This document shows, piece by piece, positions 1-64,000 of a stretch of DNA of 64,000 nucleotides. How positions within the stretch are numbered: the stretch's first letter is position 1; every line of letters begins with the position of its first letter. Source of the DNA: Patescibacteria group bacterium (GTDB lineage Bacteria > Patescibacteriota > Patescibacteriia > Patescibacteriales > WJLG01); contig JAQUPS010000005.1 of the NCBI GenBank assembly GCA_028716485.1, positions 3,666-67,665 of the forward strand, in the 5' to 3' direction. The position numbers and the translations under genes were made by a program. The notes beneath the pieces were generated by a model. The model did not search any database and had not been told where the DNA came from. It saw nothing but the letters and a program-made list of their open reading frames with translations.

Positions 1-1
1 T

Positions 2-1861
2 ATCACTTCCGAAGAAATTTATTATCAGTCGCAGGATTCTCTGTACAGTCAGCTGCGCGATAAATTGTTGGGTGAAATTGATTCGTCCTGGTGGCTGAAA
101 GATAAGAGCGGCAACTTCGTTTCCTTTTGGTCAAAGACGAGGATGCTTAATCTGACCGACGGCTCGGGAATGAATGGCTCCGGCCAGCGTTGGAACGATT
201 TTCTTCCGCAATTCGTTAATGACAACGTTATGTCCACCGGACTTTGGGATGGAGTTTTTTATGATAATGTCTGGCCGGATATTTCCTGGCTGAACGGCGG
301 CAATTTGGATGTTGATAATGACGGCCAAGCCGAAAGTAAAAGTGTTTTGGATAATGCCTGGGTAGCGGGCAATAAAAAAATGATGGCCAATACGCAAGCG
401 CTTTTCGGTAATAAATATCTGGTTGTGGCCAACAGCCGGCGCGCACCGGCTTACCAGTTTTATCTGAACGGCATCATGCTGGAAAGTTTTCCCGCGCCCT
501 GGGAAGCTGGAGGTACCTGGGCAGGATCAATGAACACTTATGCCGATAACAAAAATTTTCTCAATCCTTATGTCGGAATTATCAACGCTAATACTGATAA
601 TAACTGGTCGCCGGATAATTACCATAAGATGCGTTTTTCTTTGGGCTCGGCGCTTCTGGGCAATGGCAGTTTTTCTTTTGATTTCGGCGTCAATGACCAT
701 TCGCAGACTTGGTGGTATGACGAATACCAAACGGCTTTGGGGAAAGCAGTAGCCGAACCGATAAATATTTTGGATAAAAATAATAAAACTTATAAAAAAG
801 GATTATGGCGGCGCGATTTTCAAAACGGCATCGCGGTGGTCAACTCGACTGATCAAACGCAGAATTACGCCTTCACTGACGAAGCTTTCAATAAATTGAG
901 CGGCCAGCAAGACCCGATTGTCAATAACGGTTCGCGAGTGAATCTGGTGAGTATTGCCGCGCGCGACGCGGTGATTTTGCTCGGCGATTTATCCAGTCGG
1001 AAAATTCCGGCTGCGAATCAGTTTGCGCCTATTCTTCCGGCCGCTCAGCCGGTTTCTACTGGCAAAACCACGGAGAATATAATCAAGGAAGCGGTTTTTA
1101 AGAATGGCATGTTTTTCCGGAGTTTTGACCAGGCCGGCAATCAAACCCGCAATGGTTGGTTCGCTTATGACAGCCGTTATCCGGGCGGAGCGCAAATTAT
1201 TTCTGCCGATATCGATAATGACGGCGTCAACGAAACTTTGGCCGCGAGCAATGGCGTAATCACGATTTATCGCGGCGCGAAAATATTAAAAACCTTTCAG
1301 CCGTTTGACGGCAGATTCAAAGGGGATATCTCATTGGCTATCGCCGATTTGAACGGCAACGGCCAGAAGCAATTGGTCATCGGCGCCGGAGCCGGCGGCG
1401 GCCCGCAGGTGCGGATTTTCAGCACTGACGGGCGTTTGCTTTCCGGCGGATTTTTCGCCTATGATCGCAACTTCCGCGGCGGAGTCAATGTGGCGGCGGT
1501 TGATTATAATAATGACGGCCGCGATGAGATAATTACCGGCGCCGGAGCCGGCGGCGGCCCGCAGGTGCGGATTTTCAATAAGGATGGCAAGGTTTTGGGC
1601 GGTTTTTTCGCCTATGACAAGAATTCCCGCTCCGGCGTTTCGGTTTCGGCTGGAAATGTTTCGGGAAACGGCGAAAAGCAAATTATCACCGGAGCCGGTT
1701 CGGGAGCTTTGCCGCAAGCGAGGGTTTGGGATAAATTCGGCCATTTGATTTCGCAATTTTTGGCTTATGATAAAAATTCGACTAGCGGCCTGACCATTGT
1801 TGCCGCCGATATCGATAACAGCGGCCAAGATGAAATTTTAGCGGGAAGCACGGCGTATTAA
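2..1861 (+). CDS. FG-GAP/VCBS-repeat surface protein (5' end outside window)
   Basis: The frame is open from nt 2, so the listed TTG at 65 is internal. The C-terminal half carries repeated FG-GAP-like units (DIDNDGVNE; DLNGNGQKQLVIGAGAGGGPQVRIF; DYNNDGRDEIITGAGAGGGPQVRIF; ADIDNSGQDEIL). The N-terminal part resembles glycoside-hydrolase-like domains (tentative). Confidence 0.75.
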   Translation: MTSEEIYYQSQDSLYSQLRDKLLGEIDSSWWLKDKSGNFVSFWSKTRMLNLTDGSGMNGSGQRWNDFLPQFVNDNVMSTGLWDGVFYDNVWPDISWLNGGNLDVDNDGQAESKSVLDNAWVAGNKKMMANTQALFGNKYLVVANSRRAPAYQFYLNGIMLESFPAPWEAGGTWAGSMNTYADNKNFLNPYVGIINANTDNNWSPDNYHKMRFSLGSALLGNGSFSFDFGVNDHSQTWWYDEYQTALGKAVAEPINILDKNNKTYKKGLWRRDFQNGIAVVNSTDQTQNYAFTDEAFNKLSGQQDPIVNNGSRVNLVSIAARDAVILLGDLSSRKIPAANQFAPILPAAQPVSTGKTTENIIKEAVFKNGMFFRSFDQAGNQTRNGWFAYDSRYPGGAQIISADIDNDGVNETLAASNGVITIYRGAKILKTFQPFDGRFKGDISLAIADLNGNGQKQLVIGAGAGGGPQVRIFSTDGRLLSGGFFAYDRNFRGGVNVAAVDYNNDGRDEIITGAGAGGGPQVRIFNKDGKVLGGFFAYDKNSRSGVSVSAGNVSGNGEKQIITGAGSGALPQARVWDKFGHLISQFLAYDKNSTSGLTIVAADIDNSGQDEILAGSTAY

Positions 1862-1870
1862 ATTAAGAAT

Positions 1871-1904
1871 TTCCGCCAAAGGCGGATCAGCCCTTGGCTG
1901 AAAG
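1871..1904. repeat. twin-hairpin miniature element, copy 1
   Basis: CCGCCaaaGGCGG-at-CAGCCcttGGCTG. It is flanked by the 10-bp direct repeat AATTAAGAAT at 1861-1870 and 1905-1914. Confidence 0.7.
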
Positions 1905-1972
1905 AATTAAGAATGTCTATCGTTAATGAATGGCCAAGATAATAAATAAGCTATATAATTAATAATAACCAT

Positions 1973-3904
1973 ATGGACAAAGAAAATAAGAAAAATTTGG
2001 CGGAAGAAAGCGGAGATGATAAAAATTTGCCGGTAATCGTGGCTCAAGAAGTGGAGCCCGCTTACGCAAAAGCTTCGGCGGACAAGCGCGAAAAAGATGA
2101 AGCCATTGAATTGGCCGGGGGCAAGCTTGATGTCAAAAAAAGCGGCAACATCATCATCGGCACGATCAATGTGATGGCCAGGCCGATAACCGAGCATTTG
2201 AAAAACCGCCACGAAAGATTTTATCGCGACAGCAAGTTCCATCTGGTAGCCGATATTGTTTTCGTTTTGGCTATTTTAGGATTAGTATTCACTGCCGTCT
2301 ATCTTCTTAATCTCCGGCCCAAGGCGCAGATCGATTTGCAGATTTCAACCGTTTCCGACAATGTGCAAAGCGGCCAAGGCGAAACTTTCGTCGTCCAATA
2401 TAAGAATAACAGCAAGATGGATATCAAAGCGGCCACGCTCTCTTTGGTTTTCCCGAAAAATTTTACCTTGCAGGCTGTCAATCCGCAAAATATTTGGTCT
2501 GATCAAACTAACACTTTTACCATCGGCGATCTGCCCCGCGGCGCCAACGGCAAGGTTAAATTTACCGGCGTGCCCCAAGGAGTTGTCGGAACAGACCAGA
2601 CTATCAATTATTCTTTAAATTATTCGGAAAACGGCCGGACAGCCAACACGCTTGGCTCGTATATGTTCACGCTGGAATCTTCCGTCTTGCGCCTAAGCTT
2701 TGATGCGCCGAAACAAATCTACCAAAATCTTGATTTTGCCGGAAATATCAATTTGAAAAATACCGGCCAGGCCGATGTGGCCGGAGAAATTGATCTGTTT
2801 TTTGCCAACAGCCCGATAATCATCAAGAGTATTTCCTCGGACGCGGCCAATCTGGTCAATGGCGTTATCATCGTGAATGGTTTGAAGGCCGGACAAAGCG
2901 CGGCGATTGAATATGAGGCGTCAACCGACGCAGGCGGGGGGACAGTACCGGCGGTTCTGGAAGCTGATTTGAATTTGGGCGGGCAGAAAATGAAACAAGC
3001 AAGCGCCGATTTGAATCTTAATGTAACGGTGCCGAAATTCGGCGTCACTATTTCGTCAGATAAAAATGTCATCAACAGTGAAGACACGGTTAATTTTAAA
3101 TTGAATTTTATCAATAAAGAAGGGGCGGCAATTAACAGCTCGACGCTGACAATTATGCCCGCCGACAGCGCCGCGGTAATTAAGAACCTGACGCTGGCTA
3201 ACGGAGCGGATAAATATAAAATCAGCGGCAATACGATCGCTTTGGGAAATTTATCGGTTGGCCAATCAGGCGAACTGGATTTTTCCGCTCGGCTTTCCCG
3301 CCAGACCATCAGCGCCAGCCAGCAAACCGGAATTGTCGCCAATGTAAATTATCAGGTGAACGGCCGCGCGGTTGAATACCAGATGTTCAGTCCGAAGATT
3401 AAATTCTTATCCGATTTGCAGATCGGTTCCAAGGGGCTTTATTACAGCGCGCAAGGCGACCAGCTCGGCATCGGCCCTCTGCCGCCGGTAGTGGACGCGC
3501 CGACTCGTTATTGGATATTCTGGGAAATAAATAATTCCGGCAATGAATTGAAAAATTTGGCTGTCAGCGCGGATTTGCCGGCCAATGTCGGCTGGACCAA
3601 TCAGAAAACGGTTTTAGCCGGCGATGTCCGCTACGGCGAAATCAGCCACAAGGTTGTTTGGACGGTTGATGATATTGCCGCCTCGGGCGGAAATTATCGC
3701 GTTGGTTTTGAAATCGAATTAATCCCGACCGCCGCCGATTTGGGCAAAGTCCCGGCGCTCATTTCCAATATCCGATATAGCGCCACGGATTCTTTTGCCA
3801 ATCAGGAAATTTCCGGTTCGCTTTCCGATATTAATGCCAATTTGAAAGATGACCCGTCCGTTTCGGGGAAGGGGACGGTCATCCAGTTGAAAATAGTAAA
3901 GTAG
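1973..3904 (+). CDS. membrane-anchored hypothetical protein with repetitive extracellular region (DUF11/CARDB-like, tentative)
   Basis: 643-aa ORF with a charged N-terminus, then one hydrophobic helix (FHLVADIVFVLAILGLVFTAVYLL), then a long S/T/N/G-rich repetitive part. Confidence 0.6.
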   Translation: MDKENKKNLAEESGDDKNLPVIVAQEVEPAYAKASADKREKDEAIELAGGKLDVKKSGNIIIGTINVMARPITEHLKNRHERFYRDSKFHLVADIVFVLAILGLVFTAVYLLNLRPKAQIDLQISTVSDNVQSGQGETFVVQYKNNSKMDIKAATLSLVFPKNFTLQAVNPQNIWSDQTNTFTIGDLPRGANGKVKFTGVPQGVVGTDQTINYSLNYSENGRTANTLGSYMFTLESSVLRLSFDAPKQIYQNLDFAGNINLKNTGQADVAGEIDLFFANSPIIIKSISSDAANLVNGVIIVNGLKAGQSAAIEYEASTDAGGGTVPAVLEADLNLGGQKMKQASADLNLNVTVPKFGVTISSDKNVINSEDTVNFKLNFINKEGAAINSSTLTIMPADSAAVIKNLTLANGADKYKISGNTIALGNLSVGQSGELDFSARLSRQTISASQQTGIVANVNYQVNGRAVEYQMFSPKIKFLSDLQIGSKGLYYSAQGDQLGIGPLPPVVDAPTRYWIFWEINNSGNELKNLAVSADLPANVGWTNQKTVLAGDVRYGEISHKVVWTVDDIAASGGNYRVGFEIELIPTAADLGKVPALISNIRYSATDSFANQEISGSLSDINANLKDDPSVSGKGTVIQLKIVK

Positions 3905-3935
3905 AAAGTTATAAAGTGTTATTCTCTATGTGATA

Positions 3936-3975
3936 ATAAAAAATCACCCCGAAGTTAATCAGGGTGATTTTTTTG
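3936..3975. terminator. bidirectional intrinsic terminator
   Basis: An A-run, the stem ATCACCC(3943-3949)/GGGTGAT(3962-3968) and a T-run lie between convergent genes (3904 + and 3993 -). Confidence 0.75.
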
Positions 3976-3992
3976 TCTATTTAAAAAAGGTA

Positions 3993-4190
3993 TTAAGCTT
4001 TTCTAACTTGAGAAGCGGCCGGACCTTTCGGGGTCTCGCCGAGTTCGAAAGTGACAGCGTCACCTTCTCTCAATTCGCTGAAGTCGACTCCTTCCAAGCT
4101 CGAAGCGTGGAAAAACAGATCTTTGCTGCCGTCGGCAGGAGTGATGAAACCAAAGTTTCTGTCAGTCAATTTTTTGATGGATCCTTGCAT
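3993..4190 (-). CDS. cspA: cold-shock protein (CspA family)
   Basis: 65 aa. MQGSIKKLTDRNFGFITPADGSKDLFFHASSL carries the RNP1-like motif (FGFI) and an RNP2-like motif (LFFHAS, vs canonical VFVHFS). Confidence 0.9.
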   Translation of the reverse strand: MQGSIKKLTDRNFGFITPADGSKDLFFHASSLEGVDFSELREGDAVTFELGETPKGPAASQVRKA

Positions 4191-4306
4191 GTAAATGTAA
4201 AAATCAAGTTTGTTAATTAGTTTTAGCGCCGGAAATTCGACTTGCTTCCCTTAACGCTATCTTCGAATTCATTTAATGAATTCGGTCAGTTTTAGCTAAC
4301 ATAGTA

Positions 4307-4335
4307 AGTATAGCATAAAGAAATTGAGGTGTCAA
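4307..4335 (-). promoter_or_regulatory. sigma70-type promoter of csp with long 5' UTR
   Basis: On the minus strand this reads TTGACA-17 nt-TATACT. It leaves a ~110-nt leader before the ATG at 4190, as is typical for cspA-type genes. Confidence 0.6.
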
Positions 4336-4395
4336 TGGTTTTTGCTTTTTGGCCGATTTATAAGGTAAAAATGGCATATTTGTTAAGTATTAAGT

Positions 4396-4424
4396 TTGAC
4401 AATAAATATTAATAGTATTATAAT
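4396..4424 (+). promoter_or_regulatory. consensus sigma70 promoter
   Basis: TTGACA (4396-4401), a 17-nt spacer, then TATAAT (4419-4424), located ~40 nt upstream of the methyltransferase ATG. Confidence 0.7.
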
Positions 4425-4466
4425 GCTTTTAACAAATTAATCGCTCTTTTTAGAAAGGAATATCAA

Positions 4467-5099
4467 ATGATGCCAAGATTCAAGTCAATAACCGAGTATT
4501 ACAATCATGCCGCTGAGTATTATGATGACGCCATAGATGAGTTTAAGGTTAATACTCAGGCCATTTTCGAATTCGTGAACAGGTATTTTCATGATGAGTT
4601 AAGTGGAAGATTATTAGATGTTTGTTGCGGCACTGGCGATGCTTCCCGTCAATTCGCGCGACAGGGAATGAAGATATACGGGGTAGACAATTCTCCCGGG
4701 ATGCTCGAAGTATTCAAGCAAAAAAATTTTTCTGTTGATTCACGGCTTGTCGATGTCATGGAGAATGATTTACCCTATCAAAATCAATTTTTCGACATTG
4801 CTATTTCCAATGGGGCATTCTGCATAATCCCTTCGCTTGATAAAATAATATCCGAGGCGGGCAGAGTTTTGAAAAGCAGAGGAATCTTTTGCTTCTCGGC
4901 TGAAAATATCAACCGCCCGAGTCCGGCCATGTTCACGCGCTCAAATATGCAAATTTATCGGCATAGCGCGGAATATTTGGAGAAATTATTGGAAAAATCC
5001 GGTTTTAACTTGATTGACAGACTGAATTTTATTTATCAAGTAAGCGTCTTCGACGGTTCGATAACGATATTTACGGCCGTGCTGTGCCGAAAGAATTGA
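4467..5099 (+). CDS. class I SAM-dependent methyltransferase
   Basis: Motif I LLDVCCGTGDASRQF, followed by GVDNSPGML and FDIAISNGAF. Confidence 0.8.
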   Translation: MMPRFKSITEYYNHAAEYYDDAIDEFKVNTQAIFEFVNRYFHDELSGRLLDVCCGTGDASRQFARQGMKIYGVDNSPGMLEVFKQKNFSVDSRLVDVMENDLPYQNQFFDIAISNGAFCIIPSLDKIISEAGRVLKSRGIFCFSAENINRPSPAMFTRSNMQIYRHSAEYLEKLLEKSGFNLIDRLNFIYQVSVFDGSITIFTAVLCRKN

Positions 5100-5249
5100 T
5101 AAGTTAAGGGGTTAGACGAAAACGTCCGACCCTTTTTAAATCGAGCTAACTATCATTGACTGATTATCGAGTTTTGTTTATAGTATTACTAAATCAATGA
5201 AGGATTTTTTTAAATCGAAAATCAAAAATCACAATTCAAAAATAAAAAC

Positions 5250-5271
5250 GGTCCCTTCGTCTAACGGTTAG
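5250..5271 (+). pseudogene. tRNA-Glu-like 5' fragment A (acceptor + D-arm only)
   Basis: GGTCCCT TC GTCT AACGGTTA G matches the 5' end of the tRNA copies B and C downstream. The homology then breaks into a twin hairpin. Confidence 0.6.
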
Positions 5272-5308
5272 TGCCGACGCAAGGTCGGCATCCCGACTTT
5301 ACGTCGGG
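5272..5308. repeat. twin GC hairpin (related to the twin-hairpin family)
   Basis: TGCCGAC-gcaag-GTCGGCA, T, CCCGAC-tttac-GTCGGG. Confidence 0.6.
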
Positions 5309-5324
5309 AGACACCTTTTATGAA

Positions 5325-5478
5325 ATGGCATACGCTTATATATTAAAAACGGCCAAGGGAACTTATTACGTTGGAAGCACTGACCAGGGCCGATGCCCAG
5401 AAAAAAGAATATAAAATAAAAAGTTGGAAAAGCAGAAAGATGATTGAAGGAATTATTAAGCTTGGCCCGTTCGTCTAA
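5325..5478 (+). pseudogene. GIY-YIG nuclease remnant (internal deletion + frameshift)
   Basis: The N-terminus MAYAYILKTAKGTYYVGSTD (GIY-YIG motif) stops at 5414. The +1 frame continues as ..AQKKEYKIKSWKSRKMIEGIIKLGPFV*, which matches the C-terminus of the family. Its stop TAA (5476-5478) lies in the D-loop of tRNA fragment B. Confidence 0.65.
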
Positions 5479-5535
5479 CGGTAAGGACATCAGGTTCTTC
5501 AGCCAGAGGCTGACCACCCTCTGGGTGGCATCCTG
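5464..5535 (+). pseudogene. tRNA-Glu-like 5' half B with hairpin insertion in anticodon loop, 3' truncated
   Basis: GGCCCGT TC GTCT AACGGTAA GGAC A TCAGG TTCT[30-nt twin hairpin]CAT CCTG. No T-arm or 3' acceptor follows. Confidence 0.6.
5497..5530. repeat. twin-hairpin miniature element, copy 2 (inside tRNA-like loop)
   Basis: CAGCCagaGGCTG-a-CCACCCtctGGGTGG. Confidence 0.65.
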
Positions 5536-5548
5536 CCAATTTTAATCT

Positions 5549-5806
5549 ATGTGGTTTGTGTATTTAATACAAAGTAAAAAAGATTATACTTTTTATATCG
5601 GGTATACCGATGACATGAGAAGAAGATTAAAAGAACATAATGAGGGACGAACAAAATCAATTAAACATAAAGTTCCATTTGTCTTAAAATATTGTGAAAT
5701 TTATTGCAATAAAACAGTCGCAAGAAAAAGAGAGCTGGAATTAAAAAATAACAGTTTTAAAAAGAAAGAATTATTAGATAGGATTAAACATGCCGCCATC
5801 GTCTAG
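5549..5806 (+). CDS. GIY-YIG nuclease family protein (small stand-alone type)
   Basis: 85 aa. MWFVYLIQSKKDYTFYIGYTDDMRRRLKEHNEG carries the GIY-(x)-YIG motif plus R..L.EHN. The last 5 codons overlap tRNA-Glu, and the stop TAG sits in its D-loop. Confidence 0.85.
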   Translation: MWFVYLIQSKKDYTFYIGYTDDMRRRLKEHNEGRTKSIKHKVPFVLKYCEIYCNKTVARKRELELKNNSFKKKELLDRIKHAAIV

Positions 5807-5863
5807 TGGCTAGGACATAAGGTTCTCATCCTTAAAACCGGGGTTCAATTCCCCGTGGCGGTA
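5792..5863 (+). tRNA. tRNA-Glu(CUC)
   Basis: Hand-folded 72-nt cloverleaf: acceptor GCCGCCA/TGGCGGT; D arm GTCT-AGTGGCTA-GGAC; anticodon arm TAAGG-TTCTCAT-CCTTA; T arm CGGGG-TTCAATT-CCCCG. No CCA is encoded. Confidence 0.85.
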
Positions 5864-5868
5864 CGAAA

Positions 5869-5959
5869 AGCATATTCGTTAAATTAGGTTCTTCAGCCAG
5901 AGGCTGACCACCCCCTGGGCGGCATCCTGATAAGAGGAGTTCGATTCTCCCATGGACTA
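5869..5959 (+). pseudogene. tRNA-like copy D (degenerate 5' half, hairpin insertion, intact T-arm)
   Basis: AGCATAT TC GTT AAA TTAGG TTCT[twin hairpin]CAT CCTGA TAAG AGGAG TTCGATT CTCCC ATGGACT A. The D-arm is largely deleted and the acceptor pairs at only 5 of 7 positions. Confidence 0.55.
5891..5924. repeat. twin-hairpin miniature element, copy 3 (inside tRNA-like loop)
   Basis: CAGCCagaGGCTG-a-CCACCCcctGGGCGG. Confidence 0.65.
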
Positions 5960-5988
5960 CGGAATTTTAATTAACTAAACCATATCTT

Positions 5989-6567
5989 ATGCCTAAAAAA
6001 ATTACGGGATTGGCGGCAGTTTTATTTACCGCCGTTTTATTGGTTAGCGGCTGTTCAGCTCCTTGGGCTAAACAACCGGTACAGCCGATTGTCGGCAATG
6101 ACCGCGACGCGCACGGCTGTATCGGCTCGGCCGGATATTCCTGGTGCGAACTGAAGCAAAAATGTTTGCGGCCCTGGGAAGAGGCTTGCGCCAGCAAGCC
6201 CGCGCCAGCCACATCCACCATAATCACTTATTTGATTTCTAAAGAAGATCCGCTGAAGTATTGCAATGGCGGCGATATGAACAGCGATGCCTATCGGAAA
6301 ACTATAACCGCAGAAATGTCATCTACTACGCCGGAAATCAATTTGACCGAAGCGCAGTTGGCCAAAGACACGGCGATTCTGGCAACGAGCGGCATGTGCC
6401 AGACGGTTTTGAAACAACTTCCTGATTTTACCGTGGCGAGCGGAACGGTGGAAATTCCACCCATCAGCGGCTGGGCCGGCGTGTCAATCGTAATGTGCTA
6501 TTGCCAGCCGCAAGTGGAAGTCAATCTGCTGCGTTTGCCCGGTATTACGAAAGTCGTCTGGAAATAA
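5989..6567 (+). CDS. putative lipoprotein
   Basis: Signal peptide with lipobox: MPKKITGLAAVLFTAVLLVSGC|SAP. No recognisable catalytic motif. Confidence 0.6.
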   Translation: MPKKITGLAAVLFTAVLLVSGCSAPWAKQPVQPIVGNDRDAHGCIGSAGYSWCELKQKCLRPWEEACASKPAPATSTIITYLISKEDPLKYCNGGDMNSDAYRKTITAEMSSTTPEINLTEAQLAKDTAILATSGMCQTVLKQLPDFTVASGTVEIPPISGWAGVSIVMCYCQPQVEVNLLRLPGITKVVWK

Positions 6568-6702
6568 TAAAATAATAGTTTAAAAAACTTCCACGTTAAT
6601 GCGGAAGTTTTTTGTTTAAAAGATTGTCAACATCTTTGCCACTTTTTTTCAAAAAAAAGTGGCGCAAAAAAATGCTTGCCATACGGAAATTCATTTATTT
6701 TA

Positions 6703-7656
6703 TTATTTTAAAATTGTTCCGATAAAGTCGGCGTGGCCGCGCAGGAATTCTTCGGCCGAAAGCGGTTTCCCGCCCTCTAATTGCAGCTTTTTTATAATCA
6801 ACGCATCCTTGCCGCATTGAACAGCTATTTTATCATTATCCAAAAAAGTTTCCCCGGCCTTAAATTTATTTATTGGTAAAATCGTATTTTCAGCCTCTAA
6901 AATTTTAATAATTATTAATTCTTTATTCTTAATTATTAATTGGCCGAAGGCCGAAGGCCACGGCGTGAACGCCCTTACTTTTCGTTCAATTTCCACCGCC
7001 GGTTTCGACCAATCAATATGTCCGTCTTCTTTTTTTAATTCTCGCGCGTAAGTGACGGATTTTTCATCTTGCGGTTTCAATTCCATAACGCCCGCGGCGA
7101 AGGCTTTCAAGGTTTCCGGCAGCATTTTCGCGCCGAGCGCGGCCAATTCATCATGCAGAGTCGCGGCAGTTTCATTTTTTAAGATATTTATTTTCATCTG
7201 CGCAATGATCGGCCCGGTATCTAATCCAGCATCCATTTTCATAATCGTCACTCCGGTTTCCGTATCGCCGGCCAAAATCGGAGCCTGGATTACGGCCGCA
7301 CCCCGCCAGCGGGGGAGCAGGGAGGCGTGAATATTGACGCAGCCGTATTTGGGAATATCCAAAATATTTTGCGGAATTATTTGGCCGTAAGCGATGACGA
7401 TGATAAAATCCGGCTGAAGCGCGGCAATTTCATCTTTAATATCTTTTATTTTTTTCGGCTGTAAAATTTTAATCTTATTTTCCGTCGCGACCGTCTTGAC
7501 CGGCGGGGGAGTGAGCGTTTGCTTTCGGCCGACCGGCTTGTCTTCCTGGGTGATGACTGCGACAATATCAAAATCAGCGTCCGCAATCAGCGCCTTAAGC
7601 GCGGGAACGGCAAAGTCCGGCGTGCCGGCAAAGATTATTTTAAATTTATTTTTCAT
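6703..7656 (-). CDS. fmt: methionyl-tRNA formyltransferase
   Basis: MKNKFKIIFAGTPDFAVPALKAL..., HASLLPRWRGAAVIQAPI. The start is placed at the ATG at 7656, because the longer ORF would begin inside the 7672-7697 hairpin. Confidence 0.9.
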   Translation of the reverse strand: MKNKFKIIFAGTPDFAVPALKALIADADFDIVAVITQEDKPVGRKQTLTPPPVKTVATENKIKILQPKKIKDIKDEIAALQPDFIIVIAYGQIIPQNILDIPKYGCVNIHASLLPRWRGAAVIQAPILAGDTETGVTIMKMDAGLDTGPIIAQMKINILKNETAATLHDELAALGAKMLPETLKAFAAGVMELKPQDEKSVTYARELKKEDGHIDWSKPAVEIERKVRAFTPWPSAFGQLIIKNKELIIIKILEAENTILPINKFKAGETFLDNDKIAVQCGKDALIIKKLQLEGGKPLSAEEFLRGHADFIGTILK

Positions 7657-7671
7657 ATACGTTATTAATAA

Positions 7672-7697
7672 TGTCATCCCCGCGAAGGCGGGGATGA
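7672..7697. repeat. perfect 11-bp GC-rich hairpin
   Basis: GTCATCCCCGC-gaag-GCGGGGATGAC in the divergent spacer between fmt and dedA. Confidence 0.7.
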
Positions 7698-7767
7698 CAG
7701 ATGGACGGGGGCTTCAGAATAGTTGGAGGCGGTTGCGTCTTATTCCAATTATACTTATAATGTTTGT

Positions 7768-8442
7768 ATGCTTAATTTTATAAATAACTTAATAAATATT
7801 TTTGGACATTTCGGCTATCAGGGCATTGTTTTCTTGATGGCCTTGGAAAGCTCGATTATTCCCGTGCCGTCCGAATTGGTAATCCCGCCGGCCGGTATTT
7901 TGGCGGCCAGAGGAGAAATGAATTTGCTTATCGTAATCATTGCCGGAGTGGCCGGCAGTCTGATCGGCGCGATTTTGAGCTATTGGGTTTCCTGGCTGTT
8001 GGGCCGGGCGGTAATTCTGATTTTGGCTGATCATAAAATCGCGAAAATCTTGCAGATTACTCCGGCGAAAGTGGAGAAAGCGGAAAAATTTTTCTTGAAA
8101 TACGGCTCGGTTTCGGTTTTCGTCGGCCGCTTATTGCCGGTTATCCGCCATCTGATTTCCATTCCGGCCGGATTTTCCAAAATGAATTTTAGCAAATTCG
8201 TTTTTTATACTTTCGCCGGTTCGGCCATCTGGGTAACTGTTTTGGCCGTGGGCGGCTATTATCTTGGCGCCGAAACTGAACTGATTGCCGAGAATTTTAA
8301 AATGATCGTCGAAGTCCTTATCATCGTCGCAATTTTAGCTGGAATATTTTACTGGATATACGCAAGACGCCAGAAAATCCGCGGTAAACTTAATGCTAAT
8401 CTCGCGAATGATGCGGATGCCGCGAATATTGAAAAAAAATAA
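7768..8442 (+). CDS. DedA family membrane protein
   Basis: ESSIIPVPSELVIPPAG..., GRLLPVIRHLISIPAG. Multiple TM helices. The start is placed at MLNFINNL. Confidence 0.8.
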   Translation: MLNFINNLINIFGHFGYQGIVFLMALESSIIPVPSELVIPPAGILAARGEMNLLIVIIAGVAGSLIGAILSYWVSWLLGRAVILILADHKIAKILQITPAKVEKAEKFFLKYGSVSVFVGRLLPVIRHLISIPAGFSKMNFSKFVFYTFAGSAIWVTVLAVGGYYLGAETELIAENFKMIVEVLIIVAILAGIFYWIYARRQKIRGKLNANLANDADAANIEKK

Positions 8443-8462
8443 TTTATTTGACTTCAAATTTT

Positions 8463-8966
8463 CTAATTTTCCAATTTTCCAATTTCATCATTATTTTCAT
8501 CTATCTTCTTCAAATTTTTAGCTTTATCAATAAATAGAATTCCGTCCAGATGGTCGATCTCGTGCTGGATTACCCGGGAAAGAAAACCCGAAGCTTTGAT
8601 TTTATCTTTGGCTCCGGCTCGGTTGCAGAAAACGCAGGTGATTTTTTTATGCCGCTTAACGTCGCCAAAAATTAGAGGTACGGACAGACAGCCTTCCTCG
8701 CCCCATTCTTTCTGCCAGGATTTTTGCACGATTTTCGGATTGAATAATAAAATCGGCCCGTGTTTCGTGTTGACCACGATCAAGCGGACATTCTTGCCGA
8801 TTTGCGGCGCGGCCAAGCCTACGCCTTCTTTCTTAATCATCGTCTCTTCCAAATCAGCGCAAAGCTCCTCGAATTCTTTGGCTGTTATCCGATCTTCGCC
8901 GATTACTTCGGATTTGCGGCGCAAACTTTCCGCCGGTAGGGTTAATATTTTTAAGACTTTAGGCAT
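8463..8966 (-). CDS. def: peptide deformylase
   Basis: Motifs GLAAPQIG, EGCLSVP and HEIDHLDG. Confidence 0.92.
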   Translation of the reverse strand: MPKVLKILTLPAESLRRKSEVIGEDRITAKEFEELCADLEETMIKKEGVGLAAPQIGKNVRLIVVNTKHGPILLFNPKIVQKSWQKEWGEEGCLSVPLIFGDVKRHKKITCVFCNRAGAKDKIKASGFLSRVIQHEIDHLDGILFIDKAKNLKKIDENNDEIGKLEN

Positions 8967-9114
8967 AAATTATCATAACACATAGCACATAACACGTAAC
9001 ACGAATTCCTATGATCATGTTATGTGTTATGAGTTGCGCGTTACGTTATGTAATATTGAGAATTAACCAATATTATGATAAAGTATAGTATTAATACGAT
9101 GAAAATGCAAATTT

Positions 9115-9420
9115 ATGGGGAATGAAAATAAAAGCGAATTTGAAAGCTTGAGTTCGATATTTATTCAAAATAAAAAACGAACGGCTAAGAAGCCGCCGGC
9201 CTATCCCTGGCAGGATTTTGCTTTGCAAGTGGTGGCGGGTTTGGGCGTACCGAATTTTAAGCGCGCCTCGATTTTTAAGATTTGCCGCGATTACCCCAAG
9301 GATTTTGTGGAAAGATGTTTGAACGACACGAAGGAGTTATGCCAGAGCGGAGAGAAGTGGAAGTATTTTTTGAAAGTGGTCGATACAGAAATAAAAAGGA
9401 ACATAGAGCATAGAACATGA
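9115..9420 (+). CDS. hypothetical protein
   Basis: 101-aa ORF with no recognisable motif. Confidence 0.4.
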   Translation: MGNENKSEFESLSSIFIQNKKRTAKKPPAYPWQDFALQVVAGLGVPNFKRASIFKICRDYPKDFVERCLNDTKELCQSGEKWKYFLKVVDTEIKRNIEHRT

Positions 9421-9455
9421 CTTATTAAAATTGCTTCGCGCTCCATGTTCGTTTT

Positions 9456-10253
9456 TTAGTTGGGCAGCGGTTTGAAAATCATGGACAGATAGCCGACGCC
9501 GAAAGGGGATTCGTAGGCGGTTGAGGCGATGTCATAGCCGGTATTGCCCAGGATTCCCAAGAGCATCGCGATGGCCGAAAGTCCGCAAGGCTTGGCTTCG
9601 GCGATCAAGTTTTCGTCAAGATTAAGAAAATCAATAACTGATTTATTTTGCAGCAACTCGATTATTCTCTGGTCAAATTTTGCCGCGCGCGGAGAAAATC
9701 CGGCCGGTGATTTTTTTTCCAAAGTATGAGATAAGTCGCCGGAGGCTAAGACTGCGATTTTTTTTCGGCCTTTTTCTATCTGCGCGCCGATAATTTTTCC
9801 TAAATTGAAATTGGCCAGCAAGCCGGCATGAGCTATGTAAAGCGGGACGACTTCAATATTTTTTTGATTGGCGAGCAGGGAATAAAGCGGCACGCCGCAG
9901 CCATGGTCGAGGGTGGGTTGGGAAATCGCCTGAACCTGATGATGTTCGATTAATTTTTCCCGGATGTTTTGCGCCAGCTCCAAATCGCCGCCAAGATTAA
10001 GCTTGGCGGAAAAATCGCCGAACTCTTCAAAATTAATTTCAAATTCCGGCGCCAGATTGATGCTCCAAGTATCCGGTCTGATCGGGCCGTGCGAAGAAAC
10101 GATAACGATAGTTTCTATTTTTTCCGCCGCCAAATACTCTTCTATTTTAGAATAGGAATTTTTGGTTTTTTCCAGGCGCAAAATATTTTCCTTGCCGATG
10201 GAAGGAATTAATATGGGCGGGTGAGGGACGATAGCGGCAAGTTTAAGCGACAT
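9456..10253 (-). CDS. class III extradiol dioxygenase (LigB/Memo-like) family protein
   Basis: AIVPHPPILIPSIG..., VSSHGP, DHGCGVPLY, LASGDLSH. This pattern is typical of LigB-fold proteins. The substrate is unknown. Confidence 0.6.
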   Translation of the reverse strand: MSLKLAAIVPHPPILIPSIGKENILRLEKTKNSYSKIEEYLAAEKIETIVIVSSHGPIRPDTWSINLAPEFEINFEEFGDFSAKLNLGGDLELAQNIREKLIEHHQVQAISQPTLDHGCGVPLYSLLANQKNIEVVPLYIAHAGLLANFNLGKIIGAQIEKGRKKIAVLASGDLSHTLEKKSPAGFSPRAAKFDQRIIELLQNKSVIDFLNLDENLIAEAKPCGLSAIAMLLGILGNTGYDIASTAYESPFGVGYLSMIFKPLPN

Positions 10254-10261
10254 AAAATTAT

Positions 10262-10333
10262 ATATAATGCGAATGCCGCGAAAATCGCGAATAAATTATC
10301 AATTCATCATTATTCACGTCATTCGCATTAATA
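10262..10333. repeat. dispersed ~75-bp hairpin spacer element, copy 1
   Basis: TAATGCGAATG (10265-10275) pairs perfectly with CATTCGCATTA (10320-10330). It shares the words GAATGCCGCGAA and CGTCATTCGCATTA with 43131-43213. Confidence 0.6.
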
Positions 10334-10337
10334 ACTT

Positions 10338-11741
10338 TTAGAAGTTATTTTCCTTAATCACTTCACCGTTGTTATAGTTGGCGAGGAATTGGGGCGAGAC
10401 ATTGATAATGTTGGATAATTTATAGCCGAGCTTGACAAGCAGATCAGAAGACATGAACGGTCGTTTAACTCCGCCGGCAATCAGATAGATAGCCGGAGAG
10501 TTCGAAGATTTCAAGAGTTCGCCGTCGCCGAAGAGTATCGGGTCGGTAGTCGGGTATTGAGCCAATTCCGCGGCGGCAGCCTTAATAATTTTTTTGTTTT
10601 TAAATTTGTTCGTGAGCACGGCCTTGTCGGGGATGGGGGCTTTTTTGCCTTCGTACACCCAATAAACTCCGCCGGTCTTGCTGTCTTGCAGCAGGGCGCC
10701 GGCCGGATAAGTCGAAGTGGCAGTCAGGGGAACGCCTTCGGGATACGAATTTATATCATTCCAGCCGGCGGCCACGACTTCCGCCGGGTTGTAGCCGAAT
10801 TTCTTGAAGACAGCCTTGGAAGTGAAGCCGCGCTTCTGGTCGTCCACCAAAAGATAAACCGTACCGCGCGGGGAACGGATTAAAGAATAATTGGAAAATC
10901 TGATCGGCGTGCTGGTTCCGAATTTATCCATATCGGCTTTTTCGACCGTAATTATTTTATTAATATTGAATCTTGACGCCAGGACGCTCGGAGAACTAAA
11001 GGCTCTTTTTTTGCCGTCTTGGATCAGCCAAACTGTTTTATCGCCTTTGATCTGCAAAAGCGAACCGTCCGGATAATTGCGGGCGAAATATTTTTGCCAG
11101 AGCGTGTAGAAATTATAATTGCCGTTAAAGACGTGCGGCGTGTAATTATATAAAGCGGCCGTGGCGAGATTGTAAGGCGTGACCAGCGAAGAAGGAGGAT
11201 TGTTATACGCCGAGCAGGTATTATTGAAAGTATAAGTATTGCCCGGGCGATAGCCATATTCAAAGGGGTTCACCATATAATCATAAAATTGCAGGGTGGC
11301 GCTGTTGATTTGTTTCCAAAATCCTTGCCAGCGCGAGTTGCAGCCGCCGCCGTCGGGACAGCCATAGCCCGTGGCCCAATCAAGGCTCCCCTGGGACGGA
11401 TTGGGATCTTCGATCAATCCTTGTTCTTTTTGCAAAAGCACCAGCACGAATCGGGGACTGATCTTGTTGGCCTGACAGACCTCATAGATGGCTTGAGCCG
11501 CGGTTTCACAGACGCCGGTATTGGGATTGGTGACGGTATAAGCGGCCAGATAGCTGCCTTTGCTTTGCAGAAAATTCTGGATATCCTGGGCATCCATTGC
11601 GTTATAATTAAAAATTTCCGCATCACTGATGATGTAATTCGGGTCAAAATCCGGCCGGATGTCCTGCGCCAAAGTTGTTCGGGACAGGCCAAAAACGGCT
11701 ATTATAGATAAGATGACGGCCAAGAGATGTATTTTTTTCAT
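10338..11741 (-). CDS. secreted hypothetical protein (possible cell-wall-binding/hydrolase-like N-domain)
   Basis: Signal peptide MKKIHLLAVILSIIAVFGLSRTTLA. The functional assignment is weak. Confidence 0.5.
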   Translation of the reverse strand: MKKIHLLAVILSIIAVFGLSRTTLAQDIRPDFDPNYIISDAEIFNYNAMDAQDIQNFLQSKGSYLAAYTVTNPNTGVCETAAQAIYEVCQANKISPRFVLVLLQKEQGLIEDPNPSQGSLDWATGYGCPDGGGCNSRWQGFWKQINSATLQFYDYMVNPFEYGYRPGNTYTFNNTCSAYNNPPSSLVTPYNLATAALYNYTPHVFNGNYNFYTLWQKYFARNYPDGSLLQIKGDKTVWLIQDGKKRAFSSPSVLASRFNINKIITVEKADMDKFGTSTPIRFSNYSLIRSPRGTVYLLVDDQKRGFTSKAVFKKFGYNPAEVVAAGWNDINSYPEGVPLTATSTYPAGALLQDSKTGGVYWVYEGKKAPIPDKAVLTNKFKNKKIIKAAAAELAQYPTTDPILFGDGELLKSSNSPAIYLIAGGVKRPFMSSDLLVKLGYKLSNIINVSPQFLANYNNGEVIKENNF

Positions 11742-11852
11742 GAGTAATAAGATAATTATTTTTTAAAGCAATATAGGGATAGTATAATACAATACCGGAC
11801 ATTTTTCAATTGCTGATTGTGGACGCGGAACGCCGAGGGGTAAATTTATGAC

Positions 11853-11921
11853 TTATCCACAGAAAATTTATAAAAATTCACCACAATTTTTTAAACGCAA
11901 TTTAGGACGGGCTGTGGATAA
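11853..11921. promoter_or_regulatory. pair of perfect DnaA boxes (inverted)
   Basis: TTATCCACA at 11853-11861 on the + strand, and TGTGGATAA at 11913-11921 (TTATCCACA on the - strand). Weaker boxes are TTCACCACA at 11877-11885 and TGTGGAC at 11818-11824. Confidence 0.55.
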
Positions 11922-11976
11922 TTTTTGGGTAAATTTCGGGGCTAATTTTTACATAAATCAGGGTGGGGAAGGGGGT

Positions 11977-12005
11977 TTGACGCTGATTTTTTTTAGGTGT
12001 ATAAT
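11977..12005 (+). promoter_or_regulatory. sigma70 promoter of nrdR-nrdD-nrdG
   Basis: TTGACG (11977-11982), 17 nt, then TATAAT (12000-12005) preceded by TG. Confidence 0.65.
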
Positions 12006-12016
12006 ATAATTAGATA

Positions 12017-12064
12017 CCACAAGATATGGGGTTTGAACGTTGATTAAGCCACAAATTATTGATT
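12017..12064 (+). promoter_or_regulatory. tandem NrdR boxes
   Basis: CCACAAGATATGGGGT (12017-12032) and CCACAAATTATTGATT (12049-12064) match the NrdR-box consensus acaCwAtATaTwGtgt (as I recall it) at 12/16 and 11/16 positions. The boxes are 32 bp apart, immediately downstream of the promoter. Confidence 0.6.
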
Positions 12065-12269
12065 AAGTCAATTTCCCCACCTTCGCTCGCCGTAGCCTTG
12101 GCAAAGGCGAGTTTCATTAGAGATTGTGGCGAATGGCAAAGGTAAGATTTATAAAATTATAGCGAGCTCTTCGGTGGACACGACCAACAGGCTTTTATTA
12201 GCTGTAACCTTGGCGAAGGCAAGCTTCGCGGGACAAAGCCCATCTATTATCGTGGCTAATTAAATTTTT

Positions 12270-12740
12270 ATGATTTGCCCTATCTGCTATTTTGAAGATA
12301 CCAAGGTGATTGATTCCCGGGTGGCGTCCGACGGTCTTTCGATCAGGCGGAGAAGAGAGTGCGAAAAATGCGGTTTCCGCTTTTCCACTTTTGAAGAAAT
12401 GGAAATATTGGATTTGACAGTCGTTAAGCGCGACGGCCAGAAAGAAGCTTACAGCCGCGATAAATTGGTTTCCGGTTTGAAAAAAGCCTTGGAAAAACGG
12501 CCGATTGATGATGACGGTTTTAAAAAATTAGTCCATAATATCGAACGGGATATCCAGCAATTGAAAAAGAGCGAGGTGACATCCAGTGAAATCGGCGAAA
12601 TCGTGATGAAACACTTGAAAGAGACCGATGTGGTCGCCTATATCCGCTTTGCCTCGGTTTATGAATCATTCGAAGACGCGAAAGATTTCAAGGAAACTTT
12701 AAATAAGATATTAGAAGATAAGAAAAAAAGCAAGAAGTAA
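12270..12740 (+). CDS. nrdR: transcriptional repressor NrdR
   Basis: Zn-ribbon MICPICYFEDTKVIDSR...CEKCGFRFSTFE followed by an ATP-cone. Confidence 0.92.
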   Translation: MICPICYFEDTKVIDSRVASDGLSIRRRRECEKCGFRFSTFEEMEILDLTVVKRDGQKEAYSRDKLVSGLKKALEKRPIDDDGFKKLVHNIERDIQQLKKSEVTSSEIGEIVMKHLKETDVVAYIRFASVYESFEDAKDFKETLNKILEDKKKSKK

Positions 12741-12812
12741 AAAGCAAAAAATTATTTAAGTTTTTTGTAATTAGACCGGCTCACTTTTAACTTTCCGCTT
12801 TTAATTTCCGTT

Positions 12813-14966
12813 ATGCCAAATATTATATCGCAAATTCGTAAGCGCTCGGGTGAAATCGTTGATTTTAACCGGGAAAAAATTACCGCCGCCGTCAAGAAAG
12901 CGGAAGAATCAGTCGGTATGGCTGATTCTGATTTGGCGGAAAAGCTTACCAATCAGGTCGTCGATAAGCTGTCCCGAAAATTCCATGCCCGCAGCATTCC
13001 GGCGGTCGAAGAAATCCAGGATGTGGTCGAAGAAACTTTGATTGAAAGCAAGCAGATCACTTTGGCCAAGGCGTTTATCCTTTATCGCGACCAGCACCGC
13101 CAGCTGCGCGACTTGAATACTAAAACCAACGACGAAAAATTGATGGAAGATTATCTCGGGCAGGCGGATTGGCGTTTGAAAGAAAACAGCAATATGAGTT
13201 TTTCCGTGCAGGGTTTGAATAATTATCTGGCTTCCTCGATTTCCGCCAAGTATTGGCTTAATAAATTGTATCCGGTCGAGATTCGCGACGCGCACATCAA
13301 CGCTGATCTGCATATTCATGATTTGGGGATGCTGGCGTCGTATTGCGCGGGCTGGAATTTAAAAGATCTTTTAATGCGTGGGTTTTCCGGCGTGGATGAG
13401 AAAACGCAATCCGGGCCGGCCAATCATTTCCGCAGCGCCTTGGGGCAATTGGTGAATTTTCTTTATACTATGCAAGGAGAATTGGCTGGCGCCTGCGCGG
13501 TTTCCAATTTTGACACTTACCTCGCGCCGTTTATCCGTTATGACGGCTTAACCAAGAAAGAAGTAAAACAAGCTTTGCAGGAATTCGTTTTCAATATGAA
13601 TGTGGCGACTCGCGTCGGTTTTCAGACGCCGTTTACCAATGTCACTTTGGATGTCAAACCGATCGGCACTTTGGCCGAGGAATGCGTGATCATCGGCGGG
13701 ATGGTTAAGCCGGAAAAATACAAGGATTTTCAGCCGGAAATAGATATTTTCAATGAAACATTCGCTTCGATAATGCTGGAAGGGGATTCCAAGCACCGGA
13801 TGTTCGCTTTCCCGATTCCGACTTACAATATTGATAAGACTTTTGAATGGGATCGTCCGTCATTGGCAGGAGTTTGGGAGATGACCGCCAAATATGGTAT
13901 TCCTTATTTTTCCAATTTTGTTAATTCCGATATGAAACCGGAAGACGCCCGCAGTATGTGCTGCCGCTTGCGCCTGGACAACCGCGAATTAAGAAAACGC
14001 GGCGGCGGATTGTTCGGCGCCAATCCCTTGACCGGATCAATCGGCGTAGTCACCATCAATCTGGCGCGCATCGGTTTCTTAGCCAAGGATAAAGAGGATT
14101 ATAAATTGCGCCTGGGCCATTTGATGGATTTGGCCAAAGAAAGTTTGGAAATAAAAAGAAAAGTTCTGGAAAGATTCACCGAAGCCGGACTTTATCCTTA
14201 TTCCAAATTTTATCTTTCCGATATCGTGGAAAGATTCGGCAAGTATTGGCAGAACCATTTTTCCACCATCGGCATCAATGGGATGAACGAATCGCTCTTG
14301 AATTTTATGAAGCGCGACATCGCTTCCGCCGAGGGCAAGGCTTTTGCCGTGGAAGTCCTTGATTTCATCCGGGAGCGATTGAAAAATTATCAGAACGAAA
14401 CCAATAATCTTTATAATCTGGAAGCGACGCCGGCCGAAGGAACCACTTATCGTTTTGCCAAGAAAGACAAAGAGATTTATCCCAATATTATCGTGGCCAA
14501 TGACGAAGCGGTGAAGAAAGGCGCGGATCCGTATTACACCAATTCCACGCACTTGCCGGTTAATTATACCAGCGATATTTTCGAGGCGCTGGAATTGCAG
14601 GATGAATTGCAAACCAAATATACCGGCGGCACGGTTTTGCACGGCTTCTTGGGCCAGAAAATAGATGATCCGGAAGCGGCCAAACGCCTGGTCAAGAAAA
14701 TAGTTTATAATTATCATTTGCCTTATTTCACCATCACCCCGACTTTTTCCATCTGTCCTAAACACGGTTATCTGGCCGGCGAGCATAAATATTGCCCCAA
14801 ATGCGACGAGGAAAACGGCTACCGAGAATTAGCGGCCGACGTGTCCGCCGAAGTCCCGCTCGGCGGGACGAAGGGGGGAGAAATGGTCGTGCGCCCAGTC
14901 GTAATTGAAGCAGTTGAAACCAGTCATAGCGGCAAGGAAAGGGATATTATTAACGCCATCGCTTAG
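12813..14966 (+). CDS. nrdD: anaerobic ribonucleoside-triphosphate reductase NrdD, lacking the glycyl-radical C-terminus
   Basis: ATP-cone N-terminus and class III RNR core (..NSDMKPEDARSMCCRLRL.., GGTVLHGFLG, Zn site ICPKHGY..YCPKC). After the Zn site the ORF runs into GC-hairpin-derived sequence and stops without the RVxGY/W glycyl-radical motif. Confidence 0.85.
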   Translation: MPNIISQIRKRSGEIVDFNREKITAAVKKAEESVGMADSDLAEKLTNQVVDKLSRKFHARSIPAVEEIQDVVEETLIESKQITLAKAFILYRDQHRQLRDLNTKTNDEKLMEDYLGQADWRLKENSNMSFSVQGLNNYLASSISAKYWLNKLYPVEIRDAHINADLHIHDLGMLASYCAGWNLKDLLMRGFSGVDEKTQSGPANHFRSALGQLVNFLYTMQGELAGACAVSNFDTYLAPFIRYDGLTKKEVKQALQEFVFNMNVATRVGFQTPFTNVTLDVKPIGTLAEECVIIGGMVKPEKYKDFQPEIDIFNETFASIMLEGDSKHRMFAFPIPTYNIDKTFEWDRPSLAGVWEMTAKYGIPYFSNFVNSDMKPEDARSMCCRLRLDNRELRKRGGGLFGANPLTGSIGVVTINLARIGFLAKDKEDYKLRLGHLMDLAKESLEIKRKVLERFTEAGLYPYSKFYLSDIVERFGKYWQNHFSTIGINGMNESLLNFMKRDIASAEGKAFAVEVLDFIRERLKNYQNETNNLYNLEATPAEGTTYRFAKKDKEIYPNIIVANDEAVKKGADPYYTNSTHLPVNYTSDIFEALELQDELQTKYTGGTVLHGFLGQKIDDPEAAKRLVKKIVYNYHLPYFTITPTFSICPKHGYLAGEHKYCPKCDEENGYRELAADVSAEVPLGGTKGGEMVVRPVVIEAVETSHSGKERDIINAIA

Positions 14967-15157
14967 GCCAATTTAAAGTTACCTTGCCTACCGGCAGGCA
15001 GGAAAATGAAAAATTAAAAATAAGAATTTTAAAATTAATAAACTAAATAAAAATATAAAAAAAAGAATTAAAAACGCCAAATTAGAAATTAAAAATTGCC
15101 CAAGCCTAATAAAATTTTTAACTTTTAATTTTTAACTTTTAATTTTTTAAAGGAGTT

Positions 15158-15301
15158 ATGAGCCCGATCAAAACAAAAAGACAGGAATGCATCATTTACA
15201 GCCGCGTCGTCGGCTGGCTGACGCCGGTAAAAAATTGGAACAAGGGCAAAAAAGCCGAGTTCGTCGACCGGAAGACTTTTGATGTGGATGAGAAGTTTTA
15301 A
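15158..15301 (+). CDS. stand-alone NrdD glycyl-radical domain (47 aa)
   Basis: MSPIKTKRQECIIYSRVVGWLTPVKNWNKGKKAEFVDRKTFDVDEKF matches the canonical NrdD C-terminus (YSRVxG[YW]..P...WN.GK..E...R). AGGAG lies 5 nt upstream of the ATG. It is absent from the ORF track because it is under 60 aa. Confidence 0.75.
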   Translation: MSPIKTKRQECIIYSRVVGWLTPVKNWNKGKKAEFVDRKTFDVDEKF

Positions 15302-15345
15302 CTAATTTCATGACCGGTTAGCTGGTTTCTAACCGGCCTATCGTT

Positions 15346-16086
15346 ATGAAAATCGGTGGTTTGGAAAAATTAAGCTTGATCGATTACCCGGGCGAGTTGT
15401 CAGCAGTTGTTTTTACTATCGGTTGCACGTTCCGCTGCCCGTTTTGCTATAATCCCATGCTTGTCCTGTCCGGTTCGGATAGGAGTGGAGATACTTTGCC
15501 GCGAGGCGAAGAAATAGATAAAGATCATACTCGGTTAAACGAGGATGATCTTTTTCTTTTTTTATCTCGCCGCCAAAATAAGCTGGACGCCGTGGTGATC
15601 ACCGGCGGCGAGCCGACCATGCACCAGGATTTGCCGGAGTTTATCCGGAAAATCAAAAAGCTTGGCTATAAAATAAAGCTCGACACCAACGGCACCAACC
15701 CGGCAATGTTAAAAAAAATAATTTCCGCCAATTTGATCGATTATCTGGCAATGGATATCAAAGCCGCTCCGGCCGATTATCCGCGCGCGACAGGCGTCAA
15801 ATTTGATTTTGAGAAAATCAAGCAAAGTGTTAAAATAATAATGGCGAGCAACTTGCCTTACGAATTCCGCACCACTTGCGTTCCCGGCTTCATCGATGCG
15901 GACGGCATTGCTAAAATAGGGGAGTTAATTAAAGGCGCGGACAAATGGTATTTGCAAAATTTTAAATCAGATGCGGAATTGATTGATAATAACCTGCGCG
16001 GCAAATCCGGGTTTACGGCCGCGGAAATGGAAACATTTGCCAGTATCGGTCGGAAATATGTAAAGAAATGCGAGGTGAGAGGATAA
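15346..16086 (+). CDS. nrdG: anaerobic RNR activating enzyme (radical SAM)
   Basis: CTFRCPFCYNP (CxxxCxxC) and VVITGGEPT. Confidence 0.88.
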   Translation: MKIGGLEKLSLIDYPGELSAVVFTIGCTFRCPFCYNPMLVLSGSDRSGDTLPRGEEIDKDHTRLNEDDLFLFLSRRQNKLDAVVITGGEPTMHQDLPEFIRKIKKLGYKIKLDTNGTNPAMLKKIISANLIDYLAMDIKAAPADYPRATGVKFDFEKIKQSVKIIMASNLPYEFRTTCVPGFIDADGIAKIGELIKGADKWYLQNFKSDAELIDNNLRGKSGFTAAEMETFASIGRKYVKKCEVRG

Positions 16087-16162
16087 TACTAAATATCAGG
16101 TAACAGGTAGCATGTAACATATCGATTCTAAATTTTGTTACTTGATACATGTTGCTTGCCAC

Positions 16163-16432
16163 ATGAAATTTATGGACGAGGAATTAAAAAAATATCTCGA
16201 AAAGAATGTTGAGGATATGGCTGAGATGAAAAAGATGGTCAAGAGCATTAAAAATCATTTTGTCCGCGCGGAAATTTACCAATGGTTGGTGATAATAGTG
16301 TTTATCTTGCCGGTTGTGGTTGCCGGATTTTATCTTTGGCCGATGTTGCAAGGTTTATCCGGCCAATACCAGCAGATTTTAACCAACGGCCTGGGCGCAA
16401 TCACCGGCAGCGACGCCAATTTGCTAAAATAG
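16163..16432 (+). CDS. small membrane protein, hypothetical
   Basis: One hydrophobic helix (IYQWLVIIVFILPVVVAGFYLW). The start is uncertain (ATG at 16163 or 16172). Confidence 0.4.
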   Translation: MKFMDEELKKYLEKNVEDMAEMKKMVKSIKNHFVRAEIYQWLVIIVFILPVVVAGFYLWPMLQGLSGQYQQILTNGLGAITGSDANLLK

Positions 16433-16530
16433 CAATCCCCGGTTGTTTAAAAACTTTATAAAGTTTCAAGGTCTGTTTAGATTTTCAAATCTAAGAAGGA
16501 TAATAATTTTAAACAATATTATTAAGATTC

Positions 16531-17265
16531 ATGCCAAACGAAATAAAAATAGCAATTTTTAAGGGCAAAAAAATTAGAAAAATCATTCATCAAAATGAAT
16601 GGTGGTTTTCGGTTATTGATGTTTGCGAGGCGCTTACTGATAGTGTTGATGCCGGGGCGTATTGGCGGAAATTAAAACAAAGATTGTCAGAAGAAGGAAG
16701 TGAAGTCGTGACATTCTGTCACGGGTTGAAAATGAAAGCTCCTGACGGAAAAATGCGTGAAACCGATTGTGCCGATACAGAGGGAGTTTTTCGTATTATC
16801 CAGTCAATTCCTTCTCCCAAAGCCGAACCATTCAAGCGTTGGCTGGCAAAAGTCGGCTATGAACGAATTCAAGAAATTGCCATTCGAGAAGAATTAATGG
16901 ATGAATGGAATAAAAGAGGAGCCAAGGAACGAAAAGAGTATGAAATTTTGACAGCGGAAATTTCCAAAGCGACTTTTGGCTTGACGCCCAGCCAATATAA
17001 GAAACATAAAAATCTCAAAAGAGAAAATCTCCGCGATCATATGGATGATTTTGAACTGATTTTCTCCATGCTTGGAGAAAAGTCAACTACGGAAATTCAT
17101 CGCACGGAAAATTCTCAAGGCGTGCCAAAATTAAAAGCGGACGCTAAATCCGGAGGCGATATTGCCGGCGGTGCCAGAAAAAAACTTGAAAAACGACTGG
17201 GTCGTTCCGTTGTTTCCAAAAATAATTTTAAGCCGTTAGGCGATCGGAAAAAATTGAGCAAGTAA
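16531..17265 (+). CDS. BRO-N domain protein (phage antirepressor/DinD-like)
   Basis: IRKIIHQNEWWFSVIDVCEAL..., FRIIQSIPSPKAEPFKRWLAKVGYERIQEI. Confidence 0.65.
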   Translation: MPNEIKIAIFKGKKIRKIIHQNEWWFSVIDVCEALTDSVDAGAYWRKLKQRLSEEGSEVVTFCHGLKMKAPDGKMRETDCADTEGVFRIIQSIPSPKAEPFKRWLAKVGYERIQEIAIREELMDEWNKRGAKERKEYEILTAEISKATFGLTPSQYKKHKNLKRENLRDHMDDFELIFSMLGEKSTTEIHRTENSQGVPKLKADAKSGGDIAGGARKKLEKRLGRSVVSKNNFKPLGDRKKLSK

Positions 17266-17283
17266 TGTTTTCCGTGCTATAAT
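17254..17283 (+). promoter_or_regulatory. extended -10 promoter
   Basis: TTGAGC, 18 nt, then TGcTATAAT (TATAAT at 17278-17283). It overlaps the stop of the BRO-N gene. Confidence 0.55.
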
Positions 17284-17354
17284 TAAAACAATAAGAAGTT
17301 AGATTGTGAATAAGCATTAGTATGCTCAAAATTCAGAGGGTAGAGCAAGTAATT

Positions 17355-17377
17355 GAGAGAGAGAGAGAGAGAGAGAG
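17355..17377. repeat. (GA)11.5 dinucleotide microsatellite
   Basis: gagagagagagagagagagagag, counted by hand. Confidence 0.95.
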
Positions 17378-17425
17378 TAAAATCCGCTCGCCGATTTTCA
17401 GCTTGCTCAATTTTATTATTTAAAA

Positions 17426-17449
17426 GCACCGTTTTAACGGCGCTTTTTT
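17426..17449 (+). terminator. intrinsic terminator
   Basis: The stem GCACCGT/ACGGCGC has one mismatch and a TTTA loop, and is followed by T6. Confidence 0.6.
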
Positions 17450-17524
17450 AGTAAAAAGTCCCTTTCCGGGAGGGGACTGATATATAAATTAAAAAATTTA
17501 AAATAATATAATTTAAAAAATAAT

Positions 17525-18913
17525 ATGTCCAAGCAAAAAAATCCACTTAAATTAATAATCACCGGCGGACTGACCGTGGCTATTTCGGTTTTGATTATTA
17601 TTTCCATTGTCAGAGCCTCAGGCTATGGTTCGTTGACGCCTTCGGGCACTCCGACAGCAACTGGTTATACGCTGGCTGATATTTATAACCGCCTCAACAG
17701 CAACACCCCGGCCGTTGCCGGCAACCATACCTTTACCGCCGGCGCCACCTCAAGTAATGGTTTTTATACTTTGGTTGATGTTTACGACAAAATCCCCACC
17801 ATTAATCCGTCCAATCTGCTAAGCAGTACGACCTATCTGGGCGTGACCGGTAATATCGCCATCAGGGGAGCTTTTGGCTTGAAGGGCAGTACTACCGATC
17901 AATCAGTCGCGGCCGGCTATTACAGCGGCGGCACCCTGTCCGGCAGCGCGACTTTAATCCCCGGCAATATTAAAAATGGCGTTAATATTTTCGGCACCAT
18001 CGGCAATTACACCGCCGGCGGGTATGTATATGGGGATAATGATCCGGCCAAAGTTCTTACTGCGGCTACCAGCAATCTCGGCGCGAGTTCGTATCTTGCC
18101 GATAATCTTGCTGTCGGCAAGGTAAAGTATGGTACGACATTCGGCATCGGTCCCCAGACCGGCACCCTTTATGGCGATACCGACGCATCCAAAGTCTGTT
18201 CGACCGCCAGCGCCGCCGGTACAGTTTCGGTAACCGCCTCGCTTGTCGCCACCTCCACCACCTACTGCGGCGTGACCGGAACTTTGTTAGGCCATCTTTT
18301 TAACGGCACTTGCTTTAATTCGCATTTTTGTACCGTCGGCACGGAGTATCTGGGCGGTTCCCAAGCCAATGGCGGAGTCGACGACTACAATTATGGCGCG
18401 GCCATGCCCGTAGGCGCTTATTCTGCAAACTGGACAAAATGTACTGCCAATAATTCTTATTGCGGAACCAATGATTCTTTTGCTTATTCCAAAGACAATG
18501 CTACGGGTTTGATTTGGAGCAACCCTTGCGCTTCTGCCGGATGTACCACTTATTCAAGTTCTTCCCCGACGGCCTATCAATGGAATAGCAAAGGAGTAAA
18601 TAATTACTATGTTGGCTTGGGAACGGCCGGCTCCAGCACCGCTTCTCAATTATGCTCAAATGATGTGAACGCAGTAACTGGCGGCGGCTTTCATATGGGC
18701 GGCTGGTTTTTGCCCCATCAGAAACAGTTTATGATGGCATATATCGACGGCTCGTATGGAAGTTTAGAAATAGGATATACTCGCTTTTTTTGGACGGCAA
18801 CCACGGAATCGGATAGCGTCACAAGCGCGCATGATTTTAACTTAGGGGCAGGCACTGACACTCTTAATAGCAAGTCAACAGCTATTAAAGTTAGATGTGT
18901 TCGCAGTTATTAA
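17525..18913 (+). CDS. membrane-anchored surface protein with DUF1566-like C-terminus (tentative)
   Basis: N-terminal anchor LKLIITGGLTVAISVLIIISIV, a G/T/S/A-rich repetitive middle, and a Cys-rich C-terminus with GGWFLPHQKQFMMAY. Confidence 0.55.
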   Translation: MSKQKNPLKLIITGGLTVAISVLIIISIVRASGYGSLTPSGTPTATGYTLADIYNRLNSNTPAVAGNHTFTAGATSSNGFYTLVDVYDKIPTINPSNLLSSTTYLGVTGNIAIRGAFGLKGSTTDQSVAAGYYSGGTLSGSATLIPGNIKNGVNIFGTIGNYTAGGYVYGDNDPAKVLTAATSNLGASSYLADNLAVGKVKYGTTFGIGPQTGTLYGDTDASKVCSTASAAGTVSVTASLVATSTTYCGVTGTLLGHLFNGTCFNSHFCTVGTEYLGGSQANGGVDDYNYGAAMPVGAYSANWTKCTANNSYCGTNDSFAYSKDNATGLIWSNPCASAGCTTYSSSSPTAYQWNSKGVNNYYVGLGTAGSSTASQLCSNDVNAVTGGGFHMGGWFLPHQKQFMMAYIDGSYGSLEIGYTRFFWTATTESDSVTSAHDFNLGAGTDTLNSKSTAIKVRCVRSY

Positions 18914-18998
18914 TTAAGACAATGCAATTTTTATTTTTAATATTTTTAGGCAAAGCTAAATTATTATGGTTAATAACGGAGTTTTAAATATCTAAATT

Positions 18999-21900
18999 AT
19001 GATCACGCGTCATAAAACTATCCCGCGGTTAAATGTTAAGCGAATATTCTCCCGAGGCTATAAACAGCATCCATGTATTTTTTCTTTCGGGATGTTTATT
19101 GTTTTGGCGGCCATTTTTTTATCAATTATAATTACTTCGGAAATCAATACGAATCCTGTCAAAGCCGCTGGAAATTATTATTATGTCAGCACAAGCTCGG
19201 TTTCGACCGATTGGAACGCGGCACAAGATATTGCTGCTCCCTGCACCGTGGCCACGGCCTTTGCCAATGCTGCTGCCGGAGATACGGTATATTTTCGAGG
19301 CGGAACATATAATGTGCCGGCAAAAAATTCCGGAGACTGGATGTCCGGCTATTATAATGTCGCGCATTCCGGCACGGCCGGCAATCAAATTACGTTTATG
19401 GCCTATCCGGGCGAGACGCCTTTGTTCAACGGAACGTCGGGCGGCTCCGGCGATAAAGACGGCCAGAATCATTACACTTATGCCACGATTTTCAGCACTA
19501 ACTACAACAGTTATATAACTTTTGACGGATTTTCTTTCCAAGCCAACAAAGGAACAAGCTCGGCGCGCATTGTCGTAACCGGAGGTGATAACGGAAGTCT
19601 GACCCGAACAACCGGCTGCGTTGTTAAAAATTGCACCTTTAACGGCGGCACGACCGCCTATAGTTCCGGAGATAACCGGGAAGCGATTTTTGTCAGCCAG
19701 ACAAATTATTTGACCATCAGTAACTGCAAAATTTTCAGCTATATTGAAGCGGCCAATGATCACAATACGTCGGGAATCAAAACCTATCATTGCGGACACG
19801 TGAAAGTGGAAAATTGCGAAATTTACAATAATACCGTGGGAATTTTCTATAAAAGCGATACCGACGATACGATTACCCGCTATAGTTACTTTCATAATAA
19901 CTATCAGGGAATTTTAATAACGCCGGATATTTATCCGACCATGAACACTGATCGCCTTTTATTTTATCAAAACATTTTCGCCAACAATACTTATCTTGGG
20001 TTTGATCAATCCGGAGCAGGCTCTGATTATGGAACCCATGGCGATGATTATTTGTTTTTCAACAACACATTCTATAATAATGGTACTTATGGCCTTATTT
20101 TAGGGTATACTGATCCGGGCGGCTATGGCGCTGAGGTTTTTAATAATATTATCAGAGCGGGAACTTATTCGTTGGTGACGCAAGACAGAACAGGTTGGCC
20201 AAATTATCTTAAAGCAACAGATCATAACCAATGGGGGTCAACTTTCAATACTATTCGCATCGGCGACAATGTAAGAAATACCAATTACACCTCTTTATCC
20301 GCCTGGCAATCTTCCGGCCAGCTGGAAAATATCATCAATGTCGGTTGCGGCGCCAGTAAGAATCCGGGCTGTGGCGACCTCTCTTCTGATCCGCTCTTCG
20401 TCAACGGTTCGGGCAATCTTAATCTGCTCGCTGATTTCGCGCTTCCCGCCAATTCGCCGGACAAGCATGTCGGCCGGGGCGGTTTTGATATCGGCGCCTC
20501 TACTACTCTGGTCGGCGTCTATACAGTCGGAGGAATTCTGGCTGACCCGCCGGCCATTTCCGACAATCAAGCTCCGTCCGCTCCGACCAATCTGTCCGCC
20601 GCCCCGGTCGATAGCAATAGAATTAATTTGAGCTGGGTATCTTCGGCGGATAATGTCGGTATTGCCGGATACTATATTTATCGCGATGGCATAAAATTAG
20701 CCACCTCTTCTACTAATACCAAGTTTCATGATTCCGGCTTGGCCGCCTCTACGCTTTATACCTATACCGTCGCCGCTTTTGACGCGGCCGGCAATACCAG
20801 CGCCTCAAGCACTTCAGCTTCGACTTCCACCTTGGGCTATTCTGATACCGCCGCGCCATCAATCCCCACCGGTCTCACTGCCACCGGAGTTTCGACTTCG
20901 CAGATCAATCTTTCCTGGACTGCCTCGACCGACGATGTCGGCGTGGCCGGCTATCAGATTTGGCGAAGTGGCTTTTTGCTGTATATTACCGGTAATGACA
21001 ACACCAGCTATAATAACACCGGTCTATCGTCTAACACTCATTATACTTACACAGTTTTAGCTTATGACGCGGTCGGCAACCAAAGCGCCCAAAGCGCTTC
21101 GGCCGGCGCCACCACCACGGCCGCGGCCGATGTCACTCCACCAGTGATCACGGCTATCGCCACCTCGACTACCGCCGCCACGGCTGTCATTGCCTGGACT
21201 ACCAACGAATTATCCACCTCAACGGTCAGATACGGCCTAAGCTCTGCCTACGGCTCGGCCTCATCTTCAAATAATCTAGTCACTTCACACTCGGTCACTA
21301 TCCGCGGCTTGGCGCAAAACACCGTCTATCATTACCGCGTGGAGTCCACCGACGCTTCGCATAATCGCGCCACTTCCTCCGACCATCTTTTCACTACGGC
21401 GCACCAGACTTATATCTTGACTTATACCGCCGGCACTCACGGCTCGATTTCCGGAGCTTCGCCACAAACGGTTAATCAGGGCGCCAGCGGTTCGGCTGTG
21501 ACCGCCTTGCCGATTTCCGGTTATCATTTCGTGGACTGGAGCGATGGCTCGACCGCCAATCCGCGCACCGACACTAGCGTGGCGGGCAATGTTTCCGTCA
21601 CCGCCAATTTTTTAACCGATGATCCTGCATTCGGCTCGATCGACTTGACTTCCCGCTATGCCTGGATGGAAAACGCCGGCTGGCTGGATTTAGGCGCCGC
21701 GTCCGGCAGCGTCAGGGTTGCCGACTCCGGTCTTACCGGCTATGCCTGGGGAGAGAATATCGGCTGGATCAATTTCAATCCGGCATTAGGCGGAGTGGCC
21801 AACGACGGTGAGGGAAATTTATCCGGCTATGCCTGGGGAGAGAATGTGGGCTGGATTTGTTTCGGCGCTCTGTTCGGCGGCGGATTAACTATTAATTCCG

Positions 21901-24368
21901 CAGGCGACTTCACCGGCTATGCCTGGGGCGAAAACGTCGGCTGGATTGTTTTCAATTGCGCCACCACCAATTCCTGCGGCACGGTCAATTACAAAATCAA
22001 CACTGATTGGCGTCCGCAAAGCTACCGCCAGCCGCCGGTAATCACTCTTACCGGCACTTCCACCACCGCCACGACTGCCACTATCAGCTGGACGACCGAT
22101 CAGAATGCCACTTCCACCGTCAGGTATGGCACCGCCTTGCCGTATACCCTGGCTTCTTCTTCAAATTCTTTCGCCACTTCGCATTCGATCACTCTCCATG
22201 GCCTTTCTTTTAACACCACTTATCATTATCAAGCAGGTTCCAGTAATGTTTATGGCAACAAATCCACTTCTAGCGATCACACGCTTAGAACTAACATCAC
22301 AAGTTATACGTTGTCTTATGCCGCCGGAGCTCACGGATCGATTTCCGGTTCGTCGCCGCAGATTGTAAATTCAGGGGCAAATGGTTCGGCCGTCACCCCG
22401 GTTCCCGATACCGGTTATCATTTCGTTGATTGGAGCGATGCCTCCACCGCCAATCCGCGCACCGACACCTCGGTTGCTGCCAATATTTCCGTGACGGCCA
22501 ATTTTGCCATCAATACCTATACTGTAACTTTCAACAAGAACACCGGCGATACCGAAGCCAGTCCGACCACCAAGACCGCCAGCTACAATGGCAATGTCGG
22601 CACCCTGCCCACCGCCCCGACCAAAACCGGTTCTATTTTCGCCTCCTGGAACACGGCCGCCGACGGTTCCGGCACCGCGTTCAATGCGGCTACCGCCGTT
22701 ACCGCCGATCTTACAGTCTATGCTCAGTGGACGATCAACACCTACACCATCACCGCCTCCACCGGCGCTAATGGCACGGTCACTCCCTCCGGCGTTACTA
22801 CCAAGAACTACGGCGATAGCCAAGCCTACACCATCGCCACCTCCACGGCCGGCTATCACATCTCCGATATTTTAGTCGATTCGGTTTCGGTCGGCACCAG
22901 CAGCGCCACCTACACATTTACCAATATCACGGCTAACCACACCATCTCGGCCACATTCGGTATCGTTTCCACTCCGCCGGCAACTACCTACACCATCGGC
23001 GGCACAATCTCCGGCCTATCCGGCACGGTTGTTTTGCAAAACAACGGCAAAGATGACAAAACTATTTCCGCTACCGGCTCGTTCACTTTCTCCACGGCCA
23101 CCACCACTGGTTCAGGCTATTCAGTCACAGTTCTCACCAACCCCTCGGGCCAGACCTGTACTGTTTCCTCCGGCTCGGGCACAGTGTCCGGCGCCAATAT
23201 CACCGCTGTTACCGTCGCTTGCGCTGACAACACTTGCGCTACGGTTTCCCACGCCTCAACCTACAATGCCTATCCGACCTGCGGCGCGGCCAGCTGCGCT
23301 TCCGGCTATACTTTGTCCGGTTCCGGTTCAGCGGCTGTTTGCGCCGCTCAATCATCAGGAGGCGGAGGCGGCGGAAGCCCGGCCGACACAACCGCTCCCG
23401 GCATCCCGGCTAATTTCAAGGCCGCCACCTCCACCGGAAAAATAATCCTCTCCTGGATCAATCCGACCGACAGCGATTTCGCCGGCGTCAAACTCTACCG
23501 CAAGATTAATTCCGCCCCCACCGGCCAAACTGATATTTTGGCTAAATTAATTTATCAGGGCAAGGCCGTAAGTTTTGCCGACACAACCGCCACCACCAGC
23601 CAGCTCTATTATTACTCCATCTATTCTTTTGACAATCAGCCGAATTATTCCCAGCCCAAAACTATTTCCGCCCGTGTTTCGGCCAGCAATCAAACCGCGA
23701 CCTCGACCAATCCGATTTCCACCCCGGGCGATGGAAATCCGGCCCCCAATACCGGCAATAGCGGAACCAACGGCGCCATTGCCAGTCTGATCAACGCCGG
23801 CAGCGCCATCGTCAACCAAGTGACCGGTTCGGAAACCGCCGCTCTGATCGCCCAAGCCCAACCCGTTGTTCTCTCGGCAATCGAGCAGACAATTTACGCG
23901 AAAATAATCGCTTTGGCAATCAAACCTCTGGCGCAGGAATTAAAATATCTCATCGCCGATTTCATTCACCTCGGCACTCCCACCACCCTCATTCTGGGCG
24001 CGGGCGAACGGGCCGGTTCGATTTCTTCGTTCAATTCCGCTTTCGGCCATCTGCCGGCCACCGCCGCTGATTGGCAGGACGTGATTAAGATCGGTAATGG
24101 CCGCTGGCCGACCCAAAAAAGCGTTGCTGCCGAAGCCCGAGCCAAAGTTAATTTCAAGATTGTCTATGGCAGAAATCCGGACATGAATAATACGCACGAC
24201 AATGCCGCCGTTACCATCATGGCCTACGGCCTAAGGCCGGCCGCCCGGAATACCAACAGCGAAAAAGCCGCCATCAAATCTTTCCGCTTCATTTATCATC
24301 GGACTCCGGCCACGGCCCGAGAATGGGATATTGTGCGAGCGATCGCGTATTCGGGGGCGAAGAGATAA
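18999..24368 (+). CDS. giant surface protein: right-handed beta-helix + FN3 repeats + GYAWGEN[IV]GW repeats + Listeria/Bacteroides-type repeats
   Basis: 1789 aa. N-terminal anchor, then beta-helix signatures (VKNCTFNGG, ISNCKIF, VENCEIYNN). Two FN3-like units follow (APSAPTNLSA..., APSIPTGLTA...), then a duplicated ~160-aa module and a YTVTFNKNTGD...FASWNTAADGSGTAF repeat. Confidence 0.8.
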   Translation: MITRHKTIPRLNVKRIFSRGYKQHPCIFSFGMFIVLAAIFLSIIITSEINTNPVKAAGNYYYVSTSSVSTDWNAAQDIAAPCTVATAFANAAAGDTVYFRGGTYNVPAKNSGDWMSGYYNVAHSGTAGNQITFMAYPGETPLFNGTSGGSGDKDGQNHYTYATIFSTNYNSYITFDGFSFQANKGTSSARIVVTGGDNGSLTRTTGCVVKNCTFNGGTTAYSSGDNREAIFVSQTNYLTISNCKIFSYIEAANDHNTSGIKTYHCGHVKVENCEIYNNTVGIFYKSDTDDTITRYSYFHNNYQGILITPDIYPTMNTDRLLFYQNIFANNTYLGFDQSGAGSDYGTHGDDYLFFNNTFYNNGTYGLILGYTDPGGYGAEVFNNIIRAGTYSLVTQDRTGWPNYLKATDHNQWGSTFNTIRIGDNVRNTNYTSLSAWQSSGQLENIINVGCGASKNPGCGDLSSDPLFVNGSGNLNLLADFALPANSPDKHVGRGGFDIGASTTLVGVYTVGGILADPPAISDNQAPSAPTNLSAAPVDSNRINLSWVSSADNVGIAGYYIYRDGIKLATSSTNTKFHDSGLAASTLYTYTVAAFDAAGNTSASSTSASTSTLGYSDTAAPSIPTGLTATGVSTSQINLSWTASTDDVGVAGYQIWRSGFLLYITGNDNTSYNNTGLSSNTHYTYTVLAYDAVGNQSAQSASAGATTTAAADVTPPVITAIATSTTAATAVIAWTTNELSTSTVRYGLSSAYGSASSSNNLVTSHSVTIRGLAQNTVYHYRVESTDASHNRATSSDHLFTTAHQTYILTYTAGTHGSISGASPQTVNQGASGSAVTALPISGYHFVDWSDGSTANPRTDTSVAGNVSVTANFLTDDPAFGSIDLTSRYAWMENAGWLDLGAASGSVRVADSGLTGYAWGENIGWINFNPALGGVANDGEGNLSGYAWGENVGWICFGALFGGGLTINSAGDFTGYAWGENVGWIVFNCATTNSCGTVNYKINTDWRPQSYRQPPVITLTGTSTTATTATISWTTDQNATSTVRYGTALPYTLASSSNSFATSHSITLHGLSFNTTYHYQAGSSNVYGNKSTSSDHTLRTNITSYTLSYAAGAHGSISGSSPQIVNSGANGSAVTPVPDTGYHFVDWSDASTANPRTDTSVAANISVTANFAINTYTVTFNKNTGDTEASPTTKTASYNGNVGTLPTAPTKTGSIFASWNTAADGSGTAFNAATAVTADLTVYAQWTINTYTITASTGANGTVTPSGVTTKNYGDSQAYTIATSTAGYHISDILVDSVSVGTSSATYTFTNITANHTISATFGIVSTPPATTYTIGGTISGLSGTVVLQNNGKDDKTISATGSFTFSTATTTGSGYSVTVLTNPSGQTCTVSSGSGTVSGANITAVTVACADNTCATVSHASTYNAYPTCGAASCASGYTLSGSGSAAVCAAQSSGGGGGGSPADTTAPGIPANFKAATSTGKIILSWINPTDSDFAGVKLYRKINSAPTGQTDILAKLIYQGKAVSFADTTATTSQLYYYSIYSFDNQPNYSQPKTISARVSASNQTATSTNPISTPGDGNPAPNTGNSGTNGAIASLINAGSAIVNQVTGSETAALIAQAQPVVLSAIEQTIYAKIIALAIKPLAQELKYLIADFIHLGTPTTLILGAGERAGSISSFNSAFGHLPATAADWQDVIKIGNGRWPTQKSVAAEARAKVNFKIVYGRNPDMNNTHDNAAVTIMAYGLRPAARNTNSEKAAIKSFRFIYHRTPATAREWDIVRAIAYSGAKR

Positions 24369-24435
24369 TTTTAGCAGAAGCGCAAGATAAAATATAGATG
24401 ATTATTTTTAATTTTGAGATTTTCATTTTAAATTA

Positions 24436-27400
24436 ATGTTTGTCCATCTCCACAATCATACTCATTATTCTTTGCTCGACGGTCTGACCAAGATCGACGA
24501 GATGGTTAAGTATGCCAAGGAGCAGGGTTCGCCGGCCATCGCCATTACCGACCACGGCACGATGTATGGCGTGATCGAGTTTTATGAACGCTGCAAGAAA
24601 GAGGGGATTAAGCCGATCATCGGCGTGGAAACTTATCTGGCTCCCCGCGGCCGGACACTTAAGGAAACTGTGGAAGATCGCGCCAATCATCATCTTTTAT
24701 TGTTGGCTAAAAATAATGCAGGATATAAAAATCTGATCAAGCTGGTTTCGGCCGCGCATTTGGAAGGTTTTTATTATAAGCCTCGGATCGATTGGGAATT
24801 GCTGGAAAAATATCATGACGGCCTGATTGCCTGCACCGCTTGTTTGGGCGGAGAAATTCCGCACTTAATTGAGGCCGGACAAATCGACAAGGCGAGAAAA
24901 AGAATTTTGGAATACAACGAACTTTTCGGCCAGGGAAATTTTTTTCTGGAAATCCAGGACCATCCCAACCTGGAAGGCCAGGCCGAATGCAACGCGCAGA
25001 TGGTTAAATTTTCCCGCGAACTCGGTATTTCGCTGGTGGCTACCAATGATATTCATTATTTCCGCAAAGATGATGCCGAAGCGCAGGATATTTTATTATG
25101 TCTGCAGAACAAGAAAAAAGTCGAAGATGAAGATCGGATGAATATGATGGGCACGGATTTTTCCATGCGCTCCAATGAAGAAATGCTCGCCGCTTTCAAA
25201 GATATTCCGGAAGCAACGGCCAACACCTTGAAAATCGCCGAAATGTGCAATGTGGAAATCCCTTTGGGTCAGATTCAATTGCCTTATTTTCCCGTGCCGG
25301 CCGGTTTTGATGAAATCGGCTACTTAGAAAATTGGGCTCACGAGGGCTGCAAGAAGCGTTATGGAAAAACTTACGCGGAAATGGATAAAGCCAGGAAGGA
25401 TCGCATTGATTACGAAATTTCGGTAATCAAAAAAATGGGCTGGCCGTCATATTTTTTAATCGTTGCTGATTTTATCAATTGGGCCAAAGACTCGGGAATT
25501 ATCGTCGGGCCGGGCAGAGGTTCGGCTGCCGGTTCTTTGGTTTGCTATTTGATCGGCATCACTAATCTTGATCCGCTGGATTATGATCTGCTGTTTGAAA
25601 GATTCTTGAATCCGGAGCGCATTTCCATGCCCGATATCGATACGGATTTTGCCGATACCGGCCGCGACGCGGTAATCCGTTATGTGGAAGGAAAATACGG
25701 CAAGGATCATGTTTCGCAGATCATCACTTTCGGAACTATCGCCGCCCGCGCTTCGATGCGCGATGTCGGCCGCGTGCTGGATATGCCTTACGACTATTGC
25801 GATAAGCTGGCCAAGATGATTCCGCTGATGATGGATTTGTCCGAGACCTTGGAAACCGTCCAGGAATTCAAGGATATATATAATAAGGAAGCGGACGCGC
25901 GGAAAATCATCGATTATGCTTTGCGTTTGGAAGGCGTGGCGCGGCATGCCTCGACGCACGCCTGCGGAGTTTTGATCACCAAAGAGCCATTGACCGAATA
26001 CGTGCCGATCCAATACGCCTCGACTTCGGATTTGACCGTCGTGTCGCAATATTCTTTGCATCCGATCGAAGATTTGGGTTTGTTGAAAATGGATTTCTTG
26101 GGTTTGAAAAATTTGACCATCATAGAAGCGGCTTTGAAAATCATCAAACGGACGCGCGGCGTGGAATTGAAAATGGATGAGTTTCCGCTGGACGATAAAA
26201 CCGCTTATAAATTATTCCAGAACGGCGAAACCACCGGCGTGTTCCAATTCGAATCTTCGGGAATGAAAAGATATTTGAAAGAATTGAAACCGACCGTTTT
26301 TGAAGATATTATTGCCATGGTCGCGTTGTATCGGCCTGGTCCGATGGAGTGGATCCCTGATTATATTTCAGGCAAGCATGGGCGAAAACGGGTGCAATAT
26401 CTGCATCCGGTCTTAAAGCCGATTTTGGACAAGACTTACGGCGTGGCGATTTATCAGGAACAGGTGATGCAGATTGCCCGCGATCTGGCTGGCTTCACGA
26501 TGGGCGAAGCGGACGTCTTGCGCAAAGCCGTGGGCAAAAAAATCGCCAAGCTATTGGCCGAGCAGAAAGAAAAATTCGTCGAAGGCTGCATGAAAAAAGG
26601 CGTGCCCAAGGAATTGGGCGAGCAAGTTTTTTCTTTCATCGAACCGTTCGCCGGCTACGGCTTCAACCGGTCGCACGCCGCCTGCTACGCGATGATCGGT
26701 TATCAAACCGCTTATCTGAAAGCTCATTACCCGGCGGAATTTATGGCCGCGCTCTTAACCTCGGATCAGCAGGATATCGATCGCATCGCTATTGAAATCG
26801 AAGAATGCCGCAATATGGGGATCAAAGTTTTGTCGCCGGACATCAATGAATCATTCGCATCATTCACGGTTGTTAAAGATGAAAAAACCGGCGAAGAATT
26901 CATCCGCTTCGGATTGAATGCGGTTAAAAATGTCGGCGAGCATATTGTTGAAGTTGTCATTGAAGAAAGAAAAACTAACGGCAGATATAAAGATATTTTT
27001 GATCTGCTGGAAAGAATTGTTGACCGGGATATGAATAAAAAATCGCTGGAATCTTTAGCTAAATGCGGCGCGCTTGACCAGTTCAACGACCGCGGTTTGC
27101 TTTTAGCAAATATGGAAGCGCTGCTGGAATTCAACAAAGAAGTCAGCCGCAACAAAGATTCCAAACAGGTGAGCCTGTTCGGCAATCCGTCCGGCACAGC
27201 GCCCGGCCGGATTAAATTAGATAAATCAGCGACCGTAACGCAACAGGAAAAATTATCCTGGGAAAAAGAATTGCTCGGCCTTTATGTCAGCGCTCATCCG
27301 TTCAATGATTTCAAGAAACATCTGGATAATTTTATCGTTCCGATTGCCGGCTTGTCTTCGCATTTGAACGAAGACGCGGTCAGGACGGCCGGCGTCATCA

Positions 27401-28071
27401 CCGTGGTCAAAAAAATAATCACCCGCAGCAACAAGCCGATGCTGTTCGTCAAGATTGAAGACGCGGCCGCTTCCACCGAGCTGCTGGTTTTTCCTAATCT
27501 TTATGAAACGACCGCCGAACTCTGGCAGCCGGGAAAAGTTATTTTGGCGCAGGGAAAAATTTCCGACAAAGATCAGGAAGTTAAATTATTAGTGGACAAA
27601 GCGGCTGTGTTGACGCTGGATAATTTGGCCGCTAACATCGATTCATTCAAAAAAATCGAAGTGAATAATCGGAAACAATTCAACGGCAACGGCAATAATT
27701 ATTTTCGTCGGCCGGAATCCTCCTTCGTCCCGCCGAGCGGGACTGCGGGGGACAAGCCCCCCTTCGCTACGGCTTCGGGGGACAAGCCCCCCTTCGCTAC
27801 GGCTTCGGGGGACAAGCCCGCGCCAATCATTCAGACCGGTCCGCCGCCGCTTAAATTATTTTTCAAAAAAGATTTATCCGCTGAACAATCAGCCTTGCTT
27901 AAACAAATTTTGGCTCAGGCGTCCGGCAGCAGCCGAGTCCTTATTAAAATCATCAGAAACGGCGCGCCGGTTATCATTGAAGGAGGCTTCCGCGTCAATA
28001 ATAATCTCAATCTGGTGAACCAGATTAAAAAAGAATTTTCGGGCTCAATCGAAGTTGTAGACGCCAAGTAG
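24436..28071 (+). CDS. dnaE: DNA polymerase III alpha subunit
   Basis: PHP domain MFVHLHNHTHYSLLDG, PDIDTDF, and the ..GYGFNRSHAACYA.. region. 1211 aa. Confidence 0.93.
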   Translation: MFVHLHNHTHYSLLDGLTKIDEMVKYAKEQGSPAIAITDHGTMYGVIEFYERCKKEGIKPIIGVETYLAPRGRTLKETVEDRANHHLLLLAKNNAGYKNLIKLVSAAHLEGFYYKPRIDWELLEKYHDGLIACTACLGGEIPHLIEAGQIDKARKRILEYNELFGQGNFFLEIQDHPNLEGQAECNAQMVKFSRELGISLVATNDIHYFRKDDAEAQDILLCLQNKKKVEDEDRMNMMGTDFSMRSNEEMLAAFKDIPEATANTLKIAEMCNVEIPLGQIQLPYFPVPAGFDEIGYLENWAHEGCKKRYGKTYAEMDKARKDRIDYEISVIKKMGWPSYFLIVADFINWAKDSGIIVGPGRGSAAGSLVCYLIGITNLDPLDYDLLFERFLNPERISMPDIDTDFADTGRDAVIRYVEGKYGKDHVSQIITFGTIAARASMRDVGRVLDMPYDYCDKLAKMIPLMMDLSETLETVQEFKDIYNKEADARKIIDYALRLEGVARHASTHACGVLITKEPLTEYVPIQYASTSDLTVVSQYSLHPIEDLGLLKMDFLGLKNLTIIEAALKIIKRTRGVELKMDEFPLDDKTAYKLFQNGETTGVFQFESSGMKRYLKELKPTVFEDIIAMVALYRPGPMEWIPDYISGKHGRKRVQYLHPVLKPILDKTYGVAIYQEQVMQIARDLAGFTMGEADVLRKAVGKKIAKLLAEQKEKFVEGCMKKGVPKELGEQVFSFIEPFAGYGFNRSHAACYAMIGYQTAYLKAHYPAEFMAALLTSDQQDIDRIAIEIEECRNMGIKVLSPDINESFASFTVVKDEKTGEEFIRFGLNAVKNVGEHIVEVVIEERKTNGRYKDIFDLLERIVDRDMNKKSLESLAKCGALDQFNDRGLLLANMEALLEFNKEVSRNKDSKQVSLFGNPSGTAPGRIKLDKSATVTQQEKLSWEKELLGLYVSAHPFNDFKKHLDNFIVPIAGLSSHLNEDAVRTAGVITVVKKIITRSNKPMLFVKIEDAAASTELLVFPNLYETTAELWQPGKVILAQGKISDKDQEVKLLVDKAAVLTLDNLAANIDSFKKIEVNNRKQFNGNGNNYFRRPESSFVPPSGTAGDKPPFATASGDKPPFATASGDKPAPIIQTGPPPLKLFFKKDLSAEQSALLKQILAQASGSSRVLIKIIRNGAPVIIEGGFRVNNNLNLVNQIKKEFSGSIEVVDAK
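27747..27819 (+). repeat. 30-nt GC-rich tandem repeat (2.4 copies) inside dnaE
   Basis: Unit GGGGGACAAGCCCCCCTTCGCTACGGCTTC, in frame, translated as GDKPPFATAS x2.4. Confidence 0.9.
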
Positions 28072-28168
28072 AAATTGTAGTATAATAAAGTCATTGATAA
28101 TAACTTCAAGGTTCTTAGCTTTTAAATTTGTCAGGGAATGATTGTCGCAACGGAGTAAATTTTTAATT

Positions 28169-28200
28169 TTTTCAGCCAAAGGCTGATCACCCTTTGAGTG
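28169..28200. repeat. twin-hairpin miniature element, copy 4
   Basis: CAGCCaaaGGCTG-a-TCACCCtttGAGTGA. It is flanked by the 12-bp direct repeat AAATTTTTAATT at 28157-28168 and 28201-28212. Confidence 0.7.
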
Positions 28201-28221
28201 AAATTTTTAATTGATTAAAAT

Positions 28222-29688
28222 ATGGCTTCTGAAAAAAAAGACTCGCTAACTTCGACCAGAATAAAAACAGTAGTTGTGAAACGGCGTTTTGCCCAACCAT
28301 CCGCGAATTCTGTCGCGCCGGAAGGGGAGCATGAATCGGAAAAGAATTCGGAGAACAAAAAACTTCCCAAGAAAAGCAAATTGGCCGTCCGAGTGGTCGG
28401 GCGAGATTTGCCAGTTAAGGAAAAAGGAAGCCGGAGCAAGAAAACCGAGAGTGATTTTTTTGATCGGATCAGCCATCGGATCGAAGAAACAAAAGTCGAA
28501 TCAGCTGATTATCAAAAAAGCAAGGAAAAGAAAAAACCTCGGCGCGAAACCGAATCTCGACCGGTCGGCATGTATCGCAAAATATCAATATTTTTTATTT
28601 TTTTGACCCTGGCCTTGCTGGCGGCCGCTTTTTATTTTTTCATAGTTAGTTTGACAGTTGAGGTAACGCCTAAATCCGAAAGAATCAGCGATAAGCTGGA
28701 TATTATCGTTGCTAACAGTTCGTCAAATCAAGCGGGAGCTAATCTTTCCGGCGCGGCCGGCATTAACGGTTCGGTCGAGCAAATTCCGGTCAAGGAACAG
28801 AAGATTTATGAGGCCACCGGCGCCAATGTTTTGGGTCAGGAAATCACCGGCAAAGTGAGCATTATCAATAATTATTCTCAGGATAAGACTTTGGTGGCCA
28901 CGACCAGACTATTGACTTCAGACGGCAAATTATTCCGGATTAAAGACAAAATTAGTATTCCTGCCGGCGGTTCGACCGAAGTGGAAATCTATACTGACGA
29001 GCCGAGCCCGGAGATGGCCATCGGCCCGACAACTTTCAATATCCCGGGATTGTGGGCGGGTTTGCAGGATAAGATTTATGCCAAATCGGCAACCGCTTTT
29101 GTCTATCAATCAAACGTGCAGAAATTCGTCCAGGCCATGGATATTGAAAAAGCCGCGCAAGATATCAAAGAATCTTTAATCAAGAAAGTTAATGATCAGT
29201 TTGCCAGCAATTACAAAGGCTTTGATAAGGTAATCGTCCAGATCGATAAAGATTCCTTGGTGTCCAGCAGCTCGGTGAAAGCCAATATGAAAGTTAATTC
29301 TTTCAATCTTTCGCTTTCAGCCAATGTTGACATAGTGGCTTTCCATACCGCGGATGTCCTAAAATTGGCCGAGGATAAACTTATTTCCGTGATGCCGGCC
29401 GGAGAGAAATTAGCCGGCCTTAATCAGGACGAGACGCAATACAATTTGATTAGCGGCGACTTCAAAAATGGCACGGCTAATCTGGAAGTTCCTTTTGTGG
29501 GAACGATGTCTTTGTCGGACATCGGCAACGCGGTGGATAAAACCAAGCTGGTCGGACTAAGCGGCGCGCAAATTGTCAGCTATCTGAACAGTCTGGACAA
29601 ATTTTCCGACGTGAAATTGATTTTTATGCCTTCGTTTATCAATAAAGCGCCGAGTCTGGTGGATCGGATAAAGATTGTGATAAATTAG
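28222..29688 (+). CDS. hypothetical membrane protein
   Basis: Lys/Glu-rich N-terminus, one TM helix (ISIFFIFLTLALLAAAFYFFIV), then a ~340-aa extracytoplasmic domain. Confidence 0.5.
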   Translation: MASEKKDSLTSTRIKTVVVKRRFAQPSANSVAPEGEHESEKNSENKKLPKKSKLAVRVVGRDLPVKEKGSRSKKTESDFFDRISHRIEETKVESADYQKSKEKKKPRRETESRPVGMYRKISIFFIFLTLALLAAAFYFFIVSLTVEVTPKSERISDKLDIIVANSSSNQAGANLSGAAGINGSVEQIPVKEQKIYEATGANVLGQEITGKVSIINNYSQDKTLVATTRLLTSDGKLFRIKDKISIPAGGSTEVEIYTDEPSPEMAIGPTTFNIPGLWAGLQDKIYAKSATAFVYQSNVQKFVQAMDIEKAAQDIKESLIKKVNDQFASNYKGFDKVIVQIDKDSLVSSSSVKANMKVNSFNLSLSANVDIVAFHTADVLKLAEDKLISVMPAGEKLAGLNQDETQYNLISGDFKNGTANLEVPFVGTMSLSDIGNAVDKTKLVGLSGAQIVSYLNSLDKFSDVKLIFMPSFINKAPSLVDRIKIVIN

Positions 29689-29780
29689 AAATTAGAAATT
29701 AGAAATTAGAAATTAGAAATTAGAAATTAGAAATTAGAAATTAGAAATTAGAAATTAGAAATTAGAAATTAGAAATTAGA
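29683..29780. repeat. heptanucleotide tandem repeat (AATTAGA)x14
   Basis: 14 perfect units counted by hand. The TAG stop of the upstream gene (29686-29688) lies in the first unit. Confidence 0.95.
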
Positions 29781-29881
29781 ATCTTCCTTCTACTAGTTAA
29801 TAAAAATATTCCCGGAATTTTTGAATTTCTTGCTTGAATCACCTGATTTCCTGATTTTAAATTTTGAATATCTCTAACGGT

Positions 29882-30919
29882 ATGGAAGGAGAAAAAAATA
29901 CGGTAAATATAAATATTTCTTGGCAAGGCATCTTGAAAATTATTGTCGTCTTGGCGGTTATTTATTTCCTCTTTTTGATCAGGGGAGTTTTGGCGATCCT
30001 TTTCGTGGCTTATCTTTTGTCCAGCGCCATCGAACCGGCGGTTGACTGGCTGCAGCGGAAGAGAATCCCGCGCGTTTTGTCCGCCGCCATCCTTTATTTG
30101 GCGGTTATTTCTCTGCTGGGTTTGTTTGTTTATCTTTTCGCGCCGCCGATCGCCAAAGAAGTCGTGGAATTTTCCAAGAATTCCCCGGAATATGTTTCCA
30201 AAATCACTTCCAGTTTGTCTTTTTTGGACGGTTATTCCAATGATCAGAACAGCGCGACATTGATTGATGAGATAAATTCCTTGGGCGCCAATTGGCAGGG
30301 CGCGGCAGGAAAAATATTTTCCTCCCTGGTAACTTTTTTCGGCGGAATTTTGTCGTTTATTTTGATCATGGTGCTGTCCTTCTATATGATCGTGGAGGAT
30401 CGCGCGCTTAATAAATTGATTTTATCGGTTGTACCGGAAGAAAACCAGCCTTATGCGCTAAGCTTATCCAGCCGCATTGAGCGCGGCGTGGGGCGATGGC
30501 TCAGGGGCCAATTACTCTTATCGCTGATTGTTTTCACCATCATTTATGTCGGCTTATTGATTATTGGCGTCAAATACGCGCTAGTACTGGCGATAATCGC
30601 CGGATTGGCCGAATTTATTCCTTATCTGGGTCCGTTGATTTCTTCGATTCCCGCGCTGCTGGTTTCTTTCATTCAGGCTCCGGTTTTGATAATCGCGGTC
30701 GTTATCTTATATTATCTGACTCATTGGCTGGAAAGCCACATCATCGTTCCGCAGGTGATGGGCAGGATCATCGGGCTTAATCCGATAATTATTATCGCGG
30801 TAATGCTGATTGGTTTTCGCCTGGCCGGCCTGGTCGGCGTGGTGCTGGCGATCCCCTTGGCGATGACTGCCAATATCATCCTCGGCGATATTATCCATGC
30901 CCGATCCGCGCGCGAATAA
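29882..30919 (+). CDS. AI-2E/PerM (UPF0118) family transporter
   Basis: Multi-TM protein with ..GLAEFIPYLGPLISSIPA.. The start is placed at the first ATG. Confidence 0.8.
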   Translation: MEGEKNTVNINISWQGILKIIVVLAVIYFLFLIRGVLAILFVAYLLSSAIEPAVDWLQRKRIPRVLSAAILYLAVISLLGLFVYLFAPPIAKEVVEFSKNSPEYVSKITSSLSFLDGYSNDQNSATLIDEINSLGANWQGAAGKIFSSLVTFFGGILSFILIMVLSFYMIVEDRALNKLILSVVPEENQPYALSLSSRIERGVGRWLRGQLLLSLIVFTIIYVGLLIIGVKYALVLAIIAGLAEFIPYLGPLISSIPALLVSFIQAPVLIIAVVILYYLTHWLESHIIVPQVMGRIIGLNPIIIIAVMLIGFRLAGLVGVVLAIPLAMTANIILGDIIHARSARE

Positions 30920-31021
30920 TTCGCGCGTCTTTTTGCCGCCCCTGCCGCTATGGGCGGATTTTTTTATAAAAAAAAGGCAGTCATCGTTAACTGCCTAAAG
31001 CCAAAAATCACGCGGTCGGAT

Positions 31022-31366
31022 TCAGCTGGCCGAGATTTTTGTATTTTTTGAAAAAAGAACGATGGCGCTGTCATCCAGTTTGGGCGCGGAGAGAATTATT
31101 TGTTGGGCGGTAGCCATTCTGACGCGATAGAGAGAAATTTCCGCCGAACAATAATTCAATTCATTCACCGGCGCCCATTCCTGATGATGATCCAGGGAGC
31201 TGGATTTCGCGAGTTCAGAAAAATCAACGACGATCCTCTTGTTTCTAAGAATGATTTTCTCTATATCTCCGAGAAGAATCTCGTGTTTTTTTTGATTATA
31301 GATTTTCATCCGTCCGCCTTGAAAATCTTTCGCGATTCTCCCGATGATTTCTTTGCTTAAAATCAA
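31022..31366 (-). CDS. hypothetical protein
   Basis: 114-aa ORF with no motif recognised. Confidence 0.4.
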   Translation of the reverse strand: MILSKEIIGRIAKDFQGGRMKIYNQKKHEILLGDIEKIILRNKRIVVDFSELAKSSSLDHHQEWAPVNELNYCSAEISLYRVRMATAQQIILSAPKLDDSAIVLFSKNTKISAS

Positions 31367-31404
31367 AATTACCCCCTGCGTTAAAAGTTAATGCCCTTGA
31401 TGAT

Positions 31405-31444
31405 TTTTTACAGGCACGGTGGGAATCCCTGCCTGCCGGCAGGG
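31405..31444 (-). pseudogene. duplicated tRNA-Leu 3' fragment interrupted by a palindromic element
   Basis: The minus strand reads GGGTTC[CCTGCCGGCAGGCAGG]GATTCCCACCGTGCC. The genuine tRNA reads GGGTTCGATTCCCACCATGCC. Confidence 0.6.
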
Positions 31445-31464
31445 AACCCGATGTATTGATAAAT

Positions 31465-31551
31465 TGGTGGGCATGGTGGGAATCGAACCCACATGAGATT
31501 GCTCTCACACGATTTTGAGTCGTGCGCGTCTGCCAGTTCCGCCACACGCCC
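31465..31551 (-). tRNA. tRNA-Leu(CAA)
   Basis: Hand-folded: acceptor GGGCGTG/CATGCCC; anticodon arm CACGA-CTCAAAA-TCGTG; long variable arm TGAGAGCAATCTCAT; T arm GTGGG-TTCGATT-CCCAC. A73 and CCA are encoded. Confidence 0.85.
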
Positions 31552-31759
31552 GGGATTAAAATTAAAAAATCACAATTTTAAATTTTAAAAAATAAAGAGT
31601 TTTTTGACTCCAAATTTCGTTTATATTATATATAATAATTTTTTAACTGTCAAATTGCAAAAATTGCCAAAATCGATAAAATTTTATATAATATACGTAT
31701 GCTTGAAATTTGTGATTTATTTTAAAATTTAAAATTTAGATTTGAATTTTTATCGGTCT

Positions 31760-32530
31760 ATGGGTAAAATAATCGCTATTGTCAACCAAAAAGGAGGAGT
31801 AGGCAAGACCACCACCGCGGTTAATCTGGGGGCGTATTTGGCGCAACTGGGCAGGCATGTCTTGCTGGTCGATGTTGACCCGCAAGGCAATGCGACTTCC
31901 GGCATCGGCGTTGACCCGAAAGAACTGGAACACGGCCTTTACGAGGCTTTAACCGAGCAAAAGACGATTTTTGAGATCATCAAGAAAACCATGCAGGAGA
32001 AATATCATATCGCCCCTTCGACGCCGGCTTTGGCCGGAGCCGGAGTGGAGCTGGTTAATCTGGAAGACCGGGAATTCCGCTTATCGCGTTTGCTCGAGGC
32101 GGTGAAAAGCGAGTATGATTATATCATCGTGGACGCGCCACCGTCGCTCGGACTGCTGACGATCAACAGTCTGGTGGCCGCTGACGAAGTCTTGATCCCG
32201 GTGCAGAGCGAGTATTACGCCCTGGAAGGCTTGGGGCAATTATTGGAAACGATTTCCCTGGTGCAGAATAATCTCAAGCCGTCTCTGGGCATCATGGGCG
32301 CGGTGATCACGATGTTCGATGCCCGCAATAAATTATCATCTTCGGTGATGGGCGAATTATACCAATATTTTCCCAATCGTGTTTTCCGTTCGGTGATACC
32401 CCGCAGCGTCCGGCTGGCTGAGGCGCCCAGTTTCGGCCGCTCGATTCTGCATTATGACAAAAATTCCAAAGGCGGCCGCGCCTATGAAAGATTAGCCCGG
32501 GAAATCATCGACATGGAAGCGAGTAAATGA
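31760..32530 (+). CDS. parA: chromosome partitioning ATPase ParA/Soj
   Basis: MGKIIAIVNQKGGVGKTT (deviant Walker A) and DYIIVDAPPSLG. Confidence 0.92.
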   Translation: MGKIIAIVNQKGGVGKTTTAVNLGAYLAQLGRHVLLVDVDPQGNATSGIGVDPKELEHGLYEALTEQKTIFEIIKKTMQEKYHIAPSTPALAGAGVELVNLEDREFRLSRLLEAVKSEYDYIIVDAPPSLGLLTINSLVAADEVLIPVQSEYYALEGLGQLLETISLVQNNLKPSLGIMGAVITMFDARNKLSSSVMGELYQYFPNRVFRSVIPRSVRLAEAPSFGRSILHYDKNSKGGRAYERLAREIIDMEASK

Positions 32531-32581
32531 TTTTTATCTTTCCGCTTTAAACTTTTAACTTTTTAACTTTCAACTCATTAT

Positions 32582-33466
32582 ATGGCTTATGGCTTAGGCA
32601 GGGGATTGAGTTCGTTAATTCCGAAAAAAACGGAAAAACCCCAGGCAATTATCAAAGAAGATGAATATTTTTCCCCATCTTATCCGGTCAATGCCGGCGG
32701 GATGGCGATTTTGGAAATCGCGCCGGAAGAAATCGAGGCCAATCCGATGCAGCCGCGGAAAAGTTTTTCCGACACGGATATTAATGAGCTGGCCGATTCC
32801 ATCAAGCTTTACGGTATCATTCAGCCGCTGATCGTGACGAGAAAGGGCGGCCGCTATGAATTGATCGCCGGCGAGCGCCGCCTCAGAGCCGCCAAAATCG
32901 CCGGCTTGCCAAAAGTGCCGGTGGTTGTCCGCGATTATGATCAGCAGAAAAAATTGGAAGTGGCTTTGGTGGAAAATTTGCAAAGAGAAGATTTGAATCC
33001 GATGGATCGCGCCGGCGCTTACCGGCAATTGATGGACGATTTTAATTTGAGCGTCGAAGAGGCGGCCAAGAAAGTCGGCAAGTCTCGCCCGCAGGTTTCC
33101 AATACTTTGCGCTTGCTGTCGCTGCCGGAAGAAATTCGCCTGGCGCTGTCTGGCGGGCGATTGAGCGAAGCGCATGCCATTTATCTTTTGGGTTTGGATT
33201 CGGAAGTCAAGCAATTGAAGGTGTTCAGGAAAATTTTGCAAAACGGCTGGACGGTCAGGGAAACAGGCGACCAAGTGCGCAAAATCGGCGGCACCAAAGA
33301 ATCGCGCATTAAAGATGACCCGGCCGACCGCGCCCGCGAGGCCGCTTTCCGCTCTTATTTCGGAGCCAAAACCGAAATTAAGCGGGCCAATCGCGGCGGC
33401 CGCGTTATTATTGATTTTTACAGCGATGATGAGTTGGCGGAAATGGTTGCGAAAATTAAGAATTAA
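32582..33466 (+). CDS. parB: chromosome partitioning protein ParB/Spo0J
   Basis: IQPLIVTRKGGRYELIAGERRLRAAKIAGL, VENLQREDLNP, and an HTH. Confidence 0.92.
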   Translation: MAYGLGRGLSSLIPKKTEKPQAIIKEDEYFSPSYPVNAGGMAILEIAPEEIEANPMQPRKSFSDTDINELADSIKLYGIIQPLIVTRKGGRYELIAGERRLRAAKIAGLPKVPVVVRDYDQQKKLEVALVENLQREDLNPMDRAGAYRQLMDDFNLSVEEAAKKVGKSRPQVSNTLRLLSLPEEIRLALSGGRLSEAHAIYLLGLDSEVKQLKVFRKILQNGWTVRETGDQVRKIGGTKESRIKDDPADRAREAAFRSYFGAKTEIKRANRGGRVIIDFYSDDELAEMVAKIKN

Positions 33467-33471
33467 AAAAT

Positions 33472-34398
33472 ATGGCGGATAATAAAATAAACGATCAAAA
33501 CGTCGTTAAGAAAGAGATTAATCTGAGCCGGTATGATACCGACGTCGAGGGATTGTCGATGAAAAAGCTGGAGGCCGGTTTGTGGTGGGCGAAAAATAAA
33601 AAAAATCTGAAAATTATCCTGATTGTTTTTCTGTTGCTGATAGCTATTCCCAGCTGGGCCTATACTCTTTATGGTTTCGGCTCCTATCTTTTAACGGGAA
33701 TGAACGCCGATAGCCAAATGATAAATCTTTTTACGCAATCGAAGACAGTGGACCAAAGCTATCTTGATCATATCGCGGCGAAAAATTTAATTTTGTCTCC
33801 GGCCGGATTTATCGCCAATGACGGCAAATACGACCTTTATTTTCAAGTTACCAATCCCAACGCGAGGTGGTGGGGAACTTTTAATTATTGCTTCGCCGGA
33901 TTGAACGGCGAAAAATCCTGCGGCAGCGATTTTATTCTCCCCGGAGAAAAGAAATATGTTTTGTCTTTAAGCCAGGTTTTCAGCGCGGCGCCCAACGATT
34001 TAAGCTATTCCCTTGCCAACGTCAGCTGGAAAAAAATCAATAATCACGTGATTGCCGATTGGAATCAGTATCGGGCGGAGCATCTCAATTTCATCATAAA
34101 CAGCGAGCAGTTTACTCCGGCGGCGAATAACGCCTCCTCGGAAAAAGTCGCGCTTAACGCCTTAGCTTTTAATTTAACCAATAACAGCGCTTACGGCTAT
34201 TGGGAAGTTCCCTTGACGATCGTTCTGACGAGCGGCAATCGAATCGTTTATCTTAATCATTATACAGTCAGCGATTTTACTTCCGTGGAAAGCCGCGATA
34301 TCAAGATAACCTGGCCGGGTGAAATCGGCGATGTTACCGGCATCAGCATCACGCCTGATTTGAATATTTTAGATCAAGGAGTTTACAAGGGGCCATAG
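33472..34398 (+). CDS. hypothetical membrane protein
   Basis: One TM helix (LKIILIVFLLLIAIPSWAYTLYGF) and an extracytoplasmic domain. Confidence 0.45.
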   Translation: MADNKINDQNVVKKEINLSRYDTDVEGLSMKKLEAGLWWAKNKKNLKIILIVFLLLIAIPSWAYTLYGFGSYLLTGMNADSQMINLFTQSKTVDQSYLDHIAAKNLILSPAGFIANDGKYDLYFQVTNPNARWWGTFNYCFAGLNGEKSCGSDFILPGEKKYVLSLSQVFSAAPNDLSYSLANVSWKKINNHVIADWNQYRAEHLNFIINSEQFTPAANNASSEKVALNALAFNLTNNSAYGYWEVPLTIVLTSGNRIVYLNHYTVSDFTSVESRDIKITWPGEIGDVTGISITPDLNILDQGVYKGP

Positions 34399-34403
34399 CC
34401 GAA

Positions 34404-35507
34404 ATGAACAAGTTAATCATATATTTAAAAAATTTCGACTGGGTGCTGTTCTCCGCGGTGCTGCTGCTGCTTTGTTTCGGACTGGTGGAAATCTACAGCA
34501 TCGCCCTGGGCAGAGGAACGGCCGATTTGCTGAATTTTAAAAAGCAGATTCTGTTCGTAATCCTGGGAATCGCTTTCCTTTTCGTTTTCGCCTTTTTGGA
34601 CTTCAATTATTTAAAAATTTCCAGCAAGTATTTATATATTTTTGCCCTGATATTCTTAGCCGCCGTTTTATTGGTCGGCAAAACGGTTAATGGCGCCAAA
34701 GCCTGGTTTAACGTCCTGGGCTTCGGCTTGCAGCCGGTGGAATTCGTTAAAATAATTTTAATCATCCTGCTGGCTTATTTTTTTTCCTCGCGGGCGATCA
34801 AGATCAGGTCGGCCAGGCAGCTGATCATTTCGGGATTGCTGCTGCTGCCTCTGGTATTTTTAACTTTTATCCAGCCGGATTTCGGCTCGGCGATGGTTTT
34901 GTTTTTCATCTGGCTCGTTATGCTGGCAATCGCCGGATTCAGCAAAAAGTATTTTATTATTCTGCTGGTGATCATTCTGGCGACCGGCGCCGGCCTTTGG
35001 TTTTTTTCTTTCAAGGATTATCAGAAGGAAAGGATTATGACTTTTATCAATCCGTCCGCCAACAGCCTGAATCAGGGCTACAACGCCACCCAGGCGATGA
35101 TCGCCGTCGGTTCGGGAGGAATAATCGGCCGCGGAGTGGGCTTTGGCTCCCAGTCGCAACTAAAATTCCTGCCCGAGGCTCAAACCGATTTTATTTTCGC
35201 GGTTATTTGCGAAGAATTGGGTTTTTTGGGCGTTGCTTTAATTTTTCTGTTTTTTGGCATTATTTTTTATCGCTGTCTGATAATTACCCGCAAAATTAAC
35301 AATGATTTCGGGATTTTCTTGATTTTGGGCGGGGTGGGCTTGATTTTTCTGGAAATGTTCATTAATATAAGTATGAATATCGGCATTTTGCCGATCGTGG
35401 GAATTACTTTGCCGTTTTTAAGCTATGGCGGCAGTTCGATCATTTCTTCGCTGATCATGATCGGGATAATCGAGAATATTATTATAAAATCTAAAATTAA
35501 TTATTGA
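34404..35507 (+). CDS. SEDS family peptidoglycan polymerase (FtsW/RodA)
   Basis: ~10 TM segments, with QPVEFVKI, GSGGIIGRGVGFGSQ, LPEAQTDFIFAVICEELG and LPFLSYGGSS. Confidence 0.9.
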   Translation: MNKLIIYLKNFDWVLFSAVLLLLCFGLVEIYSIALGRGTADLLNFKKQILFVILGIAFLFVFAFLDFNYLKISSKYLYIFALIFLAAVLLVGKTVNGAKAWFNVLGFGLQPVEFVKIILIILLAYFFSSRAIKIRSARQLIISGLLLLPLVFLTFIQPDFGSAMVLFFIWLVMLAIAGFSKKYFIILLVIILATGAGLWFFSFKDYQKERIMTFINPSANSLNQGYNATQAMIAVGSGGIIGRGVGFGSQSQLKFLPEAQTDFIFAVICEELGFLGVALIFLFFGIIFYRCLIITRKINNDFGIFLILGGVGLIFLEMFINISMNIGILPIVGITLPFLSYGGSSIISSLIMIGIIENIIIKSKINY

Positions 35508-35595
35508 GATTAGAAATTCGAGATTGGAGATTTGGATAATTAAAAATTATTCGCCCGACAAATCTCAAATTTCTAATCTCAAATTTCGTTTAACT

Positions 35596-36282
35596 ATGGC
35601 GAGCTTGAAATTGGAAGCGAAAAAAAGAGACAAGGAAGAAGATTTGAAAAAAATGATCAAGTCCGGATTCATTCCGGCGGTCGTTTACGGCCCGCATCTC
35701 AAAGCCAATAAGCTGGTGAAGGCGGCGGTGAATGATCTGCGCAAGCTGATCGCGGCGGCCGGCGAATCGACTTTGATCGATTTGATCGTCGATGGCAAAC
35801 CAGAGGGAAAAGTTTTAATCAAGGAAGAGCAGCGCGACCCGGTGAAAGACACTTTGATCCATCTGGATTTTTATGAAGTGGATATGAGCAAGGAAATCCA
35901 TGCCGAAATTCCGCTGCATTTTGTCGGCGAGTCCAAAGCGGTGAAAGAATTGGCCGGCGTCTTGATCAGGAGCATTAACGAGATTGAAGTAAGATGTTTG
36001 CCGGCTGATTTGGTAAATCATTTTGACGTGGATATTTCCGTGTTGAATACTTTTGATGATATTATCAAGATTCATGATTTGAAATTGCCCAAGGGAATAA
36101 AATTGATCCATGAAACCGACGACGTGGTGGCGACGGTCGCCGAACCGAAAGCGGAAGAAGTGTTTGAAACCGCGCCGGCCGAAGGCGAACAGGTCGCGGC
36201 GGTAGAAACCGAAGTTGCCGCTGATGAAGCTGAAGCCGGCGCCGAAGCCAAGGCCGAACCGAAGGCGGAAGCCAAGAAATAA
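35596..36282 (+). CDS. rplY: 50S ribosomal protein L25/Ctc
   Basis: GFIPAVVYGP..., LIHLDFYEV. Acidic/Ala-rich C-terminal tail. The start is placed at MASLKLEAKKR. Confidence 0.85.
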   Translation: MASLKLEAKKRDKEEDLKKMIKSGFIPAVVYGPHLKANKLVKAAVNDLRKLIAAAGESTLIDLIVDGKPEGKVLIKEEQRDPVKDTLIHLDFYEVDMSKEIHAEIPLHFVGESKAVKELAGVLIRSINEIEVRCLPADLVNHFDVDISVLNTFDDIIKIHDLKLPKGIKLIHETDDVVATVAEPKAEEVFETAPAEGEQVAAVETEVAADEAEAGAEAKAEPKAEAKK

Positions 36283-36328
36283 AGTTCTCTTTCAAACGAT
36301 TTTGGATTTGTACTCAAAAAACAAGGAG

Positions 36329-37408
36329 ATGCTTGCCAATCTGAAAAATTATCTGCAAAACAAATCAAAACTATGGAAAAGTCTGATGATTATTTCCATA
36401 GTTTTGTTTTTAGTGATTTTGTCTTGCTTGCTTTGGGCGTTCGCGGCGCGCCCGGGAATAAAAAGCAAGGCTGATATTTCGGCGGTTGCGGACGATAATT
36501 CCGCGCTGTCGGTTAAAAAATCGGCTAAATGCGATAATTGCGCGCGGCGCCAAATCGACGGAGTCTATGTTGAACCGTCAATTGCTGATTTAGCCCCGGT
36601 GGCGATAATGATCGATAATCATCCTGACGCGCGCCCGCCGGCCGGATTGGAGAAAGCGAATTTGGTTTATGAAGCGGAGGTTGAAGGATATTATACTCGC
36701 CTGATGGCTGTTTTTGCCTCGGGCGGCGAGGTCGGCAAGATCGGTCCGGTCCGTTCAGCGCGCCCTTATTTCGTTGATTGGGCCAACGAGCTTCAAGCGG
36801 TCTACGCTCATTGCGGCGGCAGTCCCGAGGCTTTGGTGGATATCGAACAAAAAGGAATCGTTGATTTGAATGAATTTTATAACGGCCAATATTTTTGGCG
36901 CGCGGCCGACCGCTCGGCTCCGCATAATATCTATATTTCCTCGGCTGATTTTAATAAATTTTTAACCGCCAAAAATATCACTGCCGGCGATTACCAGGCC
37001 TGGCAATATAAGGAAGATTCGCCGGTCGCCGATTCTTCCACGACTGAGCCGATTTTGATCGACTACCGCGCGCCGGAATTTCAAGCCAAATGGGTTTACG
37101 ACAAAACCGGCAATGATTATATCCGTTATTATCAGGACAAGCTCGTCTTGACCGCGGATAATAATCTGCTGGTTGCCAAGAATGTCATCATTCAGACCGT
37201 TCCGGCCGCCGTCATCGATGCCGTCTTGCGGCTGAAAATGCAGGATGTCGGCTCCGGCATTGCGAAGATTTGCCTTGACGGCGCCTGCCGGCCGGGCGCT
37301 TGGAGCAAGCCGGATTCTTCCTCGCGGACAATCTTCAGCTATGCCGATGGCGAGGAAGTAAAATTCAACGCCGGCACGACTTGGGTGGAAGTTATGCGCC
37401 CTAATTAA
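36329..37408 (+). CDS. DUF3048-family secreted protein
   Basis: AAGGAG lies just upstream of the ATG. Signal anchor, then PVAIMIDNHPDARPPAGLEKANLVYEAEVEGYYTRLMAVF. Confidence 0.7.
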   Translation: MLANLKNYLQNKSKLWKSLMIISIVLFLVILSCLLWAFAARPGIKSKADISAVADDNSALSVKKSAKCDNCARRQIDGVYVEPSIADLAPVAIMIDNHPDARPPAGLEKANLVYEAEVEGYYTRLMAVFASGGEVGKIGPVRSARPYFVDWANELQAVYAHCGGSPEALVDIEQKGIVDLNEFYNGQYFWRAADRSAPHNIYISSADFNKFLTAKNITAGDYQAWQYKEDSPVADSSTTEPILIDYRAPEFQAKWVYDKTGNDYIRYYQDKLVLTADNNLLVAKNVIIQTVPAAVIDAVLRLKMQDVGSGIAKICLDGACRPGAWSKPDSSSRTIFSYADGEEVKFNAGTTWVEVMRPN

Positions 37409-37435
37409 AACAATTACTCTAATATTATGATTATA

Positions 37436-37465
37436 AAACCTCGGTTAGGATACCGAGGTTTTAAT
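37436..37465. terminator. bidirectional intrinsic terminator
   Basis: AAACCTCGG-ttaggata-CCGAGGTTTT between convergent genes. Confidence 0.75.
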
Positions 37466-37486
37466 ATTGCCCGATTATTTTGGAAT

Positions 37487-38359
37487 TTATAATTCGATAA
37501 CCGCCAGACGGGAAAAACCTCCCAGATCCGGGATTATTTCCGATTTCGCGCGGGGGAAATTTTGGCTGATCAAATTTTCCATCGAATTTTTTTGAGTATC
37601 GTCGATTTCACAGAGAATAAATACGTCATTTTTAATAAAAGGGGATAATTCCTTGATTTGTTGGAATAGGCGGCGATAACAATCAAGTCCGTCAGCTCCG
37701 GCTGACAAAGCGCTTTTTGGCTCTTTTTGTATCGTTGGTGAATTCTTAATCTGCTCCGGAGTCAGATAAGGAAGATTCGCGGTGATCAAAACCGGCTCTT
37801 TGAAAATATTTTTATCAATAGCATTAAGCAAATCGCTGTATAAAAAATGTATACGGCCGCCGACATCATTCTTTTTTGCATTTTTTCTGGCAACGCTTAA
37901 TGCTTTTCGCGAAATATCCAAACCGGTAAAGCCAATTTTAGCAGGGAGTAATTTTTTTGCCAATGAAACTATAATACAACCGGAGCCGGTACCGATATCA
38001 ATAATCGCATTTGGCATTTCGCATTTGGCATTTCGTATATTTTCAATAATTGTATCAATGAGAATTTCCGTTTCCGGTCGGGGGATTAAGACATTTTTAT
38101 TGACCAGAAAATCAAGGCCGTAAAATTCCTGATGGCCGGTAAGATACGCCAAAGGGATGCCTTTTATTCTTTGCCCGACAAAATATTGATACTTGATCAA
38201 CTGCCAAAAACTTATTTTTTTTTCCGGATAAGTGAATAAATATTCTTTATTTTTCCGTAAAACAAATGACAAAATGGCTTCTGCCTCAATTTCCGGCGAA
38301 GGAATATTCATCGATTTTAATTTTTTTTCGGTCATCGCTATGGCTGTTTGAATATTCAT
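37487..38359 (-). CDS. prmC: release-factor glutamine N5-methyltransferase
   Basis: IIDIGTGSGCI (SAM motif) and ITANLPYL (NPPY-type motif). It lies downstream of prfA. Confidence 0.85.
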   Translation of the reverse strand: MNIQTAIAMTEKKLKSMNIPSPEIEAEAILSFVLRKNKEYLFTYPEKKISFWQLIKYQYFVGQRIKGIPLAYLTGHQEFYGLDFLVNKNVLIPRPETEILIDTIIENIRNAKCEMPNAIIDIGTGSGCIIVSLAKKLLPAKIGFTGLDISRKALSVARKNAKKNDVGGRIHFLYSDLLNAIDKNIFKEPVLITANLPYLTPEQIKNSPTIQKEPKSALSAGADGLDCYRRLFQQIKELSPFIKNDVFILCEIDDTQKNSMENLISQNFPRAKSEIIPDLGGFSRLAVIEL

Positions 38360-38398
38360 GAAAAATTGACGCCTATTTAATAATTTGATAAAATTCAA

Positions 38399-38655
38399 AT
38401 ATCAAGTTGTGGAAAATGCCGAATCGGTAAAGCTAAGTGGAAAACAATCCGCGCGAATATTCCAAGCGTTATCGCGCGAACCTAAGCGATTAGGCAGGCT
38501 GGCTTTAATCCGATTTTGAGGCGAGTTTCTAAACCATAACAGAGCGATAAGGAGGGCGAATGACGTATCGGCTCCTTAGACAAAGCATTACCGCCGTTAA
38601 ACCAGTGATCGCCGCCGCGATCCCTAACGAGGGAGAGGAGGCGATCCTAAATTAA
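38399..38655. other. structured GC-richer spacer between prfA and prmC (unassigned)
   Basis: No ORF. It holds many local stems: CCTAAgcgaTTAGG, TAAGGAG...CTCCTTA, GATCGCcgccGCGATC, TCCCTaacgAGGGA, TCGCGCGA...TCGCGCG. Confidence 0.3.
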
Positions 38656-38656
38656 T

Positions 38657-38681
38657 CTAAAAAATCGCCATCAGCGGCGAT
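38657..38681 (-). terminator. intrinsic terminator after prfA
   Basis: The minus strand reads ATCGCC-gctgat-GGCGAT followed by T6. Confidence 0.5.
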
Positions 38682-38773
38682 GTCTCTGCGGTTTAATGGC
38701 AAAAAAATGGAATAAAGCCTGACTTTAGCATTTGCCGGAGAATTATCTCATTCAAGAGATTTTCTCCGGTTTT

Positions 38774-39820
38774 TCATTTATTCAGATTCTTTTCCGCTTC
38801 CCGGAGCGCGGCAATTATCTCTTCCAGATTATTTTCCATCATCACTGTGATATTGCTCCAAGATTGCTTGAGGCGGTGGTCGGTAATCCGATCCTGGGGA
38901 AAATTATAAGTCCGGATTTTTTCGCTGCGGTCGCCCGTGCCAATCTGTTTGAGACGGGTGGCGTCGGCCTTGGCTCTTTTTTCATCTTCCATTCTTTGCG
39001 CCAGGCGCGAGCGCAGAATCATCATGGCCTTTTCTTTGTTCTGATGCTGGGATTTTTCATCCTGGCATTGCACAACCACATTGGTCGGCAAATGGGTGAT
39101 TCTGATTGCCGAAGAAGTCTTGTTGACCTTCTGGCCGCCCGGTCCGGAGGAGCAATAAGTGTCGATGCGCAAATCTTTCGGGTCGATAACCAGTTCGACA
39201 TCCTCGATTTCCGGCACAACGGCGACCGTGGCGGTGGAAGTATGGACGCGTCCCTGTTTTTCCGTTTCGGGAACGCGCTGGACGCGGTGAGTGCCGCCCT
39301 CGAATTTGAGATTGCCATAAACTCCTTTGCCCGTAATGCCAAAAACAACTTCCTTGAATCCGCCGATGCCGTTTTGATTGGCTTCAAAAAGTTCAAGCTT
39401 CCAATGCTGGCGTTCGGCAAATCTCGAATACATCCGGAAAAGTTCGGCCGCGAATAAAGCCGATTCATCGCCGCCAGCCCCGGCTCTAATTTCTATAATT
39501 ACATTTTTTTTATCATTCGGATCCGCCGGATGTAATTCCTCATCAATCTGGTTTTTCAATAAAGCTACTTTCATTTCCGCTTCGGCCAATTCTGATTGAG
39601 CCATCTCTTTCATTTCCGGGTCTTTTTCTTCGGCGATCAGATCCTTGGTTTGTGAAATAGTTTGTTCGTTTTTTTCCAATTCTAAAATCTTCCCCATCAA
39701 GTCTTTGAGGTTGGCGCGCTTTTTTCCGACCGAAGCCATTTTGGACGGATCAGCGGCAATGGCCGGATCCATTAACTGCGCTTCCAAATCGGCAAATTTT
39801 TTTTTAATATCTTCGTACAT
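38774..39820 (-). CDS. prfA: peptide chain release factor 1
   Basis: RVQRVPETEKQGRVHTS (PxT-type tripeptide) and SGPGGQKVNKTSSAIRITHLPT (GGQ). Confidence 0.92.
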   Translation of the reverse strand: MYEDIKKKFADLEAQLMDPAIAADPSKMASVGKKRANLKDLMGKILELEKNEQTISQTKDLIAEEKDPEMKEMAQSELAEAEMKVALLKNQIDEELHPADPNDKKNVIIEIRAGAGGDESALFAAELFRMYSRFAERQHWKLELFEANQNGIGGFKEVVFGITGKGVYGNLKFEGGTHRVQRVPETEKQGRVHTSTATVAVVPEIEDVELVIDPKDLRIDTYCSSGPGGQKVNKTSSAIRITHLPTNVVVQCQDEKSQHQNKEKAMMILRSRLAQRMEDEKRAKADATRLKQIGTGDRSEKIRTYNFPQDRITDHRLKQSWSNITVMMENNLEEIIAALREAEKNLNK

Positions 39821-39900
39821 AATCAGCTAATATAAAACGGCTACTCCTTTCCGCATGCTATATAATTATAGCACGCAAAAAAGAATAGCCGTTAATGACG

Positions 39901-40191
39901 TTAAACCTTTTCGACTCTCTTGGCCGTTCTCTTGGCGGCTTTGGCCGTCAACTTTTCCTTTTTACTGGTTCTTTTGCCGGTAATCTTGCTGGAAGCTTCA
40001 AGCCTGGCTTGAAATTTTTCCACGCGGCGGGCGGTATCGACCAGTTTCTGTTTGCCGGTATAAAAAGGATGGCAAGCGGAGCACAAATCAACTCTTAATT
40101 CCGGCTTAGTCGAGCCGGTGGTAAAAGTATTGCCGCAGGCGCAAACCACCTTGGCATCTTCGTAATATTTCGGATGAATGTCCTTTTTCAT
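39901..40191 (-). CDS. rpmE: 50S ribosomal protein L31
   Basis: [28 protein letters not shown]...[13 protein letters not shown], with a Lys-rich C-terminal extension. Confidence 0.9.
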
Positions 40192-40490
40192 AAAAGATAA
40201 TGCTGATCCGCGAATAGTTTATTCAGGTAAATAAAAAAGCATTCGCTGATGCTATAATTTATGATTAAATGCTAACATAAAAGATAAAAATAGGCAAGGG
40301 AAGATATTTTGGCCAATTTTTAACTAAATTTTGTGTTGAAAATAAGCGTTGACCATTGCTAATATGTGCTATAATATCATAAGAATATATGAGCATGAGA
40401 GCATAAGAACATTGGAGCATAAAAGTATAAATTTTATTGTTTTTTACTATTATGTTCTCATGCTCCTATGTTTTTATGTTTTGTTGCTTT

Positions 40491-41972
40491 ATGGAGAATG
40501 ACGAACTACAAATCGAACAGGAAGTGGAGGACATCGCCAAGGTTGATGGCAGCGTGACGCGCAACACTTCTTATTTTACTTTCGCCTTGATTTTGCAAAA
40601 GGTGGTTTCGTTTACTTATTTCACGCTGTTGGCGCGGAATTTAGGGCCGGAAAATCTGGGCAGCTATTATTTCGCCATTTCTTTCACGACGATTTTTTCC
40701 ATCATTATGGATTTCGGTTTAGTCGGCGTGCTGACCCGCGAAGTAGCCAAAAAGAATCTCTCCGCCAAAGAATTGCTCGGTACTGTCTTATCGGTAAAAT
40801 TGCCGCTGACTTTTTTAGCCCTGTTCGTTATTTTTATCGCCGCGCAAATCGCCGGGTACGGCGGCGAAGTCCGAATCCTTATTTATCTGGCCGCTATCGG
40901 CGCCGCTCTTGATTCTTTCACCGTCGCTTTCTACGGGGTGATCCGCGGATTCCACAATTTATTTTTTGAAAGCATTTCCTCGGTAGTTTTTCAGCTGATC
41001 GTCATGACCGGCGGTTTGATTTTTATGCATTACGGTTTTTCTTTGCCGTTCATTTTCAGCTCTTTGACCGCGGCATCCGCCTTTAATTTTATTTATTCCT
41101 ATACGGTGCTGCGGCGGAAAATCGGCGTCAAGATTGAATTGCATTTCGATCCCGAGCTGCTGAAAAAAATAGTTTTGATTGCCATCCCGTTCGGCATTTT
41201 CGCGGTTTTCCAGCGCGTTTACACTTATCTGGATTCGGTAATGCTGGAACATTTCGCCGGAGCCAGATATGTCGGTTATTACCAGATTTCTTTTCGTATA
41301 ATTTTCGCTTTGCAATTTCTGCCCGGCGCGTTTATCGCCTCGCTTTATCCGGCGATGAGCCGATATTGGGTGAGTAATCGGCAGCAATTGGCGATTTCTT
41401 TTGAAAAGTCCCTGATTTATCTGGCCATTATTTCTTTGCCGATTTCCGCCGGAGTTTTCGCTTTGGCCGATAAAATCATTCTTTTATTTAAAACCGGATA
41501 TTCGGAAGCGATCTGGCCGATGCAGATTACCATCTTGGCCTGCTTCTTTGTTTTTATCAATTATCCCATCGGCGCCCTGCTGAACGCCTGCGACCGGCAA
41601 AAAAACAATACGATCAACATGGTAATTATCACGGTTATCAGCGTCGCGCTTAATTTTCTCTTGATTCCTCTTTACCAGGCCGCGGGCGCGAGCTGGACGG
41701 TTTTGATTACCAATTTCCTGATGACGGTCTTGGGATTTTATTGGGCGGGAAAAATCATTAAGATCGATAAGAAGAAAATTTCCCTTGCTTTTGGCAAGAT
41801 TTTGGCGGCCGCTGCCATCATGGCCTTGGCCGCGTTTTATCTTAAGACAAAAATGAGTATCATAATTGTAATTCCTCTGGTCGGCCTATTGTATTCGGCG
41901 CTGATCTTGTGGTTCAAAACTATTAAAAAAGAAGAGATTGGCTACGTGTTACGGTCGTTTGTAAAAAAATAA
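40491..41972 (+). CDS. polysaccharide flippase (MOP/Wzx-like)
   Basis: Polytopic membrane protein of ~490 aa whose N-terminus is typical of polysaccharide biosynthesis proteins (SYFTFALILQKVVSFTYFTLLAR). Start at ATG 40491. Confidence 0.7.
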   Translation: MENDELQIEQEVEDIAKVDGSVTRNTSYFTFALILQKVVSFTYFTLLARNLGPENLGSYYFAISFTTIFSIIMDFGLVGVLTREVAKKNLSAKELLGTVLSVKLPLTFLALFVIFIAAQIAGYGGEVRILIYLAAIGAALDSFTVAFYGVIRGFHNLFFESISSVVFQLIVMTGGLIFMHYGFSLPFIFSSLTAASAFNFIYSYTVLRRKIGVKIELHFDPELLKKIVLIAIPFGIFAVFQRVYTYLDSVMLEHFAGARYVGYYQISFRIIFALQFLPGAFIASLYPAMSRYWVSNRQQLAISFEKSLIYLAIISLPISAGVFALADKIILLFKTGYSEAIWPMQITILACFFVFINYPIGALLNACDRQKNNTINMVIITVISVALNFLLIPLYQAAGASWTVLITNFLMTVLGFYWAGKIIKIDKKKISLAFGKILAAAAIMALAAFYLKTKMSIIIVIPLVGLLYSALILWFKTIKKEEIGYVLRSFVKK

Positions 41973-41977
41973 TCGTT

Positions 41978-43129
41978 ATGGATTCCTCGCCGCAAAAATT
42001 TTTGTTATTTACCTTGGAATTTCCTCCGCTCAAAGGAGGGGTGGCGACGCTTTACCAAAATTATGCCGCCTATTGGCCGGCCGGCGATTTGTCAGTTTTA
42101 TCCGATGCCATCCCCGGAGGAAAAGATAGTGAATTTATAAAATATCGCTCGTTGATTGCCAGGCATCTCCGGCCGCGCTGGCTTCCGGCTATCTGGCAGC
42201 TTCATCGGGAAATATCCAATATCAAATATCCAATATCAAATATCCGCGTTATCGTCGGACAAATTCTTCCGCTTGGCATCGCCGCCTATTATTTGTCGAA
42301 ATTTATCAAGTTCAAATACGCGATTCTCTTGCACGGTCTGGATTTTTCTTTGGCGACCGAAACGAAGCGGAAGAAAAAAATCACCGCGAAAATTTTAGCG
42401 CGGGCTGATAAGATTATTTGTTCCAATAGTTATACGGCCAATCAGGTTAAAGTTTTCGATTCCTCTTTGGCGTCCAAATTAAGCATGGTCAACCCGGGAA
42501 TTGAACCGAGCTTTATCAGGAATCCGCGGCGAGTCCAAGAATTGCGCCAACAATACGGTTTGGAAAATAAGATTGTCTTGTTCGGTTTAGGCAGATTGGT
42601 GCGCCGTAAAGGCTTTGACAAGGTTATCGAAGCGATGAGCATGATAATCAAGTCGGCTTCCGAGGTGATTTATGCGATTGCCGGCGCCGGACCGGACGGT
42701 GAGATGTTAAAAAAAATGGCTGAAGCCTTGCCGGCAGAAACAAAAGATAAGATTATTTTTCTCGGACAAGTTTCCGATGCTGACCGGTGGGCATGGCTGG
42801 AATTATGTGATATATTTATAATGCCGTCGCGGAATATTTCCGGCGATTACGAAGGCTTTGGCACGGTTTATCTGGAAGCCAACCTGGCCGGCAAACCGGT
42901 GATTGCCGGCGACAGCGGGGGAGTGCGCGACGCGGTAATTGATAATATCAGCGGACTGCTGGTCAATCCGGAAAGTCCGGCGGAAATCGCGCAAGCGGCG
43001 ATTAAATTGGCCGCCGATTCCGAATTAAGGCGCGCGCTGGGCGAGCAAGGCAAGCGCCGAGCCGTGGAAAATTTCAGCGCCAAAAAAATGGCGGAAAAAA
43101 TTTATAATATAATGCTAATCCGCAAATAG
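41978..43129 (+). CDS. glycosyltransferase family 4 (GT-B)
   Basis: EGFGTVYLEANLAGKPVIAGDSGGVRDAV (E-x7-E region). Confidence 0.85.
   Translation: MDSSPQKFLLFTLEFPPLKGGVATLYQNYAAYWPAGDLSVLSDAIPGGKDSEFIKYRSLIARHLRPRWLPAIWQLHREISNIKYPISNIRVIVGQILPLGIAAYYLSKFIKFKYAILLHGLDFSLATETKRKKKITAKILARADKIICSNSYTANQVKVFDSSLASKLSMVNPGIEPSFIRNPRRVQELRQQYGLENKIVLFGLGRLVRRKGFDKVIEAMSMIIKSASEVIYAIAGAGPDGEMLKKMAEALPAETKDKIIFLGQVSDADRWAWLELCDIFIMPSRNISGDYEGFGTVYLEANLAGKPVIAGDSGGVRDAVIDNISGLLVNPESPAEIAQAAIKLAADSELRRALGEQGKRRAVENFSAKKMAEKIYNIMLIRK
42211..42245 (+). repeat. heptanucleotide repeat AATATC[C/A] x5 inside the GT4 CDS
   Basis: aatatcc aatatca aatatcc aatatca aatatcc, translated as ISNIKYPISNI. Confidence 0.9.
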
Positions 43130-43130
43130 A

Positions 43131-43213
43131 TTCGAATGCCGCGAATAATGCGAATAATATTTATTTGCGGTATTCGCGGCATTAGCGCTCCCATTCGCGT
43201 CATTCGCATTACG
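43131..43213. repeat. dispersed hairpin spacer element, copy 2
   Basis: AATGCCGCGAAT (43135-43146) pairs perfectly (12 bp) with ATTCGCGGCATT (43172-43183). It shares words with 10262-10333. Confidence 0.6.
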
Positions 43214-43218
43214 CCTTT

Positions 43219-43944
43219 ATGATTAGCATAATCATCCCAGCTTATAATCAAGACGAGAAACTAAGACGATGTCTTTATAGTATTTTAGTGCAAACTTATA
43301 AGGATTTGGAAGTCATTGTGGTTAATGACGGTTCGATTGATCAGACCGGCGAGATCATCAATTCATTAAGGGAGAAATTCAAGCTGGCCGAAATAAGTTA
43401 TAAATCGATTGAGCAGGAAAATAAAGGCGCGCCCAACGCCCGCAACCATGGTTTCCAGGCCTCGAAAGGGGATTATCTGTTTTTTTGCGATGCCGATGTG
43501 GCGTTGGATAAAAATTGCCTCTGGGAGATGATTAACGTTTTACAGAATCATCCCGAAGCCGCTTTCGCATATTCTTCTTTCAAATGGGGCGATAAGCTTT
43601 TTCGGCTGCAGCCTTTTGATTGGAAAAAATTAAGGCAGATGCCCTACATTTCATCGATGTCGCTGGTCCGGACTAAAAATTTTCCCATCACCGGCTGGGA
43701 TGAAAATTTGAAAAAATTCCAGGATTGGGATTTATGGCTCACTATCGGCGAGCAGGGAGGAAAAGGAATCTGGATTGACAAGCCGCTTTTTGCCGCCAGC
43801 GCCGGCGGAACGATTTCCAGCTGGCTGCCTTCATTTGCTTATAAATTTTTTCCTTTTCTGCCCGCGGTGAAAAAATATAAAGAAGCGGTGCGAATTATCA
43901 AAGAAAAGCACGGCCTGCTGTTGGCAAGGAAAGAAAATAAATAG
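43219..43944 (+). CDS. glycosyltransferase family 2
   Basis: ISIIIPAYNQDEKLRRCL, VVNDGSID, FFCDADV (DxD). Confidence 0.85.
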   Translation: MISIIIPAYNQDEKLRRCLYSILVQTYKDLEVIVVNDGSIDQTGEIINSLREKFKLAEISYKSIEQENKGAPNARNHGFQASKGDYLFFCDADVALDKNCLWEMINVLQNHPEAAFAYSSFKWGDKLFRLQPFDWKKLRQMPYISSMSLVRTKNFPITGWDENLKKFQDWDLWLTIGEQGGKGIWIDKPLFAASAGGTISSWLPSFAYKFFPFLPAVKKYKEAVRIIKEKHGLLLARKENK

Positions 43945-44123
43945 CAGAGGCTGGCGGATATAATAAATATTAAATCCGAAACACTAAATCCTAAACAAAT
44001 TCGAAATTTAAAATCTGAAATTCAAAAAGTTTTTAATTTCGTGCTTCGGATTTTGGATTTGTTTCTAATTCAGAGCTTCGGATTCAGGATTTTAAAAGTT
44101 GTTGGCGCTCTTATCGTAATTTT

Positions 44124-45677
44124 ATGGGATTGATAAAAAGATTGTTTAACGTTTATTTTTTTCTAATTATCCTGGCGATCGCGCTTGTCGAATTAATGTC
44201 CTTTGCCGGGCATTTTTTTCTGGATATCGACCACTGGGTATTTATCCTGGTGGCTTTGTTAACCCTGGTTTTGTCGTTGCGCAATATCAAATACGGCGTC
44301 TGGATAATTTTATTGGAATTATTCATCGGCTCGCAAGGTTATCTTCTGCATCTTGATATCGGCGCGGTGAAAATATCTTTGCGCATCGCCCTTTGGCTGA
44401 TCGTACTGTCGATCTGGTTCAAGAATTTCTTATTTTCTTTTTCAGCCAAAAGTAAAATCCGTTCAATTTTTTCAAACAGCAAGATTTTTTCCATTGCCAA
44501 TTTTTCTTATTTTTTAATACTTTTTTTCTTTGTCGCGTTGGGCGGGGCGGTCGGATATCTTCACGGCAATGATTGGCAAAATTTATTTTTCGACGCTAAC
44601 GGCTGGCTGTTTTTCCTGCTGATTTTTCCTTTCTACGAAGCGTTTTTCAATCCGGGTCTGGCCGGCGAAAAACCATTTGCTCCGGTCTGGCGGCTGCTGT
44701 CGGCCGGAACCGCTTGGATTTGCCTGAAAACTTTTTTGCTTTTTTTCTTTTTTACCCATCCTTTTCCGGCGAACAGTTTCTTACATCAGCTTTTTACCAT
44801 TCAGCTTTATCAATGGGTGAGAGATACGCTGATCGGGGAGATAACGATGACGCCGAGCGGTTTTGTCCGGATATTTATTCAATCGCAAATTTTTATCGCC
44901 ATCGCGTTATTTCTCGGCTTATTCGCGGTTAATAATTATTGGGATGAGTTGAAGAAGAGCCGAAAAACAATCTTTTTTTTACTGGCGGCAGGGGCGGCTA
45001 TGATTGGAACTTTACTGGTCAGTTTCTCCCGCAGTTTTTGGGCGGGATTGGCTGCCGTTTTTATTTTTTACATCTATCTGACCGTTAAAAATTACGGCTG
45101 GAAAAGATTTTTTACCGCCGTTGTTCTGCTGTTCGGCTCTTTGGCGATAAGCGTCGCGCTGATTTTTGCCGTCGCCAGGTTTCCTATTCCCAAGCCGAGT
45201 ATTGATTTTGATATTGCCCGGGCAATATCATCCCGAGCCGGACAACTGACGAATGAGGCCGCGCTTTCTTCGCGCTATGCCTTATTGCCGCTCTTATGGC
45301 AAAAAATTAGCAATAATCCGGTTTGGGGCGAGGGGTTTGGCGCGACCATCACTTATCGCGCCAGCGACCCGCGCATCTTGGCGCAAAATCAGGGCGGAAC
45401 TTATACCACCTATGCGTTCGAATGGGGCTGGCTGGATATTTGGCTGAAGATCGGGCTATTCGGTCTGTTGGCTTATCTATTATTGATCGGTAAGATAATT
45501 GAAGACGGTTGGAAAAAAAATACTTGGCTGGCCGCGGGATTGGCCGCCGGCCTGCTGTTGATAACTATCGTCAGTTTTTTCAGTCCCTACACGAATCATC
45601 CTTTGGGCATCGGCTTTTTATTGCTGGCCGCCGCCGCGATTTATCACGAGAAAAATGCCACTTGCGCTTGTTCATGA
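44124..45677 (+). CDS. O-antigen ligase/polymerase-like membrane protein
   Basis: More than 10 TM segments, with a Wzy_C-like loop (LVSFSRSFWAGLAAVF). Confidence 0.6.
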   Translation: MGLIKRLFNVYFFLIILAIALVELMSFAGHFFLDIDHWVFILVALLTLVLSLRNIKYGVWIILLELFIGSQGYLLHLDIGAVKISLRIALWLIVLSIWFKNFLFSFSAKSKIRSIFSNSKIFSIANFSYFLILFFFVALGGAVGYLHGNDWQNLFFDANGWLFFLLIFPFYEAFFNPGLAGEKPFAPVWRLLSAGTAWICLKTFLLFFFFTHPFPANSFLHQLFTIQLYQWVRDTLIGEITMTPSGFVRIFIQSQIFIAIALFLGLFAVNNYWDELKKSRKTIFFLLAAGAAMIGTLLVSFSRSFWAGLAAVFIFYIYLTVKNYGWKRFFTAVVLLFGSLAISVALIFAVARFPIPKPSIDFDIARAISSRAGQLTNEAALSSRYALLPLLWQKISNNPVWGEGFGATITYRASDPRILAQNQGGTYTTYAFEWGWLDIWLKIGLFGLLAYLLLIGKIIEDGWKKNTWLAAGLAAGLLLITIVSFFSPYTNHPLGIGFLLLAAAAIYHEKNATCACS

Positions 45678-45788
45678 AAAGTATTATATTTAATCTTATT
45701 AAAATTCAAATAATGTTAAATATTGTTTAATAAACTTATCTTGGCGATAAATTTAGCATTCATCATTTAGCATTTAGCATTGCCGGTT

Positions 45789-46262
45789 ATGCCCGACCAA
45801 ATCATTTCGCAAGAAGGCTTTAACAAGTTGCAGGAAGAACTGGATTTGCTGACCAATGTTAAAAGAAGAGAGATTGCCGATCGGATCGAGAAAGCGAAAG
45901 AACTGGGCGACTTAAGCGAGAACGCCGAGTATCATGAAGCAAAAGACGCGCAAGCTTTTAATGACGGCAGGATTATCGAGCTTTCGACCTTGTTAAAAAA
46001 TCTCACAGTAGTGGAAAGCGACGGCCATGGCAACGGCGATGGCAAGGCGGCGATGGGATCGAAGATAACGGTAAAAAATTTAAAAAACGGCGAAGAAAAA
46101 CAATACTCGATCGTCAGCTTTAACGAGGCGGATCCGGGGCAGGGGAAGATTTCCAACGAATCGCCGCTGGGCTTGGCCTTTTTGGGGCATCGCAAAGGAG
46201 ATGAAGTTGAAGTGACAACTCCCAGGGGCGAACTGAAATATAAAATATTACGGATTGAATAG
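45789..46262 (+). CDS. greA: transcription elongation factor GreA
   Basis: ELGDLSENAEYHEAKDAQAFNDGRIIEL and a C-terminal FKBP-like domain. Confidence 0.9.
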   Translation: MPDQIISQEGFNKLQEELDLLTNVKRREIADRIEKAKELGDLSENAEYHEAKDAQAFNDGRIIELSTLLKNLTVVESDGHGNGDGKAAMGSKITVKNLKNGEEKQYSIVSFNEADPGQGKISNESPLGLAFLGHRKGDEVEVTTPRGELKYKILRIE

Positions 46263-46333
46263 AAGATTGGTTTATTAGTGAATTAGTTGATTGGTTGACT
46301 GATTTTCCGACTACAATTATTCAAACAATAAAA

Positions 46334-46355
46334 ACGGGTATTTATCCGTTTTTTG
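46334..46355 (+). terminator. intrinsic terminator after greA
   Basis: ACGGGT-attt-ATCCGT followed by a T-run. Confidence 0.6.
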
Positions 46356-46510
46356 TTATTTAATATTAAGATAATATATACATTTTTTGTCAATATTGAC
46401 GTTTATTCGACGGTGTGATAAAAAGATTATGGGTATAGTTCTTCTATGCCCTTGTGCTGTAAGGGGGCCTGCCTAAGGCTCTCAAGTCTTCCTTGAAAGG
46501 AGGGAAGCCA

Positions 46511-46567
46511 ATGAAATACTGTTTCATGGCAACAGCGATTTTCCTTTTAATTCACGCCTTCCTATGA
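46511..46567 (+). CDS. 18-aa hydrophobic micro-ORF (MKYCFMATAIFLLIHAFL)
   Basis: AGGAGG (46498-46503) lies 7 nt upstream of the ATG. It is not in the ORF track because of its size. Coding status is unproven. Confidence 0.3.
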   Translation: MKYCFMATAIFLLIHAFL

Positions 46568-46969
46568 GCAAACAAATGCTTCGGCATCTTGCTCAGCAAT
46601 AAAGGATTTGGAGTGTTGGATAAATCGTCAACCCCGGATAAAACCGGGGGCGGGGAAGCGGGATGGCCGCGGAAGCGGCCAACCTCTATCTGTTTTTATT
46701 ACCGCTGGCGCGAACCGTCAGGATAAAAAAATAGTTCAAAAAATCAACCAAGCGCAAAAAAACAAAAAAATTTCAAAAATCACCAACACAAAAACCTTTC
46801 TCTCTCCCTCACACACTCGCTCTTTAAATTTATTTGTCCGATGGGTCTGACACGCCGCAACTCTTTTTTCCAATCACAACTCTTTTTTTCTCCTTCCCTC
46901 GCTCTTTCTACCCATCACATTTAAATTTTCATCATCCACCCCCATCCCTTCATTCTCCGTTTTTCCATC

Positions 46970-47003
46970 GCCCTCGGCTCATTTTTCCGAGGGCCTTTTT
47001 TTT
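46970..47003 (+). terminator. strong intrinsic terminator
   Basis: GCCCTCGG-ctcattttt-CCGAGGGC (8-bp stem) followed by C and T8. Confidence 0.8.
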
Positions 47004-47016
47004 ACTGCAAATACTA

Positions 47017-47036
47017 CCTACCTGCCGGCAGGCAGG
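47017..47036. repeat. CCTGCCGGCAGGCAGG-type palindrome, copy 3
   Basis: CCTACCTGCCGGCAGGCAGG. Homologous copies lie at 14982-15002 and 31427-31444. Confidence 0.7.
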
Positions 47037-47103
47037 CGAAAAAGGCATCCGAATATACTACGAATAAACATCGAAGCCGCCAGAGCCAAGGCCGCGCAAG
47101 GCT

Positions 47104-47132
47104 TTGACAATAAACTAAAAATGGCATAAAAT
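47104..47132 (+). promoter_or_regulatory. sigma70 promoter of lysS
   Basis: TTGACA, 17 nt, then TAAAAT. Confidence 0.65.
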
Positions 47133-47188
47133 TATCGTATAAATATCAGCCATTTCCCCTCGCGAGAGGAGAAGGATTTTTTGTTAAT

Positions 47189-48673
47189 ATGCCAAACAAT
47201 GAACAAAATAGCGAAGTCCGAAATCCGAACGAGAGAGAAGATCGCTTGAAGAAATTGGAAGAATTAAAAAAATCAGGCATCAATCCTTATCCGGACAAAA
47301 CAAGCCGATCCAATTCCATCGTCGATGTTTTGGCGCACTGGGAAGATTTAATGCCGGCCAATAAAACCCTGGTTATTACCGGTCGGGTTATGCTTAAGCG
47401 TGAATTCGGCAATTTGATTTTTGTCGAACTTTATGATGGCACGGGAAAGATCCAGTTGGCTTTTTCTAAAAAAGACATCGGCGCTGACGAATTTAAGAAA
47501 TTTACCAAGCTGATTGACCGCGGAGATTTTATCGAAGCGGCCGGCGCTTGTTTTATTACTCACAAAGGTGAAAAAAGCTTAATGGTTTCGGGTTGGAAAA
47601 TTTTGGCTAAAGCTCTCTTGCCTCTGCCGGAAAAATGGCACGGTTTGGAAAATGAGGATGAACGCTTTCGCCAAAGATATTTGGATCTGCTCGCTAATCC
47701 GGAAATTCATGATTTGTTCATCAAGAAAGCGAAATTTTGGGATACGGTGCGGCGCTTTATGCAGGATAAAGGATTTTTGGAAGTGGAAACTCCGACTTTG
47801 GAAACTACCACCGGCGGCGCCGAGGCCAATCCTTTCCGCACTCATCACGATGATTTTGACTTGGATGTTTATCTGCGGATTTCCATCGGCGAGCTTTGGC
47901 AAAAAAGATTGATGGCCGGCGGTTTTGACAAGACTTTCGAAATCGGCCGCGCTTACCGCAATGAAGGTTCTTCACCTGACCACACGCAAGAATTTACCAA
48001 TCTGGAATTCTATTGGGCTTATGCCAATTATGAAGACGGAATGGAAATTTCCCAAGAACTATATCAAAAAATCGCCCAAGACGTTTTCGGAACCACTAAA
48101 TTCAAAAGCAAGAATTATGAATATGATTTGGCGGGGGAGTGGCCGCGCGTTGAGTATTGCTCAAAAATAAAAGAAGAAACCGGAATAAATGTTTTAGAGG
48201 CGAGCGTCGATCAAATCAAAGAAAAATTAGCCGAATTAAACGTAAAATACGAAGGCGACAGCAAAGAACGCCTGATCGATACGCTCTGGAAATTCTGCCG
48301 GAAAAAAATCGTTGGTCCGGCCTTTGTAATCAATCATCCCAAGATCGTTTCACCTTTAGCCAAGGCCATTCCGGGCAATCCGGAACTTACCGAGCGTTTC
48401 CAAATTCTCATTGCCGGTTCGGAAATCGGCAATGGCTATTCGGAATTGAATGATCCATTGGAACAGCGCCAGCGTTTTGAAGAACAGCAAAAATTAATAG
48501 ATAGAGGCGATAAAGAAGCGATGATGCCGGATTGGGAATTCGTGGAAATGCTGGAGCACGGCATGCCTCCCACCTGCGGCTTCGGTTTTGGCGAGCGCCT
48601 CTTCGCTTTCTTAGCCGATAAGCCGATCCGCGAATGCCAATTATTTCCTCTAATGAAGCCAAAAATCAAGTAG
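47189..48673 (+). CDS. lysS: lysyl-tRNA synthetase, class II
   Basis: FRTHHDDFDLDVYLRISIGELWQKRLM, EIGRAYRNEGSSPDHTQEFTNLEFY, GFGFGERL. Confidence 0.93.
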   Translation: MPNNEQNSEVRNPNEREDRLKKLEELKKSGINPYPDKTSRSNSIVDVLAHWEDLMPANKTLVITGRVMLKREFGNLIFVELYDGTGKIQLAFSKKDIGADEFKKFTKLIDRGDFIEAAGACFITHKGEKSLMVSGWKILAKALLPLPEKWHGLENEDERFRQRYLDLLANPEIHDLFIKKAKFWDTVRRFMQDKGFLEVETPTLETTTGGAEANPFRTHHDDFDLDVYLRISIGELWQKRLMAGGFDKTFEIGRAYRNEGSSPDHTQEFTNLEFYWAYANYEDGMEISQELYQKIAQDVFGTTKFKSKNYEYDLAGEWPRVEYCSKIKEETGINVLEASVDQIKEKLAELNVKYEGDSKERLIDTLWKFCRKKIVGPAFVINHPKIVSPLAKAIPGNPELTERFQILIAGSEIGNGYSELNDPLEQRQRFEEQQKLIDRGDKEAMMPDWEFVEMLEHGMPPTCGFGFGERLFAFLADKPIRECQLFPLMKPKIK

Positions 48674-48689
48674 CGAAATAACACGCAGC

Positions 48690-49091
48690 GTGATTATGCA
48701 TCAATCGGCCGGAGCTATAATTAAGGATAAAGAGGGGAGAGTTTTATTGATTGAACGCAAGTTCGCTCCGTTCGGCTGGGCCGGACCGGCCGGGCATATT
48801 GACGAAGGGGAAGATCCGGAAAGGGCAATGAAACGAGAAATGCGGGAAGAAGTCGGCCTGCAAGTTGAAAAATCCCAGTTGCTTTTTCACGAAATGCTTG
48901 CCTGGAATAAATGCAGCCGCGGCGTTCTTGGTCACGATTGGTATTTATATGAAGTTTTGGAATGGTCGGGCGAAATTAAAAGGGAAAAATCAGAAGTGAA
49001 AAATATCAGATGGGTTGAGCTGGATAAGATCAAAGATTTGCCACTGGAAGAAGCCTATCAATATTGGTTTAAAAAATTAGGTTATCTATGA
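48690..49091 (+). CDS. NUDIX hydrolase
   Basis: Nudix box GPAGHIDEGEDPERAMKREMREEVGL. Confidence 0.85.
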   Translation: MIMHQSAGAIIKDKEGRVLLIERKFAPFGWAGPAGHIDEGEDPERAMKREMREEVGLQVEKSQLLFHEMLAWNKCSRGVLGHDWYLYEVLEWSGEIKREKSEVKNIRWVELDKIKDLPLEEAYQYWFKKLGYL

Positions 49092-49531
49092 AAATAACCA
49101 TCTGCGGCAGCATTGCTTTTTACGATCAGATGCTGGCTGTCCAAAAAGAATTGGAAAATTCCGGCTATGAAGTAAAATTGCCTCCCTTAACGACCAAGGA
49201 CGAGAATGGCAATCCGATTTCGGTGATAGAATTTTATAATCTCCGCCGGGCGGAAACCGACGAACAAAGCTGGATGTGGCAGAGAAAAAAAGAAGCAATC
49301 AAAATGCACTTTGATAAGATTGAATGGTCTGACGTAATTCTGGTATTGAATCATGATAAAAAGGGGATTGCTAATTATATCGGCGGCAATACTTTGATGG
49401 AAATGGGCGTGGCTTTTTATCTAAACAAGCCGATTTATCTATTGCAGCCATTGCCGGAAATTTCTTATAAAGAAGAAATCCTCGGCATGTTTCCGATAAT
49501 TATCAGCGGTGACTTATCAAAAATTAAATAA
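49088..49531 (+). CDS. nucleoside 2-deoxyribosyltransferase/DNPH1(Rcl)-like fold protein (tentative)
   Basis: MKITICGSIAF... and ..IGGNTLMEMGVAFYLNKPIYLL resemble the FCGSIRGG / GVGYELG..KPI pattern of the family. The start overlaps the Nudix stop (ATGA). Confidence 0.45.
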   Translation: MKITICGSIAFYDQMLAVQKELENSGYEVKLPPLTTKDENGNPISVIEFYNLRRAETDEQSWMWQRKKEAIKMHFDKIEWSDVILVLNHDKKGIANYIGGNTLMEMGVAFYLNKPIYLLQPLPEISYKEEILGMFPIIISGDLSKIK

Positions 49532-49580
49532 AATCAGCAGCACATTTTTAATTTTTCATTTTTAACTTTTAATTGAAATT

Positions 49581-50852
49581 ATGTTGGATATAAAATACAT
49601 CCGCGAACATAAGGAGGAGGTAAAAAAGAACTGTGAAAACAGGTTGTCTTCGGCAAACGTCGATGAACTTTTAAAGCTTGATGAACAGCGCCGCAAGATT
49701 ATCGGCGAAATCGACTCTTTGCGTACCGAACGGAACCAAGGTTCCAAAGGCAAGCCGAGCCCGGAAGAAATAGAGGCTATGAAGCAGAAGAGGGTCAGGA
49801 TCGGAGAAATGGAAGCGGAATTGGCAAAAATCGAGGAAAAATATAACGAAGAACTTTTCAAGGTGCCGAATCTTACGCATCCGGACGTGAAGGCGAGCAA
49901 AAACGAAGATGATAATCCGGTTTTGGAAATTTTCAAGGAGCCGGCCAAATTTGATTTTGAACCGAAGGATCATGTTCAGCTATCCGAGGCGCTTGATCTG
50001 ATCGATTTCAACCGCGCCGCGGAAGTTTCCGGCGCCAAATTCTATTATTTAAAGAATGAACTGGCGCTTTTGGAATTCGCTTTGATCCAATATGCCTTGG
50101 AAATTCTATATCAGAAAGGTTTTACGCCGATCACCACGCCGGATTTGGCCAAGCAGGAAGTTTTGAAGGCCATGGGTTTTAATCCAAGAGGGGAGTCGAC
50201 CCAGATTTATAACATTGAGAATTCGGATTTATCCCTGATCGGCACGGCGGAAATTACCATGGGCGGCTATCATCGCGGCGAAGTTTTATCCGAAGCCGAG
50301 CTGCCGAAAAAATACGCGGCAGTCTCTCATTGCTTCCGCACCGAAGCCGGCAGCTATTCCAAATTTTCCAAAGGGATTTTCCGCGTCCATCAGTTCACCA
50401 AAATAGAAATGTTCCAATATGTCAGGCCGGAAACTTCCGAAGCGGCGCACCGGGAACTTTTAGAAATCGAGAAAGAAATTTTCAAAGGATTGGATATCCC
50501 TTTCCGCGTCGTTGACCATTGCACGGCCGACCTGGGCGCGCCATCGACCAGGACTTTTGATTTGGAAGCTTGGATGCCGGGCAAGCCCAATAAAGAAGGA
50601 AAGATGGGGGATTGGGGCGAAATCACTTCCACTTCGAACTGCACTGATTATCAGGCTCGCGCTCTCAATATCAAATACAAAAAAGCCGATGGCGATAAAG
50701 AATATGTCCATATGCTCAATGGCACGGCCATTGCCGTCACCCGGGCGATAATCGCCATCTTGGAAAATTATCAGCAAGCTGACGGCAGTATTAAAATCCC
50801 GGAAGTATTGGTGAAATACATGCCCGGCAGAATCACATCCATAAAAAAATAA
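49581..50852 (+). CDS. serS: seryl-tRNA synthetase
   Basis: MLDIKYIREHKEEV, FRTEAGSYSK, GIFRVHQFTKIEMF, LNGTAIAVTRAIIAILENYQ. Confidence 0.93.
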   Translation: MLDIKYIREHKEEVKKNCENRLSSANVDELLKLDEQRRKIIGEIDSLRTERNQGSKGKPSPEEIEAMKQKRVRIGEMEAELAKIEEKYNEELFKVPNLTHPDVKASKNEDDNPVLEIFKEPAKFDFEPKDHVQLSEALDLIDFNRAAEVSGAKFYYLKNELALLEFALIQYALEILYQKGFTPITTPDLAKQEVLKAMGFNPRGESTQIYNIENSDLSLIGTAEITMGGYHRGEVLSEAELPKKYAAVSHCFRTEAGSYSKFSKGIFRVHQFTKIEMFQYVRPETSEAAHRELLEIEKEIFKGLDIPFRVVDHCTADLGAPSTRTFDLEAWMPGKPNKEGKMGDWGEITSTSNCTDYQARALNIKYKKADGDKEYVHMLNGTAIAVTRAIIAILENYQQADGSIKIPEVLVKYMPGRITSIKK

Positions 50853-50854
50853 AT

Positions 50855-51712
50855 ATGCCATTATTCGGCAATTATTCGGGAAAAAGGCGCCAGCCGATCG
50901 ACTACCACGAAAAAAAACTGGAAAATCCTTTTTATAAAAGGCGGGAAAGGATAATATCGCTTGCCGGAATCAAGGGCAAATTAATTATCATCCTCACTGT
51001 CTTAATTTTGATTTTTATCATCTGGTTCATTTTTATCTCGCATTTTTGGGGGATAAAAAAGATTTCCATCTCCGGTGTGGACCAAATGTCCGATACCGAT
51101 GTCCGCAATCTGATCACCGAGCAGATGCATGCGAGGAATTTCATCCTATTTCCCCAGGATAATCTCCTTTTTTTTAATAAAAGAAATTTTGAGAATACGC
51201 TGCAGAAAAAATATCATTTTCAAAAAATCGAAATAAAAGAAGAATGGCCCAACGCGCTGGTGATCAACATTATCAGCAAGCCATTGGCCGGCATCTGGAA
51301 TGAAGGGGATAAATATTATTATATTGATACCGACGGCTACGCGGTGCAGGAAATCAACCCCCTGGATTTGAAAGATAATAAATATCCTTTAATAACCAAT
51401 CTGTCTTCGCTGCGCTTGCGCGGCAATCGGATCGCGGTTGATCCAAGTTATATAAATTTTGCCGTCTTGCTGTACGCGAAATTCGCCCAGGCGATGCCGG
51501 GCGTGAATATCGACCGATTTGTTATCGACGACGAAGTCGATACGCTGAAATTACTGACCCCTGAAGGCCTGAAAATAATTTTTAACACCAAAGACGATAT
51601 CGACAAGCAGTTGAGCAACCTGGCGATTTTAAAAAATCAGAAATTGAAGGATGTTTTTAACAAGCAAAAGCTGATTGACCTCCGTTACGGCGATAAAATT
51701 TATTATCAATGA
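50855..51712 (+). CDS. FtsQ/DivIB-like cell division protein (POTRA)
   Basis: N-terminal TM helix, then ISISGVDQMSDTDVRNLI (POTRA-like). Confidence 0.6.
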   Translation: MPLFGNYSGKRRQPIDYHEKKLENPFYKRRERIISLAGIKGKLIIILTVLILIFIIWFIFISHFWGIKKISISGVDQMSDTDVRNLITEQMHARNFILFPQDNLLFFNKRNFENTLQKKYHFQKIEIKEEWPNALVINIISKPLAGIWNEGDKYYYIDTDGYAVQEINPLDLKDNKYPLITNLSSLRLRGNRIAVDPSYINFAVLLYAKFAQAMPGVNIDRFVIDDEVDTLKLLTPEGLKIIFNTKDDIDKQLSNLAILKNQKLKDVFNKQKLIDLRYGDKIYYQ

Positions 51713-51734
51713 CATAAGTTAACCAAATAATCAT

Positions 51735-51893
51735 ATGAGCAATGAATCAACCGAAAAAATATTCAAATTTGTTTTTTTTCTCGCGGTGATTGTCTTCCTG
51801 ATCTTGGTTATCGGAATTTTTCTCCTACTGGTGAAGTTTTCGCTGAATTTCACTCCGGTGATCCATATTTTGGGCGTGACCATGACCAATTAG
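51735..51893 (+). CDS. small membrane protein, hypothetical (52 aa)
   Basis: MSNESTEKIFKFVFFLAVIVFLILVIGIFLLLVKF... Hand-translated; below the ORF-track cutoff. Confidence 0.35.
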   Translation: MSNESTEKIFKFVFFLAVIVFLILVIGIFLLLVKFSLNFTPVIHILGVTMTN

Positions 51894-52290
51894 CCGCCTA
51901 TCCTTAAAATTTTACCGAATTTGGGTGTTTGTGATACTCAAAAAGAAAAAACCTTTAAAATAGGCCAGTGCAGAGGTTTTTAGCTTAATTTAGTGCTAAT
52001 ATTAGCTATTTTATTAGTATTATGATCAATCAATCTGGCAATGATTAGCCGCCTTTTTAAAAAAAATTATTTATCGGCCGACAAGAGCGAGAAGTGAAAA
52101 AAATTTTGCCGTAAATAAAAAATAATTTTTAAAAAATAAATTTTTTTGGCATCAAATACAAGGGCAAGGAGAAGATGACAACAGAATGAACGATTTAACG
52201 AGAAACTTTAAAAGAGGCCTTTTGTTATAGCTACTACTTCGCTTAATCTACACTAATATAAGCCAAATACTTCTTTAAAAAGCCCCCTAC

Positions 52291-52322
52291 TTTTCACCCT
52301 TGATTTTATTGGGTGAAAAAAA
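52291..52322. terminator. bidirectional hairpin
   Basis: TTTTCACCC-ttgattttatt-GGGTGAAAAAAA. Confidence 0.55.
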
Positions 52323-52341
52323 TTAAACAATTAAGGCAAAA

Positions 52342-52369
52342 AGCTCGACGTAAAAGGTCGGGCTTTTTT
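52342..52369 (+). terminator. intrinsic terminator
   Basis: AGCTCGAC-gtaaaag-GTCGGGCT (8 bp, one G.T pair) followed by T6. Confidence 0.7.
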
Positions 52370-52392
52370 GTATCTCTTTAATTTGCATTAAA

Positions 52393-52417
52393 ACCCGGCC
52401 GAAAGGTCGGGTTTTTT
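52393..52417 (+). terminator. intrinsic terminator (GAAA tetraloop)
   Basis: ACCCGGCC-gaaa-GGTCGGGT followed by T6. Confidence 0.7.
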
Positions 52418-52460
52418 CGTATGTTCGACACATTAAATCAGTAATGTCAACGACAAAAAT

Positions 52461-52634
52461 ATGCAAAAAAACGATGTCTTCAACGGTAATTTTGGCATTA
52501 CCCCTGAGGGCAAGGAAGCAAGAAACGTTCCGATCATCTTCTTCACCGGCGAGGTGGAAGACGAGATCGATGCGGAGAGCGAACAGCACCGCCGCATGAC
52601 CAGCGAACCGGTCCCGGAAAACATTCCGGCTTAA
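52461..52634 (+). CDS. small acidic protein, hypothetical (57 aa)
   Basis: MQKNDVFNGNFGITPEGKEARNVPIIFFTGEVEDEIDAESEQHRRM... Hand-translated. Confidence 0.35.
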   Translation: MQKNDVFNGNFGITPEGKEARNVPIIFFTGEVEDEIDAESEQHRRMTSEPVPENIPA

Positions 52635-52652
52635 AAAATTAGCTAATACCCC

Positions 52653-53096
52653 ATGATTAGCCTCAAGCCAAATTCAACACAAGTACCCAATATCGTCATG
52701 GACGAATGGCTTCCGGATCTAAGCGATACGGAGTTGCGAATCATCTTGATCATCGCCCGCCAAACCACTGGCTGGGGAAAAGAAAGAGATTGGATAACTC
52801 GCCACCTGCTGGCAAAAAAAATAAACAGGGAAGTGAGAATCGTGACTCGAGCCGTCGGAAAATTGGTGAAGCTTGGAATAATTAAAACCTTCAACGAAAA
52901 AGGAATCGAGCTCATCACACCATCGTCTCGGCAGCGCCAAAAAATATACTACGAATTATCAGGTGAGGTTAGGCAAAAATCTTTGTTTGGCGGCGCAAAT
53001 TCAAAACTGTGGAAAAACTGTGCGCGTCAAGGGGATAAAGCGGCATCTGGTGCACTCCAGTTCACCAGCACCAAATGTCCCAATACAAATAAATGA
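52653..53096 (+). CDS. phage replication protein O N-terminal-like (wHTH)
   Basis: VPNIVMDEWLPDLSDTELRIILIIARQTTGWGKERDWITRHLLAKKI... matches the Rep-O N-domain pattern (L...ELRvll.i.R.T.GW.K..DwIs). Confidence 0.55.
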   Translation: MISLKPNSTQVPNIVMDEWLPDLSDTELRIILIIARQTTGWGKERDWITRHLLAKKINREVRIVTRAVGKLVKLGIIKTFNEKGIELITPSSRQRQKIYYELSGEVRQKSLFGGANSKLWKNCARQGDKAASGALQFTSTKCPNTNK

Positions 53097-53142
53097 AAAC
53101 TATTAAAGACAAGATTAATAATAGCTTTCAAAAAACAAAAAA

Positions 53143-53700
53143 ATGCCAATACAAAATTTTAAGCCACTCGTCTGCCAATGCTGCAATACCAAACTGACTT
53201 ACATCCTCCCAATCGACAAAGGATCAACTGATCTCCTAAAAGCAATCTCTATCGCAATACGAAAAAAGGGGATCAATGAAATTCATCTCCGGGACGAAAT
53301 GGAAGTCAGCCTTGATTTAAAAGGAAAAAACGCGAAAGACAGAGCGGCGATGATTCACCAAGCAAACATTAACGGCCATATCGTCAGCAACCAAACAGGA
53401 AATCTTAGCAGACCAAAGCGGCACGGATTAATCGCCCCCGTAGCCGGGGCGCAGGATGGCACCTACTGCCTGACACGCAAAGGAGCGGCATATCTCCGGG
53501 GAGATCGAATCCCAAAATACGCGATCATCGACAAAGTCAAAGGCAAGCAGGTCGGATACTTTGAAGAATCGACAGAAACCTGCACAGTCAATGATTTTCT
53601 CGATCCGGACTGCCCATACTGGGAGATGATCAACTTCGACGTCGTTGATAAAAAAATAATTCTGATCGTCGGTAACCACGTTCAAGCAAAGCTTTTATAA
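53143..53700 (+). CDS. hypothetical phage protein
   Basis: 185-aa ORF with an N-terminal CQCC pair. No family recognised. Confidence 0.45.
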   Translation: MPIQNFKPLVCQCCNTKLTYILPIDKGSTDLLKAISIAIRKKGINEIHLRDEMEVSLDLKGKNAKDRAAMIHQANINGHIVSNQTGNLSRPKRHGLIAPVAGAQDGTYCLTRKGAAYLRGDRIPKYAIIDKVKGKQVGYFEESTETCTVNDFLDPDCPYWEMINFDVVDKKIILIVGNHVQAKLL

Positions 53701-53761
53701 AAATTAAATCCAGCTCAAAAATTATTCCTCCCCATGGAAAATTCACGAGCTCCCCAAAGTT

Positions 53762-55054
53762 ATGACAATGCAACTTAGAAAGGCTGAGCGCAAGCAAGCA
53801 AAGCTTCGTATCAGCATGGCTGGGCCGTCCGGATCAGGCAAAACCTATTCCGCGCTACTCTTAGCCAGAGGCTTAACCGACAGCTGGGATAAAATCGCCC
53901 TGATCGATACAGAAAATAAGCGCGGCGACCTATACAGCCAGCTGGGCGATTACAACATCATCACCCTAGAAGCCCCATTCTCCCCGGAACGCTTCATCGA
54001 AGCGATTAAGTCCTGTGAGCTCGCCGGTATGGAAGTAATCATCATCGACAGCTCGTCGCACGAATGGGAGGGAGCGGGAGGATGCCTGGAGATCAACGAG
54101 AAACTTGCCCAGACCAAATTCAAAGGCAACACCTGGGCCGCCTGGAGCGATACCACTCCCCGGCACCAGAAATTCATCTCCGCTATAATTGCCTCCCCAT
54201 GCCACATCATCACGACGATGAGATCAAAGACCGACACGATTCAAACCGAGGACAAGAAGATCAAAAAAGTCGGCCTCAAAGAAATTCAGCGCGAAGGATT
54301 CGAATACGAGATGACCGTCAGCTTCAACATCGATCGCGAAACCCACTACGCGATGGTCGGCAAGGACAACACCCAGATCTTCAACGACGGAGAACCTTTT
54401 AAAATCGGCGTCGAGCACGGACAGAAGATTCGGACCTGGAACGAGGGAGGAAAGATAAACACTATCGAACAGAAGCGCGAGATCATGCGCCAGCTGGAAA
54501 GAATCGGATTGAACACCACCGACAAAGCGCAGATCGAAGCGGATATCACCGACCAAACCGGCCTGGCGCTCATCGAAAAGAATTATTCCGCGATCATCGA
54601 CAAATTAAAAACCATCAGACCGATTGAGGAGCAAATCGCTGCAGCTAAGCCTGCCGCTACAATCGAGCCGGACCCGGTTATTCCTCCCCAGGAAGAAGCC
54701 GGGGAGCCGGAGCCGACAGTTGAGCCGGAGAAGACCCAGGACGAACTAAAAGAAGAATTGGGGCTTAATACGCCCGCCGAGCCGACTGTCCCGGGAGATC
54801 CAGCCTTCAACGCCATTCTCACCGGCAACAAGTCAGAAAAAAAGCAGAGCAAGATGGGCGATGAAAAAAAAGCGGGAGCGGCAAAGATCTCGATCATCAG
54901 AAAATTAGCGCAGCAGAAACAGAACCTTGCTGATGATGCCGGCATTATTTCCTACATCGCTTTTATTCACAACATCGAGGTGGCAATCCTCGAAGATCTG
55001 ACGACCGGGCAGGCTGACAAGATCTGGAAAGACCTCGTCAACCAGAAAGTATAA
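53762..55054 (+). CDS. phage AAA/RecA-like ATPase (Sak4/AAA_24-like)
   Basis: Walker A MAGPSGSGKTYSAL and Walker B VIIIDSSSHEW, with a long acidic/proline-rich C-terminal extension. Confidence 0.7.
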   Translation: MTMQLRKAERKQAKLRISMAGPSGSGKTYSALLLARGLTDSWDKIALIDTENKRGDLYSQLGDYNIITLEAPFSPERFIEAIKSCELAGMEVIIIDSSSHEWEGAGGCLEINEKLAQTKFKGNTWAAWSDTTPRHQKFISAIIASPCHIITTMRSKTDTIQTEDKKIKKVGLKEIQREGFEYEMTVSFNIDRETHYAMVGKDNTQIFNDGEPFKIGVEHGQKIRTWNEGGKINTIEQKREIMRQLERIGLNTTDKAQIEADITDQTGLALIEKNYSAIIDKLKTIRPIEEQIAAAKPAATIEPDPVIPPQEEAGEPEPTVEPEKTQDELKEELGLNTPAEPTVPGDPAFNAILTGNKSEKKQSKMGDEKKAGAAKISIIRKLAQQKQNLADDAGIISYIAFIHNIEVAILEDLTTGQADKIWKDLVNQKV

Positions 55055-55097
55055 ACAGACTAAAATCGTTAAACATTAAACAAAAATAAAAAAAAAT

Positions 55098-55607
55098 ATG
55101 AATCAGCTTAGAAATTCAAAAGGCAGATTCGCAAAAAATAAAATATCTATTTGCTTTTTGATAATGATTTCGGTCATGACCATTATGGCCTGGGCCGGAA
55201 TGCAAGAATCTAAAAAATACACGCGCGCGATAGTTCAGGAACCGGAAAAAGTCGCCGTTGCGATGATCAATCACTTGCCGGCAAGCAGCAATGCGCCGGT
55301 CAAACAGATCATCGTCAATGTCGCCGGTAAGAGAAAATTCAAATACACCGATTATTTAGTCCGCTTGTCTTATTGTGAAAGTCGCTTCGACGTGACGAGG
55401 ACTAATGACAACGGAGAATTTGGAATCGACCGAGGACCTTTCCAGATCAATAATTTCTTTCACCCGGAAGTGAATGACAAGCAGGCCAGGGATGTGATAT
55501 TCGCCACCAACTGGACCATTGACATGATCAACGCGGGGAGGCAGCACGAATGGGCTTGCGACAAATTGATCAAGGGAAAGCTGAATTATATCGCGATGAA
55601 TAAATAA
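55098..55607 (+). CDS. lytic transglycosylase (SLT-domain) lysin with N-terminal signal-anchor
   Basis: TM helix ISICFLIMISVMTIMAWAG. Catalytic region LSYCESRFD...GIDRGPFQIN. Confidence 0.65.
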   Translation: MNQLRNSKGRFAKNKISICFLIMISVMTIMAWAGMQESKKYTRAIVQEPEKVAVAMINHLPASSNAPVKQIIVNVAGKRKFKYTDYLVRLSYCESRFDVTRTNDNGEFGIDRGPFQINNFFHPEVNDKQARDVIFATNWTIDMINAGRQHEWACDKLIKGKLNYIAMNK

Positions 55608-55684
55608 TTTTGGCCGGCGCTGCGGGGAGAATGAGATCGGGTAGCTGCAGCACGATCCCCGCCATCGCCGGCGAATTGAAAGAT

Positions 55685-56149
55685 ATGCAATTAAAAGATC
55701 AAGTCGTTTCCCTGGAACTGTCGAAGCGCTTTAAAAAATTAGGATTTAAGCGGGATAGTTTATTTGCTTATTACAGAAATGCTGGAATTTGGCACGACGC
55801 CATCGTTGATATGGGAATGTACAAAGACGTCGACGATGATTTTAAAGAAGCAAAATTACTTCCAGCCTATACCGTCGCTGAGTTAGCACAGATTATTCCG
55901 GACAAATTGGTTGACGGAAAATATCATTTTCACATCTACAGACTTCCCGAGTGGCTCAAAGAAAACGATTACAAAATGAAAGATGGCTGGGCGTGCGGAT
56001 ACGAAGTTTATGACTGGGATCAAATGTCTTGCCGCCATTACTGGGGAGGATGGTTTGTCTGGAAACATTCTGAAAAATTGGCAGATGCTATGGCTCTATT
56101 GCTTGAGTATCTGGCTAAAGTGAATTTAATTAACCCGGCCGAATTTTAG
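55685..56149 (+). CDS. hypothetical phage protein
   Basis: The ORF is taken from ATG 55685 (MQLKDQVVSLELSKRFKKLGF...). Confidence 0.45.
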   Translation: MQLKDQVVSLELSKRFKKLGFKRDSLFAYYRNAGIWHDAIVDMGMYKDVDDDFKEAKLLPAYTVAELAQIIPDKLVDGKYHFHIYRLPEWLKENDYKMKDGWACGYEVYDWDQMSCRHYWGGWFVWKHSEKLADAMALLLEYLAKVNLINPAEF

Positions 56150-56169
56150 AGCCGGATCATAACAAAAAT

Positions 56170-56301
56170 ATGGCTACGAAAATGACTGAGAAGAAAATCG
56201 CGAAAATTAAAGCGCTCAGAAAACAAAAATTGAGCGAGCGCGCTATCGCCAAGAAGGTCGGTTGCTCGCGCAGCGCGGTGAATTACCAGTTGAATAAGTA
56301 G
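56170..56301 (+). CDS. small HTH protein (43 aa)
   Basis: MATKMTEKKIAKIKALRKQKLSERAIAKKVGCSRSAVNYQLNK has a resolvase-type HTH pattern. Hand-translated. Confidence 0.45.
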   Translation: MATKMTEKKIAKIKALRKQKLSERAIAKKVGCSRSAVNYQLNK

Positions 56302-56509
56302 GTTATTACAATTTGAGGATTCCAAATTTGTGTCTGGCCCTTTACGGGGCCAGCAACAAGCCGAGAATCAAGGTGGTCATCAATCCGCAGCCCTCCTTCG
56401 GATAATTGATCAACCAAGCGCGCCGCGTAAGATCGGCAGCGCTGCCGCCGGGGTCGTCAGACAACAGCGTTCCTTGATCGGGCTTCTTAAAAATAATCGA
56501 TTCAAATAA

Positions 56510-56797
56510 ATGAGCGAGCAGACAGTTTACTGGAAGCGAAAATTTAACAAAGGCCGCCAGGCGATCAAAAAATTAAAGCAGGAAGGATTTGGAGAAATTT
56601 ATCAGATTGAAGAAGGATCCGGCTTTGATTTGCTCGCCATTAAGAACGACGAGATCAGACTGATCCGGATCGTCTGGGAAAATCCGGGCGATGCCTACAA
56701 CCAGGAAGAAGACGGCCCGGTCAAGAAAGAAATCTGGCATTTCCCGCACCGGGCGATGCAACCTAAAATCTTTGAACTTAACAAGGTAATTAAATAA
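56510..56797 (+). CDS. hypothetical phage protein (possible PD-(D/E)xK-like)
   Basis: 95 aa. GFDLLAIKNDEIRLIRIV is weakly reminiscent of endonuclease-fold proteins. Confidence 0.35.
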   Translation: MSEQTVYWKRKFNKGRQAIKKLKQEGFGEIYQIEEGSGFDLLAIKNDEIRLIRIVWENPGDAYNQEEDGPVKKEIWHFPHRAMQPKIFELNKVIK

Positions 56798-56815
56798 ATT
56801 TTAGTCCGGGCGATT

Positions 56816-58213
56816 TTGTCGCGCGAACTAAGCAACAAAGCTATGAAAACGCAAGAGCTTAAAAACATCGCGGTCGCTGATTGCTTCCTGTCGAAGACCA
56901 ATACGGCCGGCAGAAACAAGGGCACCGACTTTGACGAGCTGGTCGCCAGTGTCAAAGAAAAGGGCGTGCTCACTCCCATTCTGGTGCGTGCGAAAGAAGG
57001 AAAATCAAAACCGGCCTGGGAAGTTATTGCCGGCAATCGCCGCTGGGCTGCTGCCAAAGAGGCTGGCCTGAAAGAGATCCCGGCGCAGATTGTGGAAATG
57101 ACTGACGAAGAAGCGCGCGAAGCGCAGATCGTCGAGAATCTGCAGCGAGCCGATTTGCACCCGATTGATGAAGCTGAATTATTCGTGAAACTAGTCAAGA
57201 CAGCCGACGACTTTAAAGTGCTTGGCGCGAAGCTTGGAAAGAGCGAGGCATACATCCGCAACAGAATCATGCTTCTTAATTTGGCGGCTGAAGTTCAAAA
57301 GGCTTATCGGGATGGAAGTTTGAACGATGGCCACGCCTTGGAAATATCCAGGCTTACGCCGGGAGATGATCAGCATAAAGCTTTGAAGTATGTCCAGGAA
57401 AAGCAGAAGTGGGGAAAGGCGGTCAGCGTTAAGGATTTGAAAGAATTTATTGATCAAGAATTTTTTGACGAGCTGAAATTCCAGCCCTGGCTCAAGGACG
57501 AGGAAGCGATGAAAGCGGTCGGGGAGTGTATCGAATGCCCGAAGGACACTAACACTTTATTCGGCGAGGTCAAGGCAGGCGCTTGCACCACGATTAAATG
57601 CTATCGCCGCAAAATGAAGAAATACGTCGATTGGATGAAAGAGAAAACCCCGGGATTGGTTCTCGTGAGCTCCGGATACAATCCAAAGGCTGGAGTGCTG
57701 GGAGAGTTCGATTACGAGAAGGCGAAAAAATCGGATGCGAAAGTAAAATCAGCTTTAGTTGTTGATGGAAAAAATCGCGGCAAAATTATCAACGTCGTTA
57801 TCACTAAGATGCCGGTCAATCAAATGACGGCTGAAGAGAAAAAAGAACACGAAAAAGAACTGGAAAAACAGAGGATTGCCGACGAGAAGCGGGAGGCGGC
57901 CGAGAAAGAAAGAGAGGCGCGCAAAATGGAGGGCGCTTTGAAAAATATCACCTGGCCGATACAGGACAAGCACCTTAATTCCTTGGCAGAGATAGCGATC
58001 AGCCGCGCCGATAACGATGACATGACTGATATTGCGAAACGCTTAAAGCTTGAAGGCAAGTGCGATGAAGATGGGGAATTTGAAGACGTGGAAAAAGTTT
58101 TGCGCGGATACTGGGAGAAAGCGGGAGCGCAAGAAAAATTGAGGCTTATTTTTGAGCTCTTCCTCGGCACGCTGTGGGGAGATGCCAGAAATAAAGTCAT
58201 CAAGTCTTTATAA
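56816..58213 (+). CDS. ParB-like nuclease domain protein
   Basis: VIAGNRRWAAAKEAGLKEIPAQIVEMTDEEAREAQIVENLQRADLHPIDEA. Confidence 0.8.
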   Translation: MSRELSNKAMKTQELKNIAVADCFLSKTNTAGRNKGTDFDELVASVKEKGVLTPILVRAKEGKSKPAWEVIAGNRRWAAAKEAGLKEIPAQIVEMTDEEAREAQIVENLQRADLHPIDEAELFVKLVKTADDFKVLGAKLGKSEAYIRNRIMLLNLAAEVQKAYRDGSLNDGHALEISRLTPGDDQHKALKYVQEKQKWGKAVSVKDLKEFIDQEFFDELKFQPWLKDEEAMKAVGECIECPKDTNTLFGEVKAGACTTIKCYRRKMKKYVDWMKEKTPGLVLVSSGYNPKAGVLGEFDYEKAKKSDAKVKSALVVDGKNRGKIINVVITKMPVNQMTAEEKKEHEKELEKQRIADEKREAAEKEREARKMEGALKNITWPIQDKHLNSLAEIAISRADNDDMTDIAKRLKLEGKCDEDGEFEDVEKVLRGYWEKAGAQEKLRLIFELFLGTLWGDARNKVIKSL

Positions 58214-58230
58214 AATAATTTTGAACGACC

Positions 58231-58935
58231 ATGTTATCACTCAAAAATTTAATTTTCTTAGATACCGAAACTACTGGCAAGGAAAATGGCCGCCTGGTCC
58301 AGCTGGCGGTGATGAGATACGGCGCGGAAAAGCCGACAACTGAAAACTTTAAACCGGCCGAGCCGATCGGAATCGAAGCGATGGAAGTCCACGGCATCAC
58401 CAACGAAGAAGTCGCCGACCTTGGAATGTTCGAGGCAACCGAAGAAGCTAAAAAAGAGATCTTTAATTCCGTCATCGTCGCGCATAACGCAAAATTTGAT
58501 ATCGGCGTGCTCGCGCGCGAAGGCGTGACGGTCGATAAATACATCGACACGATGCGCGTCGCCCAGCACCTCATAGAGGCTCCTGCCTATCGTCTGCAGT
58601 ACTTGCGCCATTATCTGAAACTGAATGTGCCAAAGACTGCCGCGGCGCACGATGCCGGTGGCGATGTGCTGGCGCTAGTAGAGCTTTTTAAATATCTTTT
58701 CACTAGAACCACATGTAAAGGCAACGCGGGCGAGGAAATAGAAGATGCGGCGCTCAACGAAATGATCGCTTTGAGCCAGAAACCAGTCTTATTAAAAACC
58801 GTTCCGTTTGGAAAGCACAAAGACAAATCGTTCGCGGATGTTGCCCGGACCGATCGGAGTTATCTTGATTGGTTAATTAAACAACCGGACCTGAGCGAAG
58901 ATTTATCCTTCACTTTAAAACATTATTTAAAATAA
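58231..58935 (+). CDS. DEDDh 3'-5' exonuclease with DUF3820-like C-terminus
   Basis: ExoI FLDTETTG, ExoII VAHNAKFDIGVL, ExoIII AAAHDAGGDVLAL. The C-terminus reads GKHKDKSFADV..DRSYLDWL. Confidence 0.8.
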   Translation: MLSLKNLIFLDTETTGKENGRLVQLAVMRYGAEKPTTENFKPAEPIGIEAMEVHGITNEEVADLGMFEATEEAKKEIFNSVIVAHNAKFDIGVLAREGVTVDKYIDTMRVAQHLIEAPAYRLQYLRHYLKLNVPKTAAAHDAGGDVLALVELFKYLFTRTTCKGNAGEEIEDAALNEMIALSQKPVLLKTVPFGKHKDKSFADVARTDRSYLDWLIKQPDLSEDLSFTLKHYLK

Positions 58936-58950
58936 AAAACAAAAAACGCT

Positions 58951-59136
58951 ATGACGGCTCGAATCAGACCAACTGTGCCATATAACGGGATTTATCCTCA
59001 CCGGGAACACCGCTCACCCAAGGGTCGAGATAAGCAGTATCACAAGAAAAAATTTGAGGGCGGAGTGAAGCGGCAAAAAAAAGAAATCATCAAAGAGCTC
59101 GAGTGCGAAGAAGAGCTTAATAATCTTTTAAAATAA
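58951..59136 (+). CDS. small basic protein, hypothetical
   Basis: 61-aa ORF. Confidence 0.35.
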   Translation: MTARIRPTVPYNGIYPHREHRSPKGRDKQYHKKKFEGGVKRQKKEIIKELECEEELNNLLK

Positions 59137-59142
59137 AACGTC

Positions 59143-59605
59143 ATGAACGACCAAGAAAAAGTAGAGTATCTGGCGGGGCTTTTTCGGCAGCGCCAGGAAG
59201 TGGAAGACAAGATTAAGGCGGTTTTGTCCGGGGAAAAAATAAAGATTGTGGTGCCTCTTTCGCCGTCTCAGAAAGCGGCCAGAGCCCAAAAGGTTAAGGG
59301 GGGGGGGCTTAAAAGCAAAAAACGGTGAAGCGAAAATCTGCGACGAGTGCGGCAGGGAACTGAAGCCCGGCCAGTACCTCTGCCACGGATTATGCCCCGC
59401 TTGCTATCAGCGCAGTCGTAAAGGCGGCGGTAAACCCAGGAATAAGGCAACAATGGCCAAGCGGCACGCCCAGGAGCGAGGCGAGGAACGGCAGCGAGGC
59501 TTTAAATACGAATGCGTGGACTGCGGCGAAAAAATAACCAGTACGCTCGACATTGACGAGGTGAAATGCCCCAACAATGAAAATCATACGATGGTGCAGA
59601 AATAA
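59143..59605 (+). pseudogene. Zn-ribbon protein gene interrupted by frameshift at a G10 tract
   Basis: The frame-1 ORF 59143-59328 and the frame-2 ORF (to 59605; CDECGRELKPGQYLCHGLCPACYQR, YECVDCGEK...KCPNNENH) meet at GGGGGGGGGG (59298-59307). A G9 tract would fuse them. Confidence 0.6.
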
Positions 59606-59702
59606 TCAATAACCAAATTAATTTATAGCAAAGCAAGGTCAATTATTCGAGGTATACAATCGTGTCAGCCAGGCCAAAAAAGAAACAAAGGAGCTGAAAG
59701 CG

Positions 59703-59987
59703 ATGTATCGCGACGCTCTTAATAATTCCGGAAGCTATCAAAAAAAGGTGGAGGAAATTAAAAAGCTGCGCGATGAAAAGAAGCAAATTGAGTTAGGCGT
59801 CAAGGAAGAATTTGCCAGCGAGTTCGACAAGCTGGAAATTCTGAACAACGAAATCAAAAACGATCAGCAGCTTTTGTCAGACATCGTTATGAGCCAAGTA
59901 TCCAAGGGTGAAAAAATAGAGCTGGAAGATGAGTATGAGAATAAATTGGAGCCGATATTTTCGGTCAGATTTAAAAAAATTTCTTAA
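59703..59987 (+). CDS. coiled-coil hypothetical phage protein
   Basis: 94-aa K/E-rich ORF. Confidence 0.4.
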   Translation: MYRDALNNSGSYQKKVEEIKKLRDEKKQIELGVKEEFASEFDKLEILNNEIKNDQQLLSDIVMSQVSKGEKIELEDEYENKLEPIFSVRFKKIS

Positions 59988-60164
59988 TTAATTTATTTAT
60001 CTCTCATCCGATGCTCCTTGGTGTCACGAATCTCTAATGCTCTTCAATGGGCTGATCCCCATGCCGGCCCACGGATGCCATATGGCAGAGGATATTAAAG
60101 CATCCTGCATTAATCATCTTTTTTGTCATCGAGGGGCTCCGAATGAGAGATAATCAAAATTTTT

Positions 60165-60443
60165 ATGGACAAAGGTAAAAAAAAGGAGCTCACGCTTCAG
60201 GAAAAAATGACTATCGCCCTGACAAAAAATCCGATTAAACTCCCCACCAGCAAGGAGATGCTTGAGGAGATGATAGTAAGTTCTTTTAAGATCATTGAGA
60301 AAAATAAAACAGTGCTGGAATACGTCGAATCCCTGTTGGCTGAAAATCCGAAAGACAAGATGCGCTTTATCCAAAAGCAAGCAATCGCTGAAGAGATAAA
60401 AAGCGGCGAGCACCACTTGGCTTGGTTGCTCGATAGAATATAA
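60165..60443 (+). CDS. hypothetical phage protein
   Basis: 92-aa ORF. Confidence 0.4.
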   Translation: MDKGKKKELTLQEKMTIALTKNPIKLPTSKEMLEEMIVSSFKIIEKNKTVLEYVESLLAENPKDKMRFIQKQAIAEEIKSGEHHLAWLLDRI

Positions 60444-60464
60444 TTTTAAATTTTTCTGTAATTT

Positions 60465-61154
60465 ATGCGAAAAATACTATACGAATCTGGCCAAAAATTT
60501 AATCGTCTAACTTTTATAAAGGAACTTAAAGAAGTAAAGACGAAAAAAACCGCCTATCGTATGGCTTTGTGGGGTTGTGATTGCGGAAAAAAGGTAAAAC
60601 TAGTCTTGATGAATGTGGTGAGAGGATACACTAAAAGTTGTGGATGTTTTAATAGAGAATTGACAATTGCCAGAAATAAAAATTCGGCGATTCATGGAAT
60701 GACTAAAACTAGATTCTGGAAAATTTGGAGTGGAATAATTTATCGATGCGATCATGACCCCAAATATATTCCGCGTGGAGTATGTGAAAGATGGAGAATT
60801 TTTTTAAATTTTAAGTCTGACATGTACGATAGTTATATTAAACATTACGAAAAATTTGGGAAAAAAGATACTTCAATCGATCGTATAGATAATAGTCTGG
60901 GATATTCTAAAGAAAATTGTAGATGGGCGACACTCAAGGAGCAGTTAAATAATCGGGAAATCACCTTTATGATTGAATTTAGGGGAAAGCGAGAAAATTT
61001 AGAATACTGGTCTAAAAATACCGGAATAAAAAAAGAATTAATTTTTAAACGAATATGGGAACAAAAATGGCCAATAAAAAGGGCATTGGAAACGCCTTCG
61101 CTCAGACCTGCCCGACCGAATATCAAGATCAAGTTGCTCTCGTCCAATACTTAG
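60465..61154 (+). CDS. phage DNA-binding/nuclease-like protein (function unassigned)
   Basis: CDCGKK...CGC Zn-like pairs. GMTKTRFWKIWSGIIYRC...VCERW...SIDRIDNSLGYSKENCRWATLKEQLNNR is a conserved phage motif that I cannot assign securely. Confidence 0.4.
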   Translation: MRKILYESGQKFNRLTFIKELKEVKTKKTAYRMALWGCDCGKKVKLVLMNVVRGYTKSCGCFNRELTIARNKNSAIHGMTKTRFWKIWSGIIYRCDHDPKYIPRGVCERWRIFLNFKSDMYDSYIKHYEKFGKKDTSIDRIDNSLGYSKENCRWATLKEQLNNREITFMIEFRGKRENLEYWSKNTGIKKELIFKRIWEQKWPIKRALETPSLRPARPNIKIKLLSSNT

Positions 61155-61474
61155 AATTAAAAGGGCTCAAATTTTCAAAATTAGCCCAAGAAACATTCAC
61201 GAGAAGCTGGTCGACAAAGATGAAAAATAAGATGAGCGGACTACGAAAAGGAGTTCCGGACATGATGATAATCATTGAGCGTCCTGAATCAGAAAAAGCC
61301 GGTCCGCGAAATAATATCCTGCTTTTTATTGAGCTGAAAAGGAAAATCGGCGGTAAAGTGAGTCAGGAACAAGCCGATTGGATCAATGCGCTAAATAAAT
61401 GTTTTGGAGTCGTTGCTGTTGTTGCGCGTGGATTTGATCACGCCAAGGAAATTATCGATGCATATACTCAATAA
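61067..61474 (+). CDS. VRR-NUC domain nuclease
   Basis: GVPDMMIII...LLFIELKRKIGGKVSQEQADWINAL (PD-(D/E)xK core). Confidence 0.65.
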   Translation: MANKKGIGNAFAQTCPTEYQDQVALVQYLELKGLKFSKLAQETFTRSWSTKMKNKMSGLRKGVPDMMIIIERPESEKAGPRNNILLFIELKRKIGGKVSQEQADWINALNKCFGVVAVVARGFDHAKEIIDAYTQ

Positions 61475-61478
61475 ATTA

Positions 61479-61503
61479 AAAACCGGTTTTCCAGCCGGTT
61501 TTG
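61479..61503 (+). terminator. intrinsic terminator
   Basis: AACCGG-ttttccag-CCGGTT followed by TTG. Confidence 0.5.
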
Positions 61504-61574
61504 TGGGGGATGGTCCAATGGTAAGACGGAAGGTTTTGAGCCTTTTTATCTTGGTTCGAGTCCAAGTCTCCCAG
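61504..61574 (+). tRNA. tRNA-Gln(UUG), phage-borne
   Basis: Hand-folded 71 nt: acceptor TGGGGGA/TCTCCCA with U1-A72 and G73 (Gln identity features); anticodon arm GAAGG-TTTTGAG-CCTTT; T arm CTTGG-TTCGAGT-CCAAG. Confidence 0.8.
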
Positions 61575-61597
61575 CTTTAAAAATTAATTAAATTTTT

Positions 61598-61753
61598 ATG
61601 AGTGGAAAGTCAGAAAAAAAAGTCAGACAGTTAGTCAAAAGAGGTTACGGCGATATGGCGCGGCAGTTTTATGACCACCTCGACGAACGCCGGCCATTCA
61701 TCATCCCGAAATTTATCTGGCGGCCTTTCATTAAGTGGCTGATTTATCTTTAA
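61598..61753 (+). CDS. small hypothetical protein (51 aa)
   Basis: MSGKSEKKVRQLVKRGYGDMARQFYDHLDERRPFIIPKFIWRPFIKWLIYL. Hand-translated. Confidence 0.35.
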   Translation: MSGKSEKKVRQLVKRGYGDMARQFYDHLDERRPFIIPKFIWRPFIKWLIYL

Positions 61754-61757
61754 TCGT

Positions 61758-62306
61758 ATGGCGAGAACCAAAAAAGCCGACGAGGCAGCAAAGAAAAAAG
61801 AAGAGCGAACCCGAGCATTGGCCGAACTGCAAATGCCTGATGACGGCTGGGATGAAGATGATTCCGGGCACGAGAATTATATTAAGCGCGACAAGCGCGG
61901 CAGACCCACCGTAATGACAAAACAGACACTAGATAAACTACGCGTGGCGTTCAAATTTGGCTGTCCGGACGAAGAAGCCTGTATTTATGCGGGTATTGAC
62001 CCACAAACCCTTTACACTTATTGCAAAAAATATCCTGATTTCTCGAGTGAAAAGGAGGAGTTGAAGCAGTCACCGGTTTTGATTGCCCGCAGCACCGTCG
62101 TCAATGCCTTAAAAAGCAGCACTCCTGATGCTTGGGAATATCTTCGCCGCAAGCGCAAGAAGGAATTTGCCGAGGCGAAAATCGAGATCCCTACAGACGA
62201 AACGGTCACGGCCGACGACCTCGAGAAACTTGACCGCGGCGACATCCAGGTGATTGGTGGCGGCAAGAAGCCGGCACCGATCAAGATTAAGAAATTTAAA
62301 AAATAA
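61758..62306 (+). CDS. terminase small subunit-like HTH protein
   Basis: GRPTVMTKQTLDKLRVAFKFGCPDEEACIYAGIDPQTLYTYCKKYPDF. Its position is just upstream of TerL. Confidence 0.5.
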   Translation: MARTKKADEAAKKKEERTRALAELQMPDDGWDEDDSGHENYIKRDKRGRPTVMTKQTLDKLRVAFKFGCPDEEACIYAGIDPQTLYTYCKKYPDFSSEKEELKQSPVLIARSTVVNALKSSTPDAWEYLRRKRKKEFAEAKIEIPTDETVTADDLEKLDRGDIQVIGGGKKPAPIKIKKFKK

Positions 62307-62308
62307 TT

Positions 62309-62581
62309 ATGCTTAGCTTTATTAAAAACCTGCTGCGTACAAACTCCCCGGAGATCCCGCGGCATCAAGCCTATATTCCTCAATCTTGCGCGATGCGCTT
62401 TATCCCGCACATCGGCGAAGAATTTTATTATTTTAAATGGTGCGGCGTTGTAGTTGGCGATATTTGGTGCGATCACAAAAATCAGAAGCAGTTGGTCAGG
62501 CGCGGCATGGCGGCATTCCGCACAGTCGAAGAAGCCAAATCAGCCTACTACAATCACGATTACGATTCATCGATTCAGTAA
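62309..62581 (+). CDS. hypothetical phage protein
   Basis: 90-aa ORF. Confidence 0.4.
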   Translation: MLSFIKNLLRTNSPEIPRHQAYIPQSCAMRFIPHIGEEFYYFKWCGVVVGDIWCDHKNQKQLVRRGMAAFRTVEEAKSAYYNHDYDSSIQ

Positions 62582-62593
62582 CCTGGATATTTT

Positions 62594-62941
62594 ATGATAA
62601 TTGCTTTTGATGTTGATGACACCTTGATCGTCCCAGGCGTAGCGACCGGCTTGCCGTTTGATACTCCCAACTACGAAAATATCGCAATTTTCCACTGGTT
62701 CCAGGCCCAAGGTAATTACATGATCATCTGGTCTGGCGGCGGTTGCGATTACGCGCAGCGCTGGGCGGAAAAGCTTGGACTCTCCCCGGTGGCAATCCGG
62801 GTAAAACAGAAATACGACGATGTCGATATCGCCTTTGATGATTGCGCCGGCGTTGATCTGGCCAAGGTGAACGTCAGAGTGAAGCGGATCAACAACGGCA
62901 AATCGCGCAAAGAGTGGAATGACCACAATAAAATTAAATAA
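62594..62941 (+). CDS. small HAD-like protein (tentative)
   Basis: The N-terminal MIIAFDVDDTLI carries a DxDxT motif. Confidence 0.35.
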   Translation: MIIAFDVDDTLIVPGVATGLPFDTPNYENIAIFHWFQAQGNYMIIWSGGGCDYAQRWAEKLGLSPVAIRVKQKYDDVDIAFDDCAGVDLAKVNVRVKRINNGKSRKEWNDHNKIK

Positions 62942-64000
62942 ATGCAAGTCACCCAAAGAGATCTGGACACGATCCTGAATAAGCGATGGCGGATGGAGCA
63001 CCTCTACAAAATTAAAACGGAAGATGCCAGATTGACTAATTTAAAATTCAACGATGACCAGGAAGTGCTCTGGAATTATTGCGCGAGCAAAGGCCACCGC
63101 GGACTTGAGTCGATAATCCCGAAGGCGCGCAAAAAGGGCGTCTCGACTTACTGGTTAATTTATTATTTAGACGATACTCTTTGGACTCCCAACACGACCA
63201 GCGTGATCCTGGCTCACAAAGAAAAGGATCTGCGCAAACTTTTTAAAATCGTTAAACTCGCTTACAGCAAATGCCCGCAATCAATCAAGTTGGAATGTGG
63301 CAAGACCTGGCATAAGCCGGCGGCGAATTACGACAACGTCAACGAGCTGGCCTTCGGCGATATCAACTCAACAATCTACATCGCCCTGGAAAGCCGCGGC
63401 GATACGCCCAGCAACCTGCACGTCTCGGAAGCGGCGCATATCAAAGACGTTGAGCAGCGCCTCATTCCCACCCTGGCGGCCGTACCGACCAATGGACGGT
63501 CAAATGTTTCGATCGAATCGACTGCCAACGGCGTGGGTGATTGGTTTGAGGAAACCTGCTCGGAATGTTCTGCCGGCCACGGGCCTTATGATATCTTTTT
63601 CTTCGGCTGGTGGACTAAAAAACTGAACTCTATCAAGCCGCCGGCCGACTACGAGCCGAGCGAAGAAGCTCTGCACAAAGCAGGGCTTGTTTTGGCGCAA
63701 TACGGCATCAAACTGAGTCCTGAGCAGCTTTGCTGGTGGGATAAGACGAAGAAGCGCCAGCGCCGCATTATGGATCAGGAAAACCCGACTATCCTGTCAG
63801 ACAGCTTCATGACCTCGTCCGGAATGGTCTTTGACAGTGAGGCAATGCAGAAACTGACTACGCGCAAGCCGCTTTATCGCCGCGCGATTAAGATCGAAGG
63901 CGCGGAAGGCAGGATGGAAACGTTCTATGCTGACATTTACGTCAACCCGATGCCGGGCCGGCGCTACATCCTGGGCGGAGATCCGGCCGAGGGAACCGGC
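62942..64000 (+). CDS. terminase large subunit (3' end outside window)
   Basis: Hand-translated; 353 codons stay open to the window end, and the ORF is absent from the track because no stop falls in the window. Motifs: IIPKARKKGVSTYW (Walker A-like), NLHVSEAAH (Walker B-like), and ILGGDPAEGTG at the start of the nuclease domain. Confidence 0.75.
   Translation, partial: MQVTQRDLDTILNKRWRMEHLYKIKTEDARLTNLKFNDDQEVLWNYCASKGHRGLESIIPKARKKGVSTYWLIYYLDDTLWTPNTTSVILAHKEKDLRKLFKIVKLAYSKCPQSIKLECGKTWHKPAANYDNVNELAFGDINSTIYIALESRGDTPSNLHVSEAAHIKDVEQRLIPTLAAVPTNGRSNVSIESTANGVGDWFEETCSECSAGHGPYDIFFFGWWTKKLNSIKPPADYEPSEEALHKAGLVLAQYGIKLSPEQLCWWDKTKKRQRRIMDQENPTILSDSFMTSSGMVFDSEAMQKLTTRKPLYRRAIKIEGAEGRMETFYADIYVNPMPGRRYILGGDPAEGTG

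Follow-up and report, generated by a model that had tools for sequence, protein, structure and literature searches.

Several families of short GC-rich hairpin elements have been described. Mitochondrial double-hairpin elements (DHEs) of chytrid fungi and Schizosaccharomyces (Paquin et al. 2000; Bullerwell et al. 2003; summarised in PMC10085805) consist of two adjacent hairpins, occur in AT-rich genomes in intergenic DNA and inside rRNA genes, and have near-identical sequences across species, suggesting horizontal transfer. They have no known mobilising enzyme. Rickettsia palindromic elements (RPEs; Ogata et al. 2000) are selfish palindromic repeats of about 100-150 bp, not known outside Rickettsia, which insert in-frame into protein-coding genes, where they are translated, and into RNA genes. 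REP/REPIN elements (PMC3116915, PMC2817692, PMC3733652) are high-copy extragenic palindromes with a GTAG or CGTC tag and lineage-specific sequences. Doublets are the unit, there is no target-site duplication (TSD), hairpin recognition is presumed, and mobilisation is in trans, the repeats flanking a RAYT (Y1 HUH) gene. Yeast mitochondrial GC clusters are short mobile palindromes in AT-rich DNA, sometimes translated inside a gene (var1), often with short AT/TAG duplications. Finally, free-standing GIY-YIG homing endonucleases, such as SegB of phage T4 (PMC2330249), are embedded in tRNA gene clusters, with presence/absence polymorphism between relatives and co-transfer of flanking tRNA sequence.

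We analysed a 64,000-nt stretch of a Patescibacteria genome (hereafter the window), in which a first-pass annotation had noted four twin hairpins with paired stem substitutions and interpreted them as a miniature element inserted with target-site duplication. The observation is confirmed: all four copies (c1 to c4) have the reported positions and stems. Each is a 30-nt core of two abutting hairpins (TH) with 6-bp stems and 3-nt loops, and the second hairpin of c2 and of c4 carries one mismatch. The signal is above chance. The single-hairpin pattern gave 13 matches against 1.7 expected, and 0 of 100 shuffles reached 13. A covariance model built from 87 copies found only these four in the window (E <= 3e-7). 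The next hit, at 40918-40949, has E 0.16 and, read by eye, is not a TH. As single-stranded DNA, c1 folds as the twin hairpin with z = -4.3. The same c1 sequence is found in an independent Logan assembly. The features are listed in the table.

Features of the window associated with twin hairpins (L numbers denote loci retrieved for comparison; L202, L204 to L208 and L214 to L216 below are from relatives).
Coordinates	Strand	Feature	Details
1861..1871	+	Left part of a pre-existing (AATTAAG)n heptamer array	Interrupted by c1; deletion of 1872-1901 restores a perfect 7-nt periodic array
1872..1901	.	Solo TH c1, TCCGCCAAAGGCGGA followed by TCAGCCCTTGGCTGA	Between the stop codon of the GHL15/FG-GAP gene and the promoter-like site of the DUF11 gene; model score 48.8 bits, E 1e-11
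1902..1914	+	Right part of the same heptamer array	Contains the second copy of the supposed TSD
5250..5271	+	First 22 nt of the ancestral tRNA-Glu(CTC), GGTCCCTTCGTCTAACGGTTAG	tRNA intact in L214 and L215
5272..5309	.	Second, different twin hairpin (7-bp stems, 5-nt loops) splitting this tRNA fragment	z -5.1; followed by GACACC and a decayed GIY-YIG ORF (about 5325-5414, MAYAYILKTAKGTYYVGSTDQ...)
5464..5498	+	5' part (positions 1-35) of a tRNA-Glu-like pseudo-copy	Ends in the anticodon loop ...AGGTTCT; same architecture in L017, L214, L217, L221, L223 and L227 (but see text for L214)
5499..5528	.	TH c3, between anticodon-loop positions 35 and 36	Followed by CATCCTG (5529-5535); GIY-YIG start codon 20 nt downstream of the TH; the anticodon stem closes the twin hairpin
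5549..5806	+	85-aa GIY-YIG nuclease gene, catalytic domain only	Pfam PF01541, E 2.9e-15
5792..5864	+	Intact tRNA-Glu(CTC) directly after the GIY-YIG gene	ARAGORN and Rfam
5893..5922	.	TH c4	In the second copy of a 47-nt direct repeat (5489-5535 and 5883-5929, 94% identical); followed by the 3' part of the tRNA-Glu-like pseudo-copy (5923-5959)
28158..28171	+	Two AATTTTT heptamer units left of c2	One more unit on the right at 28202-28208
28172..28201	.	Solo TH c2, TCAGCCAAAGGCTGA followed by TCACCCTTTGAGTGA	Second hairpin decayed; in the spacer between dnaE and a 488-aa gene; 43.8 bits

The interpretation as a mobile element with target-site duplication is supported only in part. Comparison of orthologous spacers in related Patescibacteria, which had been proposed as a test, demonstrated filled and empty sites: c1 is absent from L214, L215 and L216, and c2 from L202/L204, L205/L206, L207 and L208. 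Thus these are real insertions, and the structure-preserving paired substitutions also hold. However, the TSD is not supported. The sequence AATTAAGAAT indeed occurs exactly at 1861-1870 and 1905-1914, but in L216 the orthologous spacer is an uninterrupted (GAATTAA)x5 array, so the 10-bp repeat is the periodicity of a microsatellite that was already there. The window holds at least 17 period-7 arrays. The annotation had missed that c2 also has 7-nt repeat flanks; relatives have two AATTTTT units and no TH at this site, one unit fewer than the window. Among 135 copies elsewhere, 119 have no flanking direct repeat, and the 4 with a 7-nt repeat have 7-nt repeat flanks, as confirmed by eye for two of them (c1, c2). 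T was observed at position -2 in 113 and A at position +2 in 106 of the 135 copies. The copy in AspRS corresponds to an alignment gap of exactly 10 residues (30 nt), and copies in tRNA fragments restore the normal tRNA sequence when exactly 30 nt are removed. In particular, removal of the TH restores the anticodon loop TTCTCAT, and ARAGORN detects two tRNAs only after TH deletion.

The element is widely distributed. A degenerate pattern hit at least 120 genomes from many phyla, against about 0.05 expected by chance, although the resulting set of 120 loci was selected by a pattern that fixed much of the sequence, including purine and pyrimidine loops. One consensus is shared by Patescibacteria, Omnitrophota, PVC, Bacteroidota/Ignavibacteria, Chloroflexota and MAGs labelled Proteobacteria, and the same sequence appears in an isolate genome, Marivirga aurantiaca. 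No TH was found in 770 kb of unrelated control loci, nor in syntenic loci of relatives apart from the cassette copy of L214. The control loci came from an fmt-based metagenome scan, which gave a syntenic relative (L123) only for window region 6085-16088, where there is no TH.

A third of the copies (47 of 138) are inside long ORFs, including AspRS, RpoB, RpoC and PheT; GyrA and MurA are also among the core enzymes with such 10-residue loops. Most are in the frame reading S-A-x-G-G-S-A-x-G-G: the frame distribution is 33/6/8 (p = 5e-7). Variants that create a stop codon are 4 of 47 inside ORFs against 40 of 91 outside. The conserved unit is the hairpin. At positions that the scan left free, we observed AT 21 / CG 106 / mispaired 1, AT 39 / CG 88 / mispaired 1, and GC 124 / CG 4. 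The twin-hairpin model is 99% paired, against 86.8% for one long 30-nt palindrome, and the variable positions pair within hairpins, not across them. The set used for this comparison was, however, pre-filtered for at least 11 of 12 pairs.

Copies c3 and c4 are not independent insertions. They are inside the 47-nt direct repeat, which is the anticodon stem-loop of a broken tRNA-Glu-like gene and flanks the GIY-YIG ORF and the intact tRNA-Glu. Hence the statement of the first-pass annotation that no transposase is associated with any copy is inaccurate in that a nuclease gene lies between these two. Both are parts of a conserved cassette: tRNA-Glu positions 1-35, TH in the anticodon loop, CATCCT, 8-25 nt, a small GIY-YIG nuclease gene, then an intact tRNA-Glu. 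The TH is at the orthologous position in 9 of the 10 aligned cassette junctions, with compensatory changes; the exception, L214, lacks the tRNA 5' half. The GIY-YIG orthologue in L214 has the same TH+CATCCTG upstream, whereas L215 has the bare tRNA-Glu, and the window has two cassettes. Four GIY-YIG homologues selected by protein similarity alone, representing four further lineages, all have the tRNA-Glu/TH/GIY-YIG layout. In the second cassette of the window, a different twin hairpin followed by GACACC and a decayed GIY-YIG ORF matches the layout TH + CATCCT + GIY-YIG. GIY-YIG is the only gene family that recurs near THs in the 120 loci: it was found in 9 loci, against 3 for the next family. 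There are 11 GIY-YIG genes in 925 kb of TH loci, about 7-8 of them within about 200 nt of a TH, against 2 in about 0.94 Mb of control loci.

We compared the TH with the described systems one by one. Like DHEs, it is a GC-rich element of two adjacent hairpins, about 30-35 nt long, in AT-rich genomes, in intergenic DNA and rRNA genes, with near-identical sequences across species that suggest horizontal transfer and with no known mobilising enzyme, but this is a resemblance in form only: the hosts are bacterial and from many phyla, and the TH is abundant in-frame in protein genes and physically tied to the GIY-YIG/tRNA-Glu cassette. Like RPEs, it is a selfish palindromic repeat that inserts in-frame into protein-coding genes, where it is translated, and into RNA genes, but it is 30 bp long, has a different consensus and different hosts, and encodes a Gly/Ser/Ala loop. 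With REP/REPIN elements it shares a short GC-rich palindrome at high copy number, the doublet as the unit, the lack of a TSD, and presumed hairpin recognition and mobilisation in trans. It does not fit them, as the consensus starts with TCCGCC and ends with GGCGGA without the tag, is shared across phyla, and a third of the copies are intragenic; no RAYT gene was found among the 58 scanned ORFs (of 64 candidates) of the window or near THs, whole genomes not being covered. It does not fit palindrome-associated elements derived from IS200/IS605 either, as there are exactly two abutting hairpins without extra bases for guide and cleavage sequences, the flank preference is only T at -2 and A at +2 instead of a fixed tetra- or pentanucleotide, and no TnpA(Y1) was seen. 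GC clusters are likewise short mobile GC-rich palindromes in AT-rich DNA, sometimes translated inside a gene, but occur in a different compartment and have different sequences. The cassette resembles free-standing homing endonucleases in that the GIY-YIG gene is embedded among tRNA genes and lodged in or next to its presumed target, with presence/absence polymorphism between relatives and co-transfer of flanking tRNA sequence. However, the window protein has 85 aa and no DNA-binding domain, is chromosomal in CPR bacteria, and is preceded by a twin hairpin splitting a duplicated tRNA-Glu 5' half. Literature searches, including those with the literal sequences, found no prior description of the element, which thus is apparently undescribed.

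With moderate confidence, we interpret the feature as a copy of a 30-bp, dyad-symmetric, GC-rich insertion element. The analysis demonstrates that it enters DNA as an exact 30-bp unit without TSD, mostly at T-N^N-A sites; that it is present in some lineages and absent in others at orthologous sites; that it occurs in many phyla in intergenic DNA, in fragments of tRNA and 5S rRNA genes, and in-frame in protein genes; that each hairpin retains pairing through two-sided substitutions; that the repeat at 1861-1914 is a pre-existing microsatellite; and that c3 and c4 are the TH module of the cassette, which behaves like a free-standing homing-endonuclease cassette lodged at the anticodon loop and carrying its own replacement tRNA. 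The remainder is our inference from sequence alone, including any cleavage by the nuclease. Solo THs such as c1 and c2 would be non-autonomous offshoots of the cassette TH, pasted in trans, by an unexplained route into sites without homology, at breaks made by the domain-only, probably structure-specific GIY-YIG nuclease. The hairpins, as extruded or single-stranded DNA, would be recognised by the enzyme or the repair step, and the mobile cassette would carry the element between phyla. On the other hand, more than 90% of THs have no GIY-YIG gene within 8 kb, so any action must be in trans; two GIY-YIG genes in control loci have no TH; and the association could arise because both elements collect at tRNA pseudo-copies.

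A still more speculative possibility, which we consider doubtful, is that the TH and the 85-aa protein form a two-part selfish system of a new mechanistic kind. The nuclease would recognise extruded twin hairpins or make breaks at TT^NA sites, into which the 30-bp module would be copied or ligated without duplication, genome-wide and even in essential genes. Each new copy would become a further landing pad for the cassette, which itself would home into the tRNA-Glu anticodon loop while restoring the tRNA. This would be a new route of DNA transposition shared by many bacterial phyla. At 30 bp the element would be among the smallest mobile elements that we know of. It adds 10-residue loops to core enzymes such as RNA polymerase and aminoacyl-tRNA synthetases, hides tRNA-like sequences from gene finders, and may account for some of the short uncharacterised insertions reported in CPR rRNA genes (PMC11270868). 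The constant cassette provides an experimental entry point to the function of the very common small GIY-YIG proteins, and bears on the question of how hairpin elements without transposases, such as DHEs and GC clusters, move.

The best surviving alternative, possible but less likely, is that the TH is an independent selfish palindrome mobilised by host repair or by an unidentified trans-acting enzyme, for example a single-copy HUH/Y1, RAYT-like transposase acting on single-stranded hairpins, the cassette TH being a passenger fixed by descent in a shared habitat. Indeed, most copies are far from any GIY-YIG gene, the absence of TSD and the hairpin dependence resemble IS200/IS605 and REP/RAYT biology, and tRNA and 5S fragments carry several hairpin insertions, as junk DNA would. 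However, no transposase, HUH or reverse-transcriptase domain was found among the 58 scanned window ORFs, and no family other than GIY-YIG recurs near THs. A mere passenger would not show the constant position in the tRNA, 8-25 nt from the start codon, with compensatory changes, nor would a second GIY-YIG lineage have its own twin hairpin in the same relative place.

It is unlikely that the TH is an immobile structured motif retained by selection at each site, such as a terminator, an mRNA 5' stabiliser or processing signal, or a protein-binding palindrome. The compensatory changes just upstream of the GIY-YIG start codon, with the anticodon stem closing the structure, are compatible with an RNA role inside the cassette. 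However, THs are absent from orthologous spacers and occur inside ORFs with a frame bias. The flanks are T-rich 5' and A-rich 3', the wrong polarity for a terminator, and there is no sense-strand terminator call at either solo copy, no fixed position relative to promoters, and no Rfam family.

A classical MITE with a TSD of about 10 bp is very unlikely, and refuted for c1, despite the repeats around c1 and c2: the duplication is not of fixed length or even present at most copies, heptamer arrays are common in the window without THs, and the element is one palindrome, not a pair of terminal inverted repeats matching a parent IS with a DDE transposase, no transposase domain having been found in 58 of the 64 candidate window ORFs or as a recurrent neighbour in the 120 loci. 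Equally unlikely is a tiny intron or intervening sequence, or an assembly artefact: although the element occurs in tRNA-like and 5S-like sequences and CPR bacteria are rich in rRNA and tRNA insertions (PMC11270868, PMC13011429), its RNA-gene copies are in truncated pseudo-copies next to intact genes, the frame bias shows translation, 30 nt cannot hold a ribozyme, and the sequence recurs in independent assemblies and an isolate genome.

Several more specific readings were rejected. An archaeal-style split or BHB tRNA is excluded, as the organism is bacterial (a Patescibacteria MAG with fmt and def) and the two halves carry direct repeats, not complementary leaders. Solo THs cannot be footprints of deleted GIY-YIG cassettes, similar to solo LTRs, in essential genes, where a cassette of about 400 nt with stop codons would be lethal. 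An autonomous element flanked by single hairpins does not fit, as the cassettes carry whole THs. Repeated insertion and excision with a 7-bp TSD does not explain the heptamer arrays, which exist without THs in the window and in relatives, and the AspRS insert is exactly 30 nt. A phage or plasmid vector was rejected, as there are only 4 hits in IMG/VR and none in INPHARED or PLSDB. Finally, the TH that appeared to be within a functional 5S rRNA (locus L098) is in a 5S fragment upstream of the intact gene.

The four copies of the 30-nt twin hairpin (TH) were all found at the positions given by the first-pass annotation and with the stems that it described, so that its observation is confirmed. 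Each copy consists of two abutting hairpins with 6-bp stems and 3-nt loops. The number of matches exceeds the chance expectation, as the single-hairpin pattern gave 13 hits against 1.7 expected. A covariance model built from 87 copies found exactly these four in the window (E <= 3e-7), whereas the next hit had E 0.16 and was rejected by eye. Folded as single-stranded DNA, c1 forms the predicted structure with z = -4.3. In c2 and c4 the second hairpin has decayed.

Positions of the twin hairpins and of the features discussed in the text
Sequence	Position	Feature	Details
window	1872-1901	TH copy c1	TCCGCC-AAA-GGCGGA / TCAGCC-CTT-GGCTGA; between a GHL15/FG-GAP gene and a DUF11 gene
window	28172-28201	TH copy c2	TCAGCC-AAA-GGCTGA / TCACCC-TTT-GAGTGA; between dnaE and a 488-aa gene
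window	5499-5528	TH copy c3	TCAGCC-AGA-GGCTGA / CCACCC-[T/C]CT-GGG[T/C]GG (form given for c3 and c4 together)
window	5893-5922	TH copy c4	as c3
window	1861-1870 and 1905-1914	10-bp repeat flanking c1	AATTAAGAAT
window	5489-5535 and 5883-5929	47-nt direct repeat containing c3 and c4	anticodon stem-loop of a tRNA-Glu-like gene, CAGGTTCT^[30 nt]^CATCCTG
window	5549-5806	85-aa GIY-YIG ORF	PF01541
window	5792-5864	tRNA-Glu(CTC)	intact
window	5250-5414	second cassette type	tRNA-Glu 5' fragment, distinct twin hairpin, GACACC, truncated GIY-YIG ORF
window	5250-5271	first 22 nt of another tRNA-Glu	
window	5272-5309	distinct twin hairpin	7-bp stems, z -5.1; TGCCGACGCAAGGTCGGCA and TCCCGACTTTACGTCGGGA
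window	29682-29781; also 5212-5248, 6909-6941, 15113-15147, 38005-38035, 42210-42245, 45751-45781, 49544-49574 and others	period-7 (or 14) tandem arrays	intergenic
window	24436-28071	dnaE	
window	about 27715-27820	GC-rich 30-nt tandem repeat inside dnaE	2.5 copies
window	about 52300-63600	phage or mobile-element-like genes	
window	61504-61575	tRNA-Gln	
window	16531-17265	Bro-N domain protein	
L098 (TH locus)	2240-2711	two internal 5S rRNA fragments	upstream of the intact 5S gene
L008 (locus with decayed tRNA-Glu)	1-260 (- strand)	decayed tRNA-Glu copy	single 15-nt hairpins and a TH
L207 (relative of the window)	5238-9926	dnaE with intein	1562 aa, PF14890

The window lies on a 72-kb contig of a Patescibacteria (CPR) MAG with locus tags PHO56_.... 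Removal of the 30 nt from the 47-nt repeat that contains c3 and c4 gives a perfect TTCTCAT anticodon loop. The GIY-YIG ORF and the intact tRNA-Glu(CTC) lie between the two copies of this repeat. The second cassette, whose GIY-YIG ORF has decayed, is situated just upstream and suggests that twin hairpins of different sequence are a general feature of these cassettes. Of 64 candidate ORFs in the window, 58 were scanned against Pfam, and no transposase, HUH or reverse-transcriptase domain was observed among them.

A degenerate 30-nt pattern was then scanned over one genome per species. At least 120 loci were found, whereas by our estimate about 0.05 hits are expected for random sequence. By our count, the first 80 loci listed include about 31 from CPR, 8 from Omnitrophota, 7 from PVC, 9 from Bacteroidota/Ignavibacteria/Chlorobi and about 10 from MAGs labelled Gammaproteobacteria or Pseudomonadota, as well as loci from Chloroflexota, Elusimicrobia and others. 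One is from an isolate, Marivirga aurantiaca. The commonest form is TCCGCC-RRA-GGCGGA / TCCGCC-TYY-GGCGGA, which reads alike on both strands. A structure-only scan of these loci and the window yielded 146 twin hairpins against 1 in shuffled sequence, and 138 of the 146 belong to the family. The negative controls are clear: no copies were observed in 770 kb of unrelated fmt loci, in about 100 kb from the closest relatives of the window, in PLSDB or in INPHARED, and only 4 were found in IMG/VR.

The interpretation of the first-pass annotation, insertion with target-site duplication, is partly supported: the element is an insertion, but the duplication is not real. The dnaE spacer orthologous to the c2 site lacks the TH in four related genomes (about 70% protein identity) and reads ...CATTTTTAATTTTTAATTGATC...ATG. 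The spacers orthologous to the c1 site lack it in the relatives L214 and L215, and in the relative L216 this spacer reads TGAATTAAGAATTAAGAATTAAGAATTAAGAATTAAGAATGT, an uninterrupted heptamer array. So the 10-bp repeat around c1 is the periodicity of an array that predates the insertion. Of 135 copies, 119 have no flanking direct repeat. The 4 copies with a 7-nt repeat have 7-nt repeat flanks, which was confirmed by eye for two of them (c1 and c2). What the flanks do share is T at -2 (113 of 135) and A at +2 (106 of 135), that is, T-N^N-A. Tandem arrays of period 7 (or 14) with locus-specific units, for example (AAATTAG)x14.3, are frequent in the intergenic regions, and the window contains at least 17 of period 7 without THs in its 64 kb. 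Arrays are also present in orthologous spacers of relatives ((GAATTAA)x5 in L216, (TTTTTAC)n in L207), and in other phyla THs often sit between direct or inverted heptamer arrays (loci L040, L066, L070, L084 and L096).

Of the 138 copies, 47 lie in long ORFs. The host genes encode AspRS (twice), RpoB, RpoC, PheT (twice in one gene), Mfd, CysRS, HisRS, MurA and GyrA, among others. In the alignment with Thermus AspRS, the insert SAKGGSASGG faces a gap of exactly 10 residues, and in RpoB the insert lies in a variable loop. The use of the three frames is 33/6/8 (p = 5e-7), and 26/2/4 for ORFs with at least 100 codons on each side. Variants that would create TGA in the favoured frame account for 4 of 47 copies in ORFs, but for 40 of 91 outside. 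So the 30 nt stay in the mRNA and are translated, as an RNA-level intron would show no frame bias. Because a whole nuclease cassette would kill such genes, the 30-bp unit must insert on its own. A second, different hairpin-type in-frame insertion was found in the dnaE gene of the window, where the GC-rich tandem repeat, with the hairpins GTCCCGC-CGA-GCGGGAC and GGGGG-ACAAG-CCCCC, encodes a 31-aa insert (SFVPPSGTAGDKPPFATASGDKPPFATASGDK) absent from the DnaE of three relatives.

At positions that the scan pattern left free, pairing is almost perfect. In hairpin 1, positions 3-13 are AT in 21 copies, CG in 106 and mispaired in 1; in hairpin 2, positions 3-13 are AT in 39, CG in 88 and mispaired in 1, and positions 4-12 are GC in 124 and CG in 4. 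On 87 distinct copies, the twin-hairpin model is 99% paired with 109 two-sided changes, although this set had been pre-filtered for at least 11 of 12 pairs. A single long palindrome is 86.8% paired and fails exactly at the variable positions. So each hairpin is an independent unit. Single hairpins of the same kind also occur in tRNA pseudo-copies: decayed tRNA-Glu copies in L008, and those upstream and downstream of the GIY-YIG gene in loci L227/L228, carry several single 15-nt hairpins (for example TCCGCCATAGGCGGA) as well as a TH. The single hairpin may therefore be the basic insertable unit.

None of the TH-bearing tRNA or 5S sequences examined is an intact gene. In L098, each of the two 5S fragments ends in a GC-rich hairpin insertion. 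One of these insertions is a TH, which sits in a fragment covering model positions 25-54, 64 nt upstream of the intact 5S. The tRNA cases are partial copies next to intact tRNAs.

Clustering of all ORFs within 1.5 kb of THs revealed one recurrent family, the small GIY-YIG nuclease, in 9 loci, whereas the next families reach 3 loci. The TH loci contain 11 such genes in 925 kb, about 7-8 of them within about 200 nt of a TH, and about 0.94 Mb of control loci contain 2. However, small GIY-YIG genes of this family start immediately 3' of tRNA genes even where no TH is present (control loci L136 and L188; locus L112), and thus the tRNA association of the nuclease is general. Four homologues were then selected by protein similarity only (62-69% identity; Parcubacteria, Moranbacteria, Komeilibacteria and one other). 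All four have the same layout: tRNA-Glu 1-35, TH, CATCCT, 8-25 nt, GIY-YIG, intact tRNA-Glu(TTC). In L214, the 75% relative of the window, the orthologous nuclease is preceded by TH+CATCCTG and followed by the intact tRNA-Glu(CTC), whereas L215 has that tRNA alone. Ten cassette junctions were aligned, nine of them at this orthologous tRNA-Glu site, as L214 lacks the tRNA 5' half. The hairpins read TCAACC/GGTTGA, TCACCC/GGGTGA, TCAGCC/GGCTGA, CCAGCC/GGCTGG, CCACCC/GGGTGG or TCCGCC/GGCGGA. They are 98% paired and 5 pairs have two-sided changes, which was reached in 0 of 500 shuffles. The cassette can be read as an element [TH-CATCCT...GIY-YIG...tRNA 1-35] lodged between positions 35 and 36 of tRNA-Glu, which rebuilds an intact tRNA. 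The site TT^CA fits the flank preference of the solo copies.

The data thus establish exact insertion of 30 bp without duplication, lineage-specific presence, translation of the copies inside ORFs, pairing kept within each hairpin, and a constant place in a mobile GIY-YIG/tRNA-Glu cassette. The mechanism, on the other hand, is only inferred: the solo copies would derive from the TH of the cassette and would be placed in trans at breaks made by this domain-only, probably structure-specific nuclease, and the cassette would be the vehicle between phyla. The main alternative is a hairpin-specific transposase yet to be identified, with GIY-YIG as a bystander, and this possibility could not be excluded without whole genomes.

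The systems closest in form are the mitochondrial double-hairpin elements, the Rickettsia palindromic elements, REP/REPINs and the yeast mitochondrial GC clusters. Assignment to MITEs, REP/RAYT, IS200/IS605-derived elements, terminators or introns fails on those defining features that were tested. Literature searches, including searches with the literal sequences, found no description of the element, although a survey of CPR rRNA mentions many short uncharacterised insertions, and GIY-YIG genes in insertions that are not introns. Tiny palindromic selfish insertions as such are already known, and we consider the TH to be one of them. It is of high interest because of its size, its cross-phylum reach, its presence in essential genes and the testable nuclease link.

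The run of phage or mobile-element-like genes in the window (Phage_rep_O, AAA_24, ParB-like, RNase_T/ExoX-like exonuclease, VRR-NUC and many ORFs with no family) lies around tRNA-Gln and is possibly an integrated element. A Bro-N domain protein is encoded elsewhere in the window. Finally, the intein in the DnaE of the relative L207 is absent from the DnaE of the window.

Follow-up and report, generated by a model that had tools for sequence, protein, structure and literature searches.

Genes and features at the locus

The window, by which the whole 64-kb stretch of DNA analysed is meant, contains the genes nrdR, nrdD-large, a 47-aa nrdD mini-ORF and nrdG on the forward strand (Table 1). This gene order is conserved and was also found in the related loci L001, L003 and L005, where nrdG again follows the mini-ORF.

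Table 1 Features of the nrd locus (positions are those of the window)
Feature	Position	Strand	Description
nrdR, 156 aa	12270..12740	+	Pfam Zn_ribbon_NrdR and ATP-cone; RNR transcriptional repressor
nrdD large subunit, 717 aa	12813..14966	+	ATP-cone, catalytic barrel, MCCR finger loop, Zn ribbon, variable tail
Zn-site codons C648-P-K-H651 ... C661-P-K-C664	14754..14804	+	From sequence; ICPKH...YCPKC
Variable C-terminal tail, aa 669-717 (49 aa)	14817..14963	+	Predicted disordered
GC-rich hairpin CCGCCGAAGTCCCGCTCGGCGGGAC	14845..14869	+	Within the tail-coding region; completed by an in-frame insertion of 9 nt that is specific to the window
AT-rich intergenic spacer, 191 nt	14967..15157	+	Contains a 21-nt palindrome and AGGAG
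nrdD mini subunit, 47 aa	15158..15301	+	Glycyl-radical loop and C-terminal segment; NRDD profile 531-562
Short hairpin CCGGTTAG-CTGGTTT-CTAACCGG	15314..15336	+	From sequence; between mini-ORF and nrdG
nrdG, 246 aa	15346..16086	+	Pfam Radical_SAM and Fer4_12; CxxxCxxC motif GCTFRCPFC

An earlier note on this DNA had described a 717-aa ORF with an ATP-cone, a catalytic core and a Zn site that stops at 14966 without the glycyl-radical motif, and both Pfam and the sequence bear this out. The ATP-cone was located at aa 7-96, and the NRDD family (PF13597) matched aa 124-668 over positions 1-531 of its 562-position profile (E = 2.8e-178). When the ORF was compared with PDB sequences, the matches were to NrdD only. 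The glycyl-radical motif RVxG[YWF] is absent from this ORF, whose stop codon is a TAG at 14964-14966. Its last conserved element is the Zn site, which aligns to the CxxxH..CPVC site of Thermotoga maritima NrdD, and the break point lies directly after it. The finger loop SMCCRLRL (C383/C384) and the flap ENSNMS (N125, N127) are both present; on comparing 17 diverse members of the split clade, N125/N127, C178, M382-C383-C384-R385, E537, C648, H651, C661 and C664 were found to be invariant. MCCR is the double-cysteine motif class (PMC9669993).

The short ORF at 15158 had been read as the C-terminus of NrdD with the context RVVGW, and it indeed covers the end of the NRDD profile. The two ORFs are in different reading frames and abut exactly on that profile (1-531/531-562), and the codon of the radical glycine, Gly19, lies at 15212-15214, inside YSRVVGW. 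Against Pfam at E ≤ 0.1, the mini-ORF matched PF13597 NRDD only, with no match to Gly_radical (PF01228). Alignment of both ORFs to full-length NrdD, as had been proposed, showed that a virtual fusion of the two is collinear with T. maritima NrdD residues 551-644 and that no conserved position is lost. The proposal that the glycyl-radical domain is split off applies only to the glycine loop and the C-terminal segment; the Zn-ribbon half of what the structural literature terms the glycyl radical domain (GRD) remains on the large ORF. Downstream, nrdG is intact as first described, with a Radical_SAM domain and the motif CTFRCPFC.

An SD-like AGGAG is located at 15151-15155, which is 2 nt before the mini ATG and not 5 nt as previously given. 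Only 10 of the 85 loci have such a motif ahead of the mini-ORF, and since the remaining nrd genes of the window are likewise without one, its scarcity is weak evidence either way.

Conservation of the split

Among the 120 proteins most closely related to the large ORF, at 71-91% identity, none has the glycine motif, and a relative of the mini-ORF is encoded in 280 GTDB species genomes. Fused, single-gene homologues do exist, at 56-60% identity. The earlier note had suggested that contiguous and split genes be compared in related genomes, and all 85 loci were found to be split. In each of them, the large ORF ends 9-59 aa past the Zn site and the mini-ORF starts with ATG, 13 codons before YSRVVGW, with a conserved N-terminus MSP..RQEC. 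The homologues of the mini-ORF fell into 82 clusters, each free-standing, with lengths of 44-63 aa. Invariant mini positions (n=10) are R8, C11, R16, G19, P23, N28, G30, K31, E34 and R38, and the glycine-loop residues that minis share with fused forms of NrdD (R, G, N, G, K, E, R) hardly vary in either. Strong purifying selection on the mini-ORF was shown by a median dN/dS of 0.089 (205 unsaturated pairs), the median pN being 0.128 against a pS of 0.81, a value at which pS is saturated. By these comparisons, the split is conserved over a large clade of Patescibacteria (CPR), in hundreds of genomes, and is no recent lesion.

A sequencing error, of the kind that AT-rich MAG assemblies can carry, might in principle have produced the stop and the spacer, or they might result from gene calling. 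The identical architecture recurs in 85 loci that come from different projects and assemblers independent of one another, closed chromosomes (CP066698.1, OW818634.1) among them; this refutes such an artefact, whose probability is negligible.

Some loci depart from the usual arrangement. In L087 the order is large gene, a homing-endonuclease-like gene (DUF7487), nrdG and a 61-aa mini, and in L092 the mini, of 50 aa, is found 2.4 kb upstream of the large gene, six genes separating the two. L087 and L092 are more distant, phage-like relatives. In L089 (P0345) and L090 (P0312), no mini gene was found inside the available flank; these contigs may be truncated, or the mini may lie further off.

Tail, spacer and local insertions

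The tail of the large chain ends in a subclade-conserved motif, HSGKERDIINAIA, at 14925-14963. An E[RK]xIIxxIA terminus was present in 43 of 205 tails, all of them long (36-69 aa). Some tails of other subclades end in Cys pairs. The tail had been thought to be built from the local GC hairpins; it is instead ancestral and variable, its end alone being conserved, and a single window-specific insertion of 9 nt has been placed into it. The hairpin that this insertion completes has a second copy at 27727-27751, inside dnaE, with 2 mismatches, where chance would lead one to expect none. The idea that the tail arose by duplication of the radical loop and then decayed was rejected, the best hit of the mini HMM against 205 tails having an E-value of 1.4; the pairing of a tail GY with RVVGY in a MAFFT alignment was an artefact.

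The spacer agrees with its first description as an AT-rich stretch of about 190 nt containing a palindrome. Its GC content is 13-21% (13-15% over 15000-15149), and the 21-nt palindrome at 14982-15002 occurs as a single copy in the window. The 9-nt hairpin insertion and the palindrome are both specific to the window and absent from its closest relatives, L008 and L001. Judged against these relatives, the window gained its GC hairpins recently, through small insertions of +9 nt and +21 nt.

The first of the two readings originally offered for the locus was a functional enzyme of two polypeptides; the second was recent inactivation by repeat insertion. In the second case, local GC-rich or AT-rich repeats would have broken nrdD in this genome and left the 47-aa ORF as a decaying remnant. 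The copy of the tail hairpin in dnaE and the unique palindrome in the spacer would fit the second, but L008 and L001 are identically split without either insertion, so the GC hairpins did not cause the split. The split is moreover common to the 85 loci and the 120 closest homologues, and the mini-ORF evolves at a dN/dS of about 0.09 with synonymous sites saturated. Inactivation by repeat insertion is thus refuted as an account of the split and is extremely improbable, and the conserved split together with purifying selection favours the reading as two functional polypeptides.

Probable separate translation of the two parts

A further alternative is that one polypeptide is still made, through a self-splicing intron, an intein or split intein, programmed frameshifting, stop-codon readthrough or ribosomal bypassing. 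In phages, nrdD is frequently broken up by group I introns or by homing endonucleases (PMC3653736), and many relatives of the large chain have intein-like insertions elsewhere in the protein. The spacers, however, range from 11 to 249 nt between stop and mini ATG in the 85 loci and consist of unalignable low-complexity AT sequence, and the three frame offsets between the large and mini-ORFs are about equally common (32, 30 and 23 loci). The invariant ATG and the conserved mini N-terminus also speak against a single product, as do the genes lying between the parts in L087 and L092. There is no room for split-intein halves, since the tails can be as short as 9 aa and the minis are longer at the N-terminus by about 8 residues. 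Scanning 14500-15600 against Rfam by E-value gave no match up to E ≤ 10, a scan at gathering thresholds of five loci with long spacers gave none either, and the fold of the spacer was no better than that of shuffled sequences (z = -1.5). RNA splicing, which the earlier note had named as the outcome that would overturn the split, is accordingly excluded by the 11-nt spacers, the even offsets, the lack of an Rfam match or stable fold and the intervening genes, and a single polypeptide by any of the routes listed is very unlikely. Taken together, the conserved split, the ATG, the spacers, the even offsets and the dN/dS were considered to rule out that the gene is a pseudogene, that an intron or intein is present, and that recoding or an assembly error is involved. 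Consensus scans for a promoter or terminator in the spacer did not rise above shuffle expectation.

A probable class III RNR of two chains

The locus probably encodes a class III (anaerobic) RNR made from two separately translated polypeptides, as the sequence evidence argues. From the selection acting on both parts and from structure prediction, we infer that the two chains assemble non-covalently and are active jointly. An AF2 model of the joined chains reached a pLDDT of 89 and a pTM of 0.83 and matched only class III RNR structures. In this model, the mini part had a pLDDT of 81-95 with the large chain, and the tail was disordered (pLDDT < 50 for residues 678-720). The alignment supplied to AF2 comprised 5 large, 40 fused and 40 mini sequences; the minis were misplaced whenever large chains with tails made up most of an alignment, and the joined chains modelled without an alignment gave a pLDDT of 34. 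The docking seen in the model is not independent, since the chains were joined and fused homologues were among the aligned sequences. A peptide of 47 residues would have to reach its partner and remain on it untethered, and no affinity-enhancing feature was identified, which counts against the two-chain reading.

It might also be that the pieces are real and form no RNR, the large chain having lost its radical chemistry or changed its function and the mini acting on its own, perhaps in regulation or as a decoy substrate of NrdG. Both the tail motif ERDIINAIA and the tails with Cys pairs have no assigned role and would leave space for this. Against it stand the invariance of the MCCR motif, the NxN flap, the barrel cysteine, the active-site Glu and the Zn ligands in the large chain, the near invariance of the glycine-loop residues across minis and fused forms, and the maintained linkage of nrdR, nrdD, mini and nrdG; this reading is considered unlikely.

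In the proposed two-chain enzyme, the 717-aa chain would supply an ATP-cone for allosteric control, a ten-stranded barrel whose MCCR finger loop carries the thiyl radical, and a Zn ribbon. A beta-hairpin bearing the radical Gly19 would come from the 47-aa chain, together with the C-terminal segment, which usually lies against the barrel. NrdG, with S-adenosylmethionine, would abstract a hydrogen atom from Gly19, the peptide being either free or already docked. The glycine loop would then sit in the barrel beside the finger-loop cysteine and nucleotide reduction would start as in single-chain NrdD. No second nrdD was found inside the 64-kb window, and the mini protein would be obligatory because the large chain is without a radical domain of its own.

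Oxygen cuts the backbone of these enzymes at the glycyl radical. A speculative benefit of the split is that 47 residues, rather than about 760, would have to be replaced after oxygen damage, which could make the peptide an inexpensive component that is readily replaced. Equally speculative is that the split frees the C-terminus of the large chain for other tails. The radical loop could tentatively be viewed as an exchangeable 5-kDa cartridge, a free peptide that is charged by NrdG, plugged into the barrel of NrdD, sacrificed to O2 and swapped without resynthesis of the 80-kDa core; this idea is possible, with the balance somewhat against it. In single-chain NrdD, the corresponding region is intrinsically mobile (PMC11226230), and a free glycyl-radical protein can serve a glycyl-radical enzyme (GRE) core, as YfiD does with pyruvate formate-lyase (PFL) (PMC8683613).

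Comparison with known systems

The single-chain NrdDs with NrdG, as represented by T. maritima (4COI/4U3E), P. copri (8P23) and phage T4 (1H79), have the same fold and domain order. Shared with them are the ATP-cone, the barrel, the MCCR-type finger loop, the Zn ribbon, the RVxG-aromatic motif, WN.GK..E..R and the adjacent nrdG. The chain differs in having a cut after the Zn ribbon and before the strand that precedes the radical glycine, the large chain having gained a tail of 9-59 aa and the mini an ATG of its own with the N-terminus MSPIKTKRQ. The Patescibacteria clade also has GW..TP, whereas the fused forms have GY..RP.

The likeness to GrcA/YfiD drawn in the earlier note was found to be partial. 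GrcA is a small, free glycyl-radical-loop protein that a cognate radical-SAM activase activates and that works docked on a GRE core (PMC8683613); the mini is likewise small and free-standing and would be activated and dock in this way. GrcA, however, is a PFL homologue of 127 aa and a backup to an enzyme with its own radical domain, whereas the mini is an NrdD homologue of 47 aa and the sole available radical domain, its partner being without the glycine loop in 85 of 85 loci. According to a 2026 review, it is only for formate lyases, among the GRE classes, that spare-part proteins are known (PMC13450708).

Other RNRs in pieces are also known. NrdJa/NrdJb, the class II RNR of Pseudomonas aeruginosa, is encoded by two adjacent genes with the C-terminal module on the second chain, and both are required (PMC4520616); it differs in belonging to the B12-dependent class and in that NrdJb bears the reductive dithiol-exchange module and not the radical site. 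As in NrdJa/NrdJb and in NrdA-a/-b of phage Aeh1, the two ORFs are collinear with a single-gene homologue and have their own translation signals. In phages, T4 nrdD contains a group I intron, Aeromonas phage Aeh1 has nrdA-a and nrdA-b split by mobE, and phiAS4 has a fragmented nrdD. The homing-endonuclease-like gene directly after the large nrdD piece of L087 resembles these cases. Unlike them, the window and 85 related loci are without intron, intein or endonuclease; their break point is a fixed one that a large bacterial clade conserves, and it sets the radical loop apart. The same break point appears to have become fixed on two occasions at least, one in the large Patescibacteria clade and one in a separate phage-like clade. 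The free-standing protein of the archaeal virus ANMV-1 (AJP62049.1), which combines a Zn ribbon with a glycine loop, would be a matching class III RNR spare part.

GREs are described as single chains, in which the C-terminal loop swings out to the activase and back for catalysis. No published report of a split class III RNR was found in a search of openly available full-text papers. If the two-chain reading is true, the enzyme would be a clean system for the study of activation, docking and radical transfer, since the peptide could be separately labelled, mutated or titrated. It would also extend the spare-part idea from PFL to RNR. Among cellular organisms, it would be the second case of a split RNR and by far the more widespread one. 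RNR pipelines that filter by length or by the glycine motif will wrongly call these enzymes of CPR bacteria truncated or overlook the 47-aa gene, and metabolic reconstructions of Patescibacteria are affected by such miscalls.

Sequence elements flanking the genes

The short hairpin between the mini-ORF and nrdG was also found in L001; a consensus scan did not call it as a terminator. The NrdR box ACACWATATATWGTGT had no match at ≤3 mismatches in the whole window. A weak candidate box, with 12/16 positions, was spotted by eye near 12016, and a strong promoter, TTGACG-17-TATAAT, lies 5' of it at ~11977-12009.

Organization of the locus

The 717-aa NrdD ORF of the window (the large chain) ends without a glycyl-radical motif, and a separate 47-aa ORF (the mini), in a different reading frame, carries RVVGW. 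This arrangement, described in the earlier note, was confirmed by Pfam and by alignment with T. maritima NrdD. The large ORF has an ATP-cone at aa 7-96, and its aa 124-668 correspond to positions 1-531 of the 562 in the NRDD profile. Positions 531-562 are covered by the mini, so that on the family profile one ORF ends exactly where the other begins. Their virtual fusion is collinear with residues 551-644 of the T. maritima enzyme (...CPVCGKA--KVDEYMRIVGYLVPV...), with no conserved element missing from that alignment. The break lies 3' of the Zn ribbon (C648-x2-H651...C661-x2-C664) and ahead of the strand leading to the radical glycine, which is Gly19 of the mini, inside YSRVVGW. In the structural work on P. 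copri, Zn site, glycine loop and C-terminal tail together make up the glycyl radical domain (PMC11226230), whereas only the latter two are split off here and the Zn site remains on the large chain. The AGGAG ahead of the mini is at 15151-15155, 2 nt from the ATG and not 5 nt as first noted.

Features of the nrd locus in the window
Feature	Product or length	Position
nrdR		12270-12740
nrdD large ORF	717 aa	12813-14966
AT-rich spacer	191 nt	between the 717-aa nrdD ORF and the 47-aa ORF
mini ORF	47 aa	15158-15301
nrdG		15346-16086

The stretch 11977-12035, about 240 nt upstream of nrdR, holds a near-consensus sigma-70 promoter (TTGACG, 17 nt, TATAAT, upstream TG) and, after it, ACCACAAGATATGGGGT, which agrees weakly (12/16) with the consensus of the NrdR box; a canonical NrdR box was not found in the window. 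A conserved hairpin of 8 bp (CCGGTTAG-N7-CTAACCGG, 15314-15336) separates the end of the mini from nrdG; it has no T-tract, and the relative L001 has the same hairpin between these genes (4151-4192). Directly downstream of the operon, a 244-aa BRO-N domain protein is encoded at 16531-17265, of a type characteristic of phages and mobile elements; in relatives its place is taken by different genes (NUDIX and dnaE in L001).

Conservation of the split

The 47-aa protein matched 82 database clusters, all of 44-63 aa and 65-91% identical, mostly from Patescibacteria MAGs. All 120 of the closest large-ORF relatives (71-91% identity, 675-742 aa) end soon after CPKCDEE.GY, and RVxG[YWF] is absent from every one. 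On scanning one genome per GTDB species, a mini relative was found encoded in 280 genomes, many of them labelled Falkowbacteria or Patescibacteria group; 80 loci were fetched from these, and 85 were analysable in total. In the comparison of contiguous with split nrdD proposed earlier, all 85 loci were split. In each, the glycine loop is encoded by a short ORF whose invariant ATG has an in-frame stop 1-27 codons ahead of it, the mini starts with M[S/A/T]P followed by ..RQEC..YSRVVGW, and the large ORF stops 9-59 aa past the Zn site. The spacers measure 11-249 nt (median 85) with 0-39% GC, and the frame offset is 0, 1 and 2 in 32, 30 and 23 loci, respectively. The order nrdR, large ORF, mini, nrdG recurs among relatives, and the minis already carry the pipeline label 'anaerobic ribonucleoside-triphosphate reductase'.

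Both chains are constrained. Among 80 distinct mini coding sequences, the median pS was 0.81 (saturated) against a pN of 0.128, and the 205 unsaturated pairs gave a median dN/dS of 0.089, which is the purifying selection that had been sought on the mini. Ten positions, Gly19 among them, do not vary in 55 minis. Likewise invariant, in 17 diverse members of the clade, are the NxN flap, barrel Cys178, M382-C383-C384-R385 (a finger loop of the double-Cys MCCR type), E537 and the Zn ligands of the large chain.

The variable tail after the Zn site does not resemble the glycine loop (best E 1.4). Of 205 sequences, 43 form a subclade with long tails (36-69 aa) that end in E[RK]xIIxxIA, and the window is part of it; its own version, HSGKERDIINAIA, shows synonymous nucleotide changes while the protein sequence is conserved.

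The earlier note also considered recent inactivation by repeat insertion, with a tail built from local GC hairpins. DNA alignment with L001 and the closest locus, L008 (a Falkowbacteria MAG, large chain 91% identical), showed that a GC hairpin does add a 9-nt in-frame insertion to the tail, but nothing more, and that the palindrome adds only 21 nt to the spacer. Both relatives lack these insertions, yet are split; a pseudogene and a recent inactivation by repeats are both excluded, the split being ancient and both parts constrained. An intron, for which cDNA had been suggested as a test, and likewise an intein, frameshift, readthrough or bypass, are excluded by the 11-nt minimum spacers, the even frame offsets and the conserved start codon. 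No Rfam family matched at the split, and the spacer folds no better than shuffled sequences (z = -1.5). Split-intein halves were ruled out, as 9-aa tails and about eight extra N-terminal residues are too small. Assembly error is excluded by the recurrence of the architecture in 85 independent assemblies, closed chromosomes included.

Proposed mechanism and comparison with known systems

The conserved split and the constraint on both parts strongly support, by comparative genomics, an enzyme that works as two polypeptides. The large chain and the mini would be translated separately, NrdG would abstract the H-atom of Gly19, and the peptide hairpin would then be seated in the barrel beside the MCCR finger loop, with catalysis as in single-chain NrdD. 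This is plausible because the region of the glycine loop has high mobility even in tethered form (PMC11226230) and because a free protein, YfiD, is able to undergo activation and to serve a glycyl-radical enzyme (GRE) core (PMC8683613). AlphaFold2 was applied to the two chains joined end to end, using an alignment of 5 large, 40 fused and 40 mini sequences (pLDDT 89.1, pTM 0.83). Confidence was high for the barrel and for the mini part (residues 721-764, pLDDT 81-95), whereas residues 678-720 (tail and first mini residues; pLDDT < 50) were predicted to be disordered. The model matched class III RNR structures only; as the chains were joined, the docking is a consistency check and not independent proof. 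Speculatively, the advantage could lie in the low cost of replacing a 47-aa part once oxygen has cleaved it, or in a freed large-chain C-terminus.

The locus agrees with NrdD in every tested criterion but one: barrel and glycine reside on different chains. The suggested analogy to GrcA/YfiD holds in principle, both being small free-standing proteins with a glycyl-radical loop, but the mini is not homologous to pyruvate formate-lyase and would be obligatory, whereas GrcA is a backup. A GRE review of June 2026 named formate lyases as the sole GRE class with known spare-part proteins (PMC13450708). A parallel exists in class II with NrdJa/NrdJb, a split RNR that was described as unique for a free-living organism (PMC4520616). 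Fragmented RNR genes are also known from phages, where introns, inteins or homing endonucleases are mostly responsible (PMC3653736). No published description of a split class III RNR was found in the freely accessible full-text literature.

Fused relatives and other architectures

The closest fused NrdDs are 56-60% identical (50%-cluster level) and read ..CPKC-(3-5 aa)-CEVYSRVVGYLRPV..; Cys11, invariant in the minis, is therefore an ancestral residue, and the break stands where these proteins have a linker of just 3-5 residues. Two more distant relatives also have a large chain without the loop, which is encoded elsewhere. In L087 (P0264, 50% identity), the order is large ORF, homing-endonuclease-like DUF7487 gene, nrdG and a 61-aa mini (HMM E = 1.4e-17); in L092 (intein-bearing P0244), a 50-aa mini lies 2.4 kb upstream of the large gene in a phage-like context, with six small genes between. 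As fused forms separate their clade from that of the window in a rough neighbour-joining tree without support values, the sequences suggest that the same site was split independently at least twice. The DUF7487 protein of L087 (353 aa, 4616-5677) contains ..KYG(V/A).N.. repeats, and its C-terminal segment resembles an endonuclease; it may be a homing endonuclease with a gene of its own, which would hint at the way in which such splits arise.

Many NrdD relatives (P0203-P0352) are 850-1880 aa long and match the large ORF in 2-4 stretches, with breaks recurring near query positions 172, 222, 270, 332, 384 (adjoining the MCCR finger loop) and 545. The pattern suggests heavy infestation by inteins, and P0244 and P0345 have recorded Pfam matches to Intein_splicing and LAGLIDADG. 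The archaeal virus ANMV-1 (KP703175.1; L094/L095) encodes a free-standing 144-aa protein (AJP62049.1, 25525-25959) with an NrdD-type Zn ribbon (CHDCG...CPKC) and a glycine loop (TCEMYSRIVGYLRPVNQWNKGK), whereas the 38-kb record yielded no NrdD core; the protein is a candidate spare part for class III RNRs.

At least two Cys occur in the last 10 residues of 34 of 205 large-chain tails (EDCKTC, ACTDC, NPACC, SCCES; P0109-P0195; L014, L016, L020, L021, L028-L031, L040, L067, L072), and Cys pairs end 13 of 85 minis (NSCC, DCGC, GCGSCGC; L007, L009, L011, L017, L021, L025, L028-L031, L040). They are reminiscent of the redox-shuttle cysteines at the C-termini of class I and II RNRs; the tail and mini of the window have none. 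In phage MT835493.1 (L093; 2033-4441 and 4445-5353), a fused NrdD carries, beyond its glycine loop, the Cys pair DTCCGE and a domain resembling thioredoxin/NrdH (TCPNCKMAK), and its gene is followed by one for a thioredoxin-reductase-like protein. Similar TCPNC redoxin domains terminate P0238, P0247, P0256, P0274, P0280 and P0297.

Palindromic elements in the window

The dnaE ORF (24436-28071, minus strand) contains, in frame at 27660-27820, three tandem 30-nt repeats (GGGGCTTGTCCCCCGAAGCCGTAGCGAAGG) and the hairpin GTCCCGCTCGGCGGGAC, translated as ..SGTAGDKPPFATASGDKPPFATASGDKP... The same hairpin is present, again in frame, in the nrdD tail (14845-14869), and similar CGAAGG/CCTTCG-rich sequence lies upstream of nrdR (12040-12260). 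These GC-rich palindromic and tandem sequences resemble the Rickettsia-type palindromic elements that insert into genes.

Follow-up and report, generated by a model that had tools for sequence, protein, structure and literature searches.

Introduction

What is encoded in the 0.9-kb spacer between greA and lysS in a Falkowbacteria genome? CPR/Patescibacteria genomes are small (~1 Mb) and tightly packed. In such a genome, a conserved non-coding unit of this length, headed by a near-consensus promoter, would hardly be expected to lie idle. The first-pass annotation of the DNA analyzed here, a stretch of 64 kb (hereafter, the window), had found a structured RNA in place of a protein gene, and had likened the locus to type I toxin-antitoxin or small-membrane-peptide systems. 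Judging from its sequence and that of its relatives, the spacer holds an undescribed, apparently self-contained RNA gene of ~570 nt in this CPR genome, for which no counterpart was found in a literature search.

Results

A predicted transcription unit with its own promoter and terminator

The spacer contains no recognizable protein gene, as proposed earlier; the two long ORFs (46608-46850 and 46834-47067) have no counterpart in relatives. Thirteen further Falkowbacteria-type lineages likewise carry homologous units between greA and lysS (14 lineages including the window, a small comparison set). The proposed promoter and terminator were both conserved across lineages, supporting the view of a structured RNA transcribed on its own. 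The features of the unit are compiled in Table 1.

Table 1. Coordinates of the sequence and structure elements of the greA-lysS unit in the window.
Feature	Position	Strand	Basis or remark
Palindrome TGTCAATATTGACG with -35 hexamer TTGACG (46396-46401)	46388-46401	+	invariant in first five lineages
Extended -10 element TGaTAAAAA	46416-46424	+	17 nt after -35
H1, 5'-terminal hairpin GGGUAUAG-UUCUU-CUAUGCCC	46431-46451	+	folding
Conserved single-stranded motif UUGUGCUGU	46452-46460	+	invariant in first five lineages
H2, variable hairpin	46463-46483	+	folding
P-LR (long-range helix), 5' strand CUUCCUUG	46488-46495	+	duplex energies
Shine-Dalgarno (SD) AAGGAGGG of micro-ORF	46497-46504	+	sequence
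Hairpin pairing start codon with codons 5-6 (UCAUG)	46507-46530	+	local minimum-energy fold
Micro-ORF MKYCFMATAIFLLIHAFL, 18 aa	46511-46567	+	ATG 46511 to TGA 46567
P4, 5' strand, over last codons (..H-A-F-L)	46553-46563	+	pairs with 46603-46615
H4, UUCG-loop hairpin, overlaps micro-ORF stop codon	46566-46594	+	folding
P4, 3' strand AGGAUUUGGAGUG	46603-46615	+	pairing with 46553-46563
H5 hairpin CCCCGG-AUAAAA-CCGGGG, first of 3' module	46632-46649	+	covariance model R1, pair counts
G-rich linker CGGGGAAG, P-LR 3' strand	46651-46658	+	duplex energies
H6 hairpin UGGCCGC-GGAA-GCGGCCA, GNRA loop	46664-46681	+	pair counts
H7, long interrupted hairpin CUG-UUUUU ... CUGGCG-loop-CGUCAG ... AAAAA-UAG	46690-46734	+	folding
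G-depleted structure-free tail, A-rich then C/U-rich	46738-46969	+	composition, folding energy
Intrinsic terminator: GCCCUCGG, 9-nt loop, CCGAGGGC, C, U8	46970-47003	+	folding

The TTGACG suspected of marking a promoter is the -35 hexamer of a TTGACG-14 nt-TGaTAAAAA arrangement which, by its sequence, is a near-consensus sigma-70 promoter of the extended -10 type set in a palindrome; from the spacing, transcription is predicted to start near G46431. The palindrome (TGTCAA-N2-TTGAC) was found in 11 of the 14 lineages, occurs only once in the window, and is possibly an operator or a bidirectional -35. Similarly, TGATAAAAA was invariant in five lineages and a TGnTAAnAA-type element was present in all 14. 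The region 5' of the palindrome was not conserved. A divergent promoter-like site also departs from the palindrome in four of the first six lineages, and no minus-strand promoter was found at a conserved position inside the unit in six lineages.

At the other end, the 8-bp stem (46970-77/46987-94) followed by T8 is present as had been described; it was missed by a consensus terminator scan because this allows loops of up to 8 nt. The terminator is kept in lineages L001, L071, L074, and L077, and its place is taken by another stem with a U-run in L079, L083, and L088. Downstream, lysS has its own conserved promoter at 47104-47132 (11 of 12 consensus matches) and its own leader, and in close relatives devoid of the unit the lysS promoter region lies directly after the greA terminator. 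The terminator of the unit would insulate lysS from it.

A lineage-restricted family without known relatives

The family is confined to one Candidatus Falkowbacteria subclade. The unit is cleanly missing from the greA-lysS junction of close relatives, and on a rough tree its losses are scattered, suggesting that it is dispensable, like accessory or selfish loci. Four-fold degenerate sites of greA and lysS share only 36-54% identity between the window and relatives, so neutral sites are near saturation; core blocks of the unit were nevertheless kept. The unit is single-copy and syntenic. Paralogues were not found within the window, blastn searches of phage and plasmid collections with the unit gave no match, and a DNA pattern search of viral contigs retrieved none. 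The same kind of search in metagenomes yielded three true matches, which are copies of the L002 and L003 units, and 12 chance matches. In other Patescibacteria, unrelated small membrane-protein genes occupy the junction. As a separate observation, a divergently oriented gene for a multi-pass membrane protein, homologous in L004 and L087, adjoins the promoter of the unit in these two lineages.

The Rfam search recommended by the first-pass annotation was run on the whole window at gathering scores and matched no family; matches over 46200-47250 at E values up to 10 were at chance level, and the 13 homologous loci gave nothing. ARAGORN detected neither tRNA nor tmRNA in the spacer. No Rfam 15 family fits it, including tmRNA, RNase P, SRP, 6S, T-box, and the lysine riboswitch, and none of the RNAIII, OLE, ROOL, and GOLLD models (Rfam 15) scored at or near the gathering score. 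Literature searches on structured RNAs of Patescibacteria, or on their Rho and Hfq, found nothing usable.

A folded core with compensatory changes

The + strand folds better than its shuffles (z -4.2), and the GC-richer segment recognized earlier stands out in the composition profile as a core (46431-46737). This core of ~300 nt comprises about nine helices with compensatory changes, namely H1, P-LR, P4, H4, and the H5-H6-H7 module. RNAalifold on a raw MAFFT alignment of the 14 cores did not recover most helices, because stems were out of register; covariance-model realignment (3' module), hand-curated stems, and duplex-energy permutation tests were used in its place.

H1 shows compensatory changes at four pair positions across lineages. 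The single-stranded motif that follows it was found in 11 of the 14 lineages, and a search for trans targets detected no sites complementary to it elsewhere in the window. H2 varies: five lineages are without it, the window, L001, and L071 have it, and an enlarged form occurs in L003, L004, and L081. The 5' strand of P-LR, a CUUCC strand next to the SD, has its conserved partner in the G-rich linker 160 nt downstream (-10.9 kcal/mol) and the SD as an alternative partner (-9.7 kcal/mol). P-LR encloses the initiation region of the ORF and exhibits lineage-specific compensatory variants. Its cognate strands outpaired non-cognate ones, with only 38 of 20000 permutations doing as well; the corresponding figure for P4 was 103 of 20000, both tests resting on a hand alignment and duplex energies in which relatedness was not fully controlled. 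Relatives encode P-F/L-L at the 5' strand of P4, whose nucleotides are kept even in lineages that lack the ORF. The UUCG hairpin (H4) folds as originally described, and relatives have at its position a hairpin of unrelated sequence. A candidate 5'-3' closing helix (GUGCUGU/ACAGUUC) was dropped, as L083 is devoid of the 5' motif yet keeps AGUUC.

The 3' module (H5-H6-H7) is present in all 14 lineages as three hairpins within 110 nt. The inner pairs of H5 are compensatory, and the stem of H6 is preserved by variants such as GACCGC/GCGGUC in L085 and GCUGCCC/GGGCAGC in L088. H7 also carries compensatory changes across lineages; its tip helix is 96% paired, with pair 4 exchanging A-U, G-C, and G-U. 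A covariance model of the module (R1) scored 58-113 bits in 14 of 14 lineages, and nothing comparable was found elsewhere in ~500 kb of related DNA (best match 22.8 bits, E 0.006 or weaker). In the R1 alignment, 80% of the cells were paired versus 37-53% when partners were slid by one to three columns, and the covariation score was 0.139 versus at most 0.077. None of 500 shuffles reached these values.

A hydrophobic micro-ORF threaded through the core

The SD-preceded micro-ORF was confirmed as predicted, with AGGAGG at 46498-46503, 7 nt upstream of the ATG, and the same translation; homologous ORFs exist in nine other lineages. These are longer (25-30 aa in nine relatives and 59 aa in L005); compared with this hydrophobic peptide ORF of 25-30 aa, the window carries a shortened homologue. 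The peptides have a basic N-terminus and GRAVY values of 1.5-1.9, except for the 59-aa peptide of L005 (0.42 overall, 2.27 over the first 20 residues), which retrieved only itself from 5.8 billion proteins. The micro-ORF peptide matched neither Pfam nor NCBIfam.

The distance from SD to AUG is 6-8 nt in all ten ORF-bearing lineages. An occluded initiation region is predicted by folding: in nine of the ten, the AUG is base-paired within the local minimum-energy structure (-4.5 to -13.5 kcal/mol). Codons of the ORF overlap the AUG hairpin, P4, and H4. Among L003, L004, and L081, differences by codon position were 6/2/11, 9/5/15, and 8/5/15; third-position differences thus exceed those at second positions ~3-5 fold, and each pair has 7-8 codons whose differences are purely synonymous. 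This coding signature is restricted to the L003/L004/L081 subclade, and the subclade of the window shows no third-position excess.

The ORF start was lost in four of the 14 lineages (L001, L077, L079, and L085). In the first three, the module formed by the SD and the AUG hairpin was excised while all flanking helices remain, and the four ORF-less lineages retain RNA helices and promoter. The first-pass annotation had named stems conserved without the micro-ORF as evidence against its reading, and this pattern was observed in part: ten lineages have the ORF, but four have lost its start and the window has a shortened version, while the stems were kept through compensatory changes.

A G-depleted tail conserved in composition and length

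The count of only 14 G in 230 nt was exact (46741-46970: G14/C77/T74/A65), and this tract is the most G-poor stretch of the window. Across the window, 230-nt segments have a median of 54 G, with a first percentile of 32 and a minimum of 13 (at 46723); the other strand has no equally C-poor 230-nt segment. The tail as delimited here (232 nt) contains 5.6% G and 33% C, and its predicted folding energy of -0.06 kcal/mol per nt compares with -0.25 ± 0.05 for random segments of the window. Relatives conserve the composition and length of the tail (~230-260 nt), but not its sequence. The tail is rich in A instead of C in L004 and L083, only mildly G-poor in L003, L004, and L005, and in L088 it consists of tandem arrays (AAAACAACAAC six times and TTCCTTCTTCCACTC ten times).

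The cis anti-SD role attributed to the tail did not find support. CCUCC-like words are no commoner than composition predicts, which explains their presence, exact CCTCC is absent from the tail, and the sequence is unconserved. CTTCCCTC (46893-46900), which had been singled out for pairing, does complement the SD region, but the sequence of the tail at this place is not conserved. In sequence terms, the tail is the kind of C-rich, G-poor, unstructured, and untranslated tract of at least ~80 nt that characterizes rut sites. The ORFs scanned in the window included no recognizable rho gene.

Discussion

The best explanation, to which we assign a probability of about one half, is a new lineage-restricted dual-function RNA that would be drifting towards an RNA-only state in the subclade of the window, its dual role being inferred from sequence comparison. 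The locus would be an independent transcription unit consisting of promoter, ~300-nt core, ~230-nt unfoldable tail, and terminator, in which the ORF for a hydrophobic peptide threads through the core and the SD plus AUG form a separable module. The core probably has a function of its own, as it was kept with compensatory changes where the initiation region of the ORF was excised or degraded. In lineages with an intact ORF the transcript would be both coding and non-coding, with the AUG hairpin holding back translation and the competition of SD and G-rich linker for the CUUCC strand as a possible further brake. The peptide, only 18 aa long and without third-position excess, may be relaxed or decaying in the subclade of the window; for the window itself, lacking this coding signature, the term dual function may fail. 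The weakest step concerns the tail: it may offer a single-stranded spacer or platform where, for example, Rho, S1, or some further factor with affinity for single-stranded RNA could land.

A related reading, about half as probable, gives the tail the leading part and sees a new CPR class of large bipartite RNA, made of a multi-helix core and a G-free, single-stranded sponge or platform tail of conserved length (~240 nt). The core would work as RNA, kept after repeated loss of an embedded toxin-like micro-ORF, and the tail would be a multivalent platform for a factor that binds single-stranded RNA, candidates being Rho, S1, and cold-shock or KH-domain proteins.

Less likely than a dual-function RNA, and rather improbable in itself, is a type I toxin-antitoxin locus, or a toxic membrane peptide on its own, whose RNA would be a heavily structured, translationally silent mRNA controlled by an unseen antitoxin RNA or by 3' processing. 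The peptides resemble such toxins: they are short (18-30 aa), hydrophobic, and basic at the N-terminus, and an ORF below 60 aa, the usual size of type I toxins, is found in the window and in relatives. The strong promoter, the occluded AUG, the alternative pairing able to occlude the SD, and the long-range P-LR around the initiation region also fit, as do the patchy distribution, repeated loss, and ORF decay. Antitoxins of tisB/istR-type loci are encoded divergently, and the divergent promoter-like site at the palindrome in several lineages could be read in this way; however, the sequence upstream of the palindrome is unconserved, and a divergent transcript from the palindrome of the window would span only the greA terminator. 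Since no conserved antisense promoter was found inside the unit either, the reading is left without its second component at this locus; an antitoxin encoded in trans may lie elsewhere in the genome. In addition, the unit stays in a single syntenic copy without plasmid, phage, or viral matches, the peptide matches no toxin family, and helices and promoter outlive the removal of the toxin's start. Thus, of the toxin-antitoxin interpretation first put forward, the hydrophobic SD-preceded ORF and its occluded initiation stood, whereas an antitoxin was not found and the stems outlast the ORF start.

Equally doubtful is an ordinary small-membrane-protein gene, in which the helices would serve mRNA stability or translation control and a 3' UTR, the ORF-less copies being pseudogenes. 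The coding signature in L003, L004, and L081, the constant SD spacing, the unrelated small membrane-protein genes at this junction in other Patescibacteria, and the absence of the entire unit from close relatives are in line with it. Nevertheless, the best-conserved part is not the ORF but the 110-nt module 3' of it, three lineages deleted the SD-AUG module yet retain every flanking helix, and ORF-less lineages have promoter and terminator intact; with neutral sites near saturation, a dead locus should not hold structure. It is also hard to see what a G-free 3' UTR of conserved length (230 nt) would do for a 27-aa protein.

A purely non-coding RNA, with the ORF untranslated in every lineage and conserved through RNA-structure constraints, seems more unlikely still. 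Although the overlap of codons with the AUG hairpin, P4, and H4, the missing third-position excess in the window's subclade, and the repeated ORF loss speak for it, ten lineages retain a strong SD at correct spacing and an AUG, the third-position excess and synonymous codons of L003, L004, and L081 would be left unexplained, and hydrophobicity and basic N-terminus are held throughout. Finally, a cis-regulatory lysS leader (attenuator, riboswitch, or T-box-like element), suggested by a structured RNA and terminator directly 5' of lysS on the same strand, is very improbable, given that the strong conserved terminator is followed by the separate lysS promoter and leader, that close relatives lacking the unit have their own lysS promoter region directly behind the greA terminator, and that T-box, L-box, or other Rfam matches were not obtained.

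As a dual-function RNA, the unit is reminiscent of Staphylococcus aureus RNAIII, also a long RNA (514 nt, 14 stem-loops) with its own promoter and terminator, in whose 5' part the ORF for a 26-aa membrane-active peptide sits within stem-loops. The hld ORF is missing from some staphylococcal RNAIII homologues, and the greA-lysS RNA similarly outlasts ORF loss. RNA structure delays translation of the RNAIII peptide ORF (PMC12310071). However, the two are not homologous in sequence or structure, and no Rfam match links them; a base-pairing target for the motif UUGUGCUGU was not found within the window, the unit has no quorum-sensing context, and RNAIII presents C-rich motifs in hairpin loops in place of a 230-nt unstructured G-free tail. 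Type I systems (tisB/istR-1, hok/sok, and aapA1/isoA1) share with the unit short hydrophobic peptides (<60 aa), highly structured mRNAs with occluded initiation regions and long-range pairing, strong promoters, and ready decay, but differ in their antitoxin RNAs, for which neither an RNA nor a conserved antisense promoter was found here, as well as in the single syntenic site of the unit and the survival of its RNA after loss of the ORF start.

OLE, ROOL, GOLLD, and raiA are likewise long, multi-helix, lineage-restricted RNAs recognized through covariation. OLE has a membrane protein gene as its partner; in L004 and L087, a multi-pass membrane protein gene lies divergently beside the promoter of the unit. 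These RNAs have no homology to the greA-lysS RNA, which differs in its facultative ORF, unstructured tail, and much narrower distribution. The low-complexity, single-stranded tails, arrayed in L088, recall protein-sponge sRNAs (A-rich CrcZ, GGA motifs of CsrB), but their motifs vary between lineages and only composition and length are conserved. With a C:G ratio of 77 to 14 in the window and no structure, the tail also resembles rut sites, and its length far exceeds the ~80 nt required by Rho; in contrast to rut sites, it ends at a strong intrinsic terminator and is A-rich instead of C-rich in some lineages.

To our knowledge, few large structured RNAs are known. If the dual-function reading holds, the family provides a natural series from full ORF to shortened ORF to excised initiation module, in which the relation between what one transcript does as mRNA and as non-coding RNA could be tested directly, and the unusual combination of folded core and G-depleted tail of conserved length could mean a new way to recruit single-strand RNA-binding factors. 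The ORFs would represent a small-peptide family overlooked by gene callers. Should the bipartite reading be true, the family would capture a transition from mRNA to non-coding RNA in progress.

Conservation and distribution of the unit

A first-pass annotation of the greA-lysS spacer had described a gene-free region with a possible promoter (TTGACG), an SD-preceded micro-ORF, a UUCG hairpin, a G-depleted tract and a strong terminator. All of these features were borne out: the TTGACG is the -35 element of a promoter conserved across lineages, folding recovered the UUCG hairpin, and the SD position, the G count and the terminator stem were confirmed (see table). Both flanking genes were assigned by Pfam. 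Rfam gave no match to the spacer at gathering scores and only chance-level matches at E up to 10, and ARAGORN detected no tRNA or tmRNA there. The unit is present as a single copy within the window, and searches of phage, plasmid and viral collections with it returned no match.

Judged by its GreA relatives, the window belongs to Candidatus Falkowbacteria (CPR/Patescibacteria). The greA-lysS gene order is widely kept, and most Patescibacteria have the two genes almost adjoining or with other small genes in between. Homologous units were found at five relatives' loci (L001, L002, which is the same as L071, L003, L004, and L005), and later, by GreA protein search and contig look-ups, in L074, L077, L079, L081, L083, L085, L087, and L088, which makes 14 unit-bearing lineages with the window, all at the greA-lysS junction. 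The unit is cleanly missing from a relative with 88% GreA identity (gap of 174 nt) and from L075 (82% GreA identity), whose 159-nt gap contains nothing beyond the terminator of greA and the promoter of lysS. In a rough, approximate neighbour-joining tree of GreA and LysS, unit-less and ORF-less lineages are scattered among complete ones. At four-fold degenerate positions in greA and lysS, the window is only 36-54% identical to its relatives. Neutral sequence is thus nearly saturated, and the conserved blocks of the unit are under selection.

Features of the spacer in the window, and peptide and P-LR sequences in relatives (L numbers)
Feature	Position	Strand	Description or sequence
greA	45780-46262
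Spacer	46263-47188
Palindrome			TGTCAATATTGAC(A/G) around promoter; 11/14 lineages
Promoter	46396 (TTGACG)	+	TTGACG, 14 nt, TGaTAAAAA; invariant or nearly so across lineages
Core	46431-46737	+
H1			5'-terminal hairpin, first element of core
Single-stranded motif			UUGUGCUGU, conserved, after H1
H2			Variable hairpin, after UUGUGCUGU
Pyrimidine strand			CUUCCUUG, after H2, before SD
SD			AAGGAGGG, after pyrimidine strand
Micro-ORF	46511-46567	+	MKYCFMATAIFLLIHAFL; AGGAGG 7 nt upstream of ATG
AUG hairpin			Start codon paired with codons 5-6
P4			5' strand formed by last ORF codons (P-F/L-L in relatives)
H4	46566-46594	+	UUCG hairpin
3' module			110 nt: H5, G-rich linker CGGGGAAG, H6 (GNRA loop), H7 (long A-U-rich hairpin)
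Tail	46738 to terminator	+	A-rich, then C/U-rich
G-depleted tract	46741-46970		14 G in 230 nt
Terminator	46970-47003	+	8-bp GC-rich stem and T8
lysS	47189-48673
Peptide, L074			MKVIFIATTVILAWPFLEAIIIRILCV
Peptide, L071			MRVIFIAAAFILVRPFLEIIIISVLDAIH
Peptide, L083			MKTILAGMIILFGWSLLGTVMHWISACAAY
Peptide, L087			MKKFSEIIGFILMSPFLAMAMQLLK
Peptide, L081			MKKFFITTMLIVFMPLLDVILSLRLTIIFK
Peptide, L003			MRILIATMLVLFMPLLDTILNLRIVIK
Peptide, L004			MKLFTATMLILFMPFLDALLNLRIVIK
Peptide, L088			MKYAIVVIFLMPTFLAILNLLKLPF
Peptide, L005			59 aa
P-LR, window/L074/L001/L077			5' CUUCCUUG, 3' linker CGGGGAAG
P-LR, L071			5' CUUCCCUG, 3' linker CAGGGAAG
P-LR, L083			5' CUUCCUG, 3' CGGGAAG (both strands one nt shorter)
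P-LR, L085			5' CUUUCCA, 3' UGGGAAG
P-LR, L081			5' AUUUCCC, 3' GGGGAAU
P-LR, L004			5' UUCUUCC, 3' GGAAGAA
P-LR, L087			5' CCCCC, 3' GGGGG
P-LR, L088			5' GUCGUC, 3' GGCGGC

A folded core with covarying helices

Compared with shuffles, the spacer folded with a z-score of -4.2 on the + strand and more weakly on the minus strand (z -2.4). Promoter spacing predicts a transcription start at G46431. The 3' module spans 106-116 nt across the 14 lineages, in each of which its covariance model scores 58-113 bits; the best other match in ~500 kb of related DNA was at chance level (22.8 bits, E 0.006). With the model-based alignment, pairing covers 80% of cells, falling to 37-53% for partners shifted by 1-3 columns, and the covariation score is 0.139 versus at most 0.077; in 500 shuffles the observed values were never reached. 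Changes on both sides were found at eight pairs of the module, and the hand-curated stems H1, H5, and H7 display compensatory changes.

The pyrimidine strand pairs with the linker (helix P-LR) as well as or better than with the SD, and in the aligned loci the two P-LR strands co-vary across lineages. Duplex energies were better for cognate than for non-cognate pairs in both P-LR (38 of 20,000 permutations as good) and P4 (103 of 20,000), in tests that remove relatedness only partly and are supporting evidence rather than proof; the long-range helices are based on curated alignments. A tail word earlier set against the SD region, CTTCCCTC (46893-46900), is indeed complementary to it, but the pyrimidine strand next to the SD has its conserved partner in the linker rather than in the tail.

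The micro-ORF and its loss

Ten of the 14 lineages retain a hydrophobic ORF together with its AUG and, 6-8 nt before this, its SD, and in nine of these ten the predicted fold pairs the AUG. The peptides have no family match in Pfam or NCBIfam. Type I toxin mRNAs, to whose loci the first-pass annotation had likened the unit, resemble it in peptide type and in having an occluded initiation region; however, no conserved antisense promoter was found inside the unit and the antitoxin is missing, and we regard a type I toxin locus as unlikely.

Among L003, L004, and L081, the ORF bears a coding signature in its pairwise differences by codon position (6/2/11, 9/5/15, and 8/5/15) and its 7-8 purely synonymous codons per pair. 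For the subclade of the window, L074, and L071, counts of 8/4/7, 8/5/6, and 8/4/6, with 1-2 codons per pair synonymous, point to relaxed constraint or to constraint acting on hydrophobicity alone; the window ORF has a stop at the position of the relatives' D or E, and the conserved proline is missing. An ordinary small-membrane-protein gene with pseudogenised copies would fit the coding signature, but the start is lost in 4 of the 14 lineages with the RNA structure kept: the SD+AUG hairpin module is gone from L001, L077, and L079, with every flanking helix still in place, and L085 lost the ORF start by a different route. This comparison shows the predicted RNA structure to be under selection and retained where the ORF start was removed, and the protein-gene reading is about as improbable as the toxin. 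A pure non-coding RNA would suit these four lineages; set against the ten retained ORFs and the coding signature, it is less probable still.

The G-depleted tail and terminator

Nowhere else in the 64 kb, on either strand, is a 230-nt stretch depleted to the degree of the 46741-46970 tract: the G count per 230-nt window has a minimum of 13 (at 46723), a first percentile of 32, and a median of 54. G makes up 1-7% of the tail in 9 of the 14 lineages and 8-16% in the remaining ones, the genomic level being ~23%, and tail length is 225-262 nt in 10 of 13 complete loci. Strongly G-poor tails have predicted folding energies of 0.00 to -0.06 kcal/mol per nt, versus -0.25 +/- 0.05 for random window segments. 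Except for the terminator, no sequence conservation was found across tails, that of L088 consisting of tandem arrays of AAAACAACAAC and TTCCTTCTTCCACTC; in ~590 kb of related DNA, equally G-poor and C-rich tracts are confined to these tails. The tail is rut-like in composition; no rho was found among the window ORFs scanned. The CCUCC-like words formerly read as anti-SD sequences occur at the frequency predicted by composition, and exact CCTCC is nowhere in the window's tail.

The terminator escaped the consensus scan because its loop is 9 nt. Together with lysS's own conserved promoter, it contradicts a lysS leader, a reading that the position upstream of lysS might suggest and that we consider hardly tenable.

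Sequences around the unit

The palindrome creates a divergent promoter-like site in four of the first six lineages; in the window, the predicted divergent transcript would span the greA terminator only. A divergent multi-pass membrane protein gene lies ~70 nt from the palindromic promoter in L004 (5199-5570, minus strand) and L087 (746-1249, minus strand). The products of the two genes are homologues without a Pfam match (32% identity over 107 aa, E 2e-13), and no copy of the gene was found in the window or the other loci; it may be a partner of ancestral origin, with a bidirectional promoter driving its transcription. L004 also carries an IS200-like Y1 transposase gene (4569-5033, minus strand; PF01797, E 5.5e-29) inserted between greA and the unit. 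In unit-less relatives, TGTCAA-N(3-4)-TTGAC palindromes are found at the lysS promoters of L027 (4981-4996) and L030 (2246-2261) and at the serS promoter of L032 (4864-4878), which hints at a common operator or promoter architecture for lysS and serS.

A 15-nt direct repeat, ATTTTTTGT(C/T)AATAT, at 46382-46396 and 47176-47190, brackets the unit and the lysS promoter, one copy overlapping the palindrome and the other ending in the lysS ATG; L001, L003, and L074 show what look by eye like similar pairs. The repeat could be a trace of the unit's gain or loss. The stretch from terminator to lysS (47004-47188) contains a palindrome, CCTGCCGGCAGG (~47020-47033), with a GC(A/G)AATAC motif common to L001, L071, and L074, a block, TATAAATATYAGC, after the lysS -10, and a lysS leader hairpin (47150-47175) covering a purine-rich SD-like run ~15 nt before the ATG.

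In Patescibacteria the greA-lysS junction appears prone to take up small accessory genes, since unrelated small membrane-protein genes occupy it in L027, L032, L043, and L044. By eye, L042 has there an apparent DNA methylase and a second gene, a possible restriction-modification pair. In more distant relatives, short GC-rich repeats at the junction (L017 ~4530-4700, L044 ~4830-5200, L045 ~1715-1770), of the types TTGTCATTGCGAGCGA...GCAATCTC and GTCATCCTGAGC...GTCGAAGGAT, look like miniature inverted-repeat elements. Elsewhere in the window, a mobile-element-like cluster (51713-61600) encodes Phage_rep_O, AAA_24, ParB, and RNase_T-type exonuclease domains and several ORFs without Pfam match, includes long gene-poor gaps (51713-52652 and 59606-60464), and ends near a tRNA-Gln at 61504.

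Interpretation

The comparisons show the unit to be a conserved, self-contained locus running from predicted promoter to terminator. Its closest functional analogue is RNAIII, a 514-nt RNA whose 5' stem-loops carry a 26-aa peptide ORF and whose translation is structurally delayed (PMC12310071); however, the two are not homologous, and the unstructured tail has no RNAIII counterpart. The large orphan RNAs OLE, ROOL, and GOLLD are, like the unit, multi-helix and lineage-restricted, but have no sequence in common with it.

We infer that the RNA core is functional in its own right and that the transcript would be dual-function where the ORF is intact. The AUG hairpin would restrain translation, which may be toggled by pairing of the CUUCC strand with the SD or with the linker, and the G-free tail would serve as a single-stranded platform or spacer. 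The unit is filed as a putative new family of dual-function or structured RNA.
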